64,000 bases of DNA. Source: Trichosphaerium sp. ATCC 40318 (taxonomy: Eukaryota > Protista > Tubulinea). The stretch lies in assembly GCA_038496445.1 (NCBI GenBank), contig JALMLS010000242.1, positions 35,090 to 99,089 of the forward strand, written 5' to 3'. Position 1 is the first letter of the stretch, and each line of letters begins with the position of its first letter. The notes beneath the pieces are model-generated. The model was not told the origin of the DNA. It was given only the letters and a program-made list of their open reading frames with translations, and did not search any database. The translations under genes were made by a program, and so were the position numbers. Below are positions 1-64,000 of this stretch, in pieces.

Positions 1-619
1 ACATGGCACAAAGAATTGTTATTAGTATTATTTATAACGTGTACCTTGTGGTGGTAAAATTTTGGGGAGTAAAAGTGACTTGTGCCTGATTTAGGTTTTT
101 GTTACAAAGTTACGTGAAACCACAAGTCTCATACTAGCGTACAACAACTGACCTGTAACTCCTTAAAACCATTCTATTAGCTAATGTAGATGTAATTGGA
201 GTGTGTCAGTACAAAAGGTAGAGTTTACACTATAAAACAAGCAAAGTTCCTCCCAACCACATTACTTACGCATAAGAAACGTCACCAAATAGTTTTGATT
301 TCCAGAGATAGTTTTTTTGGATGTTTACAGCGTACTGGCAATGGTTTGGAGCCAGTACGACCATACATATGCACTTTTTTCCCAGTGGGGCCAATAAGAC
401 GCACGTACAGAGATAATTTTACCCTCAGGAGCTACAAAACTTCTGCACATAGCGATATAGGCACTTAGAGAGCAGTGGAGTACAAGGAAACTTTGTGTTT
501 GGAAAATACCATGAACGATTTTGACTATCTGCGCATATCTCGAAGTTTGACAATTGCTTGACTTGACTTGCTTAAACACGTGGCAACTTTTTTAATACAT
601 ACACACAACGTAATAAATC

Positions 620-2105
620 ATGAGCTTCACAGGTATTTCAATTGATGAAGCATTCGACTACTATCATACAAACCATTCAGAAGAATTCAACAAGGTTATG
701 TCTGAACAAAGCCAGACATTCATAAAACGACTTGAAACAACGTTAAATATCGTAAACGATAGCATTGTAAAACAACTCGATAATATCCTGTTGAAACAAA
801 CAGATACCTCCTTGAAACGACCTAATCATGTAACTCTTGTGGAAAATGATGTTTCGTCATCAAAACGAAAACAGCTTCAAGAGTAAGTCGTTCTTTTTTC
901 ATTAAATTAAGGCTCTCTTCAGAGCTCGTTCAGAAAAATTTTGGCAATTGCTTATTTCTAAGAAATCACGTTATTGTGTTTCGAGATGCCGTTTTTTTTT
1001 TGTTTCTTGTATCTTTGTGCTAATGACCATAGTATACAACCTACATTGGCGCTCAAAGAACCAAGTATTGTTGATTTTCCACCAGAGGTTATTTCAAATA
1101 TCTTACGTCAAACAGAAGCAAAATCAAGATTCAGTGTTGCTCAATCATGTCACTTGATGGCTGACATCATCCATGACATTGTTGGATATGACATAGTTTA
1201 TCTTAAAAGTGTTTCTGATGTTTTACGGATAAGAGAGTACAAGGGTATCATGAGAAACACTACAATTGCATTCAACACCTTACTTAACTCAAAAACTTTA
1301 TATTCACTATTATCTGGTTGTAAATACCTTAATATATGGAGTAAATATCACAAATGTCATATAACTGATGAAAATCTTGTAGAGCTTGCAGGTGTACATA
1401 CAATCACCCTTAATGGTAGTGCTATAACAGACTATGGTATTGAACAACTCAAAGGAGTCCATACAATTAATCTTGAGAATTGTTATGGTCTGAAAGGTGA
1501 AGGTATCAAAGCACTTGAAGGTGTTCACTCAATTATCCTTAAAAGTACATTGATTACAGATGAAGGGATAAAGGAGTTACACAATGTGCATACAATCAAT
1601 ATCAGTAATACTTCAGTTACTGATGAAGGTATCAAAGCTTTAAAAGGTGTACATACCCTCGAGCTTCAAAGCACTCATGTTACAGATGACGGCATTAAAG
1701 CACTTCAAGGTGTTCATACAATTGATCTTCGTGGGTGAATCTTTTACGGATGAAGGAATCAAAGCGTTAAATGGTGTGCATATAATCAACCTCAGTAAAA
1801 GTTCAGTTACAGATGAAGGTGTCAAAGCACTCAAAAATGTTCATTCAATCAACCTCAGCTGTACTTCAGTTACAGATGAAGGTGTCAAAGCACTCAAAAA
1901 TGTTCATTCAATCAACCTCAGCTATACTTCAGTTACTGATGAAGGTGTCAAAGCACTCAAAAATGTTCATTCAATCAACCTCAGCTATACTTCAGTTACT
2001 GATGAAGGTGTCAAAGCACTCAAAAATGTTCGTGCTATCTCTCTTTTTCGTTGTAAGAATGTGACATTTGAATATGTTCAATCACTAAAGATACCTAAAT
2101 TTTAG
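620..2105 (+). CDS. F-box-like + LRR (21-22 aa GVHTINL-type repeats) protein; 2 exons, 1-nt frameshift at ~1732
   Basis: Exon 620-882 joins in frame via intron 883-1032 (GTAAGT...CTAATGACCATAG) to ORF 974-1738. F-box-like IVDFPPEVISNIL is followed by about 14 GVHTIxLxxxxVTDEGIKAL repeats. These continue in ORF 1647-2105 after an extra G in CGTGGGTGAA. Confidence 0.85.
1786..2030 (+). repeat. ~4 near-identical 63-bp tandem units encoding KNVHSINLSYTSVTDEGVKAL
   Basis: Direct repetition of TCAATCAACCTCAGCTATACTTCAGTTACTGATGAAGGTGTCAAAGCACTCAAAAATGTTCAT with few substitutions. Confidence 0.9.
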
Positions 2106-2915
2106 TTTACTAGCAAAAGAAATCTAGAGCAATGATGACAAGAACTTGTTAACCAAATTGATGAATTGTAACTTGAGAGAGAGAACACATTGCTAATTCA
2201 TCACCAACTCAATAAATAAGCTTTTATTTGTCCAAGCGTTACGGTTCTGGTTTTGTGTGTACTGACTAATTAAATAAAATTGGTTGTGCCTTGTCAATCG
2301 ATAAATATTTCGTAGCTTGGACAATTGCGTGGATGACCGCACTTCACGTGTACTACTAAGAAATACATCTGTGGTGTTATTAACTAAAGAGCAGAGGAGC
2401 AATACTTAGACGACTGAAGCGAATCTTGCTCACTTGGGATTTGAATCAGTGCCAAGTGATTGTCAGTTTTGTGGAAATGCATGTTGTAATGCGACAAAAA
2501 GACATAGTGAAAAAATGGTTCTTAGTTTTTTCGTAGTTTTTGCCTTTCAACATCGTGATTTATTCATATTTACCTGTTACATTACCTGTATTATGAGGGA
2601 TACACAGTCTGAATATACAGTGGAGTCTAGAAAGGAGGAACAAAGGCTATAAAAAAAGTACAAAGTACACAATGCCTTGTTTTACTTCAGTAAACGTCAA
2701 AAATCAGCTAAAGTTCCCTTTTTCATTGGGAACCCGTAACTCTTTGCAAATTTCTCATCACATTGACTACGCCAAGAACGAGATCTGGATGACCTTAAGC
2801 AATGGCAGCCGCCATTCACGCAATCAATTGGGAAAAGTGGTTGAAAATTTCTTTTGTTGACTTAATTCAAAGTTTAAGTCTGGTAGTCGACAGGAAGCTT
2901 TACAATCGACACATT

Positions 2916-3693
2916 ATGACTTTCTTAGGCTTCACCAATACCGAAATGTTCAATATAACTCATTTGGCACTAATTCCATGGCTTACAATGGTTTTTTTGC
3001 CTAGATGGCGTTATACACGTCGTATTGTGTTTAGCTTTGCTCTTTTCTTCTCTGTGTGCTATTTAGTGCTTATTGGAAACGTTTTCATGCAAGGAGGCAT
3101 TGAGAAGTTTACAAGCATGATGCAGGACTTCACATCGCTCAAAGTACGACAAAAACAAGGTAAAACGATAAAACCCACAAGCATTTTAGGGAATCTCAGC
3201 TCTATTCAAAAATGAGGACGTCGTATTCATTGGTACGTATAATAGACACTAAAACTAGTAGTTTTAAACCAAAAAGAATCAAAAAGGTTGACGTTTAGAC
3301 TAAATATGCTTATTTACAAAAAGGTTGGCTTCATTACCTCGCCTTTGATCTTTGGACAGGTGTTTGGATTTTATTCGATTCTCAAGCAAACCAGATCCCT
3401 CATCTACTCACTGTCGTGTGTTTGTTCTTTACTCTCATGTTTGGACCTGTTGGATTCGTACTTTACGTAGTACTAAGGTAACAAAGGAGTAAACTTTTTG
3501 ATTTTTTTTTCTTCGAGAAAAAAACGAGAAAAATTGATGATCGTAAAACGTTTTTTTTTTTTTGGACTTTTTTTGCGCCTTAGGTTTAGTGTGTTTCTCT
3601 GCTTTATGTTTTTGATGAAGCTGTTTATGTTATCTTACTAACTTATATAGATTCTTATTTGGCAGTCAACCTATGAGAACTAAACTTGAATAA
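2916..3693 (+). CDS. DUF4281 / ABA4-like membrane protein, multi-exon
   Basis: Motifs PWLTMVFLPRWRYT and, after splicing, GWLHYLAFDLWTG...PHLLTVVCLFFTLMFGPVG, characteristic of the DUF4281 family. Confidence 0.85.
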
Positions 3694-4414
3694 CTCCTAA
3701 AAAAAAACTTGTAAGTTTTTGAGTTAATTAATAAACACGTGATCGAAATGAGTCTTTTTTTTGAATTTCGTTTATTATTCGCTAGATATTGATAACAACT
3801 TAGTACATGTACAAGTTAACACTATATTTTTGTAAGTCCATCAAACCAAAAAACAAATTTTATTTATGTTCCGTACAACAACCATTGAAAAGAGGTTTTC
3901 AGACTCCTTTGGGAATTACAAAGAAAGTGTCAACTTCTTATTGACAACCAGTTGACTTGAATTGTAACTTATTCAACTCCAACGACCGTCAAAGAAGAAT
4001 GAAAGAAGGATTTTTTTCTGAAATTAGTACTTACACATTTTAAGTTCTCCTATCAATGTCAGGACTGTTTTAAAGAAAATGCTTTATTGTTTATCTCGAT
4101 TACATTGATAAATGTGGTGTTGTGTCTTGTATTGTCTCGTTTATGCCCATACCAATATGAAAAGTAGGTCGGTTGACGATATCTAGCAAATTGTTTGCCT
4201 TTTGTAGCTTTGGAAATTTCGGTAGTTTTGCACTCCGCACCTCACGATAGAGCCTTGATGCCAGCAAAACTAGTGTGTAAAATTGAATTTACCATGTAGC
4301 ACTAGTTGCAACAGCCTACTCTTTGAAAAAACCTTTGACTCATAATGGAAAAGCGACGTCGCTTTTTCAGTTAATGGAAAAACGTAAAAATAAACTCAAC
4401 ACAAACTGTGTACA

Positions 4415-5740
4415 ATGGGAAGCTCTATTGCCAAGCTTTTTGAGCCTGAACCATCTAGAATATACATGACAGGCTTAGATGCTGCTGGAAAGGTAATAAT
4501 AACTAATTCTGCTGCAAATAACTCATTATACGTAGACTACTATCCTATACGCGATGAAAGTATGTTTAGGGAGTATAAAGACAAAAATAACAATTTTATA
4601 GCTTGGTGAGATAGAAACGACAATACCTACTATTGGTTGGAATGTAGAGAGCGTAAAGTACAGGAATACACAGTTTATGGTTTGGGATTGTACGTTAACG
4701 AAATGTTTTGGTTGAAATTGATTTAAAACACCTTTATACGCTTGATATATGTTTATTTATTCTGTTTTAGGCGGAAGAACACCTGTACGTGTATTATTAA
4801 CAGAGTTTGCTTGAAAAATCCAAAAAAAGAACCCCGCTTGGTTTTGTTGATTCGTATTTTTTAGATGCGGTACTTATGGAGAACCGAGTATAGAAAAGGT
4901 ACTTTTGTGGATTTTTGTGGATTATAAGTAGTTTTTGTGTGGATTTTCGTTTTCGTTTTTTTCTTTGTTCAGCACGTGCTGTATACACTCTTTATCAAAT
5001 TGAATTGTGAAAATAGATTTATTACTTGCACCTTGAGTGTTATTTGTGAAACTGAATCCCATGAGTTGCGGGGAGTGAAGAAAACAAACACTTCCATTTT
5101 TTTTTTCGCATTTTTTTTGTTGGTTTGTACATTTAGTAGCTGCAAGTGCGTTTAATCTAAAACAATTGTAGGTGTTTCTGCAGTAATTTACGTCATTGAT
5201 TCAAATGATAGACACCGTATTGATGAAGTCAAGTCGATGATACAACAAGATGCAGAGTATTTTAAAGAAGAATTTAAAGATGCTCCGATGCTCTTTTTCA
5301 TGAATAAGCAAGGTATATACCAACGTCTTATACACCTTAAAAACTCATTAATTCATGTGAATAGATTTACCAAATGCAATGAGTCCAGAAGAGGTAAGGG
5401 CGGTGTTGAGAATCAGAATTTTCATGGTTTTTTTTTCGTGGCCGTTTGCTAAAAGTCTGTCAAGGTTGCTAAGGCTGTTGGTCTAAATGAGGTAAAAGAT
5501 AGAGTATACAGAGTTCAAGGTTGCTGTGCTACAAGCCGTAAAGGCATATACGAGGTACGCTCAGCGATAAAATGATAGGAATTGGCAACCATCAAACATA
5601 TTGTTATTTTCAACGAGCTGTATGACGCTGTTGTGATTATATTATTATATTACTCTGTTTTTTGCGATTTTCTCATGTTATTATAGGGCTTAGAATGGCT
5701 TAGCGATGTACTAAATAAGAAAGAAAATGTTCATAGTTAA
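4415..5740 (+). CDS. ARF/ARL-family small GTPase, multi-exon
   Basis: MG start; spliced GLDAAGK|[36 protein letters not shown]|DLP, GCCATS, GLEWL. Confidence 0.9.
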
Positions 5741-6269
5741 TAGTAAGATGTATTGTTACTTTCAATAAAAAGTATATTAGTTAGTATTTGTTACAACTGG
5801 CTGCTTCTCACATGCCTGCTTCACTAAAGTAACCGTCATGTGAAGTTACCAGCCTTTCAATTTGTAGGCATTGTGTGGGATACCCTCTCACAATAATACT
5901 GAGATAATTCACCACACCGACTTTATTTAAAAATGGGCATTTGCTACTTATTTCCACCAATGAAATGTGGGAATAAGTGCTCATTGATGATATATCATCA
6001 ATGTACTTTGGTTTTTGTTGTTGTTTTTACTAAACAGAATGTTCGAATATAGATTATTTCGAGCGTACTCTGATCTCAACAAATTGACTTTAGCAAAACG
6101 ATTAACTATGGCAAGCAACAAAACAACCAAAACTACACGAGTATTATAGTACAAGGGTGCGTTAGAGCCACTAGATGTTGATTTCTTCCTCCTAATCGCG
6201 TATTTTGAGATGAGGTGTTAGGGAACGAATGATCTTATGTGAGGGATCTACGTACAAAATCGTAGTACT

Positions 6270-8263
6270 TCATGACAACAAGCAGTTATTGCTGCCAAAA
6301 CAAGACACCTGTAAGTGAAATCACTAAAGAAACTACTACAAAATCAAGTTTATTGTGATAATCTTCTTACACAACGTTCTCTATCAACAAACGCTGGTGC
6401 TGGAGGATTGAAATTAAAAGCAGATAAACCAAAGCTTACTGGAGCATCAATAGCCATCACAGTTACAGCATCCGTACTGATATCAACAGAGATATAACGT
6501 CCATCTAGGCATGATCCGATTAAAGTACTTGTTGATACTGATGTTAAACCTAGACAAGAAGCAACCCATGAGTTACAGGCAGATCAAGCTTTTATGACTT
6601 ACCTACGATAGCACAACCCTGTGTATCAATTGTGCGTTGTGATGCACATGATCCAGAAAGAAAATCAGGCAATACTTCCAAAAAAGGAGAAGGAAGGTAT
6701 AGAACACCATCAACAATTTCTCCTGTTGATAAAAAAACAAAGTTAGAAAAAACAAAAACTAAAACAAACAATAGAAAAACACGTGCCACTTATCCCAACA
6801 GATGGTTCATCATTGCAAACAAAACTAAATTTACATGTTTCTAAATCAAATTCGTAAGCAAATGGTCCTGGAACCTCTGCGAATATTCGACCACTCTCTT
6901 TATCTATCATCAGCGCATCAATTCGAAGACTGCTCGTACATCTTTTGTCCTAAGAATGGAAAAAACTAAGAAATCTATGTGGCTTTTAAAAGTATGCTAT
7001 CGTACAATTTCACAAGTGTAAGGATTGATTGAAAATAGCTCTTGGTTCATATTAACATACAATACTCTATCGAATACAGTACTGTACTCCATTGCTGATG
7101 GCTGTGTCATCAATTCTGGGATATCACATGCTAATACTATGTTTTAGTGGATGTTTCATTTCAAATCAAAGAAATTCGTGCTTTGTATAATCTCGTTTGT
7201 GTTTGAAAGTAATCGATAGTCAAAGCCTGGCAATGGATGTTTTGATGTAATTAGAGTATCAATCACACCTCCTTGAGGAGCTATTGTTGGAGGTGGCGTT
7301 GGCATGACTGGTGCAACAGGTGGTGTTGTTGTTTCATCTGGAGGTGGTGGTGTTGCCTCATAGAATATTGTAGTAATGGCGTTAGTTAGAGGTAATGATG
7401 TTGTAAGCACAGTCATTGTTGAGGTAGCAATGTCTAGACTAAAATAGCTACCAACAGGGGTAGACGAGCCAATAATTTGATTATCTGATACTGCGGTAAT
7501 ATCTAGGTAACAGATACTAAGATAAAAACAACTAGTAAATGTTATGTACCAGCAAAAAAAGCTAGTAATGTTAAAGGATATTCCACGAATTGAGTGGCAA
7601 TGCAAGATGAAGGGCCTGTCAAAGGTAATAGCCATTCTCACAAATCCTAGAACATATATTGTATCCCCAATGATCTCAACTATGCAACAATTGAATTAGG
7701 AAAAAAGAAAACGATAATCAACAAAAACTCACTGCCACTAGCAAAACCTCCAAGATTTGTCAAGTCTACCCGACAAAAATGACAAAATGAGCAATCTGTT
7801 GGATCTATCTGTGCAATATCACCGTTCATAGTAATGCCATATAGTACTTGTGTCACCTTATCAAGAGCAATGTGTTGAAAGTCAAAGGGCAAAGCACAAG
7901 AACTCTACAAAAGTAATAAAAAAGACTTCTCTGTTACAATCGGTACCTTTACTCCACACGTGCGTGGATCTACCTCAAGCAAGCTGAGTAGCTCTTTTAT
8001 AAATATTGTACGTGTTGAAGGAGAATAAGACATAGATACTGGCGACTGAGTAAAGGTTGGGATGCCACAGGCTAAACAAAGAGATTAGATTAAGCGAGTT
8101 TCGAGAAATCGTCTGTACTGCGTAGAACATCTGTTGGATCAGCTATTGACCTTATTTCAAACCCCGCAGTCTGACCGTTGATGACATACGCGTTGATCTC
8201 TTGGCAGAGTGTGTATGGCAAAAATAAGGATAGAACGAGGAATAAGAAAGGTGTTGCGTTCAT
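6270..8263 (-). CDS. Secreted multi-exon beta-rich protein with central Pro/Thr linker; 3' end approximate
   Basis: Signal peptide MNATPFLFLVLSLFLPYTLC from ATG at 8263; many short introns; linker ATPPPPDETTTPPVAPVMPTPPP separates two beta-strand/Cys-containing halves. Confidence 0.6.
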
Positions 8264-8539
8264 TGCGTTTGTTTGCGTAAGCCTTCATTTTTGACCATTC
8301 TGTTAACAACAAATCTCTAGATGTCACGTGATTTATTTTAAACCGAGAAACAGCTCGCAAATTAACCAAGATCTCTAGCAATCACGTAAATTGTTTTAAC
8401 GAAGTGCATCTAGTGCCTTTACAAATGAGTGTCGCGTACTAACCACTACGCTATACAAAACGTATTAACACACTCACTCTGGAGTATGGTGGAACCTTAT
8501 ACGACATGAGAAACGTCAAACGAGAATGTCCTGCAGGAA

Positions 8540-8890
8540 TCAATCATGTAATATAAACCTTCAGTTACAAATGATTAAGGCTTTTAGCTGGTGTTCACAC
8601 ACTAAATAGTGGTTGCCTTGTCTCTGATGATGGTGTTAGTGCAATTCTTGGCACTCATACTTAACTATTAATAATACAAGTGCGGATGTAATTATGGGAA
8701 TACTTCGACGCCATAGAATTTGTGACACAATAGCTACGTTTAACTGGAGATTTGAGATGACTCCAGTAGTCTCTAGAAAGACGGACAGGTGAATATAAGA
8801 GCCCGTAACCTGACCTCGAGCTGTATTTAATAACAAGTGTCATTGGCTTAACTTAAGTTGATTTTGATTAAGGTGTTCACGTGATTTACA
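8540..8890 (+). pseudogene. Decayed fragment of the GVHT-LRR family
   Basis: TTAGCTGGTGTTCACACACTAAATAGTGGTTGCCTTGTCTCTGATGATGGTGTT reads LAGVHTLNSGCLVSDDGV, flanked by stops and frameshifts. Confidence 0.6.
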
Positions 8891-8922
8891 AAAACTACAT
8901 AACTTGGTTGGTACAGAGTAAA

Positions 8923-10665
8923 ATGGAATTATTAGAATCGCAAAACGTTCTTCCACCTATTTATTCTCTTCCGCTTGAAATTCTGGTAGAAATAGCTTGT
9001 TTATTAAAACTAGAAGAGCTCATTACACTACGACTTGTATGTAGGGTTTTACTAAAGTCAGCAGGGTTAACAAGTGTAATGAAGGCACGTGCAGTTCAAA
9101 AAAAAATAAAACGCGCTTTGATTTTTTTTTAAGAAGGAACTGACGAGGATTTCTTGTTTTTAGGACTATTTGACGACATTCAAGGTTGAATTTCTGCATG
9201 AAAACCTACAAGACTCTGGAGATTCTTTGACAGGTCTTGCAGTGAGGAAAAACGGCGACGTAAGTCATTCTTTTACAAAAAAAGGAAAAAAAACAAACTT
9301 GTTTTTTTTGTAAGATCTATGCTCGTTGTTACGAGTATAATTATCAGTACAAAAGGTCTATATTTTATGCTTTCGTTATTAATAGGTTTTATCATCGTTA
9401 GGTCTACTGGGTAGATGCTACACATCATAGGATTTTTAAATTTTGTATTAAAACGTGGAAAACACTTCTTGTCACTGGTGAGCGCGATTATAAGCATACA
9501 GGCACGTGATGGTGTTTTTTTTTCAAGAATTCGAAACGTTAAAAATTATATAATTTCAACACGTGACATCTCACGTGAAATGTTCGAGCGATAATTGATG
9601 TTTTTGTTATTTTCTTTAAATTGTGTTAAGATAGTTGACAGGTTTGCAAAACGGTCCTCTGGAGCAAGCGACGTTTCGAAATCCTAATGCATTGATATTT
9701 GATAAAGATGATAACTTACTTGTTGTTGACTACAGACATCATCAAATACGCAAGATAAACTTCAAAACTGGAATGTGCGTTTTGTTTTGATGTTCATTTT
9801 TTTTTTTGCTCTTTATAGACTCGCATGGCATCATGTATTTTACTGAGTGTTATGGTTCCTTAACATATAAATTTATAGGGTCGAATCATTAGTTGGAAGC
9901 GACTCAGGTTACCTAAACGGTAAAAGAGAAACAGCTTTATTGAATGGTCCAGAAAGTTTTTGTTGGGACAGCAATGGCAACTTAATTATTGCCGATAATG
10001 GCAATGGGTGCATACGCCAAGTACGTGATTATATAATCCAAACAATCACATACTCATTATTTAAAACTATCACATGCTTAGCACGTGTTATATATAAGTT
10101 GTATTCGACACTTCTGATATCTGTGTAGCTCTCAAACAATGGAGTTGTTTCAACAATTGCAGGGAATCCAGGGAAGGATAGGACACACCTTGATGGGAAA
10201 GGTCAACACGCTGAGTTCTCATTACCTCACTCTATAACATGCGATTCAAGAAAAGGATCTAATAGACTTTATATACTAGATACAGTCCGTATAGCTAAAA
10301 AGAAGAGTCTTTGTCAAATCAATACTTCAGGAAATGTTAAAACAGTTGTTAACGGAAACTCTCACCCGGACTTTTGTTGGCCTTATGACGTCACTTGTGA
10401 TGATAAAGGGAACTTATATATAGGTGAGAGTACAGGTGTATGGAAGTATTATACAGAAACAGGAGACTTATTCAGACTACGTACAAGTGTGCAGATTTAT
10501 TCGATTTATTCGATAGTTTATTTTCCACCTAAAAAAAAGATTTATCTTTCTGGTACAAAGACAAGGGACGGTGGTGCTTACTTTTTAATGACTATTGATG
10601 TCAGCCATTACAAACGAAATGAAGAACGTCTAGATTTTGGTAAGAAACGTGAAGATGATCGTTGA
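8923..10665 (+). CDS. F-box + NHL-repeat (beta-propeller) protein, multi-exon
   Basis: IYSLPLEILVEIACLL F-box; NHL motifs ATFRNPNALIFDKDDNLLVVD..HHQIRKI, LNGPESFCWDSNGNLIIADNGNGCIRQ, VSTIAG..DGKGQHAEFSLPHSI. Confidence 0.85.
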
Positions 10666-11244
10666 ATAGAGATCACGTGTTTTTTTAACTGGTTAAAAAA
10701 AGCAAGACCAAAAAAGTTTGATGGACTAAGTGTCGACTTTGTAATTGTAGTGTTGATGTTATACACAAAATAAATCAGCCCACATTGTAGAAGAGATCTA
10801 GAATTCATTTTTTTGCGTTAATTTGGTATCCACTTTTCCTGCGCAACAGCTCAGTCTTTACCAATAAATGTAGTGAAATTAAGGTTCTTATCACAGCGTA
10901 GTTACTGGTGTTAATGAACAATAATGGAATAGTCTGTGTTACATCCATGTTATCAATGGTTATCCTTTGATAAGCAAAGAGCAACCTATTAATGTGTACG
11001 ATTTTACTATGCATCTTTTACTTTATTTATTTCAAGCACTTAGTGGTATGAATTGAATGACACTATTAGGAATACTATTGAGGACAAATATCTTGATTAT
11101 TTATTGAAGTCATCTATTTTCGAATCTGAGGTTGAGAAGTCGCTTTTGTACCGGTCAAATAAAGTAAAATCACGTGGACTTACTAATTACGCACTAACAT
11201 TCCTGTATCCCATACAAAACGATTAAAGCCATTATTGTATCAAA

Positions 11245-12069
11245 ATGGAAGAAAATTACACCGAAGGCGTTAATCTGTACTTATTCGACCTGTTGGCGCT
11301 ACCAGTTGAAGTAATAGTTCATATTCTTAAACAAGGAACTTATACGCTCCACTCAGCTCAAACATGCCGTCTGATGAGAGATATTGTAAGAAACCATGTT
11401 GGATATGGTCATATCACTATTACCAACAAAAGCCAATTGAAGATGCTTTCAGGGAGTCCTTTATTGAAGAATACAGCCATCTGTTTGAATGATCTACCAA
11501 TATATGATTGCCACTTGCGTTTACTTTCAGGTGTCCAAAGTATAAACTTGAGTGGTACATCAATAACTGATGAGGGCTTGAAGGCATTGTCAGGTGTACA
11601 CACAATCAACCTTTCTAAATGTAAAATAACAGATGAAGGTGTCAAGATGTTAATAGGTGTACATACCATTAACTTGCATGCTTGTAAATTGATAACAGGT
11701 GATGGTATTAAAGCATTGGCTGGTGTACATACAATTAATTTGGGATCTACATATGTAACAGATGAAGGTCTGAAGTCATTGTCAGGCGTTCATACAATTA
11801 ATTTGAGTGCTTGTAGATTGATAACAGATGAAGGTGTCAAGGCGTTGGCAGGTGTTCACACTATCAACTTGTTTGCTTGTAATTCAATAACAGGTGAAGG
11901 CATCAAGGCATTGGCAGGTGTGTATGAAATTCGTTTGTCAGGTAAAGCTGGGACAGACGAAGGTTTAAAGTCTTTGGCAGGAGTGCACACTATCTTTATT
12001 TATAACCATTCAGTTACAAAAGAACATGTTAAGGCATTAACAGGTGCAACCAAAATACATTGTTTTTGA
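11245..12069 (+). CDS. Intronless F-box-like + GVHT-LRR protein
   Basis: LLALPVEVIVHIL followed by about 8 GVHTINLSxCxxITDEGxKAL repeats; paralogue of 620-2105. Confidence 0.9.
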   Translation: MEENYTEGVNLYLFDLLALPVEVIVHILKQGTYTLHSAQTCRLMRDIVRNHVGYGHITITNKSQLKMLSGSPLLKNTAICLNDLPIYDCHLRLLSGVQSINLSGTSITDEGLKALSGVHTINLSKCKITDEGVKMLIGVHTINLHACKLITGDGIKALAGVHTINLGSTYVTDEGLKSLSGVHTINLSACRLITDEGVKALAGVHTINLFACNSITGEGIKALAGVYEIRLSGKAGTDEGLKSLAGVHTIFIYNHSVTKEHVKALTGATKIHCF

Positions 12070-13322
12070 ATTGTAGCTCCCCACCTTTCACTTCAATAAA
12101 CTCTTAATTACTTCACGCTGTCTAACAATAGTTTTTTGGTACTTGGTAACTAACCATTTCCTTTTGCCCTTTTTAAGCAAGAAGTTTTATAATGTTGATC
12201 TCTGACGCCAAAGCATCATTCAGGTGACCCTAAATGACTTACATCAGGTGATATATAAAAACAGACAAAGGCTTTAAAAAGGAATGACATCGCATTGTAA
12301 AGCACTAAAAATGTTGCCTGCTGTTGTTCTTTGTTTTGACAAAAAGTTTGTTTGGTTTCTTTTTTAGTAATATGTACATAACTGATACAAGCGACTATGT
12401 CTTCCCGTATTGCTGGTTATATGTTGAAGTTCTAGTATGGTTGCGTTTGTGGTTGCTTTGTAGTATTCAGAGCTTGAGGAAACTTGTGTTATTCTTTACT
12501 TTTGTTTGCACAAGGAACCAGTTAGCGTCTTCAAAGTTATGTTGGCCCTTTACCTACATCTTCTACAATTGAGTTAGCCCTAGTTATCACAAAACGGCTG
12601 TTTTTACAACGACGTTCAAGGACGCTATAAAGCGTAAAAACGTGATTTGAGAAAAATACATTGGAAAATAATCATTGATGCTGTCTCTTTGTGAACAGTT
12701 CTCATACAACAATGACTAAATATGGCATGCTTTATTAGCAAACCAACAACGCCTTTTAAAAAACACTTTGAAAAAGTCTGTACACTTCAAGCCTAAAAAC
12801 AACGCACATCATCAACAGTTTTTTTGACTATAAATAATTTCTTAAGAGCATACACATAGTGGGTAGGGTAATGGAAATGACTGGACGATCTTTGTGACAG
12901 CGGACCGTATGGACCGTTTACGAACTGTTTTTTCGTTTCAGTCTGAGACCGTTATATTCTGATAACAGCTCTAAACCAGATGTCCAGTCAATAGCCATTT
13001 TTTAAGTATGAACCAGTTCAGACCGTATTGTTCCAGTATTTCTTTGAATCGAACTTCTACTTTCGCTAAAAATTCAAAGGAAAAGTCAACCTTAATAAAC
13101 ACTCTCGTTTCACCTTGTTCGTTGAACTATTTACAGTGTAACTAACTCTCGTACAACATTCTTCTTGGATTATTCTACAAAAAAAGAGACGATTATTGGC
13201 TATTGTACCGGTATTGTTATTTAATAGCACTTTCTTTGCGTTTGCATGGTTTAAGCTTAACTTTTCAGTTTTAGTTCGAAAATATCTCGAACTCGGTTTA
13301 ATCTACCGTTCTGCGTTTAAAT

Positions 13323-16300
13323 ATGGCCAACATTGATAGTACAGACAACGGTAAGTGAAGCTCCTCAATTTTCAGCTCCATAAAAAAAAAAATTTGTCAC
13401 GTGCCATTACGATTTTCACGAGAAACGTTTCCGCTTTTCGGCGTGGGTTGCCCATTGCGAGAAAAATTCGCTGTAGCGTTTTTTGCACACAATTTTGGCG
13501 CTGTCACTAAACAAACAAAAGTGTTTGGTTTAGTATGTCCGTGCATAGGCAAGGCAACCCACAAATTATTAAATCTTTTTGTGTAAAGACTTTTGAAAAG
13601 TCCAAAGAAGTTTTCTCACTGAAAAAAACCAATTAAAAACATTGTTTGGCATCACTTCGCGTAGAGGATGCTACATAGGCATTTTTTCAACTTTTTGCAC
13701 AAAGTGAGGGAATCGCAAGAAACTCAAAAGTACTTTTTCGTAACCCATACTTTTTCGTGATATATTCAAAGCCTAAAAGATTTTTCTTTACTTAGTTGTG
13801 CTTATTTTACTCACAAAGGTTTGGACATAAAAGAAGAGTATGAAGTAGGAGGTCATCTCAGATATAGGGGAGAGGTAAAGAATGGCAAGCATGACGGTTT
13901 TGGTGAGCTGTATCATATAAAAGATATTGGCGAAATCAAACAAGGCGATACTCTCGAATACAAAGGTCAGTTTAAGGACAATAAGTTTCATGGTGATGGC
14001 GAGCTGTATCTCTCAGATGGTACTCTCGAATACAAAGGTCAGTTTAAGGACAATAAGTATCATGGTGATGGTGAGCTGTATCGCACAAATGGTACTCTCG
14101 CATACAAAGGTCAGTTTAAGGATGGTGAGGTTCATGGTGATGGTGAGTCTTATGTCTCAAATGGTACTCTCGCATACAAAGGTCAGTTTAAAGGCGGTTT
14201 ATATCATGGTGAGGGTGAGTTTTATTTACATGGTAGCCTCTATTACAAGGGTCAGTTTAAGGACCATTACCGTGATGGTTTTGGTGAGCTGTATCATATA
14301 AAAGATATTGGCAAAATCAAACAAGGTGATACTCTCAAATACAAAGGTCAGTTTGAGGCCAATAAGTTTCATGGTGATGGTAAGCTGTATCACACAAATG
14401 GTACTCTCGAATACAAAGGTCAGTTTAAGGACAATGAGTATCATGGTGATGGCGAGCTGTATCTCTCAGATGGTACTCTACAATACAAAGGCCAGTTTAA
14501 GGACAATGAGTATCATGGTGATGGTGAGCTGTATCTCTCAGATGGTACTCTACGATACAAAGGTCAATTTAAGAACAATCAGTATGAGGGTGTTGGAGTG
14601 TATTTTTATCAAAATGGTACCAAGTACATTGGGCAATTTGACAACAACAAGATTCAAGGTATTGGTGAGAAGTATTTGGCAGATGGTCGCAAATACATTG
14701 GTAAATTTGAGAATGCTAAGGCAGTAGGTAAAACACAGAAAAGTATTGCTGGAAAACCAGACCAGGCTGCCTTTTCTAACAACATGGATAAAACATTCTG
14801 TGAAGAATCCGTTTTTCCTAGCAATGATGTACAAGAAGATATAACACCAGTTACTGTGTGTTCTGATGGCACTACAGATGAGAGAGATCTCAAGAAATTG
14901 TTTCCGAATCCAGATAATACTATCCTTGATATCAATGATCCAACTGTACAAGGTATACCAGATGGAAAAAGAATGGTATTTGAATTTTATTCTAAAAGAC
15001 GCTACCAATACTGTAACAGTATTATTTTGAACCACCAAGATAGCTTTGAATCAGGTCTTTATGGTGATATTGTATTTATCTATGACCTTTGTAAAAAAGA
15101 TCCTGAGATATCACTTCATGAAGGTGCGGTGTCTTTTATACCACTACCTTTATACTTATTGATTATTTAAATAGTAACAACTATGGCACGTGGTCTTTCT
15201 GGAGTACGTGTGATACCCATAAAAAAGGACAAAATATCAGACAAAATGATACAACAGTTTAAACACATTTATTGGAGTGACCTCAGTAGTTTAATGAGAC
15301 ATCACATTGCTGATGGAGTGAGTCATAACAACTACGATTTTGTTGAGCAATTAGAAGCCAAAATAATGGTTGTAGGCCATGAAGGATCAGGTATTTAAGC
15401 TTGGATGAGTGATACACTAAATATTTATTAGGCAAGACAACACTTGTGAGGACATTGGCAAAGGAAACAAATATAATAGCGGATTCAACTATTGGTTTTG
15501 ATACATCACATCTCTCGTATGTTTAACTACTTTAGCGCTTGGGTTTAATGTGCTTTAGGTTCCAGGGCGTATCATTCACAGTGTTAGACTTTGCTGGACA
15601 GACGGAATACAAAGGATTACATAAGTACTTTTTAGCAAAGCAACTTACAATTTACATCATCGTTGTAAGTTCATAGTACACCAATATCACACTTGTTTCC
15701 TTATCATTCATCTTAGATTGACTTGTCAACATCAATCAAAGAGCAGCAGAAACACCTTAAATATTGGTGTCGGGCTTTAAATGAGATACTACATGATCAA
15801 GACCCAGAGCTATACTCAGTGATTGTATTTGGATCCAAGTTAGATATCTTTTTAGGCGATATCAAGGCCAATAAACAATCACTGCTCCCTATCGGACTAT
15901 CACTAGTACAGTACTTGTGCTTAGACGGTACCACCTTTATAACTTTTTTACAATCGCTTATTCTTTGTTGTTTAGGAACAAGTGCTCTTGTCAAATTATT
16001 GGATCAGCAAGCCAAGTACTTGAAGGCCCAATATCCAAAAGTACCATTGATCTACATTGACATAAAAAAAGCACTTGAGAATACAATCACAAACAAGGAT
16101 ACCCTAAAGGGTAACATCATATCAGTGTACGTTGTGTTTTAGCTGTAGTGGGTCTTGCTTTTGCTGATCAAGTATTTAATTAGGAGGAAAGTAGTAGAAC
16201 TGATACCCAAGATATGTGCAATGTCTCCAATAGAGTTGATTGCCGCATTAATTACCTTCATTCCATTGGTAGCATCATGTTTGATGAGGTGTGCGCTTCT

Positions 16301-19300
16301 CAAATGAGTAATATGCTTGCTTAAACAACTGACTTGTCTGCGTTTAGTCATCGTACACGCCATGTTTGAACCCTCCTATTCTATCTCGTATCATGAGTGC
16401 TTTTTTAGCACCCAAAGAACATCTTGATAGATTGATCAAAAACAACACTCATAGTCATCACGCTGTATTCACTGACTCAGAAGCTAAATCTCGAATCTCA
16501 AAGCTATTTCCAAAATGCACTAAACGTGAAGTGAAGCAGGTGATGAAATTCTTGGTACAAATGTCGTTCTGCGTTCGCTTGACAGAAGAAGAAAAGGTAA
16601 CAGATAGTGTATGTACTCTATAACTCATTGTCAATGTATTTATTCAGGTTGTGTATGGCGCTAATGGATACCTTATTATATCGCTATTACCTAAAGCTGA
16701 TATGTTTTACTTTCCTCCATTGACCCAAAAGGAGCAAAGTATTACGTTAGTTCAGACAAAGAACAAGTACCCACATGAGTTACCAGAAGTATTCTCTTTA
16801 TCTAAATCACCAACAAAGTGGAAGATATTATCGTACACACCTACAACAGACTCTAAAGTTGAACATAAAGTGGTAGAAATAGTCACCATAAACAAGGAAA
16901 CCAATAAAATAGTACGGCGTATTTCATATTCCATAACAATTCAAAACTAACAATATCACGTGTTAGTCACTACCTCATCAATATGAGGTCATACCACATG
17001 TTTCAAAGTTCTTGGCATACACCTTTAACTCACAAGATCTACCTATAGACATATTTAATGACTTGCAGAGAAGACTGAGAAGTACGCCAACATGAACGGT
17101 TTATGATCAGATACTAAACGCTAAAAATAGAGTTCCAAAACAAAGAGTTTCGTTTGTTTTCAAACTTGATTGTACTCTCTGATTTCTATGGCAATATCAT
17201 CACATTGTATTATGTTGATCATAGCATCAAAATTGTCATTAGAGGCATAGTACCACAGCTATGGATGGTAATAACATGAACAGAAGTTTAAACATTGACA
17301 TTTTTAGGAATCTCTTGATACATACCTAAAACCTTTGGACATCACTCCAATTCCGCTATGTCCAGTCAGCATACAATTTGGAGAGTTTGTTGAGGTCACA
17401 AACAATTTGTATGAGTGCAAGAAGATAAGTGAGTGTATTAGGCATACATTTATACACGTGTAGTTGTCATATATTATACAACTAGATGGCATATTTCCAA
17501 GTTAACAAACTGATTATTTCTTAGAACATGTTGTCACTGAGACTCATTTAAAAGAAGGATTTCCTGTACTCAAACATGCGAGACATAATCTGTGGGGTAG
17601 CTTGCATGGAGAAAGATTTCTAAAAATGGGTGACTGGGAAACACCTCAACAGTATCCTGGGTTACGAATCACGTTTCTCACAAAAGATGAAAAAAACAAA
17701 GTACAACCCACATTTGAATACCATGACTTTCTTACTAAAAGCATTGATAAGGAACGTTATGATGAGTATTTGAGAGCTAGCAACATGTTTTATGAGTTCA
17801 TGGGGACTGACAGTGCTTCATTTTATGAGTTGGAGAAGATTGCGTTCTTGAACAATCCAAAACTTGAAGACAAATTTGAGGAGCAATACAATACTTTTGT
17901 CAAGAAAGTACTTCAATCCAAAAAATCAGGCAAGTCACACCCTTGGTCAGCTTTTTCTAATAGTATAGATGTGAATGATGATTCTACTGTGGATGAAGAT
18001 ACACATAAATTACAAGAACGGACTTTGAATCATTTGAAGAGCCATGTGATGCGTGTTTCAGGCAATGAGCAAATCAACCTCATACCTGGATTACACGGTA
18101 CATCAGAGGTATATCACATTTATTCTCATTAGTACCAAGAAATAGTTAACCTTAGATTTTAGGATTCTAGTTTTAAGATCGCTTGGAACAACTTTAGAGA
18201 ACCACATGAGAATACAAACAAGAAAGATGGAGGATACTTTGGTATGGCTTAGTAATAAGTTAGTTTAATTAACTAAAAACTTACAAAGGAGCTGGTATTT
18301 ACTTCACTCAATACCCTGATTGTGGTAAGTCATTTTATACAATCAAAGCTCTCTCACTCAACCAATTTTGTATTCTTGTATTAACAATTGAGGTAGGAAG
18401 GAAGTATGCTGAATGGAACGGAGAGAAGAAACCACGCATGTTGATATCATGGATAATGATGGGAAAACCTTATCCAGTAACAGAGAAACCCATACCAGGT
18501 CCCAACTCTCTTTATGGCAAAGAATGCAAGGTACAACTCTTTTTTTCTTTATGTGACTGCTTATAGTTTTGTTTTTAGAAAGGTTATGATTCTCACTATG
18601 TCCTCACTAAATCATCAACTGGGCATCCATGTGGCATTGATGATAAAATAGATCAAAACGAGATTGTTGTATTTTCAAAAAACCAAGTATGTAGACATCA
18701 CCACGTAGCCTTTCTGCCATATTACAATGTGTTCTTATTTAATGATCTAGATTCTTCCACGATACCTTGTGTACTACAAAGCAATAGACAGTACCAATAT
18801 AGACTCATATGAACTCAAGTACAGGGATGCTAAATGTCTTGTTTTGTGGGTTGACGCTAATCTATCAGTTGAAAACAAGAAGATTATGGAAATGCTTAAA
18901 AACAGGCCAAAGAAGACAGAGGTACACAAACCAAATACAGCCATTCATCTAAAGAAATACAAAGGTGTTGGTGATGAAGTCATCATCTGCGGTTTTGGCA
19001 TGGATCGATAAGTTCAAAGGGTTCTGTAACAACAGATTACATATCATCACAAATAGATATCGAAAAGGTGATGGAGATGAGCTAGCAGCAGAGAAGTTGA
19101 TAAAGAGCATAAGAAAAATTAAAATATGTGCCAAAACACCTATTCTTGTTTTTTGTGGTATGTCAACTACCCCTTTATTAATCACGTGATTTTTTGTTAA
19201 CACACTGTTTGTTAGGAGACACGTCAAAGGCAAAATACCTCAAGAAAAAATACAAAAAGGTTTCCATCACGAATAAAGTTCAAGATGTATTGGAGATGTA

Positions 19301-19301
19301 A
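13323..19301 (+). CDS. ROCO-PARP protein copy 1: MORN repeats - linker - Roc - COR-like - ARTD/PARP catalytic - pseudo-receiver; start exon inferred
   Basis: Putative exon 1 MANIDSTDNG (13323-13350) splices in frame to 13819. About 12 MORN repeats (YKGQFKDNxYHGxGELY). Roc motifs: VGHEGSG|KTTL, STIGFD, VLDFAGQTEY, FGSKLD. COR-like YLHSIGSIMF..NPPILSRIM. ART motifs: LHGTS, GGYFG|AGIYF, MLISWIMMG, GYDSHY, QNEIVVF..Q|ILPRYLVYY. C-terminal VLWVDAN..IITNRYR..AAEKLIKSIR..PILVFCG. Confidence 0.85.
13866..14720 (+). repeat. Highly conserved 69-72-bp MORN-encoding tandem repeats
   Basis: Repeated TACAAAGGTCAGTTTAAGGACAAT...CATGGTGATGG.GAGCTGTAT; a longer unit carrying HIKDIGxIKQGDTL occurs twice (~13914 and ~14295). 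Confidence 0.9.
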
Positions 19302-20297
19302 GAATAGCTTACATCTTTCCTCAAAAGTTTACTATTACGCAAGCTATGTAGTTCAGACATTGCTTCTTGCTTCTACCAACAATGTTAATAAATTAAGAAC
19401 GCACTACTGTTGAAACGGTACTCAAAATGTAATAACATAGTTGTCAACGAACAAATGCCACTTTTATACAAGCTTGTCTTTTTGGTGCTTCAATGAGAGA
19501 CGACACGAGGAGCTAAACGTTAATCCCATTAAATAAGTACATCACCTTTTTATGGAATGACGTTATTGTAAAATGTGAAAATCCCTACTCCCAAACTTCC
19601 TGTGATGTATATAGTGCCTACGCCATAGCGTATTCAACCGCGCAGCGAAAATTTCTCTACTTCTCGATTGGAACACCGGAAAAGGACAAAGTCGCGAAAT
19701 GTTGTTCGGCGGATTGTTTGCATAGTATACCGCCTTGTTATCAAGAGTCGTGATGTTAATTAAACGAGTTTCGGCCTAAATCATGGTCGATTAGTTCAGA
19801 AAGACAAAAACCAAATCAAAACCATCTATTATGCGGCTACATGACAGAGTTTATCACATACAGTTGTTTATTGGTGCTACCTTCTAAACTTGCTTCCAAA
19901 AACAGCAAAACGCGAATAAATACACGATATCCACTACGCATACGCATTAAAACACTGTAACAGACGAATACTAGAATTATACTAATTAGGAAACCAGAAA
20001 TGCGCTTTTTTTATAAAAATAAAGTAATTAGATCTCGACGCGTAAAGAGTAGTATCTAGACACTTTATGTAGTGATCCAAAAACAACAGAAAACTAAAAA
20101 ATTTCATATTTAGCGAAAATAGGTCAATAATTAACGACAACTATCGTACACCGTCATAGCTCTAGTTTTAATGCAAACATAGGGGTTGTAGCGGATCCGA
20201 AGCGAAAACCGAAAACCTGAAATTGTTATTTTTAATTAGCTAAAAAAATCAAATAAAGTCAATAGAGGAGATTATTTTCTGCAACTATTTGACAAAC

Positions 20298-21637
20298 ATG
20301 CAACACGTACAAGCTGTCATATATTTCTGTTTTTTAGTCTTATTCGGACAACTCGCAGTCGGTCAGACTCTAGAATACGAGTTTAACTTTAATGGAAATC
20401 TATTAGATGACGTTGGTGACGGGTACCCCTTTTAGGTGTTCCCTCACATGATTATTTACTTTTTCTCAAATAGAAACTTAACAATAGGCATACCAGAGGT
20501 CTATAACATGACAGAGGGCTGTCTAGAGCTACCATTGAACACAAACCCTTCGTTGGTACTAAACAACCCGGACATTCTAAAAAACGCACCATACACTGTT
20601 ATACTTCAAGTCCAAGTACTACAAACAAGTTCTTTCGGGAGAATCCTTGGATGGGTACCTTCCAGTGACAGTGGCTTGCTCTTTCAAGGAAATACCATTG
20701 ATTATTTTGGATTTTCTGGTAGAACTGATTCCTACAATGTGCTTGATGATATCAGCTTGATCTTTTTCTCGTACGCCAAAGAAATTTGAAACTTAAAAGA
20801 AACGAACCTTTACTTCTTGTTTTTTCTTACTCTTTCATTCACAGGTATGACCCTACAACAAAAAATGCTACGTTTGGTCTTGTGGATAATTCAACAATAC
20901 GGTCATCAAACATTGTATCAACTGGGGCCCCAAATATTGTGGATACAGTACGAATAATGACAGATAATACTGGAAGCTTCGGAAATGAGCATTACAAGAC
21001 ATGTCTTTATAAAGTGATGTTCTATTCCGGAGCTTTTATTCCAACATCAATCGAGCCACCTACATTACCACCACCAACAACTACAGCACCAAGTACAGTG
21101 TCTCCAACAACTTTACCTCCAACAACGCTACCTCCAACAACTGTGCCTCCAACAACTGTATCTCCAACAACTATGCCTCCAACGACTGTGCCTCCAACAA
21201 CGCTACCTCCAACAACTGAGTCTCCAACAACTGTGCCTCCAACGACTGTACCTCCAACGACACTACCTCCAACAACTACAGCACCAAGTACAGTGTCTCC
21301 AACAACTTTACCTCCAACAACGCTACCTCCAACAACTGTGCCACCAACAACTGTATCACCTACAACACCTACAACGCTAGCTCCAACTGAAGCACCAACA
21401 ACTGTATCACCAACAACGCTAGCTCCAACTGCACCTCCAACGACTACAGCTCCAACGACTGAAGCACCAACAACTGCGTCTCCAACAACTGCATCTCCAA
21501 CAACGATGGCACCTACAACTGAAGCTCCAACAACTGATCAACCAATCACTCTGGGATTAGCATCTAGCACATTTTTTACGCTACCTTCGTTAGCTTTGTT
21601 TGTTGTTACAACAGTTGCATTACTTGCAACACAATAA
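20298..21637 (+). CDS. Secreted/GPI-like surface protein: LamG-like N-domain + mucin-like PTT repeats
   Basis: Signal peptide MQHVQAVIYFCFLVLFGQLAVG; YEFNFNGNLLD start typical of LamG-like domains; 15-bp repeats encoding (P/S)PTT(L/V); hydrophobic C-terminus. Confidence 0.8.
21058..21540 (+). repeat. 15-bp CCTCCAACAACT-based coding minisatellite
   Basis: Tandem CCAACAAC/CCAACGAC units with a higher-order duplication (21075-21165 similar to 21270-21360). Confidence 0.9.
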
Positions 21638-22199
21638 AACTCAAGAGATAATATGATTTTAAATTTCAGCATGTGTAGCTTCGGGAAGCGCCAATAAGTT
21701 AACAATAAGCAATACCCAGCTGGCACGTGGCTACATTAAAACTTGGCCATGTACCTAGGTTCTTTCACGTAAACTACACTCAATTTTCTCTTTTAGAAAT
21801 GTAGCTTTTCAGAAAACAAAGAACAAATTAAAGACGCACTTCGTTAGCAAGAAAGTGGTTTTATCAAAAAAAACAATATTTATAAAAAAATCTAAGAGTA
21901 ACATGTAATATTGCATGCTGTTACATATCCCGAAGATAGTATTTATCAGACATTTTCTCACAGCGCCCATCACACTTTTCAAGTTGACAATCAATGACTC
22001 GTTTTATCCTGGGTTTGAAAATAAGCACAACACGGCTTAACTTTTATCTACATTCTTTAGCAAGAAACTGTATTTTTAGAGTCCACGTGACTTGGGTTTT
22101 TTGAGTTTTCAAGCCAAGCTACTGGATTTCTTTGTTAAACTTTTCTGAAACGGGCGTGCGAAATATGTTTATGTAATATAGGCAAGAGCTATCGTACAA

Positions 22200-25100
22200 T
22201 TACAGTACACAGTTGCTAGCAACCAGTTTTAAAAGCGCTGCTTTAAAACCCTTATAATTCTGGGTAGCAGCTTTGAGATAGCACTCAATATACTTGCTGC
22301 CAGTCACAACATCCCACGTCTTTTTAAGTATGGCAAGATTATCGATACTATCCTGTACCACCCAGTTGTTGTATGCAGTATCAATTGAAGTCTTCATGCG
22401 ATGATAACTGCAAGTATACAATGACACAAAGAAAGGAATACAAATCGCCAAATTGATTGTAGACATCGGTATCAGCTGATATTCTAGATTCTTTACCGTA
22501 CATATATGCCTAAACTTCCATCCCTCACGTCTTTTCATTTTTGTACCATCGCCTGAAGCACTTCCCCAACAGGTCAAGACATAGCGTGGATTTGTGGTAC
22601 CACAGCTCTCCATAATGGCTTTCTCTGTTATATTTCTACAACAAGAAGTTTAGTTCTTGGAAAAAAAACTGTAAGCGGTACCTGTGAACAATACCCCGCT
22701 TGTGCACTTCTTCTAGAGTATCAATGAGTTCCAATGCTTTTGTTATGTTGAATGTAGTTTCATCAGGTTTTACTAGATACTCCATTGTAATACCAGTTGA
22801 TGCAATATGATACTAGTAAGAGAATGAGTTTTGTTTCAAAGCTCTTCAAACGTACAACTTTGGGAACTCCAGGGATATTCACCAAGCGACTCAATACTTC
22901 TATTTCATTAGTGCCCAAGGATGCAGTTAAGTACTGTTTAAATGCCACTGGTTGTGGACTGCTACGAGTGCTGATGTCCACCTTGTAAATGGTAGCATTG
23001 AAACCTACTCCAAGTACTTCTGTAGGTGTATATTGCTTACCCGCAATTGTACATAATATTGGAGTATACCCAAGGTTTTCTAATGTTAGGCTTAGCAGGT
23101 GTAACAACTGCATTAGTCCCTCATCCGCAGTGTGAGAGATATTCAGCGCTCTGTACATAGCTGTAAAAAGAGATGTTATGTATTCAACACCTTTAGAGCC
23201 TAAAGCGTCACCAGGCGTGTCTGCTGTTTCTACCGTTTTCTTAAAAACGTCCATTACGTTTGTTTCAGTATAGCTGTATGATGGTCTCGAGGAATCATCC
23301 TTCAAAAGTGTCATTTTGAACATTTTAATTTTTACCATATTCTGAAGAATACCGTATACGTATTTGCGATGAGGTTGTGCTTCCATAATTGAATGCATAT
23401 TTTGCCATACTCTACCTTCCTCATCTGGAGTGAAATTATCTTCTAAACAATTCAATATGTAAGTCAAACTGGCTCAAGTTTGCGTACTAGAACAAAAAAC
23501 AATATTCCATGTCAACACGTGATGGTGCCACGTGAGTTCTCCATGTTCAGTATTTTGAAGCTGTTTTGGTACTACGACTATACCGGGGCTTGAAACAAAG
23601 GTATCATCTGGCCGGAGAAAGGCACTGAGGGTTTCAGTAATGGGTATGCATGTATCTTTATTTTCAACGGAGTTTCGAGGGTTCTTGGAACGAAAGAATG
23701 TGAATACCTCTAAGCAACGTTAGATAGTGCACCTTTGATACCTGTACCTTTTAATTTGATTTTATCAAAGAAGTGTTGATTTCTCTTCTTGGCACCGGTG
23801 CAAACATACGCAGTATCTTCCAATCCTTGTATTTCTTAGCACGTGTATTTTCAGAAAATTACAAAAAAACGTACTCATCTTCAGTTTTTCAGCTAAGTAC
23901 TGCTGTTTGCATTGGCGCTCTAGTTCTTTATACACTCTAGTTTCCTTTTTTTGTGTAAGTGGATTAGATCTTGTTGTTTGTTTTACTCTTATCAGCTTTA
24001 CTCTATCATTGCATGTGCATAGAGAAGGAAACTTTTTACATTTCTTGCAACGATTGTCAGCTGTACTTGAAATACAATTGAGGATTTCATTTAAAACACC
24101 TTTGTAGTCTATGGCATCTGCTCGTTGCAAACAACGTCTCCAATTGAAGGGAAGAACCCTTGCCCAAACCTTTTCTAGAGCTTCAGCGCGCACTCTTTTG
24201 AAAACCTGATTCCCCCTTGCGTGTGCCTCCAGAAAACCCTCATATGCTAAGTCGACTTTATCCTTGTTTTGTTTCGACATACAATAGTATGCCATCACAA
24301 AAATGAATGAGTACAAGTCATCCTTTGGTGTGTATGCATTACTGGAGAGGTACTAGCCCACGCTTCATACAATTGTGGAGCGAACATGAGACCCCCACTT
24401 AAACTAATTCGTCCAGTATCTGTTGTGGCGGCTCCCCAATCAATCAACATGTACCGTGGTTTTTCTTCTTTGCAAGTTGGTGGTAGTAGCATGATATTCG
24501 AAGTAGATATGTCTCTGTAGAAAATAAGAATGAGTTGTAAAAGGAATAGATAATATGTGGTTACTTGTGGATAACACCTCTACTGTGAACAATCTCAAGA
24601 GTTTCAATTATGTGTTTTGCAAGTAACTCAAAGTCAAACTCAGCGTCTCTGTAGCTTTGACAAATACAATCCATTGCAAATCCTACACCTGGGCTTCACC
24701 AACCTAAACAGCTTGAATAAAGTAGTATTGGTTGATTTGGAAAGAAATCGTTGATAAACACGTACAACTTTTGGAACACCAGGAACATCTTTGAGAAGAT
24801 GTAATATTCTCATTTCTCGATCCATTTTTGGCTTTATTGGGTCACCCTTATTAAAGTAATTCTTGAACGCAACATACTTTGGAGGATCATTGTTGGACAA
24901 GTATATCATGTAGACTGCTCCATGAGCACCTGTACCAAGCACTTTTCGAGGTACATACGCAAACCCATTGATTGTAAATACTTTCGAAATATATCCAAGA
25001 TCGCCAAGCTTGTAATTTAACAAACTTACCAAATGCTTTAGCCCTTCACCTGGAGCATCTGAATCAATTAAATCCATTTCGGGCGTCGAATAATACATGG

Positions 25101-26023
25101 GTTTGTATAGATGTCCTTGTGGCAATCTTGAAAAATTGAATTTTCTGATAATTTTGAAGTATTCCATACACAAATTCACGACGAGGTTGGGCTTTAAGGG
25201 TTCTATGCATGGCACTCCATATCATGCCTTTATCATGTGCGGTGAATGAAGCTAATAACACAATAATAAGCAACAAATAAACCAGTCATTTGCATACCGT
25301 TGCCTTCCAATATGTCCCAAGTTAACACGTGATGATACAATGTACAATCTCTTTCACGAATCGTTTTGAGTTGTGGTATGATTCGAAAACAATTTGGAAG
25401 AAATGATTTGGCATCTGGAACAACATTTGCACGAATATTTGGACAAATATCATCACGTGATAAAAATGATGCGAAATCAGCAGTGTATTTGTCAAGAGAA
25501 CATGATTTGAGCTTTAACATCATCAATTGAAATGTTTGACATGACTCAATGTATTGCTTAGACGTTTCAGGATGACAAAATGAGTGTTGATATTCTGTTT
25601 TCTCAGCAATGGAATGTGCAATGGCAGGATACCCTTACGAAAACAATTAGAAAAAAAAATCAAACAGTAAAAGGTCATACCTTGCATCGTCCTCTGCCTC
25701 AAGGATGTATCTCTCAATAAATTCAAGTACAGCTGCTCGTTCTCATTTTCCATCACTCTTTGGCGTTTGTGTTCGTATTCATTTTCTTCTTCAGCACAAT
25801 GCTGTCTTTTGTTTTGAAGAATTCGTAATTCTGCTTTTATTTCTTCAACTTCCTTGCTCAGTTTTTTTTTGAGCTCTTCAGATATGATACTATCGCCAGG
25901 TCTTTCGTTTTTGGCTTCTACTAATTCATGAGTTGAAACCTTGCTGTGTATTTCGGTTTGTTCAGTACCAGTGGTCTGTTTGTTGCAAGCATCAAACACC
26001 ATATCAATCATTTCTGCCGTCAT
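22200..26023 (-). CDS. Fused tandem [degenerate REase + kinase]-[degenerate REase + pseudokinase] protein, Crinkler/FunK1-like
   Basis: Module 1: YHHVLTWDILE, AQPRREFVYGILQN, LGTGAHGAVY, VAFK, HR|DISTSN, IDWG. There is no stop after CxxCxxxPSLCTC; the frame continues through short introns (~23836-23875, ~23710-23747) into module 2: WHHHVLTWNI, AQPHRKYVYGILQN, LGVGFNATIY, VAFK, HR|NITEKA, TCWG. Confidence 0.75.
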
Positions 26024-26342
26024 TATGCTGTGCTAATAAAGTAAGCAAACAAGCGATTTAGAAAGTAGGTATTGCAGAAAACTGGATCTTAAATAAAATA
26101 CTGATAATTGCTTATACTGTAGTATGCACGCGCAGGTGCAGTGATTAAAGCGATTTAATTGTTGTGTAGATTGAAATTATTAAAAACAACTCAAAATAAG
26201 GTTTTTAGGTTTACGCCATAAGGACACGCACAAAGAAACCTGTTAGGCTAAAATTATCTATTATAAGACGTTTCCCGACTGTTCTAACTTGCTTGCTTCT
26301 GTGTACTTTAGCTGACTTGTCGAATTACGTAGAAGGTTGTTT

Positions 26343-26365
26343 ACCTTTTTAAGTAAGGTCAGAAC
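26343..26365. promoter_or_regulatory. Conserved imperfect palindrome ACCTT-N7-AAGGT-CAGAAC upstream of the kinase gene
   Basis: Near copies at 33112-33134, 36967-36987 and 37172-37195, each upstream of a kinase-family paralogue. Confidence 0.5.
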
Positions 26366-27296
26366 ATCACACAAAAACCACCAAGGTTTTTTTCCAACGT
26401 TCTGTAGGCACATGCCTCTTTTGGAAACCTTAGTTACCACTATTTTAATGGAATGTGATTCGATGTTGGGGTTATCGGAATTGACCTGGAAAATCGACAA
26501 AAAAGATTACTGATAATCACGTTTTCATTAGTTCGTCGGTAGTCATAACCTGAACATTCTATGGCTCAATATTTGATAAAATGGATCCAGGTGAATCAAA
26601 TATTTGTGGCTTGTTACAATGTACTGAATGCTTATTGTGATTAGATTAGGCAAAAAAATGAGATTATCAATATTCTTTTTGGTCGATAATCCTCAATTCC
26701 TTCCTTTAGTTTACATTTGAAATATCCGCGCTGCATTGTTGTATTTATTAGGAGCAGTTGAGCATGAGCAGCAAGACTGGACACTTGTAGATATATCACA
26801 AAGTGCAAAATTCACAGATCTTAGGTTCCCTTGGAAAGTTTCAAATCCGTCAAATCTGACACATTAGGGAATGACACGTACGTCAGGAATTGACTCATAA
26901 TATTGATAGTGTCAAAGCCAACAGTTCTGGGATCTTAATAATTTGAACTTGCAGCTTTATTTGTCGACCTCATATCCACTCCCTCCTACACTGGCTAGTT
27001 GTTCATTCCCAACTATCTTATAGACAGCTATACTTCTGTATAGAGTTACACAAAGTTTTCAACGCCTACTGGTAAGCATGCGAGAAGTTTCGTTTCCGTG
27101 TGTTGTACCAGATCTCTAATTGCTAGTAAGATAGTAAAGACGCGCAGAATAGGGTTTTAAGCGCATTGAAAGTAAAATATCTCAACGCAATGCAAGTAAA
27201 TCATAACACGTATCAACTCAAACGGATACGCTGGTGGTTTTATTTAAGTATACAACGTAGGTTTCGTATCGAATACATATCTATAAGCGTGAGCAT

Positions 27297-27536
27297 TCAG
27301 ATTACTCTAGCACGCCAATTTCGCCATTCCCAGGTCGTGCAATAGCCCATTGCTTTTCCTGTAATCTGCCTCCACCACAAATTCCTGCAATTACGAGTGT
27401 AAAAAGGGCGATACCTACTCAAGCATATCCTTTCGTTGTTACTACAACAGCAAACAGGTGATCTTATGAAACTTTGCACCTCTACAGCAACAAAAGCGAG
27501 CACTACTAACGCAAGGAGAAGGTGAGCTAAGCGCAT
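27297..27536 (-). CDS. Small secreted Cys/Arg/Trp-rich peptide (antimicrobial-peptide-like)
   Basis: Signal peptide MRLAHLLLALVVLAFVAVEVQS; 57-aa mature part with 6 Cys, 10 Arg, 5 Trp and only 2 acidic residues; intronless; AATAAA downstream. Confidence 0.75.
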   Translation of the reverse strand: MRLAHLLLALVVLAFVAVEVQSFIRSPVCCCSNNERICLSRYRPFYTRNCRNLWWRQITGKAMGYCTTWEWRNWRARVI

Positions 27537-28497
27537 TGTTGATAGTATTTTATGGCTAGAAAAGGGCGAAAACGACCCGATTTGACATCAAAGAAACCTA
27601 AAAAAGGAAGCGATCTTTCCCAACTAGCGCCTACCTAGAGAGAGTTAGTTAGTTATCATTGTTGGCCGCTACGCGTAGTAGATATTTACTTGACAACTAA
27701 AAGCAAAAGAACTGCTCTATCAAGGACATCCTGAGTTTAACTACGTGGGCCACAACGTTATACTAATTGCGTAAAAGTTTCATCATGCTGGGACTATTGG
27801 ACAATCTTTGCTGATTAGCGTTTGTTTAAGTGTGCAACGATGTTCATGAGCACTCCTATAACATTTGCAGCGCTTACACGTTTATCTATCTTTTATTTTT
27901 GTTCTCAACAATCGTTACAATTGACTGCAACAGTATACCCGCGCGTAGAGTTATCTATTTTTTAGGTTTAAAGCTGCGGAAAAAACCCTGGAAGCGACTT
28001 TAAGATCAAAACAAAGAAATATCTCGACAAGGCGACCTTCTAACATTGTGACCTTCCTCAAAACCTTTTCAATACCTCATGTTATACGTGATGGGGCGCT
28101 ATACTCTCACAGTGACGGACAAAATGAGTTTACGACTATAAGCCAAAGTCAACCACAAATTTGTTTTTGGAAGACTTCTAGTGCGCTAGTAGACTCCACA
28201 ACGACAAAAATCGGAGATTGATATGTCTATTTTGAGTAAGTCTAGAAAATTAGGGAAACGAAAGTAAATTTTTAATTAGTCGCTGCCACGTTAAACTGGA
28301 ACATACGATTCGATAAACTTGACATGCTTCGAATTGACTTGAACACCAAAAAAGGAAAAACTGCGTACTGTCTAAAACTAGCGTTACACACTCAATAACG
28401 AAGCGCAGGTACGTCTGACTTTAACGTCCTATAAAGCTATAACTCGCTAGTAAGTATTAACACGCCTTAGAAGCAATACAAGACAGTACAATTCGCT

Positions 28498-29498
28498 ATG
28501 AAGCTTTTCGTATTTGCTCTTTGCTACATAGCTGTTATTCACTGTATTATCTCCGTTGTGGGCTGTACTGTAACGCCAGATACTGAAGTTGAAGACACAA
28601 GCAGCGCTGGCTTTACCGTTTGCGGTAAAAACCTTGGTACGTAAACAACAGCATTGTAACGCAGAAACACTCGAAACAAATAATCTCAGAAATTCGCGGA
28701 AAGGCTTGTTACGCTCAAGTGGCGATTGTAAATAAAATTGCGGGCATTGTAAGGTACCAATCTAGCAATGTAAATTAAGATGTCTCTTATTGCTATTTAG
28801 AACACAAATGCCTGGTTTTCTAGATAAAGCATCTATTGTTATTTCTGCTGGAGTGACAGGAGGCGTGTATTTTCATGGCTCAGGAATAGTATCAACTGCT
28901 GTAAGCAATAAACAAGCAGGATGCTATGTTACGCCTTCTGTTGGTGCGTTTTCTACACTATTTGTTTTAGCACATGTTTTGCGTCCTTTGTGCTAACCAT
29001 ATTTAGGTATAGGGTTTACAATGATAGCAGAACTACAACTAGGCATTGGTGTTATATGTAAACCTAAAGACTTAGAAGGTAGGTTTCTGATGAAACACAT
29101 TTGATACGCCTAACTAGTAAAAAATAGGAATGTTTATATCTGCAAGGCTGGAAAGTGACTATGCAGTTGGTTTTGGAGGCCGATATTATATATATCCATA
29201 TGCTGGAATAGACGTGTATTTGTCTACGGGTATAGGGTTCGAATTGGGAACTGAGATGGGATACACAATAGCATGGAAAAAACTTAAGTTGACGTCAAAA
29301 AAAAAACATGATGAAGCATCAGCTCGAGTCAAACAAATAAAGATGGAGGCACTACAAGAAATTGAAGAAGAAAACCGACAAATCAAAGAAAGGGAAGAAG
29401 AAGAAAGGAAAATGAAAGAAAGTGAGGAAGAAGAAGCAAGAATAAAAGAACAACATAAAGCCGATTCGTTTTGGTGTAAGCTCAAATTCTGCAATTAA
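28498..29498 (+). CDS. Secreted protein with Gly-rich amphipathic beta-strand domain and charged C-terminal coiled coil, multi-exon
   Basis: Signal peptide MKLFVFALCYIAVIHCIISVVG; exons join ORFs 28790 and 29130; GIGFELGTEMGYT-type alternating strands; E/K/R-rich tail. Confidence 0.7.
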
Positions 29499-29926
29499 TA
29501 AACTATCAACTTACTTCCAATTGGATGGTGTCATACTACAATCTTGATTTTCTAGCTTTAGCTGATAGATATGGTAGATCCCTATTGTCCATTGGCTTCT
29601 ACAAACAATAAACACCCGATTGGAGGAGAACCTATCTCTTGGCTTGACCGTTTCGTCACGAAGCCTAACCCTTGTTTTATTAAAAGTTGCAGACGCAATA
29701 AAACAATCGCCGAAAAACCAAAAACTTTTCCGAGTACACTTGTAGTCATTGGGTAACCTCTAGCTGTTGTTACACCTCCAGGTTTAACATTAATTCGGCC
29801 ACCTCCCTTAGTCTAAAACGTCCGTAAAACCTGGTTTGTACAGCCATAAAAAAAAAGAGAACTTAAATTTGCAGTGCTTATCTTAAACTTGCAAAATGTA
29901 ACTGAAAAAAAAAAAGAAATTTGTTT

Positions 29927-32310
29927 TTATTCTCTGCTAAGACCGTATATGTTATCACACGTGCATAATGAAGGGTACTTTCTACAGCTCGTACAACATT
30001 GATCAATAGTACTTGAAATACAATTGAGTATTTCATTTAAAACACCTTTGTAGTCTGTGGCATCTGCTCGTTGTAAACAACGTCTCCAATTGAGGGGAAG
30101 AACTGTTGCCCATGCCTCTGTAAGTTCTTCAGCGCACTCTCTTTTTTGTGTTTCAGTACCCATACAATGGGCCTGTACAAAACTCCCGTATGCTGTATCA
30201 ATTTTATCCTTGTCACTCTTGGAAAGATAAAAGTATGCCATCACGAAAATAAATGAGTACAAGTCATCCTTTGGTGTGTATTTATGTTTCTTTTTTGGAT
30301 GTTCATCGATCCACTCTTCATACAATTGTGGAGCAAACTTTAGACCTCCACTTATACTTATTGGCGCATTCTCTGTTGTGGCAGCTCCCCAATCAATCAA
30401 CATGTACCGTGGTTTGGCTTCTTTGCAAGCTGGTGGTAGTAGCATGATATTCGAAGCAGAAATATCTCTTTAGATAAGAATGAGTTTGGCAAGGAATACA
30501 TGAGACACACCTATGAACAACACCTCTACTGTGAACAATCTCAAGAGTTTCAATTATTTGTTTTGAGAGCAATACAAAGTCAAACGGAGCTTTTTTGTAG
30601 CTTTGACAAATACAATCCATTGCAAATCCTACACCTGGAGATGTAGCGACCTAACAAGCTTGAGAATGATATGAGTATGTGACATAAAACGTACAACTTT
30701 TGGAACACCAGGAACATCTTTGAGAAGATCTAATATTCGCATTTCTCGATCCATCTTTGGCTTTATTGGATCATTCACATTCTCTATGTAATCCTTGAAC
30801 GCTACATACTTTGGAGGATCATTATTGGACAAGTATATCATGTACACTGTTCCATGAGCGCCTATACCAAGTACTTTTCGAGGTACGTACTCAAACCCAT
30901 TGATTGTAAATACTTTTGGATTGTATCCAAGATCGCCAAGCTTGTAATTTAACAAACTTACCAAATGCTTTAGTCCTTCACCTGTAGCGTTTGAATTGAA
31001 TAAATGCATTTCAGGTGTTGCATAGTGTGTAGTCTTGGATACAAAAGCACCTGCTTTGGCGATCTTAAAAAATTGAATTTTCTGATAATTTTGAAGTATT
31101 CCAAACACAACTTCGCGACGAGGTTGTGCCTTAAGAAGTTTGTTCATGTCACTCCATATCATTCCTTTATCATGTGCAGTGAATGAAGCTACATAACAAA
31201 TAATAAGCAACAGTTTATAACACTAAAAGTACATACCGTTGCCTTCCAATATATCCCAAGTTAACACATGATGATACAATGTACAATCTCTTTCACGAAT
31301 GGTTTTGAGTTGTGGTGTGATTCGAAAACAATTTGGTAGAAATGATTTAGCATCTGGAACAACATCTGCACGAATATTTGGACAAATATCATCACGTGAT
31401 AAAAATGATGCGAAATCAGCAGTGTATTTGTCAAGAGAACATGATTTGAGCTTTAACATCAATTGAAATGTTTGACATGACTCAATGTATTGCTTAGACG
31501 TTTCAGGATGACAAAATGAGTGTTGCTGTTCTGTTTTTTCTGCGATGGAGTGTGCAACGGCAGGATACCCTTACGAAAACAATCAGATACAGCTTGTAAT
31601 ATAAAGAACATATGATACCTAGCATTGTCCTTTGGCTCAAGGATGTATCTATAAATGAATACATTAATTGTAAGTACAGGTATGTGTTCTTGTTTTCTAT
31701 TGCTTTGTGGCGTTTGTATTCGTATTCGTTTTCTTCTTCAGCACAACGATGCTTTCTTTTAAGAGAATAAATTTGTTGGTTATGCTCTTCTTTCAGTTCT
31801 ATTTCTACTTCCTCCCTTATGTGGGTTTTAAGCTTGTTGGATAAAAGAGCTTCAATACGTTCTTGCATACTTTTCTCTCTACTAGTAGTATCTGGGGTGG
31901 AAACTATGTCTACTAGGTGTCAACACACATCTCTAACACATTCTTGGTCTGTACCTTTAGTGCGTTCGCTACAAGCATCAAATACCTTATCCACAACTGC
32001 TGCCTTGCGCAGCCCTTTTGTGATGGTGACATTGCACTGTGTTGCAATGGTTGAAAGCTCGCTGATGGAGAACTTATGTAGTTGTTTCTTTGATAAAGCT
32101 ACACTTGCAGTGTCCTATATACCAATTAGCACGTGACAGTACTAATGTGAAGCTTACTTGCTGATTGCCGCACGTGTTAAATACCAAATCTACAAGTGCT
32201 GTCTTAGGCAAACCATTTTTTACAGTGACATTACACTGAGTTGCAATTGTTGTAAGTTCCTTGATGTTGAATTTGTGAAATTGTTTCTTTTTTAGCAACT
32301 TTGTCGTCAT
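29927..32310 (-). CDS. Crinkler/FunK1-like protein C: 2x helical HeH/SAP-like repeats - coiled coil - degenerate REase - active kinase
   Basis: KFNIKELTTIATQCNVTVKNGLPKTALVDLVF repeated twice; AQPRREVVFGILQN; LGIGAHGTVY; HR|DISASN; IDWG; ends CTSCRKYPSLCTCDNIYGLSRE*. Confidence 0.85.
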
Positions 32311-33960
32311 TGTGGCGCTACTCTTAATCAGTACGCAAGTCACATTTGAAAATAGTTGGTCACAAAGAAAAAAGAAAACTGTGCAAGGTAGTTGTTTTAG
32401 TGCATCGCGTAGAACAAACCGGTTTACAAAACGGTCTCTTCTTTTGCAGTATTGTCAATAAAAACACCTGAAAATGGTCTCACACAAGTTTTTACGCGGC
32501 CAATAGGCTAATTGTACTCAAATTGCAACTTCTAGCGCAACAAGACGCACAAGATCTTTTCAAGGAGTCTACACTCGTTTTATTATATGGCTAAGCCACT
32601 AGCAGCACCAATTAATGCTTTGATTTCGTATTGAGCTGACTTATGCAGAGTTTTTTTTTTAACACGGCATGTTTCGGAGAAGAAAACTGAGAGTTTTATT
32701 CCTGCGAAAAAGAAGCTTCTTGACCAGCTGTCTGATTCCTCTGACTCTATGTGTGCACCTCGTACACATATATCTCTGTCAAATAAACCTTTGACGACCT
32801 TGCTCACCACCACCGCTGCGCTCCCCATCTTCCTGTTCTCAAACAAGTGTGTTTGGGGGGTTCTACGTTCTGGCTGGTAACTTGGTTGTACCAATTTAGG
32901 CCAAACACTGTCCACGTTATATACCCTGTATATATTCTACTACGTTGTCGCTGGTCCACTAACTGATAGGTTTTCTGGCCCAGTAAGTTTACTTTTTCTT
33001 AGTCCTAATCGAGACCAAGTGCACTCCAATTTCATGACTTGCCAGAAAAGTGTTTATAATTTTTGTGACACTTTCGTTCTTAGCTTCGGAGTTGGCTGTG
33101 TGAAGTGTGTCACCTTTTTAAGTAAGGTAAGAACACGATGTTATAGTGCATTGTAGCTTGCTAACATGTACCCACAGCAGTAGTTTCAGTTGACAACCTT
33201 TTTTTTTCGGTACTCCATGAAATCATTTCTAATAGTCTATGTAATCGCTAGAATAATTCCCATTTCCAAGAGCTGACATTACTTAACGAGGGCACTTCTA
33301 AGTGTGACCTAACCAAGGATTACTGTACCAGGCATGGTTTCTGAATTGTATTTAGAAATAGACAAAAGCGATTTGAGGCTAAGGTAAACAGACAAGTTCA
33401 TAAATAGGATGATAACAGAACACTCGAATATATCAATTGGATACAAAATGAAGATGCAAACAGATGGACTTCAGACAGATCTAAGCGCCACGTTCAATTG
33501 GACTATACAGGAGTTATCTGAACAAAATAGTTTGATAAGATCACAGATGAATACACCGCGTTTGCAATTAGGAAGTGAGTCGAAGAAATCCTGCCAGACG
33601 GTACAATTGTATTGAGCATTTATACAACCTAGTGTCCCTATCATTCAAGTTTGGCCAAAGTATCAAAGTGCAGGACCTTGCAGGAACTAGTAGATCTGTA
33701 CGATCGCTGTCAGCTATGCTAGTTCTTGGAAGAGTGCAATGTGAATCCAGAAACAGATGCCGGCAAGGCTCCAATAACATGAATCAAACGTTGGATCTGC
33801 TAGTTGTAGCTAAACTGTCATTTCTGGAGTCATACTACAATCTTGACTACCTTTATGCGACAGGTATGGTTCAAAAAAGAAGGTTGTTTGCGGTGCAAAT
33901 CTAAACCTGCTTTGTACATCTGTAGCAAACGTAGCTGAAAAAAAAAAGAGAAAATTGGTT

Positions 33961-36405
33961 TTATTCTCTGCTAAGACCGTATATGTTATCACACGTGCAT
34001 AGTGAAGGGTACTTTCTACAGCTCGTACAACATTGATCAACAATGCTTGAAATACAATTGAGCATTTCATTTAAAACACCTTTGTAGTCTGTGGCATCTG
34101 CTCGTTGTAAACAACGTCTCCAATTTAGGGGAAGAACTGTTGCCCATGCCTCTGTAAGTTCTTCAGCGTATAGTCTTTTGAATTCCTCACTGCCATTAAA
34201 ATGTGCTTTTACAAAACCCTGGTATGCTGTATCAACTTTATCCCTGTTCAGTTTTGACATACAATAGTATGCCATCACGAAGATGAATGAGTACAAGTCA
34301 TCCTTTGGTGTATATTTATGTTTCTTTTTTGGATGTTCATCGATCCACTCTTCATACAATTGTGGAGCAAACTTTAGACCTCCACTTATACTTATTGGCG
34401 CATTCTCTGTTGTGGCAGCTCCCCAATCAATCAACATGTACTGTGGTTTATCTTCTTCATAAGGCGGTGGTAGTAGCATGATATTCGAAGCAGAAATATC
34501 TCTGTAGACAAACAAGAATAAGCTGTTGAAATAGTTTAAACTATCAATACATACCTATGAACAACACCTCTACTGTGAACAATCTCAAGAGTTTCAATTA
34601 TGTGTTTTGAGAGCAATACAAAGTCAAACGGAGCTTTTTTGTAGCTTTGACAAATACAATCCATTGCAAATCCTACACCTGGGGATGTAGCGACCTAACA
34701 AGTTTGAGAATGATATGAGTATGTGACATAAAACGTACAACTTTTGGAACACCAGGAACATCTTTGAGAAGATCTAATATTCTCATTTCTCGATCCATTT
34801 TTGGCTGTATTGGATCATTCACATTCTCTATGTAATTTTTGAATGCTACATACTTTGGAGGATCATTATTGGACAAGTATATCATGTACACTGTTCCGTG
34901 AGCGCCTATACCAAGTACTTTTCGAGGTACATACTCAAACCCATTGATTGTAAATACTTTTGGATTGTATCCTAGATCGCCAAGCTTGTAATTTAACAAA
35001 CTTACCAAATGCTTTAGACCTTCACTTGGAGCACCTGAATCGATCAAGTTCATTTCAGGTGTTGTATAGTGTGTAGTTTTAGATACAAGATGTCCTGCTT
35101 TGGTGATCTTAAAAAATTGAATTTTCTGATAATTTTGAAGTATTCCATACACAACTTCACGACGAGGTTGTGCCTTAAGAAGTTTGTTCATGTCACTCCA
35201 TATCATCCCTTTATCATGTGCAGTGAATGAAGCTACATAACAAATAATAAGCAACAAATAAAACCAAGATAAAGTCAAGTACATACCATTGCCTTCCAAT
35301 ATGTCCCAAGTTAACACGTGATGAAACAATGTACAATCTCTTTCACGAATCATTTTGAGTTGTGGTGTGATTCGAAAACGATTTGGAAGAAATGATTTAG
35401 CATCTTGAACAACATCTGCACGAATATTTGGACAAATATCATCACGTGATAAAAATGATGCGAAATCAGCAGTGTATTTGTCAAGAGAATATGATTTGAG
35501 CTTTAACATCATCGATTGAAATGTTTGACATGACTCAATGTATTGCTTAGACGTTTCAGGATGACAAAATGAGTGTTGATATTCTGTTTTTTCAGCAATG
35601 GAATGTGCAATGGCAGGATACCCTTACGAAAAAAATAAGAACGAAAAAAACACATTACTGTAAAAAAAAAACGATGATACCTAGCATAGTTTTGTGGCTC
35701 AACGATGTATCTATAAACGAATACATTAATCTCAAGTACAAGTGTGTGTTCTTGTTTTCTATTGCTTTGTGGCGTTTGTATTCGTATTTATTATCTTCTT
35801 CAGAACAACGCTGTCTTTTTTTAAGCAACTGTAATGTTGCTTGGTTTTTTTTATCAATTCTTGCGTTTTCTTCGATTTCTTCTTTCATTTCTTCTTCAAC
35901 TTCCTTTTTCAGTTCCTCCCTTAATATTTGCTTTGCTAAAGCGTTGTTGACGCGTTCTCGTGTATTTTTCTCTCTACTAGTAGCACCAGGGGGAACTATG
36001 TCTAAAATATGTCACGTGATGTCAGCGACATTTTAACATCAACTCCGGTACCTATGGCGTGTTTGTTACACGCATCAAACACCTTATCCACAAATACTGC
36101 CTTCCGTGATCCCTTTACTACAGTGACATTGCACTGTATCGCTATGGCTGAGAGTTCATTAATGGAGAACTTTTTTAATTGTTTCTTTGTCAAAGCTGTT
36201 GTCGTAGTGGCCTATATCACTTAGCATGCAACTATTGGTAACCTGAACTTACTCTCTTATTGTTACAAGCGCTATGTACTAAATCTACAAGTGCTGTCTT
36301 TCGCAAACCATTTTTTACAGTGACATTACACTGAGTTGCAATGGTTCTAAGTTCCTTGATGTTGAATTTGTGGAATTGTTTCTTTGTAAGCGAAGCTGTA
36401 GTCAT
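33961..36405 (-). CDS. Crinkler/FunK1-like protein D (recent duplicate of C), active kinase
   Basis: Near-identical to 29927-32310 over most exons and several introns; HR|DISASN and DWG intact. Confidence 0.85.
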
Positions 36406-37824
36406 TACTGTGGTGCAAGTCAGTTTGAAAAATTTTCGCGCATAATGAAAGAAGTAAAGGGTTGTTGGCTACTGGGAGCTTTTTTTTTAGTGTTTTGCGT
36501 TCGCAAAGAACAAAACGGGGCGCAAATAACAAGATATTGCCTAGCAGTAACTCAGAATACCTTCAAATGCTTTAAACCTTCTTGTTTTAGCGGCTAGTTG
36601 GTTAAAAGCAAAATTACAACTTCTACGACTACAAATACGCACAAGATTTGTTCTCTTTAACCTTATATAGCAAAGAACACTATCAAGCTCACAGTTACGG
36701 ATTTCTCACACATAGGCTGACTTAAACCTCTCAGTACAGTTTTAATTCGCATTATTTGGCTGTTGTTACATATCTCCGCGTATTATTCGGTCCTAGTTGT
36801 GCATGACTGAGGCACCAAATCAGGAACAAGGTTTTGCTTGGCTTAATGCAGTATTAAACCTTGTTGCAACGTGTTTTGTAATTGTTTGTAGTTTTGTTCG
36901 TCGAAAGCTTTCGTAGTTCTTGATTTAGTTCGGAGTTGGTCGCGCTACCTTTGAGATGTTTGTGCTACCTTTTTAGTAAGGTCAGAATACCAGTTAAAGC
37001 GCTTTATAGCTTCTCAAACGGGTACTATACAGCCGTAGCATCAGTTTATCTTAGCCTGAAAGCGACTGCAAGAGCCGTTTTTAAAAAAGCACTAGAAAAT
37101 CGTCTGCAAAAGCATACGTGTCTTCTATGTGGTGTTGGTGTGAGCTCTCGATTAGGTAAACTTTAGAAGCAACCTGGTTTAAGTAAGGACAGAACATGAG
37201 TTAAAGCGAGCGAAATCGCTGTTAAACCTTACGTCTAATAGCATTCTGAGAGACTTTTTTGCGGAAAACTACATAGTTGTTGAAATAGGCTTATTTCAGA
37301 TTGTTTTTTGTGCTGAATTCTGGCGTGTTAGAGCCATCAACTAAGGCTAAGCGGCTGTATTTGTGGAGCACAAAATAGTTAGTCCTATTTAGGTATCACA
37401 GCCAAACGTTGTTAAGCAAGAACGCTAAGAACTTGCATCAGCTTATGAGCTGGGAACGTACGCAAGTAACCTAATTTAGAATTTGGTTACTTCGAACTCC
37501 GTCATATGCAACCGGGATTTTACAATTGTGAAGGAATCGTTCAGCGAGCTTATATTTCATTCTAAAAAAAACACTGCTTTTGGCCGTCAAAACAATCTTT
37601 TAAACATATTTCAAGAATACTACAAGCATTGCAACAGCTCCTCTACCTAGATACAATCTAAACATAAACTTGGTACACTTCATTCGTTTTGAATACAGAG
37701 ACTCCAAAGCTTTCGCATGGTTAAACTTTGAAGACATTGTATTAGTTTAAATACACTTTGCCTGCTTTCACTGTTTCTCTTGAATCGTTTCTTATCATAC
37801 TTTTTGCTCATTTTTGCATAGGCA

Positions 37825-40059
37825 ATGGACAAATCCACAATACTGTTGATGAAATACCTATCTACAGCGCAGCTTAAATTAGTAGCAACCGAGCAAGATA
37901 TCCCACATGATAACAGTTCTTCCGCTGATCAATTGGCACAGTCCATAGTTGAAACAGGTACGAGCTCTCACATGTGAACGATAAGGTATCTTACGATTAT
38001 TGTTAACCAGCTGATAGCCGATCGCTGTTCAGCAGACGAACTAAGCGCCTTAAGAGATCTCATTGTCCTTGCATCGGAACAAAACAATACCAAGAAGAGA
38101 AAACGTGACGACAGACAAATCTTTACAAATGAAATACCAGCCAGGCAGCCAGGCAAACGTATTAAAGAGCCTGAAAATAAATATTGCAAAGTGTACCAAG
38201 GACTAGAGCATCAATTTAGACACATGTCTTTAAGCGAAAAACTGAATATGGGTAAGGTTTTACCTTACCAATCACCGCGCTGACATTGCGATAGATATGA
38301 AGAAAACTGCACATCTGTACATTAATGAAGGCTCCAATAAAGATGCAACAAAAAACTACTTTGAAACCATCAAACTAAATGGTATGAACTATATACGTGT
38401 CACGTGTTTACAAGTCTAACATTGATGTAGGAATAATGGGACACTATAAAGATCAACACGTAGGATTTGCGAACAAGCTAAACGTCATTCAGAAATCTCT
38501 CTCCTCAGTAACTGATCAGTCTTGCTACGAGATTAGCGAAACTCTTAGTGTCAGCATTCCCGATCACAAAAAGTTTTCAAGCCCTGATATTGCGGTACTT
38601 CCAAAAGTGCCTAAAGGTGCCAAAGCTGGAGATGATGGCCATGTAACAAAGTACCATCACGTGTTGTGTTGGAAGATTCTTGAAGATGATAGTACGTGAA
38701 CACTTTTGTGAAATATTGTTTACTTACTGATTTGTTTAGAAGAAGGCTTCACAGAAGATGAAGAAGGGAGAGTTTGGAAGGAGATGCACGAAATTATGCA
38801 AGCTCAACCTCATCGTAGTATGGTGTTTGGTATTCTGATGAATTGGAAGATAATCAAGTTTTTCCAAATGAGCATTTCGCCTAATTTTTCTAAACCCAAA
38901 TACGTATATTGTGCGTCTGGTTTCTTGCATCTGTTCAAAGCATCCGTTTTAGCACGTACCACCAAAACCGATAAAAAAGTAGAAAAAAAAAATCGCGGTG
39001 GTATTTTTTCAAGGCTCTATGAGTATATTATTGGTCCTGATGCTGCTACTAATGAGGGTTTAAGGCATTTATTCACATTACTAACTTCTACCCCGGTGGA
39101 TCTCGGATACAAGCCAAAAAAGTGCATCATTGGAGGGAACCAAATTATTCCAAGAAAAGTACTTGGTGTTGGATGCAATGCAACTGTTTACAAGGTGTAT
39201 TGCCAGATGCAGGGTGGTAATAAAGAGGCCCAATTCTATGCTTATAAACTATATGATACTTCCAATATTAATATTAAGAGCGAAGCAAACATTCTGAACA
39301 ACCTAGAATCGGTACCTGGAGTTCCCTCATATGTGCGTACTACCTTCGTTTTTTATACATAATTTCTCATTTTCGGTTTAGTATAAGCTTGAAGATCTTG
39401 GTATTACAATGGAATATCTCCTGAAACCAGAACAAAGTGGTCTCGACTTAACAAAAGCCTTAGACCTTATTGAAACTCTGGCAAGAGTACATAAAAGCGG
39501 TGTTGTGCACAGGTACAAAATTTGTAAATGTTTGTTTTGCAAAAGGTGCTAAGTGTATTGTAGAAACATAACCGACACAGCTATCATGACGAAGTGTTCT
39601 CAAACTGAGCCACGTTTTATGTTAAACAGTTGGGGTAATGCTACAACCACAAGCTGCCCTATGGAAATACGTGAGGGATGGAAGTTTACACCGCACTTGT
39701 ATACCCGTACAACCGAAATTTCTTCCACTCATGTATACACCGTACAAGACGATTTGCATGCGTTTATAAACGTCATTGCATACATGAGGATGGACGAGGG
39801 AACAAGGACAAAAATTGACACTGCCTACAACGACTGGGTATACTTAGATACCTACACCAATTTGAATAAGCTGCAGAACTTATGGGATCCGATTATACGT
39901 AGCTGGCTAGACTGCCATCAAGCTGCTGAAGCACGTGATTATGGACAAGTAAAATTTCTAATGCTTGCACGGATGGTACCAATGTGCCAGCTCACAAATA
40001 TGTTTGGGCTCACTGCACAACAACGCACATATCTTGAGCTGTATACGCCAAAACACTAG
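37825..40059 (+). CDS. Crinkler/FunK1-like protein E: helical repeat - REase-like - pseudokinase
   Basis: SPDIAVLP..YHHVLCWKILE, AQPHRSMVFGILMN, LGVGCNATVY, YAYK, HR|NITDTA, NSWG; closest to module 2 of the fused gene; divergently oriented to D. Confidence 0.8.
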
Positions 40060-40285
40060 AACCCTGTTCAAAATAAAAAGCAATATTGCCCTTACTAGCC
40101 GTTTATTTACAACCACGGAGCATATTGCTATCTTTTCTTTACAGTCGCTAGTGATGGTTGGTGTCCTTGCATTGTAACGTACAGGGTATACGCCATAAAT
40201 GGCTAACTTCAAGGTCTACCTTAGCATAACAGTTCCTCCAAGGAACGAACTTGTTAAGCAACATAGTAAAACAAACAACTTCTTA

Positions 40286-42341
40286 ATGACAACCGAAGCA
40301 AGTCAACTTGAAAGTTTACCTCCAAACGGTCCCAATACTCCACCACTAATCAAGGAATGGTATGACTTCTTTGATCGCGTTACACCTTGGGGTAGATCAC
40401 TGGTATCATTATTTCCTCTATTAGTCCTGTTGTTACGCTTTGGACTCATATACGCACCTTATATAACGTCTGATGGGCCTATATACACAAGTGAATGGTT
40501 ATTTCTTAGTTACACCACTTTTATCCCCTTTGTAGTTTGTTGTACGGTAATTCAATGGTATACACGACCACGTGTCAAATTTTATTTTATAGTTGAATTA
40601 AATTCACGTTATTTAGGCTGTTGATAAACTCTAAAGAGAAATTTAATGCTGTGGTGGCGCTACTGGTTGGTATAGGTAAACATAAAATTTCTTTGGTTTT
40701 TTTTTTTTTTTTTGCTTTTTTGACAGCACGCACGTGTTTTTTTTTGGAGTTTTATTGAAACTGTTATTTCCAGAAAAATATATCAGGATGGTTTACGGCA
40801 CAATATTATTCTATTATTGCTTCCAAGTGACTAGCTTCTATTTTTATTACTATTTTGGGTATGAGAATCAAAAAGAAGATGCAGACAGTACTACGACGGT
40901 ACCTTTTTTTTGGAGAACCTTAAAAGCCTAACTAACATCATGTAGCTTCTATGGTATAGTTACGTCAATTTAATCTTAGGCGGATTTGTTTATCGAGTAA
41001 GTGGGAATCACAATTTCAGTTTTCTGACGATTACAATTATTGATACTTTTGTTGCTCTAAGTGTAATCATATTTACTATCGCTCTGATCGGTATACTCTC
41101 TTCAATATACTTCCTAACTTGTGCGGTGACATACCTGTGTTTATTTTGTTTATGGGACTCCGTCATCATGCTTTTTCTGCCGGTAAGCTACATGCAAAAA
41201 AAAGTTCAATTCTCCTAACATTATCACAGTCATTCCTTGGGTTCTTAGTGAATTGTACGTACATTTGTATAAATTTAGTAATAATATTTTTAGGCTAATC
41301 GCCCTAATGAAATGCTGTTCAGCTAATCCAGCACAGAATAAGGTTGTAATGCTTACCAATAATGTCATTTATACTCTGCGATATATTTGGTTTCTGAATA
41401 ACTTGGTTTTTGGAAAAGTCGAAATGCTCAGTGCTGTGCGACTCCTCACGTTTTTTTATTATTGTAATATTTACGACATATATTAGAAATACCCATTCGT
41501 AGCCAAAATATGGTATTTAAGCTTACCTTTGCTATCTATCAAGTGGTTTATTGGTAATCATTAATTTCTTATTTTTTTCTTATTTTTATGTTAACGATTT
41601 ATGTAATAGGCGGTGGTTATATTGTGCTGATAGCTCTTGCTATCTTTGGTTTTATAACTTATAGAGTACTTCTTTGCACGTTTAAACAACAACTGAAGGA
41701 TCTTTTCAAGTACCTTATAGCACTTGGAACCGAACTAAAGTACGAACAGCTCAACATACCGCTGTGTACGATACGTCAAGCTTGCTGATGTTGGTGTAGA
41801 GAATATAAATCAGAAACTGAAGCACAAAACAAAGACCCAAAAAGCCACCCATTCTATCCAAAGAATATAAATACAGAAGAAGATTTTGACGATAAGGGTG
41901 AAGCTGTTGAAGTTCTATCCGAGTAAAAACTTTTTTATTTTTGACCACCATGGATTTAACATGTAATTTAGTGATAACTCTGACTCTAAGACCAACAATG
42001 ACGTTGTACCAGACCATAAAAACGAAGATATCAATGTAAAGGAATCTGATAATCAAGTCGATACCTCTATGGGATCAACAAGGAACGACTCTGCGAAGGT
42101 ACAGATTTTTTTTCGGTTTTGTTGTTAAGGCTATTTTTAGGATTCACAACAACTCACGTGTAAAATATGCTATGACAAAACCGCTTGTATTTTGATAGAA
42201 CCTTGTTGCCATATGGCTCTATGTGAGGAATGTTTGAATAAGTATATAAACCACAATACAAGCGATCCAAATTCTAAAATATACAACTCTTGTCCTATTT
42301 GCAGAGGTCCAATTAAACAGACACGCAAAGTATTCTTGTAA
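40286..42341 (+). CDS. Multi-pass membrane protein with C-terminal RING-HC (C3HC4) E3 ligase domain
   Basis: Several hydrophobic exons; last exon CKICYDKTACILIEPCCHMALCEEC...CPICRGPIKQTRKVFL*. Confidence 0.8.
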
Positions 42342-42874
42342 ATGGTAATAAATAATATGTACCTTTCCCCCAAATCACAAATTGTAAATGATGGGTAACA
42401 AAACAATCTATTCATGCCAAATGAGTTTTTTTACTGTTTTAGTTTTATTCACCGTCTGTGTGGTAATCGCACAAGCCAGTTTTAAAAACACGTAGATACA
42501 ACTTTTTAAGGCAAGATGTACAGATTCCCGGTGTCCACAACTAGTACTACACAAGGCACTTAATAAGGTCTTGTTACAATACTAGCGTTTCAAGCTATTA
42601 CATTTATCGCCATAAGTGTTGTTGTTTATGTAGCTTGTCACAATCATAGCATTTAACAACTGGGTCACACTTGACACATAAGAACAAGTAGCACCCATAT
42701 CGCCTGGGTTATCTTATTAGAGCATTGTTTAGTGGACACATTCTTGGTATTATGGTCATGCTTGTTGAACTACGCTAGAACATAAATGCTCCTCAGTAGC
42801 ATAATCACGTTGTTGTAGAATCCGTTTGACTATCCAATATCACGTTGAAGTATTTTTGGCTCAAAGACACTGCA

Positions 42875-43636
42875 ATGGCGTCAAAACGAAAGGTAGTTCG
42901 CGTAAAGCCTATAAAACCACATGAAAACTAACCTGTGACAACCACATAGATTAATACCTCAGAGAAGAATGAATACGCGCTATTAAAGCTCCCTTTGGAG
43001 CTACAGCTCGATATCATCGATTTAGATGCAGAAGTATTCATAAAATGGCCTGTTTTATCCAAACACACCGCTCTTACTACAAGATTCAACAGCGTGTTTG
43101 AGAAACATGGTAAATGGAGGAAATACTATGGATATCAATTAGTTGTTCAACCTTCTTTCATTGAAGGAGAAGAAAAAGTGTGGACTGCAGAGAGTAAGAA
43201 TCAAATAGCCATGGAATGTTATTATGTCAATAACAAGAAAAATGGAGAAGCGAAATGTTGGTTCATTAATGGAAGGATAGAATCCACGTGTTTTTACTCA
43301 AATGATATAAAAGTTGGAGAAGAGAAAAGTTGGTATGTGAGTGGTGTCTTAAGAAGTAGTATTTGTTATAGCGACAAGTGTACAGAAGAACAAGAAGGTG
43401 ATGTAATATATTGGCATGATAATGGTCAAATGTCTAGCAAGTGTTGTTACGTTAAAAACAAAAAGAGTGGACTAGAAAAGACATGGTTTAGGAATGGACA
43501 ATTAAAGAGACAATGCACTTATGTCATGACTAAAGAAAATTACTTTGCACAAAAAGATGGAGAGGAAATATGTTGGTACGAAGATGGTCAAATAAGGAGT
43601 AGATGTTTTTTTGTTAAAGGACATGTTAAAAGGTGA
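42875..43636 (+). CDS. F-box-like + MORN-variant (MORN_2) repeat protein
   Basis: Exon MASKRK splices in phase 0 to INTSEKNEYALLKLPLELQLDII; repeats KxGEEKxWYxNGQLxxxCxY. Confidence 0.75.
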
Positions 43637-43961
43637 GAACATTTTTACCAGAGGGTCTTACTTTTTCGGTAACAAACCGTGGTACTGAAAGCCACTTAAC
43701 CTCGACTTCTTAACTAATATGATTCAGTGTAATATGGTGCTGACAGCGGTGGACAAGCGCAAACTGTAGCAAAAACCAGCTCAATAAAATATTTTGTGTC
43801 ACTTTCGCTCAACTTGCAGAACTTTGTTTTTTAAAGTACAATAGTCAGGATGAAAAAAAACGTCCCCAGTGGCTTACAATGAAGCCAACAACTTTCATTT
43901 ACACCATAGCCAAAACAGAACCGGTTACGAATTGCCATAACCGGTTTACTTAAGCTCAAAT

Positions 43962-44307
43962 TAACGCCCTTCCGTTATGAATGAATAATTTGAATATTCA
44001 AATACAGCCTACATTCACAAATACTCACGACTAAAAAAATTCATTCATTATTCATGCACACAGTAAACGGTCGAAAATTGCGCAACTGGATTTGTGGGTT
44101 TTACTGTTCTGTTGACTATTCCGATTCGGTTTTCAAATGCAACTTGTTGAATCTATCCATTTGGAACATCGCTAGGCTACAAACCAAAAGCTCCTCAACA
44201 TCCTGACACACCAAACGCCCATGAATATTCATGAATGAATATTAATGAATATGGCTTACGGGACAATGAATATGAATATTGCTTGTATTCATAACGGAAG
44301 GGCGTTA
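43962..44307. mobile_element. Non-autonomous hAT-type MITE (346 bp)
   Basis: Perfect 21-bp TIR TAACGCCCTTCCGTTATGAAT (43962-43982 / 44287-44307); 8-bp TSD GCTCAAAT (43954-43961 and 44308-44315); subterminal ATGAAT/ATTCAT repeats. Confidence 0.92.
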
Positions 44308-44865
44308 GCTCAAATTAGACCATTACGGAGCTGTTGACAACTAACAATCACAGTGAAACTTACCAGTGATATCCTACGCCATGTAACTAATAGTGGAATA
44401 AACCAAGGATTCATTGGGTAAACGGTTTCGCAAGCGTATGTCCAGGACTAAAGGAATTAATGAAAAAAAATGGTGGAGAATGTGACGGAGCATTGTAACA
44501 AGGTCAGTAATACTACAATATTGCGTAGTACTTGCTAAAGCACATAGAATACATGTTTATGAAGTATCATGCGATCGAATCAGTACATGCAGTAAGATGA
44601 GTACAAAGTTTTATTTTAATTTTCCTTTTTGGTACAAAAACGTGGACAAAACTTTCAAAATTGTTTTGCTCGTCTCTGCTACCTAGCAATGTTTATAGTG
44701 GTTATTTAGTTAACAGGTTTATTTTTCATTCTTATTTACAATTCTATGTACATTAAAAATCGTTCTTACGAGAGTAAGCTATACATACAAGTCGAACTTC
44801 CTTCCTTTCTCGCGTTTCTAAACTTTTCTTGAGTTTTTTTTTTTTTCGTTTCATCTTGCTTTCTT

Positions 44866-45670
44866 TTACGCTGCAGAAGCTCGCTTTCGCTTATTGCATT
44901 TTTTATACATATGCAATGTAGCTCTCCTTCTCTTAGCAAGCTTACTCTTCATAACTTTTTGGTCAACGTCCAAGAACTCACAAAAGAAATCATACTTTAA
45001 CATTCTTACAATATCCCTGCTAGTATCTTCAAACAATTCAGCGTCACCATCTTGATAGTTTTCACCAATAATCTACAAAAGGAAACGCTAGAGTCAGCGC
45101 TAGTTTGATTATAAAACGAACAAATAAAACGGTTTATACCTGACGCTGTTCATAGCTTATATTCAAAGGCATGTCAGCAGTTTCTAGGTCTATCCACTCA
45201 TGAAATATCTTTGTTGCTAGAGCTCTTCGTTCCTCCGGAGTGCTTACAACTCTGTATAATTCTAGTACACAACTGTTAATGAACGGTAAACAAAAAAAGA
45301 TAGAGACACAGACTAACAAGGGTAATATCACGTGATAATATGTTAAAAAAACGTGCCTACAGCTGTGAGAAATGATAAATTCTCGTTGGCGTGTTTTGTG
45401 TAGAGAAAAAATCGAAACGCCGCAAAAAGAGAGAAATCTGTCCATATATCATCCCACGTGCTATCTTGATGTGGTTTCTTGCGAATCAGAGCTCTATTAT
45501 TTCACTGTTAGTGGATAGTTTCTTAACTTTTAAAATCACGTGATCAGTTTTTTTTTTAAAGCGTACTGACGAAGGGGCGTCTGTTTTTGCCTTTCTGCTC
45601 TAAATTCATCAAGTTCTATCAAATTCGCCAATAATGCTGTTCTTTTTCGCCTTCTCTTGAATATTTCTTT
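44866..45670 (-). CDS. RGS-domain protein; 5' end uncertain, may extend to ~46200
   Basis: Spliced WDDIWTDFSLFAAFRFFLYTKHANENLSFLTA|LELYR..LATKIFHEWID..PLNISYEQR|..LFEDTSRDIVRMLKYDFFCEFL matches the RGS consensus. Confidence 0.85.
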
Positions 45671-47402
45671 ATAAAAACTATTAGATAGCATGCTCTTTAT
45701 ACTACTCTAATATACTACGTACGTAAGAGCTTTATTTGTGTTCTCGCAGACATGTGGTTGTGCGTGTAAAAAAAAAAGTAAGACGAATATTTTGAATTCT
45801 TAATGCGTGTTCACAAAACAGTAAGTTTCTTCATGCGAAGAGCATCCCCACGTGAACAGGCGTAAGCGAATTCGAACGCTAAAGCAAAGATAGTACACTC
45901 AAGAGCTGCAGTTCTGTAGTATGGGTAAGTGCCACAGTGCAGTAAATTTTTTAATGACAACATATTGTCCCGCTTAGGTGAAGTACAGGCGTTATAAGAT
46001 ACACCGATAACACTCTGAAGAGGTATAAAAAATCACGTCTGATTATTTCGCTTGAATGTTACCTCAGAAGCGCGAAAGGTAAGAACTAGTGTATCTTTTC
46101 GATAGTGGTAGTTCTACTGCCAATACGCACAAACTAAGCTGACGAAAATTATTCTCTCCATCAAACGACACTGGGCGTAGCACTGTAGTCCTTATATGTT
46201 AACTGCGCGTGCCAGGTATGTTTGTTTTTACCTCATTTTATTATCTTACAAAACATCATTAAAAAATACGAAAAAGCACGTGATCAAGCATATAAAGGAC
46301 ACTTTCTATTTGTAGCAATTTATTTTGAAAAAAAATAAAATGTTTAGTTATACTTTGGCCTATTAATGACAATTCAGAACTTCTCGTATGCGTGACAAAC
46401 AAACACAAATCTCCGCTCTTGTACTTTGTTATAACTACACGTAGAATTAAAAACATAGAAGATATACTATGCGTCGGAACGCCAAGCACAAGGTGCTGAA
46501 AAAGGTTCGTTTGTGTTTAAAAAAATTATGTTATTGGTGATAAATAGCGTTTGTCATTACCAACTGGCTCTATAATCTAGCATCCGTGACTACAAGATTC
46601 CGCTAAACTAATGGCGGAGGATTTAGTCCATTGTCACGACAATAAACAGGTGGTCAAGCTTTGATCGATTTTATTATTAATTGATTAAATTTTCGTTAAG
46701 AACTGCTCCAATTCACGCTGCCATAAAAATAAGAAATTTGTCATTGATCTGTCGAAGTTTTGTTGGTCATTTGCGTATTGGGCCATTTCGCTGTAAATAT
46801 TTGTTTATTAGCCTGGTGAGCACATGTATTTCTATCATGTCTTTTGACCCTTGGGCTTGGGAATGCTATAATTGATTTAAAACTGTTTGTTTGTTCCATA
46901 AACTGTTAAAAGGGTGTCTGGGAGGTTTAGTACCTTCTCCATTGTCCAATACAGGCTACCAATAAGATAAACGTGATAATCTGTGATTGGTTTAACTGCC
47001 AGCTGGCGACTTAAAACACAAGAAAAAAATAAGAACAGCAAGTCACTTTTTTCGCACCTTTCCAGTATTGTCGCAATTATACGATCAGTTCTCTAAACGA
47101 TGCACGTATTGTTATTTGAGTTTACAGGTTCAGTGTAAACCACAAATCACTGCAAAAGGCAAGGACAGGAAGAGTTGAACCTGGTGTTTTTAACTACAAG
47201 TTAGAATATGTAAGTACAAACTGTTAAATCCAGACTTTTACACCACTTGGGAAAATGGGACACACCTGAGGTAGCATTGGTTGTGTAATAACACATCTAA
47301 AGACATGTGTCCCGCTTCGGATTTTAAGATACGTCTTCTCAAAACTCTTTTAAGTTCAGTTGTTGTTAAATTTTTTTTGAAGGCACGCGCAGTACCACGC
47401 AC

Positions 47403-49998
47403 ATGTTATCTACAGCAGCAGTACATGTTCCAATAAACCACCGCACAAGTAGAGTGTCACCAAGACATCAAAAACGCTATAGTCCAACACAAACATCCAC
47501 TGACGCTCTAGAAAGAGTTAATGCATGGTCTTCTACGACTGAACCTCGCTTGGCTGAATTATGTAAGTGGAAAAACTTGTCTAACTATTTGTTATGCCAC
47601 AACTTTTAAACGAAATTAGGGCCTGAGAGAGCACCAAAAGATCATGTCATAACTAAAAAGTTAGATAATCCAGCCAAACTTTATAGAGGTGCGTCTTTTT
47701 GCGAACACGTGAACTCACAAAAACGAATAAACTCACCTCAAAAAATGCTTGTTTTAACTTTGACTGGCCATGCTTGTACAGTGGATTAGTTCAAACACTC
47801 TCTTGATTCTGTTCGTGAAGTGATTTGTTCTGTAACTCACTTTAGGCTTTCTTAAGCTGACATCAGCGCCTGAATACTATAACAGAGACTTCGCTGAGAG
47901 ATCCATATTCCGTTATAAACGGTAAGTTTGTATTCTTTAACTCATGTTATCTCAGTTGTATGTCCGTATCACATTTTGGGTATCAGGAAATCCGCATACT
48001 CATTTTATCAATTGATAATTCTTCTTTATTACACTCTTGTCCGCTTGTTTCTTCTATTGCTCAACCTATTAAAACCATGGATCTAATTTGGAATTAACAG
48101 GTTTTTGACTCTTGCCAAACAGCTTTCTGACTCAGGAAGGAACTCAACCGAGCTTGTACCAACACATGATATATCTCTGGCATGGGCTGTACATATGCAA
48201 TCACCTCAACAATACGAAAATGATACAAACGTAAGTACAAGGTACAAATTTGTTTTTTTAATTTCGTTTTTTAGGGTGCATTTGGTGAGCACTTAGGAAA
48301 CTGGTACTACCATCAAAACTTAGCTTTGTTGGAGTACAAGAATAAAAACGATAATACTCTAATCCAAAAAGCACGGAAACACCTGAAAAGATGGAAAGAG
48401 CGATGTGAGAACACAGCAGTTCTTTGGGTAAACTTTTTTTGATTTTTCCTTCATTCACTTCGCTTCTTGAACTATTCTTCACTGCCGCATGTCGGTGTTT
48501 TCTATTACAAATTATCACGAGATAAGCCTAAAAAACTCAAGAAAACATTAGCTATCGGCAGTTACAACATATGCAACAAAAAACAATTTACTCAAAAAAC
48601 TCTTGTTTCGATTTGAAGTTTGGGTTTGTTTCAGAGTCCATTTCAACATTGTTGACATCTTTCTTAGCAAGAAACGTTTGATGAAGAATACATTGTTAAA
48701 GAAAAGACAAAGACAACATTCGAGAAATTAATTGATAAGTTTAAACGTGTTCAATCAGAATGTCCGAAAATAGATGATCAATTCAAACATTTCGATTTAC
48801 TTCCACTATTTGGTGAGTCACATCACGTGTTGTATTCTCAACAACTGTTTAATTATTACCTAGTAAACCATCAAAGGTTTGGAAAGAGAATTCTTAAACT
48901 CGGGACTCTAAATGACGCTTACTTTGCTCAAGCAAGCGAAGAGTACAATAAATTCCACGCTATCATGCAAGAAAAGAAACTGTCAGATTACCTTATCAAA
49001 GGTAGTATTTGTGTACCAACGTTGCAAATAGACTTGGCGTGGCACGCCCATATGTTAAGGTACACTAAAAAGGAGGAAAACGTAGAATAAGGGTAAAACA
49101 CGTGGCCGAATTCAACTTTTTTCTTTCCACTTTTTCTTTTGTTTTAGAGGTCTTCTCATCCTCTGCTATGTTTATTCTTTGGGTTAACGCCCTTTATGTA
49201 AGCCCTAATGACTATATTGACGATTGTATGGACATACACGGTTATTTGATTCATCACAATACACAACTTGATGATTCTCTGTTAAAACAAAGCCTTTTAA
49301 ATACAGCATCTGAGTATGAATCCAAATACGGGCGTCCTTATATCAAGAGAGAATTAAATAGTAAAGGTGGCAAAAGTTACAGCGGTTGCGCTTCTGGTGA
49401 TTTAGGAAGTGAAGGATTTCATCAAGTACGCAACTTGTTTTTACTACGAAAAATTTCAGCACAACAATTTGAAGCACAGAAATCGTTTGTAGTGCAGCGT
49501 GTTTACACTTCATCTTTTTTTGGGTCAATAGCATATTGCAGTAAAGCGTAATACAACTAAATCAAAAGCTATTTGTTCTTGTGGTAAAACACCACGTGAT
49601 TATCCGCACGTTTATTTTTGTGTTCAAAACAATTGTACAAACTTGATTTTCAACTTTAGTTTTGTCATTATTAAAACTTGTTTTGATACGTCCCCACAAG
49701 TGTTAACACGCTTCGTCTTGTAACCTTTTTTAAAGGGTCTATTCCATAGTACTGGCAATCCATCTGATCTTCCTACTGCAATGCTTAATGAATGTGATGA
49801 AGTTGTTGGTATTGATCATCAGGAAGAACCAGACTGGTTTGATAGAGCATATGACATGGGTGAATATTTGTTGTAAGTATCATTGCATTAGCTTAAAACG
49901 GTAAACTTCCTTTGTTTAGTTTTGGAAACGATGTTGGTGAGAGGGGGAGTATTGATGAAGATATATTTGCCTTCCCTAGTGACAGGGGTAGTAAGTAG
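47403..49998 (+). CDS. DUF1399 / glycine-rich-domain-protein (GRDP)-like, two DUF1399-type repeats
   Basis: SIFRYKR|FL..LVPTHDISLAWAVHMQSPQQY and EEYNKF..CVPTLQIDLAWHAHML|SPNDY..GYLIHH..YESKYGRPY. Confidence 0.8.
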
Positions 49999-50270
49999 CA
50001 GCGGTGGTCGGAGGATAGACTTAACATGTAATTCAATAAGCTTGCGTAACACTTATTAAAATGTAACAATCTACTTTTTCCTTTTTGAAAAAGTGTATGC
50101 TTACCGTGTCATACACATTTCTCTTCACCAATGGTTATGTCACAATTTTAGCTATCAGCATCATGTTTGCAACTATATGAAAATTTTATTTACACTTGTT
50201 TGTTGTACAATGATGAGTGTTGAGGTAGCATCCTCGGTGATGTTCGCAGTTTTTTTGAACAGATGTTTGA

Positions 50271-53061
50271 TTAAGAAGTATCACTATCAGTCTCAGTGCT
50301 TTGGGATTCATCAACACCGGATAATATGACATGCTTTGGCATAATTAAACTTAAACAAATCTCGCTTATACCTACACCAGCCACTAGAAAGACAAAGTAA
50401 GCAGCAAGAAAAATACAAAAAACCAAAAATAATTTTGATAAAACTAATGATTTATGTCTCAGTGTTCGGATAGTACGAGTGTGGTTCAAATAAATAAAAA
50501 CGTGAGGTATATTGGATATTAAATAGCTGTAAAAAACCGTACATATAAGCCAAACAAGATGATAATTTAGAGGCCAAGACATTCCATTTGTTTGGCTCCA
50601 AGCAAATAAAGATCCCATAACCGAAGGCGCCATTGTCTTTAATATAGCACCAACACAGAATGAAATACCATTAATTTTCCCTACAATAGCAGCTGGGCTT
50701 GCAATATACACAACAATATTTATAGAGGTAAACGCAAGAGTGCCTAAAAAGAAAATCAGGAAAAAAAAAAGAAAACATTTGCGTTTGAGTCTACGATTCA
50801 ACTTCAAAAAAAAACCACTTGCCTGCGCTTGTTCTGAATAATACTGTACATAATAAACACGCCCATACAATCCATGGATGATGTATCGTTTCAGCTAAAC
50901 GAAAAATAAGTTAAAAAGAGAAAAGACTATGGTTCAAATAAACAAGTACGTGGTTTAGCAGCAGTTGGCATTGTAGCGTTTGCTGTAGGTGTTAAAGTCG
51001 AATTAAATAGCGTCGTATTATGTGTCAAGTGTGATGCACGCATAGAAGGGTCTACAGCAAGATACAATGTAGACATGTGCGGCAAAACCAACGAAGCTGT
51101 TTGAAATGTGAGTATTTTAAACCGTACACATTCTTGTGAATTGTACCTATTAGAAACAAGAAACATCCTAGCCTAAAGCAACCCATAACACCAAGGCGTT
51201 TGGCAATACGAGCTAAAGATGTTATAACGATAGTACAAGCAATTTCAAGAATAATTTAAGGTTGTTTGGAAGTCTTCTAACAAACGCAGCAAAAGGAAAA
51301 ACGAAGAACGTACTGTAAGCTACCATCTGGAAAAAGAAAAGCCAAGCACCTGCAACAGCCCATGTGATACCATTATCATCGGTACTAAACCTAAATTCAT
51401 TATTAGATAACTACCTATTACGTTATGGACAACTTACGCAACACCACCATATATTGGCTCCAAAAATGCCCACATTGCAAACAATTCATCGAAAGCAACA
51501 AAGTTAAGGCATAGCATGCAGTATAATCCAATAGACAAGATAGTGTACTTATATTCACCCCAGAATATCGTGATGTAATCCATACGAGTTTTATACTTAC
51601 CACTATAAGGCATTAGCAATGAGTATGAAAAAATACAAGTTATATACCTCGAATTAATTTCGATATCAATATCCGAGTCTTTTATGGTCTCTAGAGGTAT
51701 GCTATCATCATCTTCTGTAGTATTTATCTCTCCTGATACAGAACCAGAGTCACTACTGACATCTTCATCCTCATAATCCTCCATTTCAACAGTCTATCAA
51801 CAAAGGTCAACTTCAACAAAAAAAAAAAGAAGTTTTCTATGTTAACTGTTATCATCTTTTCGACCTCGAAGGTACGTACAATGGCATCATATGATGAAGC
51901 GTCTTTAGTTTCTGGTAGAACAAAGTAGCTTAGAATTAGTACACTTACACCAAGTATAGTACTAAATACTACAGGTAAAGCATAAGGAAATGTCTGAAAC
52001 ATAGTATTTCCAAAAACACTTGGATACTTCACGGCAGGTCTAGAACTGAATCCACCAATCATAGGCCCAACTAAAAGCTTACAATCAGATCATGAAATAC
52101 AAGTGTATATAACGTACTCATTGATCCAAGGGCCCATGCTAGAGATATTGCAGAAAAACCAGAGTTTCGGTTTGTTTTATCTGTTATATCACCACAATAC
52201 GTCTTTGCTGTTGGGAAACAAGCTAAATTATTCTTTCAATTAGATAGGATATTTTAGATGACAGCGTGCAATCCAGTAGACCAGTTATAAATCGTGCTGC
52301 TATAGCGCAGTAGTAATTTGGAGAAAACCCAAAGCATAGAGTTCCTAGAGTGATAGAAAAAGTTAGAGCGTTGATTTCTAAAAATAGAAAAAAAAACAAG
52401 GAAGAAAAAGTTTCACATTTTGGACGATTTGTAATAGTCTCTTTAAAACAATTCGCGTAGGTATCTTTTAAAGTACTCTACAAGTTCACTATGACGACGA
52501 AAACAAATAATTGTACACAAAAGTTGGATTTGTTGAAAGCGCTTAGCTCGGCAACTTTTTTTTTTCTGTTTTCTCAGAAAATTGGCATATCCGAAATAAG
52601 TTGGTACCTAGTACAGATCCAGTAGTTGTAATAAGTAAAACAGGTCTTCTTCCCCATTTATCAGACAACCAGCCAAATACTGGTGATCCTAAGCACTGTC
52701 CAATGTAAAACGCGCTTTGTGTTGTACATGTAAGCTTAAAGTGCGTAAACGCTATAAGTACTTACCTAGCTAGCACACCAGCGTAATATCCTACATAGAA
52801 AAGTGAGTTGCAAACAAAACCTCAAAACAGAATAAAAAAAACGAATTCGTCTCTTTTCTCCTTCTATCGTCGTACTGACTTGTTACACTTTTGCTATATC
52901 GTACCTACTTGCTGTTTGCTTCCATCTGTTATACCAAAGTCTACAATCATAAAGGAGATGAACGAGAATATTATCTGGGTGTTTAGAGAAGCAACGATGA
53001 GTATAAGAGTCAAAGCAAGCACTTTGACCTTTGGTAGAGGTGTTTCAACAGGGCTTGGCAT
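50271..53061 (-). CDS. MFS transporter, ZIFL/YCR023C-like, multi-exon
   Basis: MPSPVETPLP start; FGWLSDKWGRRPVLL motif A; GPMIGGFSSRPA..YP..F..FPYALP..LPET; GLGFSTDDNG; GKING..AP..GSLFAWS. Confidence 0.88.
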
Positions 53062-53952
53062 TGTTGTTAGAATGCAAGCTATTACTACTCCTTAAAACGC
53101 TCCGGTAGGTATTTTTACGCGTAGTTAAGCGTAAATGAGTGAGAATTTAAGCAGTTTAGTTTTTGATGAGCAAAATCTGAACAAGTGAGGCTTGAATAAC
53201 GTGTCAAGGTTGTACACGCTGAAGCAATATCAAGTAGACTTGTTTTAGCAAATTGAACATTCGATAATTTTTCTTCTGTTCAAAAAACTAGAATTTCTGA
53301 TCCAAGTCTTAAACTCGTAAATATATTCTCTAGGCGTGTAAGAACCTTCTGTTCTATCAGAAAAAACTTCATGTGAACTGATTGATATGAAGTATTTTTA
53401 TCACGTGACCGCATGTGAAATGTAGCGTCATTTTTCAAGATATTTTTGTTCAAAAGGCAGAGTCCAGAATTCAAACTAGCTAGTACGAATTACTTTCAAA
53501 CTTAGTTATCAATTGAACGTTGAAGCGATGCAATAGCTTTTTAGGCCGCCATACTCGTTTAGGCTACGGAGAACTAGGGTTGCACTAATGCGTACAGAGT
53601 CTACCAAAAAACTCCGATAATCTTGCCAGGATTGAGGCGGCCATTGAACAGTGTTGCATATCACTTAATGTACGGAGCGCTCACGATGACATTGTTATTG
53701 GGTTTTGGTTAGTACAAGGTCTTTCATGTTGAAGGAATAGTAACAAAGAATACAAGTAATATACATAAGCGAGTCATTACTTAACTAGCTCATTAAAATA
53801 GTTCATTTGGTGTTTCCACAATTTGCGACAAAAAGACATTCACTCATACTATAGTTCCCTTGCAAAATGAGTATGCTTCTGAATCAAACACCAACGGATC
53901 TAGAAGAGTAAGTTCACGTTTCAATGCAGCAAATACACGTGTTTTACTGTTA

Positions 53953-55275
53953 ATGGCAACATTTACTAATAGCATTGAGAGGCCATTAGAACTGCTTTGG
54001 CTGCCAATAGAGATTATATTTTGTATCCTGGCGTTTTTGGGCAACAAATGTCGTATATCCGCAACATTCGTTTGTAAACTCTTTTCTACGATCATTTTGA
54101 ATCATTTGGGTTATTTTGAGGTGACTGTCAAGTCAAGAGAAGAGCTACTCACACTAAACGGAAGTCCTCTTTTAAAAAACACAAAAGTAGTTATTGATAT
54201 TAGTACATTGACTGATGATGACTTTAAAAGTATTTCTGGTGTCCATCACCTGGAAACAAGCGATTGTGTATCACCAACAGATGCTATGCTAGAACATATT
54301 TCAGGTGTACATCATCTAGAACTACGTATAAGAAAACGTGGGTGCAAATTGACACGTTTTGGATTTAAATCACTTCATGGTATCCATACACTCATTGTAT
54401 CATGTGCGCATTTAAAAGATGAATGGATTCAAGAACTTGAGGGTATCCATACAATCGATATTTCGCACACATCTATAACTGATAAAGGACTTGCAGCACT
54501 CTCTGGAGTTCATACTATTAATTTAAGTGAGTGTTATAATATCAGTGATAAAGGTGTTATTGCCATTTCAGGCAGTGTACACAAGATACTGCTTAATCAT
54601 TGCTATATTACAGATAAAAGTGTAAGAGCACTAACAAATGCAAGAGCAATATCATTGGCTAGTACAAATATTACAGATGAAGGATTAAAGTACTTGTTGA
54701 CTCAAAATCGAGTGACAAACATCATCAACAAAATTAATCTTGATTGCATTCAAATATCAAATAATGTATTGAAACTCCTGGCTGGTATTCCTTGTGTAGA
54801 GATTCGTTATTCCCAACTAAATAGCAATACCCTGTCATGTTTGGTAGGAATACAGCATATTACTTTGAGAGCGTGCAATGTATCAAATGATGCTATAAAG
54901 CAATTGGCAGGTGTTAAAATGATTGATATTTGTTGTATTGCTTGCGTTGATGATAGTACTTTAAAGGCACTTGCAGGAGTACATACAATTTTCCTCGATT
55001 CAACATCTGTGACAGATAAAGGTCTAGGCTACTTGGTTGGCGTTAAAGTCATTAGCCTTTGTGAATGTAAGCTTATAACAGATAAAGGAGTGAATAGCCT
55101 TATTGGTGTCAAGGAAATTGATCTGGGAGACTGTTCACAAATCACAAATGATGGAGTTGTTAATTTAACAAGCCTTGATTTCCTGTACTTTTATGGTACC
55201 CAAATAACACAAAGAATGGTTTATAAACTAGGATGCAACACAAGCTACTCACACCAATTGTGGCCAAAGTTTTAA
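53953..55275 (+). CDS. Intronless F-box-like + GVHT-LRR protein (about 16 repeats)
   Basis: LLWLPIEIIFCIL; shared linker LxGSPLLKNT as in 11245; GVHTINLSECYNISDKGV repeats. Confidence 0.9.
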   Translation: MATFTNSIERPLELLWLPIEIIFCILAFLGNKCRISATFVCKLFSTIILNHLGYFEVTVKSREELLTLNGSPLLKNTKVVIDISTLTDDDFKSISGVHHLETSDCVSPTDAMLEHISGVHHLELRIRKRGCKLTRFGFKSLHGIHTLIVSCAHLKDEWIQELEGIHTIDISHTSITDKGLAALSGVHTINLSECYNISDKGVIAISGSVHKILLNHCYITDKSVRALTNARAISLASTNITDEGLKYLLTQNRVTNIINKINLDCIQISNNVLKLLAGIPCVEIRYSQLNSNTLSCLVGIQHITLRACNVSNDAIKQLAGVKMIDICCIACVDDSTLKALAGVHTIFLDSTSVTDKGLGYLVGVKVISLCECKLITDKGVNSLIGVKEIDLGDCSQITNDGVVNLTSLDFLYFYGTQITQRMVYKLGCNTSYSHQLWPKF

Positions 55276-55668
55276 AGTGGACCATATGTAGTTAAACGAA
55301 TTATCCAAAGACTTTTTTCTCTTTTTTTTTGATCTAAGTGCAAGTTGTTTCTTATGTGCTTTCTGTCTGTCGCTCTGTAGTTACTTAAGGTGTTTCTGTA
55401 CCATTGCAGTTTGTCAAATGCGTTGTTTATGCCGATATCCCGAAAAAAAACAACAAGGAAGTAAGTCACGTGTTTGGAGAAATGTACGCTGATGAACGAA
55501 AATCTTCGTTCCAAACCTAGCAAACATGCTCAATATTTCCACAACCATCCTAGTACGTGAGTCTCGTTCAGTCAATACGCGAATTTTTTTTTATCAAACA
55601 AACTTATTGTCGCTCGAATTGCGTACGTTGGTAGGTTTCAACGCATTCGAAGTAAGATAGAGCAAACT

Positions 55669-56743
55669 ATGAAAACTATGACTGTCAGTAAGCCAACAGA
55701 AGATGTTTCTAGTTCTAAAATAGACCAAGTCATTGCGAGGGTAGTGGGAGGAGATATTATTCACTTTAAAACAACCCATCCTCAAAAAAGCTCGCAGATT
55801 ACTTGCGCAAGCGTCTAGAGCGTATATTACACGAATCTAACATTCATCTGTGCCAATACGCAATTTCTAACGGAGAACATTTTAATCGCATCCAAGAGCT
55901 ACGAAAGTCTCTTCTAAACGATACATACATACATGAATGCATACGTGGGCTATTAGAGGTAACAAACTACAAATATGATGTTTTTGAGGCAATGACCTCT
56001 CTGACAGCCTATCCTGCTCGTGTAGGAGCTTGGATTCAATCTAACGTTAACGTACTTTGATAAACCAAGGCTACGTGCTGTTACAAGCGGTGGACACCTC
56101 AATAGAGCATCAGAAATGGTTTATTCCCTTCATCGTGATACTTGGTGAGTGTTTTGAGTTTTCTTCAGTCTAGCTCCCTTTCACACCTTGTTCAATAACA
56201 GAAATGTGGTTTAGGTATACATACGCAGAGCATGGTATTAACTTTTGGATCAATATCGATGATGTGTTGCCGTCAGAGAGTTTTATGATTTTGCCAAATT
56301 TTTTCAATGTCCCTGTCGAAAACACTTCAAGCTTTTTCTCCTATGATAAGTGGTGTGCTTCAGGAGGGTTTCAATCTGTTAAACCAAAGTCGTATTATCC
56401 TCACCTAACTTCTCCAGAGTCATTTGAGGACCAGATTGAAGAAAAAACTTGTTTTAATTGTACACATGGAAACATCATAATGTTCTCTCCTTCTCACTTA
56501 CACGGCACACAAAAGCATAGTAGTGGACGTACTAGGTTCAGTATGGAGTTTAGAGTTACAACACTTGATGAAAATCATGTACAAATGCGTTATGAAGGTG
56601 TTGATAATGAGTCAAAAGGAGATGCTCTTGTTCATAGTATATGCGCCAAAGACTTTGTATCTATTCATTCATCTGATGTTAATTTATTACGAGAGTTAAT
56701 TGCTAACTTTAAATCTCAACAAAAGCTTCAGGTGCACAAATAG
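55669..56743 (+). CDS. 2OG-Fe(II)/PhyH-like dioxygenase; probable 1-nt frameshift near 55775
   Basis: Spliced ELGFNLTLTYFDKPRLRAV..LHRDTW|Y..INFWINI..FSPSHLHGT..TRFSMEFR gives the HxD...H...R(xS) signature. Confidence 0.78.
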
Positions 56744-57102
56744 CAGCTAGTTATTTTTTTGTAGACAAGTCTATCACGTGACCACCTCCCAATGTATTGG
56801 TTGTGCACAAACAATAAATCACCTTGTGAACGATGGAACAACACTCCTGCCTGTAGTTTCCTTGGTGTTAGAAATATGTGGTGAACCAAAAAAAAGGTGA
56901 ACGAAGTGAGAATATTCGCTAGCTTTGTATGTATTCTAGAACGAGCTATTTAACAAAAAAAAGAGTGTAGTTTGCTACTGTAATAACAAATAAATCATTG
57001 AGTGGTTATTGTAAGAGGGAAATTCCTCACTGTAAAGTCACCCAATGTAAAATACCTGGATAATAAATGTGAGTTAAGAGTTACAACTTTACCTGTTACA
57101 TA

Positions 57103-57151
57103 TGGCGACCCTAGCAGGATTTGAACCTGCACAGCAGAGGGTCCAATAGAC
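57103..57151 (-). pseudogene. 3' half of a tRNA-Ser-like gene ending in GCCA
   Basis: Minus strand TCTATTGGACCCTCTGCTGTGCAGGTTCAAATCCTGCTAGGGTCG-CCA contains a variable arm, a T-arm (GCAGG/TTCAAAT/CCTGC) and an acceptor 3' strand. No D-arm or A-box was found upstream. Confidence 0.65.
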
Positions 57152-57228
57152 TGTATTCCTTTTCAGTTGTATTTGGATTTAGTAACAAAACTTTCAAGTG
57201 GTTGCCATATACTTGATGAGAGCTTTAT

Positions 57229-57666
57229 TTACATAAAGTTTTTTTTGAGGTATAAAAATACACCTCTTCTTTTTGAAAATCCCATTCTTTGTTTAGGTAC
57301 TGCATAAAGGGAATAACTTTCATCAGAAGATTTGAATGTATAAAGGAGTTTTTTGTCGTGCAACCAATCTGGGCTAACATAGGTACAAACCATTCCTTTT
57401 CCTCTCCCAATAACAGATACTCTACCAGGTAGAACAGTACTTGATGAATAAAGTGTTTTGGGTTCTGGGCATTTGATTTTAAAGCGCCTGGTATCTTTCG
57501 CTCCAAAGATTTTTCTACCGCGTTTTGGGGTGACTGTGATTGCACTTACGCCATCATACGTTGGTTGTCGTATATATTTCACTCGTTGGCGTTCATAACT
57601 AGCAGTAGTGCATTGAATAGATAATAATACTATCACAAACAGAACCAGAGAGTAAATGGTTGCCAT
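57229..57666 (-). CDS. Small secreted Lys/Arg-rich protein, unknown family
   Basis: Signal peptide MATIYSLVLFVIVLLSIQCTTA; intronless 145 aa; strongly basic, 2 Cys in the mature part. Confidence 0.7.
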   Translation of the reverse strand: MATIYSLVLFVIVLLSIQCTTASYERQRVKYIRQPTYDGVSAITVTPKRGRKIFGAKDTRRFKIKCPEPKTLYSSSTVLPGRVSVIGRGKGMVCTYVSPDWLHDKKLLYTFKSSDESYSLYAVPKQRMGFSKRRGVFLYLKKNFM

Positions 57667-58666
57667 GTTGTGCTATTTGTGCGAAAACTTGATGTTAATT
57701 AGGAATGTCCTTTCTTTTTTGGGATAGCTCCTTCCAAATACATGATTTGAAGTGTGTTGTCATCACCTTGGCGTAAAAATTCCATTATTAATATTCTCAC
57801 GTTGGATGTCGCTAATTTGACGAAAGATGTTCCTCGAGAACTGACCCGGATTATCGATCAACAAAATTAGCGATAATAATCCCAATTTTTAGTTTGTTAT
57901 TACCCATAACGTACATCTTTTTCATCCCTCATAGTTTACCCAATGGATGCTAGCATATATGTATGTATATATAACTAAACAGTTCTCCTTGTTAACATAC
58001 ACTAGATACTCACAGTGATGAACAAAACCGAGTGCAAAAATATGGACTATTGCTAATCTTTTTTATCGCTCTGCGCCAAATTCCGGCCATATTTTGTTGT
58101 AAAATTAGTCACACACGAAAGTATGACAATGTCCTTCATACATAGGAAATTCGTAGTTGGAAGTCCAATATCATTTGGGTAGCCAACACGCGAATCTTCG
58201 TATTTTGGTGAATCGCCCAAACAGTCAAGCAGAGTAAACTAACACGTGGCTCGAGCTTGTAGAAACCAGTAATTAGAGCTACTAATCGGTCAGAAAACAA
58301 TTAACCCTGATTTAAAAAAGGTACGGTAACAAGAATGGTAAAGCGGAATTGTTCCTCTCGTTCGAATTGGTATTTGTTTACAGATACTGACGTCATACTG
58401 TTGGCTATGTATCTACCATACCCGCCAATGGTGACATTTTGTGAAGGTCGGTTATAGACCCGAGCGATGCGACGAGCCCAACAAAAGGGAACAGCGGTCA
58501 TTGTAGCTAGTATTTGCTGTATTACATCTTTTCGAACAAACTCGAACAATTTTCGAACCAAATTTTTTTACCAGTTTTCTGTATATTAATCCATGATAGA
58601 AAAACTCGTTTTGTAAGCACGTGGACCATTTAATTCCTGTACAAGCTTTCGCTAGCATATTTCGAC

Positions 58667-61600
58667 ATGTCTGATCTTACGCCTACGGAACCAGGTACGT
58701 ACAATTTTTTCTATCCCAATTTAGACCACAAGCTCACGTTTTTTTTTTGTAAAATGCTGAAATGGTTCTTCAGCATGCCAAGAATCAATTGGTCAAAACA
58801 ACCCCAAAATATTTAGTGGTGTGAAGTCACGTGAACAAGCAAAAAAGAAAAAACAGCTTTTTCTTTTTAACGTTTTGATTTTGATCCCAAGTTGGTGCTA
58901 ATTGTGCTCATAAAGGTAAACAGCAGTATTTTACTGAGCTGCATAATGACGAAGGCACTCTCATATACAAAGGTAACTTTATGGACAGCACCTATCATGG
59001 TACTGGAGAGAAGTATAGGTCGTCAGATGGTACACTCTTATACAAAGGAAATTTTTCGCATGGTGATTACCATGGTACAGGACAATTATATTGGGGAAAT
59101 GGTAACATCCAACGTAAAGGTATATTTAAGTACAATCGCCTTCAGATAGGAGAGTGTTATAGGCAAGATGGTACACTCTTATACAAAGGAGAATTTGAGC
59201 AAGGTGATTACCATGGTACAGGACAATTATATTGGGGAAATGGTAACATCCAATATAAAGGTGAATTTAGGAATAATTGCCTTTGTAGAGGAGATTGTTA
59301 TAGGCAAGATGGTACCCTCCAATACAAAGGAGAATTTTGGGGCAACTCAAGATACATACCTAAATTTATGGGGACATTTCATGGTAAGGGAGTGTTTCTT
59401 TATCAAAATGGTACCAAGTACATTGGACAATTTGACAACGATAAGTTCCATGGTATTGGTGAGAAGTATTGGCCAGATGGTCGTAAATACATTGGTAAAT
59501 TTGAACACAACAAGAAGTCAGCAAGCGGCAGTAAAAAGCAGAAAACTATTGCTGGAAACCCAGATCAGGTTGCCTTTTCTAATATTGTGGATACAATATT
59601 CTCTTCCCCTAGCATAAAAAATATAGACGACCAAAGTATAATAGAAGAAGTTCGGGTGTTTACACAACATACTAGCGCTCACAGCAACTTATTTATGATT
59701 CCCAAAATCATCGATATTGCAACAGACAAATTAAACTTTATAGGCATGTGTACATCACAAAAAAAAGTATTTGAAGTATATTCTAAGAGTGAATGTATAT
59801 TGGTTAAAGATGCTATAAAGCAGCACCAAGCAGTACAAAAATATGGCAACAATGTAGATTGTTATTGTGATTTTGTATTTATCTATGACCTTTGTAAAAA
59901 AGATCCTGAGATATCACTTCATGAAGGTGCGGTGTCTTTTATACCACTATCTTTATACTTATTGATTATTTAAATAGTAACAACTATGGCACGTGGTATT
60001 TCTAGAGCACGTGTGATACCCATAAAAAAGGACACGCTATCAGACGAAAAGATACAACAGTTCCGATATTACTTTCGGTATGGTTGTGACAAACTGGATT
60101 CGGTAATTAGCTGTGGTATTGTTAATGGAGTGTCATGAAAAATATGATTTTGATGGTTCTGAGCAATTGGAAGCTAAAATAATGGTTATGGGACATGAAG
60201 GATCAGGTATTTTATCAAAGTCGGATGATTGATGATACTCTAATTATTAATTAGGCAAGACAACACTTGTGAGGACATTGGCAAAGGAAACAAATAGAAT
60301 AGCGGATTCAACAATTGGTTTTGATACATCACATCTCTCGTATGTTCTATGTTATGGTGCCATAACTTTAATCCAATTTAGTTTACATGGCGTATCATTC
60401 ACAGTGTTAGACTTTGCTGGACAGACGGAATATAAAGGATTACATAAGTACTTTTTAGCAAGGCAACTCACTATTTACATCATCGTTGTAAGTTCATAGT
60501 GCACCAATATCACGCTTGCTTCCTTATCATTCACCAACTTTAGATTGACTTGTCAACATCAATCAAAGAGCAACAGGAGCACCTCAAATATTGGTGTCGG
60601 GCTTTAAATGAGATACTATTTGGCCAAGATCCAAAGTTATACTCGGTGATTGTATTTGGATCCAAATTGGATATCTTTTTAGGAGATATCAAGGCCAATA
60701 AACAAGCATTGATTCCTATAGGACTATCACTAGTACAGTACTTATGCTTAGACGGTACCACCTTTATACGTTTTTACAATCGCTTATCCTTACTGTTTAG
60801 GAACAAGTGCTCTCGTCAAATTATTGGAGCATCAAGCCAAGTACTTGAAGGCCCAATATCCTAGAGTACCTTCAATGTACATAGATATCAAGAATGCACT
60901 TGAGAAAATCACAAACAAGGATACTCTTAAGGACAACATCATATCAATGTACGTTGTGTTAGTGTATTTAATATTGTCACTAACTAGTACTCAGAAAGAA
61001 GCTAATAGAAGAAAAGTTTATTAAAAAGTCCACTACATGTATAATGTCTCCAATAGAGTTGGTTGCTGCATTAAATTACATTCATTCCATTGGTAGCATC
61101 ATGTTTGATGAGGTATGTGCTTCTTCAACTAGGAGTATACTTGCTTAACAAACTGATTTTACCATATTTAGTCGTCATACATGCTGTGTTTGCACCCTCC
61201 TATTCTATCTCGTATCATGAGTGCTTTTCTAGCACCCAAAGAACATCTTGATAGATTGATCAAAAACAACACTCATAATCATCATGCTGTATTCACTGAC
61301 TCAGAAGCTAAATCTCGAATCTCAAAGCTATTTCCAAAATGCACTAAACGTGAAGTGAAGCAGGTGATGAAATTCTTGGTACAAATGTCGTTCTGCGTTC
61401 GCTTGACAGAAGAAGAAAAGGTAACAGATAGTGTATGTACTCTACAACTTTTTCTCAATGTAGTTATTCAGGTTGTGTATGGCGCTGATGGATACCTTAT
61501 TATATCGCTATTACCTAAAGCTGATATGCTTTACTTTCCTCCATTGACCCAAAAGGAGCAAAGTATTACGTTAGTTCAGACAAAGAACAAAAACTCACAT

Positions 61601-64000
61601 GAGTTACCAGAAGTATTCTCTTTGTCTAAATCACCAACAAAGTGGAAGATATTATCATACACACCTACAACAGACTCTAAAGTTGAACATAAAGTGATAG
61701 AAACAGTCACCATAAACAAGGAAAGCAATAAAATAGTACGGCATATTCCATAATTCAAAACTAACAATATCACGTGTTAGTCACTACCTGATCAATATGA
61801 GGTCATACCACATGTTTCAAAGTTCTTGGCATACACTTTTAACTCGCAAGATCTACCTATAGAAATATTTAATGACTTGCAGAGAAGACTGAGAAGTATG
61901 CCAACATGAACGGTTTATGATTATGATTAGATACTAAACACTTGTACAATAGAGTTCCAAAACAAAGAGTTTCGTTTGTTTTCAAACTTGATTGTACTCT
62001 CTGATTTCTACGGCAATATCATCACATTATATTATATTGATCATAGCATCAAAGTTATCATTAGAGGGATAGTACCACAGCTATGGACGGTAATAACAAA
62101 TCATCAAGCGAAATTATCTGATAACATCTTTAGGTATCTCTTGATGCTTATTTAAAATCTTTGGACATCACTCCAGTTCCACTCTGTCCTATTAGCGTAC
62201 AATTTGGAGAGTTTGTTGAAGTTACAAACAGTTCATACACATGCAATAAAACAAGTGCGTTTTTTGGCATACAAGTTAACAAACTGATCATTTGTTAGAA
62301 CATGTTGTCACTGAGAGTCATTTAAAAGAAGGATTTCCTTTACAAAAACGTGGACGACATAATCTATGGGGTAGCCTGCACGGAGAAAAATTTCTGAAAA
62401 TAGGTGACTGGGAAACACCTCAAAAGTATCCTGGGTTACAAATCACGTTTCTCACAAAAGATGAGAAAAGCAAGGTACAAACCACATTTGAATACCATGA
62501 CTTTCTTACTAATTGATATAAGGCGTTATGATGAGTATCTGAGGGCTAGCAACATGTTTTATAAGTTCATGGGGACTGACAGTGCTTCATTTTATGAGTT
62601 GGAGAAGATTGCGTTCTTTAACAATCCAAAACTTGAGGAGAGGAGCAATACAATACTTTTGTCAAGAAAGTACTTCAATCCAAAAAATCAGGCAAGTCAC
62701 ACCCTTGGTCAGCTTTCCCCAACAGTTTAGATGTGAATGACAATTCCACTGTGGATGAAGATACACGTAAATCACAAGAACGGACTCTGAATCATTTGAA
62801 GAGCTATGTGATGCGTGTTTCAGGCAATGAGCAAATCAACCTCATACCTGGATTACACGGTACATCAGAGGTACATCACATTTATTTTCATCAGTACCTA
62901 ACCTTAGATTTTAGGATACTAGTTTTAAGATCGCTTTGGGCAACTTTAAAGAACCTCAGGAGAATACAAACAAGAAAGATGGAGGATACTTTGGTATGGC
63001 TTAGTAATAAGTTAGTTTAATTTACTAATTGTAACCAGGAAATGGGATTTACTTTACTCAGTATCCTGATTGCGGTATGTCATTTTATACAACTCTTGGC
63101 CACTACCCATGTACCAATTTGTATTATTGTATTAACAATCGAGGTAGGAAGGAAGTATGCTGAATGGGATAAAAAGGAGAAGAATCCGTGCATGTTGATA
63201 TCATGGATAATGATGGGAAACCCTTATCCAGCAACAGAAAACCCTGTACCAGGTGATCCCAACTCTCTTTATGGAAAAGAATGCAAGGTACAACTCTTTT
63301 TTCTTTATGGACTTCTTATACTTTTGTTTTTAGAAAGGTTATGATTCTCACTATGTACTCACTAAATCAACTGGGTTTCCATGTGGCATTGACGATAAAT
63401 AGATCAAAATGAGATTGTTGTATTTTCAAAAAACAAGTATGTAGACATCACCATAGCCATCAATGTGTTTTATTCATGATTTAGATTCTTCCACGATACT
63501 TGTATACTACAAAGCAATAGACAGTACCAATATCAACTCATATGAACTCAAGTACAGGGATGCTAAATGTCTTGTTTTGTGGGTTGACGCTAATCTATCA
63601 GTTGAAAACAAGAAGATTATGGAAATGCTTCAAAAAGGCCAAAGAAGACAGAGGTACACAAACCAAATACAGCCATTCATCTAAAGAACTACAAAGGTAT
63701 TGGTAATGAAGTCATCATTTGAGGTCTTGGCATGGATTGATAAGTTCAAAGGGTTCTGTAACAACAGGTTACGTATCATCACAAATAGATATCGAAAAGG
63801 CGATGGAAATGAGAAGGCAGCAGAGAATTGATCAAGAGCATTAGAAAAATGAAAACATGTGCCAAAACCTATTCTTGTTTTTTGTGGTATGTTAACTACC
63901 CTTTTATTAATCACGTGATTTTTTGTTAACAAGTATTAGGAGACGTGTCGAAGGCAAAACACCTCAGAAAAAAAATACAAGGTATCCATCACGAATAAAG
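58667..64000 (+). pseudogene. ROCO-PARP copy 2 with multiple frameshifts (pseudogene, or partly assembly errors); runs off the window end
   Basis: Same exon order as copy 1. Lesions relative to copy 1: ~2-nt deletion at ~60132, 5-nt at ~62511, 7-nt at ~62640, and several 1-2-nt deletions between 63395 and 63870. Confidence 0.75.

Follow-up and report, generated by a model that had tools for sequence, protein, structure and literature searches.

Does the locus at 22200-26023 encode a kinase and a pseudokinase in one polypeptide, and do the two kinase types of the surrounding gene cluster work together? The window, which is the whole stretch of 64,000 nucleotides that was analysed, contains five homologous modules of a restriction-endonuclease (REase)-like domain and a kinase domain. 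tblastn finds none further within the window, which agrees with the count given in a preliminary description of this DNA. We consider it likely that the modules form a lineage-expanded tandem cluster of two anciently split subfamilies, one kinase-competent and one of pseudokinases, and that 22200-26023 is a decaying chimeric relic.

Three of the modules belong to intact genes. Gene D (33961..36405, minus strand) is a hand-built model of 710 amino acids without stops, and its seven exons (36405-36253, 36211-36052, 36001-35681, 35622-35287, 35232-34735, 34678-34555 and 34501-33961) are separated by six GT-AG introns of 41-58 nt. The product consists, in this order, of two SAP/HeH-like repeats, a charged coiled-coil-like linker, an REase-like domain (PN..D-I-L), a kinase domain (HRDISASN, DWG) and a Cys-rich tail. 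The exon boundaries of D transfer to gene C (29927..32310, minus strand; 699 amino acids; exons 32310-32158, 32114-31955, 31909-31619, 31569-31237, 31188-30691, 30634-30511 and 30467-29927) with every splice site intact and the frame open. Gene E (37825..40059, plus strand; 644 amino acids) is an intact pseudokinase-type gene of seven exons (37825-37957, 38018-38251, 38295-38381, 38431-38691, 38740-39332, 39382-39512 and 39564-40059) and six GT-AG introns of 43-60 nt. It encodes one SAP/HeH-like motif, a basic KKRKR stretch, an REase-like domain (PD..K-I-L) and a pseudokinase domain (HRNITDTA, SWG). All 27 introns of C, D, E and the 22200-26023 locus are GT-AG introns of 38-73 nt. D and E, described earlier as divergent and about 1.4 kb apart, are indeed head-to-head, and the 1419 bp between their start codons (36406..37824) contain no family remnant. 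Many expanded MORN/ROCO and F-box-LRR genes surround the cluster.

The kinase motifs were read off the spliced gene models. All five modules retain the αC Glu and, in VAxK, the ATP-binding Lys. C and D also have the other residues of active kinases, with the HRD Asp and catalytic-loop Asn in HRDISASN and the DFG-type Asp in DWG. Module 1, the active-type half of 22200-26023, retains the active-kinase residues in the form HKDISTSN and DWG, yet its kinase core is out of frame. The signature HRDIS.SN plus DWG, which had been assigned to module 1, C and D alike, holds for C and D, and its DWG part for all three, but module 1 has HKD. The HRNIT and CWG/SWG motifs of the dead type were confirmed: E has HRNITDTA and SWG (HRN..A) and module 2 has HRNITEKA and CWG, so that the HRD Asp, the catalytic-loop Asn (to Ala) and the DFG-type Asp (to Ser or Cys), all three catalytic or metal-binding residues, are replaced.

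The two proposed clades are recovered by phylogeny, with support values of 100/99 for E and module 2 and of 98/96 for C, D and module 1, and all five modules are monophyletic with respect to outside DUF6826+kinase proteins. DNA identity is 85.7% between C and D, 82% between module 1 and C/D and about 68% between module 2 and E. The dN/dS ratio (ω) of C and D is 0.39, and E and module 2 share 43% identity with a pN of 0.38, smaller than the pS of 0.66. On these sequence comparisons, both pairs are under purifying selection and the dead clade is old and constrained. Neutral evolution of the pseudokinase copies, which the preliminary description had named as evidence against its own proposal, is not seen, E being intact and pN staying below pS. 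With catalytic residues replaced and the copies kept under selection, E and module 2 can be classed as putative pseudokinases.

The two modules at 22200-26023 are both incomplete. Module 1 (23876..26023, minus strand) is a degenerate, 5'-truncated copy of the active type. Its ATG at 26023 lies inside a remnant of repeat 2 with no SAP-like repeats upstream, and both N-terminal repeats are missing. A first frame break lies at about 25117, in the REase-kinase linker within exon 25251-24762, where tblastn gives two overlapping HSPs that lie in the same exon but differ in frame. The same break is seen in the nucleotide alignments to C and to D. Because of this break, a premature TGA arises at 25066-25064, and the break and the stop together span 25064..25120 on the minus strand. 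A second break (24337..24357, minus strand) lies in a variable loop between the APQLYE motif and YTPKDDLYSF; the tblastn frame changes at about 24357-24339, and the ATG reading frame is restored thereafter. The kinase core is thereby out of frame with both flanks as a result of two frameshifts relative to C/D. A tract of the REase-like exon (25356..25655, minus strand) shows 95-100% DNA identity to C and D in sliding windows and is read as a trace of recent gene conversion within the active-type clade, while dS outside this tract is 0.3-0.67. The low ω values of module 1 (0.26-0.46) speak against decay, although gene conversion can account for them. Finally, module 1 has lost the stop codon of C and D, and reading runs on into a remnant of exon 2 of module 2 (about 24010-23876).

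Module 2 (22200..23875, minus strand) is a dead-type copy from which exon 1 and some of exon 2 are missing. The copy reads open in its own frames and has five exons (23834-23748, 23709-23488, 23442-22856, 22812-22682 and 22635-22200), which encode an REase-like domain (PG..N-I-V) and the pseudokinase domain (HRNITEKA, CWG); all its introns are GT-AG, correctly phased and 38-46 nt long. A compensated frameshift pair (22389..22511, minus strand) places the homologue of the conserved DLYSF segment of αF (…DVYNQFGDLYSF…) in a different frame from its flanks. In BLOSUM local alignment, the alternative frame scores 56 versus 20 for the ORF frame, and the open frame reads 41 unrelated codons at this place.

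The 22200-26023 model, built from the introns common to C, D and E and the correctly phased introns of module 2, has a spliced length of 3396 nt. Translation from ATG 26023 ends after 288 codons at TGA 25066-25064, and this frame runs through 16 stops over the kinase core until the correct frame resumes at 24337. With four frame breaks, the premature stop and these in-frame stops, the assembled sequence does not confirm the claim that the locus encodes both types in one polypeptide; the evidence for a fused gene arose from reading ORF fragments across frame breaks. The Rosetta-stone argument, in which a fusion beside a separate pair would point to joint action, needs an intact fused ORF and falls with the four frameshifts, the premature stop and the two 5' truncations. 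Because four frameshifts interrupt the locus, it provides no good evidence that the two types cooperate.

It has to be considered whether 22200-26023 nevertheless is a functional tandem kinase-pseudokinase protein, of which D and E would be the split version, with the pseudokinase regulating or guarding the active kinase. The junction of the modules is in frame, with the module 1 stop lost and two correctly phased introns leading into module 2, all nine introns of the locus keep GT-AG, and the frame is recovered after each frameshift pair. The pseudokinase clade is under constraint, and D and E have their divergent 1.4-kb intergenic region in common. However, an in-frame junction could arise by chance with a p of about 0.1-0.2 (1/3 for the frame, multiplied by the chance of no stop in about 10-20 new codons). 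As assembled, the reading frame is stopped before and across the kinase core, both modules are 5'-truncated and module 2 has a garbled αF. To bridge both breaks of module 1, two hypothetical extra introns would be needed; they are absent from C and D, and would delete conserved residues or use GC donors and be shorter than any observed intron. With three active and two dead copies, each dead copy adjoins an active copy in 8/10 random orders, and because 80% of random orderings show the same, adjacency carries little weight. Since one pair is oriented tail-to-head and the other head-to-head, the pairs are not copies of one unit. Furthermore, none of the outside homologues found is a double-module protein, and on the one outside contig examined the homologue is a solitary gene. 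A functional fusion is thus improbable.

The frameshifts could in principle reside in the assembly. Both pairs are compensating and all segments are stop-free in their own frames; decay that began very recently would leave such a pattern, and so would a local assembly error. However, there are no frameshifts in 6168 nt of coding sequence of C, D and E versus four in the 3396 nt of 22200-26023 (Fisher p=0.016), and because they are confined to this locus, general assembly noise is an unlikely cause. In a related proposal, which we regard as improbable, the D-type kinase would have the E-type pseudokinase as its obligate partner, either regulatory or a decoy, and modules 1 and 2 would be a natural in-frame fusion of the two types that worked until very recently or, if the four breaks are local assembly errors, is still intact. 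If this were true, the locus would be an amoebozoan equivalent, bearing a nuclease fold, of the tandem kinase-pseudokinase immune proteins of plants, and a real pairing would carry the sensor logic of kinase plus pseudokinase from plant immunity over to a protist as well as to a Crinkler-type REase-kinase module.

Alternatively, module 1 may be a dead pseudogene and module 2 a working, stand-alone, headless REase-like pseudokinase without any fusion, translated from an internal start such as the ATG near 23880 at the end of the exon 2 remnant. Module 2 is open for about 510 codons with intact splice sites, and its 41 out-of-frame codons are stop-free (chance about 0.05), which hints at selection keeping the ORF. 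However, it is without a promoter or first exon of its own, and unrelated sequence stands in place of the αF helix, which forms the core of the kinase C-lobe. This explanation is unlikely, and decay of the whole locus as a chimeric relic remains our preferred reading.

The relation of the REase-kinase arrangement to a Crinkler-type core, as suggested earlier, is strengthened by remote homologues. Outside homologues found by phmmer, one of which is the Difflugia compressa transcript P0003, carry PF20713 (DUF6826) and Pkinase, and over the kinase N-lobe and the latter half of the REase domain the closest detectable relatives are 30-37% identical to the modules. Pfam's own DUF6826 model does not reach the five copies; hhalign of their REase-like region against the DUF6826 region gives 97.9% (E=5e-13). 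The DUF6826 homologue P0007, modelled with AF2 at pLDDT 78, is structurally similar to the nuclease domains of BpuSI (Z 12.6), DrdV (Z 11.7) and HsdR (Z 9.9). The direct model of the gene D domain has a pLDDT below 50 in its N-terminal half, and the PD-(D/E)xK fold, defined by an αβββαβ core, is modelled for P0007 only and carried over by hhalign. The nuclease-fold domain of the modules is thus homologous to DUF6826, which itself models as a restriction-endonuclease fold. The catalytic PD..(D/E)xK motif, which the outside homologues keep, is not found in the modules; C, D and module 1 have PN..D-I-L, E has PD..K-I-L and module 2 has PG..N-I-V. The alignment to remote homologues therefore suggests that the catalytic Lys is missing in all five copies.

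In Crinkler/CR proteins, REase-kinase modules count as toxin modules (PMC5289972). Together with family turnover involving relics and gene conversion and with surroundings rich in expanded MORN/ROCO and F-box-LRR genes, this classification would suit a selfish or conflict (toxin-like) gene family, in which the pseudokinase type serves the active type as a linked antidote or as its immunity partner. However, it is the nuclease-fold domain to which the toxicity of CRN8 is ascribed (PMC5289972), and this domain appears to lack its catalytic Lys in 5/5 copies. A secretion or translocation header is absent, and the presence of E is tied to that of D by adjacency only. Such a toxin-antidote system is highly improbable here.

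The modules resemble Crinkler/CR proteins in joining an REase-fold domain to a kinase. In Phytophthora CRN8 (DN17-D2; Zhang et al. 2016, in the summary of PMC5289972), a FunK1-like kinase likewise comes immediately after a PD-(D/E)xK-fold domain. For the modules, a function in the nucleus or on DNA is plausible. In contrast, Crinklers, effectors that a pathogen or symbiont passes into host cells, have an N-terminal Ubl-type header with LxLFLAK and DWL-HVLVxxP motifs. Pfam scans of all N-terminal exons detect no such header, and the D and E models show no hydrophobic N-terminus. The modules are without a secretion signal and instead begin with a SAP/HeH-like region and a charged linker. The residue pattern L..L.I.EL..IA....V...G..K..LV fits SAP/HeH; the two repeats of D match Rho_N at E=0.015 and 0.0099, both below the cut-off, the motif of E has no Pfam match, and a profile search of the PDB returns nothing for this N-terminus. 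The region can therefore be described as SAP/HeH-like, at a level below Pfam thresholds, and not as a Crinkler header. Also unlike Crinkler/CR proteins, the modules seem to have lost the nuclease catalytic Lys in all copies and include a pseudokinase subfamily, and their host appears to be a free-living amoeba-like protist. The DUF6826+Pkinase proteins of Amoebozoa and metagenomes, the closest detectable relatives, share the architecture but keep PD..(D/E)xK, HRD and DWG, unlike the five modules as a set. Plant TKP proteins such as WTK1/Yr15 (PMC6170490) rest on a similar idea, with an active kinase kept together with a dead one of the same origin. However, an intact single polypeptide is absent here, each module carries a nuclease-fold domain and the kinase family is unrelated, so that the resemblance to these resistance proteins is to be taken as an analogy only.

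In the tandem cluster that we favour, a full gene would comprise SAP/HeH-like N-terminal motif(s), a charged linker, a DUF6826-type PD-(D/E)xK-fold domain and a FunK1/Crinkler-D2-like kinase. The proteins would be intracellular, probably nuclear and DNA-associated, and the nuclease-fold domain without its catalytic Lys probably binds or targets nucleic acid. C and D, intact and kinase-competent, would evolve in concert by gene conversion and may phosphorylate substrates. E, with the ATP-binding Lys and αC Glu kept and the three catalytic or metal-binding residues lost, may have been kept as a non-catalytic paralogue acting as a scaffold, regulator or decoy. At 22200-26023, a 5'-truncated active-type copy that lost its stop would abut a 5'-truncated dead-type copy, and with four frameshifts no kinase-pseudokinase polypeptide would be made. 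The evidence points to a CR-type family in which a DNA-binding-like header replaces the delivery header and the canonical catalytic lysine is lost, with one pseudokinase subfamily long kept under selection; these features therefore argue that effector-like modules may have endogenous, non-toxin roles in amoebae.

The kinase C-lobe of gene D, in the last exon, matches PF17667 (Pkinase_fungal) at E=2e-5, just under the cut-off. Unlike the fungal FunK1 kinases of this family, the modules belong to a different taxon and add REase-like and SAP-like parts. PF17667 is also matched by the outside homologues of the modules.

The segment 22200-40059 is best read as a cluster of a CR-type family that combines an REase fold with a kinase and carries SAP/HeH-like heads, and that includes an active-kinase subfamily (genes C and D) and a long-retained pseudokinase subfamily (gene E). 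The window is eukaryotic, has a GC content of 36% and contains very short introns that split the ORFs. Gene models were drawn up manually, using the sequence itself and comparisons among the paralogues, and all 27 modelled introns are GT-AG introns of 38-73 nt. Exactly five family modules are detected in the window by tblastn with D and E, all within this segment. Gene D (36405-33961, minus strand) is split into 7 exons by six GT-AG introns (41-58 nt) and encodes a stop-free product of 710 aa. Gene C (32310-29927, minus strand) matches D exon for exon, retains every splice site and encodes 699 aa. Gene E, on the plus strand at 37825-40059, encodes 644 aa in 7 exons separated by six GT-AG introns of 43-60 nt. 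The two other modules, an active-type copy (module 1, 23876-26023, minus strand) and a dead-type copy (module 2, 22200-23875, minus strand), lie side by side in the locus 22200-26023. The intron 3' of the GVP motif is placed a few codons earlier and in phase 0 in E (39333-39381) and module 2 (22813-22855), whereas in the active type (D, 34679-34734) it is in phase 1. Either the intron has slid or an alternative splice site has been chosen; a phase-1 model is possible for E as well.

The products of C and D share the order of two N-terminal repeats of ~50 aa, a charged heptad-like linker, an REase-like domain of ~180 aa, a kinase domain and a Cys-rich tail. In E, a single weaker N-terminal motif and a basic KKRKR stretch precede the REase-like domain, which is followed by a kinase-like domain. 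The repeats of C and D follow the SAP/HeH-like pattern L..L.I.EL..IA....V...G..K..LV, and Rho_N of Pfam matches both of them weakly, under the cut-off (E=0.015 and 0.0099). Rho_N and SAP belong to one helix-extended-helix clan. A profile search of the repeats against the PDB gives no match, and neither DUF6826 nor SAP is reached directly by a Pfam scan of single exons. No Crinkler Ubl header is found by a Pfam scan of the N-terminal exons, and no hydrophobic N-terminus is present in the modelled proteins. The SAP/HeH-like motif is tandemly duplicated in the active type, with one copy per exon (36232-36405 and 36053-36211 in D; 32158-32310 and 31956-32114 in C), and is single and far more divergent in E. 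The Cys-rich C-terminal motif (…DQCCTSCRKYPSLCTC…) of the active-type genes, at ~33990-34040 in D and 29955-30005 in C, is missing from the E type and may form a small metal-binding knuckle.

The relatives of the family are remote. When 1.84 billion representatives were searched exhaustively by phmmer with the largest ORF of D (279 aa), just 8 weak matches emerged, the best with E=8.3e-7, among which there is neither a close relative nor a double-module protein. One is a transcript of the testate amoeba Difflugia compressa and the others are metagenomic. PF20713 (DUF6826) occurs in five of the eight and Pkinase in six, often together with Pkinase_fungal; the two shortest have no family assigned. 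Local hhalign matches the five REase-like regions to the DUF6826 regions of these homologues with 97.9% probability (E=5e-13). Modelled with AF2, the DUF6826 region from the outside homologue P0007 (pLDDT 78, pTM 0.77) has an αβββαβ core, and VIA-align places it closest to BpuSI (Z 12.6, 146 residues, rmsd 3.4), followed by DrdV (Z 11.7), HsdR (Z 9.9) and TT1808 (Z 9.3), with many Holliday-junction resolvases and type II enzymes at lower ranks. Foldseek of the same model against the PDB returns nothing at E<=0.001, its top match again being BpuSI (2.8e-3). A model of the REase-like domain and N-lobe of D itself was left out of the fold search, with a pLDDT of 64.5, and below 50 in the N-terminal half of the REase-like domain; it contained 18 residues translated from an in-frame intron. 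Thus, the homologue search, the hhalign comparison and the fold matches of P0007 together bear out the REase-like plus kinase module proposed in the preliminary description. The same architecture is described in roughly one in six Crinkler/CR C-termini (PMC5289972).

The outside homologues retain PD…(D/E)xK. The aligned positions read PN…D-I-L in C, D and module 1, PD…K-I-L in E and PG…N-I-V in module 2, so that the catalytic lysine is absent from all five copies in what is a remote alignment, the direct model of the D domain being poor. Nuclease activity of the five domains is doubtful from these residues. The family proteins would be intracellular, probably nuclear, DNA-associated kinases in which the nuclease-fold domain may bind in place of cutting, and E would be a non-catalytic paralogue.

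The division of the modules into an active and a catalytically dead clade, also proposed in the preliminary description, is confirmed. A maximum-likelihood tree of the five modules and six outside homologues, in which the broken modules were entered with X at each break, recovers the five modules as monophyletic and separates E and module 2 (support 100/99) from C, D and module 1 (98/96). The catalytic set is complete in C and D, with GxGxxG, VAFK, αC Glu, HRDISASN and DWG. In E and module 2 the Lys and Glu are conserved, but HRN stands in place of HRD, the catalytic-loop Asn is replaced by Ala and the metal-binding Asp by S or C. The presence of either S or C at this position is compatible with one ancestral loss followed by relaxed constraint. 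The two dead-type copies are old paralogues, with 43% identity and saturated dS. Neutral evolution of the pseudokinase copies was a possible objection to their having a role; however, pN between the two (0.38) is well under pS (0.66) and E is intact, so selection maintains the dead type. From root to tip, its protein branch is over twice as long as the one leading to the active type.

The locus 22200-26023 is best read, as assembled, as a recently decayed chimeric relic of one active-type and one dead-type copy. It had been described as one fused gene, and at the DNA level the junction is indeed in frame. Homology of module 1 to C and D stops at about 24010, where their stop codon is out of frame, and the frame continues into a homologue of the end of E exon 2 (…AEKLKM vs …SEKLNM), followed by two correctly phased introns and the REase-like domain of module 2. 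Such a junction would arise by chance with a probability of about 0.1-0.2 (1/3 for a matching frame, multiplied by the chance that 10-20 codons of uncertain origin contain no stop). The continuous reading fails, however, at four frame breaks. Module 1 is without the two N-terminal repeats; ATG 26023 lies within a remnant of repeat 2, and no related sequence is found upstream of it by tblastn with D and E. Comparison with C and D places the first break at ~25117 in the exon 25251-24762, and translation from ATG 26023 meets a stop after 288 codons (TGA 25066-25064). Another frame holds the kinase core (N-lobe, HKDISTSN, DWG), across which the ATG frame has 16 stops, and the first frame is resumed at a second break (24357-24339). 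In module 2, the αF segment (…GDLYSF…) at 22511-22389 is off-frame relative to its flanks (score 56 vs 20), and the open frame there reads 41 unrelated residues. The four breaks fall in 3396 nt of the relic, whereas the 6168 nt from C, D and E contain none (Fisher p=0.016; Poisson 7e-4), a contrast that argues against general assembly noise. A permissive GT/GC-AG search for extra introns spanning the two module 1 breaks finds candidates, as expected by chance, among them a 61-nt GT-AG intron (25096-25036) and a 35-nt GC-AG intron (24357-24323). These were rejected, since C and D have no such introns and since the candidates either delete conserved residues or are non-canonical and below the observed lengths; extra introns bridging the breaks are therefore unlikely. 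The decay of the relic is considered recent because all its segments are stop-free in their own frames and every splice site is intact.

Module 1, C and D look as if they have undergone recent gene conversion, the broken copy included. ω between C and D is 0.39, and dS is very uneven, falling from 0.57 at the N-terminus to 0.14-0.16 across the REase and kinase regions. The homologous stretch sets in exactly at the start codon and reaches ~33 nt beyond the stop (29894-32311 vs 33927-36406), and the upstream regions are unrelated. Module 1 at 25356-25655, the exon for the N-terminal half of the REase-like domain, is 95-100% identical at the DNA level to C 31270-31570 and D 35320-35620, whereas other parts differ by 15-35%. 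These features indicate concerted evolution by gene conversion. Conversion with C and D would also explain the low apparent ω of module 1 (0.26-0.46), which was discarded as a pseudogene test for this reason.

A kinase-pseudokinase partnership of the two types, argued previously from the fusion and the D/E pair, is at present a conjecture. The observed order is dead-active-active-active-dead, and of the 10 possible orders of three active and two dead genes in a row, 8 place each dead gene next to an active one. Module 2 follows module 1 in the same direction of transcription, whereas E is head-to-head with D, and because of these differing orientations the two pairs are not copies of one paired unit. 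An outside homologue on a metagenomic contig is a solitary gene, a single case that is uninformative on neighbourhood. The likeness of the cluster to plant tandem kinase-pseudokinase proteins (PMC6170490) is an analogy, no more.

The neighbourhood looks like a region of lineage-specific expansions. ORFs with F-box/LRR_6 (974-1738, 11245-12069, 53860-55275) and with MORN repeats (13821-15170, 42995-43636, 58981-59973) are abundant nearby. Beside the cluster, the ORF 20786-21637 carries tandem repeats within it (self-matches at 21067-21545) and matches Extensin_1 weakly, from which it is predicted to encode a Pro-rich repeat protein.

Follow-up and report, generated by a model that had tools for sequence, protein, structure and literature searches.

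The stretch of amoebal DNA analysed here contains, on its + strand, two genes that are not recent duplicates of each other but belong to two subfamilies, probably old, of a multigene family dispersed through the genome. Their coding bodies are a patchwork of nearly identical and deeply diverged blocks, most likely as a result of gene conversion among paralogues, and their 5' ends are specific to the subfamily. The second gene, copy B, is a pseudogene. The mosaic analysis of the family and the recognition of copy B as a pseudogene are new to this study. The window, by which we mean the whole stretch of 64,000 nt, corresponds to C206:35090-99089 (contig JALMLS010000242.1) of Trichosphaerium sp. 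ATCC 40318, an amoeba with a 70-Mb, AT-rich and intron-dense genome. Positions given below are those of the window, and the coordinates of the features are collected in Table 1.

Copy A can be modelled with 23 exons. All 22 introns of this model end in AG and 21 of them start with GT, the remaining one (intron 15) being of the GC-AG kind; intron 1 is 468 nt long and introns 2-22 measure 39-96 nt. In both window copies exon 1 comprises 28 nt and is followed by a single long exon 2, and the exon plan of copy B is that of copy A. Comparison with paralogues revealed two extra introns within one apparent exon of the copy A model, in segments where GTAAGT/GCAAGT donors are present, where one copy has a stop codon and where indels of lengths not divisible by three occur. 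When placed on seven paralogues elsewhere in the genome, the exon model of copy A yields unbroken open reading frames of ~1200 codons, which extend from the last MORN unit as far as the stop codon, and it is for this reason counted as validated. Two introns of the model (61896-61952 and 62255-62298, copy B positions) are in addition backed by spliced RNA contigs.

Table 1. Features of the two family members in the window (positions are those of the window)
Feature	Position	Strand	Basis or remark
Copy A, 23-exon gene: MORN array, linker/variable block, Roc GTPase, COR-like, PARP-like and receiver-like tail	13323-19301	+	Splice model and paralogue frames
MORN array of copy A, 11 YxGxF motifs	13851-14721	+	Pfam MORN, 92.8 bits; Tandem Repeats Finder; motif counts
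Hyper-divergent pre-Roc block of copy A, ~87 codons	14800-15058	+	No blastn match to B; A-B dN 0.90, dS 0.88
Conserved island: end of exon 2, intron 2 (15124-15174), start of exon 3	15059-15230	+	97% identical to copy B; A-B dS = 0
1-nt deletion in exon 8 of copy A, in a run of A	16249	+	Missing from 11 other copies compared
Best-supported between-type candidate conversion tract	16386-16614	+	C194 equals B at 41 consecutive polymorphic sites; A equals B over 16464-16614
Copy B, B-type paralogue and pseudogene, ends at contig end	58668-64000	+	blastn, frameshift comparison
Exon 2 of copy B, open frame, 7 MORN motifs, 141-nt two-unit period at 59025-59337	58916-59926	+	
Hyper-divergent pre-Roc block of copy B	59603-59861	+	No blastn match to A; protein search
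2-nt deletion in a GT repeat, exon 3 of copy B	60131	+	Private to copy B, not in its C354 twin
Exon 15 of copy B: 2-nt deletion (62523) and 7-nt deletion (62639), intervening codons out of frame	62523-62639	+	
Seven more frameshifting deletions in exons 20-23 of copy B: 63397, 63433, 63498, 63631, 63827, 63866, 63973	63397-63973	+	

The family had been labelled 'ROCO-PARP' in an earlier note made from the sequence alone, and this label stands in part. Pfam recognises MORN repeats (PF02493, cut-off 22.5) in exon 2 of both genes, over six stretches in copy A and, with 35.8 bits, over two stretches in copy B. The Roc domain (PF08477, cut-off 27) is recognised with 29.4 bits (E 1e-6) on the copy B ORF at 60251-60496 and scores 20.2 bits on the copy A exon fragment alone; the P-loop GHEGSGKTT extends across exons 3/4, and DFAGQ (DxxGQ) lies in exon 5. 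The COR and PARP parts of the label found no such backing. In six-frame searches of the genome, Pfam COR-A (PF16095) gave 43 matches and the PARP profile PF00644 gave 91, none of either in this family. Exon-level searches came back blank as well: Pfam scans (E up to 10) returned nothing useful for the exons of the putative PARP, COR and receiver regions or for those of the variable block, Pfam had no matches on exons 9-10, and PDB sequence searches with three PARP-region exons gave no hits. The language-model neighbours of exons 9-10 are clusters with COR-A/COR-B (score 0.81), which we treat as a lead, while a phmmer search with the 193-residue read-through ORF of copy B exons 9-10 against 1.84 billion representatives retrieved one weak hit (E 1e-3), so that there are no database relatives from which annotation could be transferred. 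Towards the C terminus, candidate H-Y-E motifs (LHGTSE, GIYF and NEIVVF), read by eye, occur in PARP-like order ~34 and 88 residues apart; a bona fide PARP ORF encoded in this genome has spacings of 38 and 85. A local profile of the C-terminal region of the family aligned with this genuine PARP ORF at the Y and E motifs, with 15.3 bits and an hhalign probability of 8%.

Comparison of the two genes by blastn gave a match of 86.4% identity over 4285 columns between 15059-19278 and 59862-64000, and one of 81.3% between 14595-14799 and 59389-59602, which covers the last MORN units and the linker. The variable block that lies between these two matches, 259 nt long in each copy, had no blastn match on either strand; when forced into the multiple alignment, it shows 46.7% nucleotide identity between A and B, and 29% amino-acid identity over 77 codons. 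Upstream of the 81.3% match, the promoter, exon 1 and intron 1 included, nothing aligns between A and B in blastn. These results bear out the earlier observation that a segment of ~90 residues is barely alignable between the copies, and the sharp mosaic boundary that had been described is real at 15059/59862. The block had also been said to be flanked by near-identical sequence, which is true of the downstream side (97%, with intron 2 at 98%) and not of the upstream side (81%). Similarly, the close alignment noted from ~15070/59872 onward does exist, starting at 15059/59862, but the back half is patchy, with identities in 150-nt sliding windows that range from 0.68 to 0.98. As had been claimed, many introns align too, the downstream introns having a mean A-B identity of 82.6% (range 58-98%). 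An inversion or a pair of frameshifts as the cause of the 259-nt block was considered and rejected, given the lack of similarity on either strand and the protein homology in the same frame.

A whole-genome search with copy A returned at least 12 close copies. The A-type 5' module is found in seven of these (C194, three copies in C185, C27, C344 and C112) and the B-type module in three besides copy B (C354, C443 and C590); all four B-type copies cease to match copy A at A positions 15059-15064. The recent duplication that the earlier note had proposed for A and B does not hold, since the closest relative of copy A is C194 (95-98%) and those of copy B are C354 and C590. C354 is the nearest of all to copy B, with 99.5% identity over 6.3 kb followed by abrupt divergence at window position 63397. 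Near-identical copies such as B and C354 may be alleles or haplotigs and not paralogues.

Nor is a 'swapped' N-terminus, in the sense of a foreign and non-homologous one, supported. At the protein level, the variable block of copy B has an identity of 53% with that of C590, 50% with C443, 43% with the outgroup C116 and 36% with the A-type. In a protein alignment of all types, the block can be aligned in every subfamily, its motifs recur and its elements follow one common order; exon 1 and exon 2 are laid out alike in both window copies. The shared motifs and common order imply that the block is homologous and fast-evolving rather than a foreign insertion.

Downstream of the block, the gene body consists of blocks of 95-98% identity, introns included, interleaved with blocks of 58-80%. 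Between A and B, introns 2, 5, 9, 10, 11, 14, 21 and 22 are 90-98% identical, and introns 4, 7, 8 and 12 are 58-69% identical, comparable to the values for the outgroup C116 (51-69%). The A-B dS amounts to 0.08 in the COR-like region, spans 0.17-0.23 over the C-terminal exons, takes values of 0.32 for Roc and 0.38 for exons 12-13, and climbs to 0.48 in the left flank of the block and to 0.88 in the block itself, the last value being near saturation and dependent on the alignment, so that it does not fully separate older ancestry from faster change for this pair. The two types are cleanly apart in 15166-15340, 16101-16389 and 17171-17464 (R4, R5b and R7), with 75-80% identity between and 89-99% within types, and are not separated in 16390-17170 (R6) or 18421-19300 (R10). 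In 18231-18420 (R9), C194 has B-like sequence, though it is the sister of copy A everywhere else.

Trees and tests of topology reflect this patchwork. In maximum-likelihood trees the split between types received support of 100/100 in R4+R5b+R7, and the types were monophyletic in 0% of the bootstrap trees in R6. The AU test rejected B-type monophyly in R6 (p = 0.019), the clade of A and C194 in R9 (p = 1.8e-87), and the R6 grouping when the type-specific blocks were constrained to it (p = 2.4e-7). Across 1073 polymorphic sites, a runs test of the Sawyer type detected shared stretches between A and B (P = 0.0055, 16464-16614), C194 and B (P = 0.0005, 16386-16614), A and C443 (P = 0.0065), and C185a and C112 (P = 0.001). 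The strongest case is that of copy B and C590, in which exons 9-16 together with their introns are 98-100% identical (dS 0-0.04) and the variable block has 42% amino-acid identity and a dS of 0.59. Selection at the protein level cannot raise dS, while different ancestry of the segments can, and mosaic ancestry therefore accounts for the pattern better than selection acting in place. Based on the one assembly analysed, gene conversion among paralogues is the most likely origin of the mosaic body, both the mechanism and the direction of exchange being what we infer from these patterns. Module shuffling, as put forward earlier, is thus supported by the AU and runs tests in the broad sense of segment exchange among paralogues, and not in the sense of a foreign N-terminus. 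The family as such is not analysable with one gene tree, and estimates of dN/dS or dates require that it be partitioned by conversion tracts first.

By Nei-Gojobori counts, the dN/dS of the gene body is 0.16-0.35 in all comparisons, and that of the left flank (last MORN units and linker) is 0.2-0.5 in comparisons between types or deeper, reaching ~0.8 in very close pairs with few differences. In the variable block it is ~1. Codon models fitted by maximum likelihood gave block omega values of 0.99 for seven A-types, 1.46 for three B-types and 0.94 for all eleven copies; omega = 1 was not rejected (2dlnL at most 0.19), and omega = 0.5 was (2dlnL 10.2 and 19.6). These values lie clearly higher than those of the remainder of the gene (0.2-0.3), the left flank having 0.3-0.44. 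Pairwise dN/dS values of 2.5-3.7 occur in the block solely in pairs of the C185b lineage (P ~0.03, uncorrected), which hints at episodic positive selection. Some sites of the block may exceed an omega of 1, because the mean is ~1 though the motifs and the open frame are kept in every intact copy. Within the block dS reaches the level of dN, which suggests that old lineages have escaped homogenisation rather than that the sequence has been changing rapidly in situ. In an AlphaFold prediction of residues 1-170 counted from A 14613, which comprise the last MORN units, the linker and the block, the mean pLDDT is 58, which is poor, and values under 50 are seen for residues 41-76, which take in the linker and the beginning of the block. 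The first third of the block is thus probably disordered, and part of the 'sensor' may be a mere flexible linker.

The MORN arrays differ between A and B in number of repeats and in consensus, as had been noticed earlier: both of the consensus strings then quoted were found, and the periodicities reported by Tandem Repeats Finder are unlike, with 72-nt units and a 381-nt higher-order repeat in copy A and a 141-nt two-unit period in copy B. Across the family the number of MORN motifs per copy varies from 3 to 14 and periodicities are type-specific, with unit-to-unit matches of 80-87% within arrays. From these features, the arrays appear to turn over by tandem duplication and loss of units. Among 37 distinct 24-residue units of the A-type arrays, variation is found at non-scaffold positions, where omega is 1.37, not significantly so (2dlnL 1.58), as compared to 0.63 at scaffold positions. 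Hence the diversifying selection suggested by the earlier note was not established, neither the block values (0.94-1.46) nor the MORN value being distinct from 1. Divergence was not found to be uniform, however, nor was a dN/dS well below 1 found together with a missing breakpoint, and the idea is therefore not refuted. We consider diversifying selection possible but unproven.

When compared with the seven intact copies, copy B turns out to have at least 10 frameshifting indels, and the contig end truncates it ~23 nt short of the stop codon. At least the 62523 lesion is common to copy B and C354, and at the 62639 site the loss amounts to 7 nt in B and 12 nt in C354. The lesions concentrate in the exons of the PARP-like and receiver-like regions, and the exons hit by the distal deletions include the one with the putative catalytic Glu motif. 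From this clustering it follows that the effector half of copy B is dead, while exon 2 is still open, and copy B is a pseudogene. No B-specific RNA evidence was found (one run contained 7% of copy B words). Three short spliced RNA contigs from that run are 95-99% alike to copy B but derive from paralogues, and do not show expression of B. Annotating copy B as a functional gene would be a mistake.

The explanation that we favour, and regard as probable, combines old subfamilies, patchy conversion of the gene body, a variable block evolving near neutrality and independent turnover of the MORN arrays. According to this model, the two subfamilies would have split anciently, leaving unconverted blocks with a dS of ~0.3-0.5 and some introns saturated. 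Ectopic gene conversion between paralogues would then have repeatedly overwritten parts of the body with the sequence of a relative, in tracts of ~100-230 bp up to roughly 1.8 kb, giving rise to blocks that are 95-100% identical, introns included. The 5' module, from the promoter through exon 1, intron 1, the MORN array and the linker block into the first half of exon 3, would have stayed subfamily-specific. The linker block, changing at about the neutral rate, would by now be too diverged for homology-dependent exchange; conversion tracts would consequently end at its edge, producing the sharp boundary at 15059/59862. The MORN arrays would change on their own by tandem duplication and loss, and copy B would have died afterwards, acquiring its frameshifts of at least 10.

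One may alternatively suppose that diversifying selection acts on a recognition module, with the MORN array and the 90-residue block binding variable ligands in an NLR-like manner. Such selection could account for a block omega that is 3-5x that of the rest of the gene (and 2.5-3.7 in the C185b-lineage pairs), for a block dN between A and B (0.90) that exceeds both the flanking dS of 0.48 and the distances of unconverted introns, and for MORN variation that sits at non-scaffold positions (omega 1.37) in arrays of highly variable repeat number; it also has precedents in brown-algal ROCOs (PMC11378527) and fungal NLRs (PMC4986451). In no test, however, was omega = 1 rejected (2dlnL 0.0-0.19 for the block and 1.58 for MORN non-scaffold positions), the dS of the block equals the level of its dN, and part of the block is predicted to be disordered. 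Moreover, the promoter and intron 1, being non-coding, are equally unalignable between types, which selection at the protein level cannot explain, and no ligand or immune role is known. We thus regard this account as unlikely.

The difference across the whole 5' region, non-coding DNA included, along with the common sharp breakpoint at 15059-15064, could be taken to mean that a young duplicate received its 5' module from a foreign or distant source in one recent recombination, in which case the back halves would give the true age of the pair. Yet no donor is present in the genome, the B 5' module matching B-types only and, more weakly, C116. Furthermore, in the last MORN units and the linker, which directly precede the block, identity is 81-83% and dS is 0.48, much as in unconverted blocks of the body, and the body holds deeply diverged blocks and saturated introns and so is not uniformly young. 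This reading is largely refuted and, in our judgement, highly improbable. Least probable of all is an artefact, in the form of a collapsed or chimeric assembly, indel errors, or pseudogene decay in copy B alone. Suspicion is raised by the location of B at a contig end, by the abrupt divergence of its 99.5% twin C354 at 63397, by small B-C354 indels at repeats and by the pseudogene status of B. Against this, seven copies have intact frames of ~1200 codons (~25 kb of coding sequence), indicating a low rate of indel errors; the same block pattern is seen in the intact B-type C443 and among intact A-types; and exon 2 of copy B, the site of the divergent parts, has an open frame.

The favoured model, of old subfamilies with converted bodies, invites comparison with other receptor families, among which brown-algal LRR-ROC-COR families and the repeats of fungal NLRs come closest. 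In brown algae, LRR-ROC-COR (ROCO) families are expanded, their repeat exons are shuffled and they have been proposed to be immune receptors (PMC11378527). The family described here is similar in that it is large and lineage-specific, with a conserved Roc GTPase core and N-terminal repeats that vary by shuffling or duplication of units. It differs in having MORN repeats rather than LRRs, in an array contained in one exon rather than one exon per repeat, in an extra hyper-divergent block of 90 residues, and in an output region that looks PARP-like and is absent in the algae; in addition, the main signal here is homogenisation of the body by gene conversion, and omega is not significantly above 1. 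Fungal NLRs carry hypervariable WD, ANK or TPR repeats that are highly conserved internally, for which positive selection at defined positions has been shown, as have strain-to-strain polymorphisms in repeat length (PMC4986451; PMC12222747). As in these NLRs, the units within one array closely resemble each other, copies differ in their number of repeats, and variation falls at particular positions of the unit. However, the internal conservation found here (80-87% by Tandem Repeats Finder) would be put at or below the 85% criterion of the fungal work, the omega at non-scaffold positions is not significant, and the variation in repeat number is between paralogues.

Sequence exchange between paralogues has a parallel in plants. 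In plant NLR clusters, such as the 'type I' genes of lettuce RGC2, exchange between paralogues is frequent. Like these genes, which owe it to conversion or unequal crossing-over, the amoebal copies are chimeric and show conflict between trees along the gene, but they are dispersed on many contigs, belong to another protein family, and exchange sequence mainly in the signalling body and not in the sensor repeats. With Roco proteins such as LRRK2 and the Dictyostelium Rocos (PMC6337361) they share a Roc GTPase with G1 (GxxxxGKT) and G3 (DxxGQ) motifs within a large multidomain amoebal protein; in contrast to LRRK2 and the Dictyostelium Rocos they have no kinase, and their COR-like region is not recognised by Pfam COR-A. 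The Roco review mentions neither MORN nor ADP-ribosyl domains (PMC6337361).

With these parallels in mind, one may speculate that the family encodes protist receptors for self/non-self recognition or pathogen sensing. Old N-terminal 'specificity cassettes', each made up of the MORN array and the 90-residue block, would be kept diverse by balancing or diversifying selection and would be recombined by conversion onto a homogenised Roc-ADP-ribosyltransferase body, with dead copies such as B serving as donors. We consider this speculation decidedly unlikely. If the front ends do act as specificity cassettes, the family would represent a third independent case of a variable sensor on a conserved switch, after plant/fungal NLRs and brown-algal ROCOs, and this design would rest on an LRRK2-type GTPase with a possible ADP-ribosylating output.

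Copy A, too, bears a lesion, the single-nucleotide deletion in exon 8 (Table 1). Since the ~25 kb of coding sequence of the intact copies shows no frameshift, this deletion is more likely real than an assembly error.

The region of copy B, the B-type pseudogene of the MORN-Roc family that ends with the contig, has a twin on contig C354 of the same genome. Window positions 57102-63397 align to C354:3482-9778 (loci L010 and L032) at 99.5% identity, with 20 mismatches and 5 gaps across 6.3 kb, and the twin departs abruptly from B within exon 20. It represents either an allele or haplotig that differs structurally, or a segmental duplication of very recent date. Further downstream on C354, this copy is followed by three partial back-half copies, 89-92% identical to copy A, the 23-exon paralogue in the window. 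Lying in inverted orientation, they suggest that this part of C354 is a rearranged graveyard of gene fragments.

In C194, the closest relative of A, the MORN array is interrupted by ~5 kb (C194:84344-89339, between L016 and L002). The front ends of the family vary in repeat number and apparently also in kind, since in a more distant paralogue (L018 on C130, 69% identical) the N-terminal ORF bears an apparent F-box motif, judged by eye, ahead of just 3-4 MORN units.

Most copies share the GCAAGT donor of a 39-nt intron of copy A; those on C27 and on C116, the outgroup, have GTAAGT at this site. In copy A the reading frame stays open across this intron, which could therefore pass for part of an exon. 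Introns 10 and 22 of copies A and B carry the motif TCACGTGWT, which occurs at 32 sites in the window versus ~1 expected, a count reached in 0 of 100 shuffles.

Coordinates of the GC-AG intron, example motif sites and partial gene copies
Feature	Location	Strand	Remark
GC-AG intron, 39 nt	window 17930-17968		copy A; donor GCAAGT
TCACGTGWT, example sites	window 16956, 19182, 61770, 63911		
Partial back-half copy	C354:20180-22140	-	one of loci L013-L015
Partial back-half copy	C354:23201-24794	-	one of loci L013-L015
Partial back-half copy	C354:26108-28063	+	one of loci L013-L015

Whole-genome profile searches returned, besides the MORN-Roc family, 86 canonical PARP-profile candidates and 43 canonical COR-A-profile loci, and large Roco and PARP repertoires therefore exist alongside this family.
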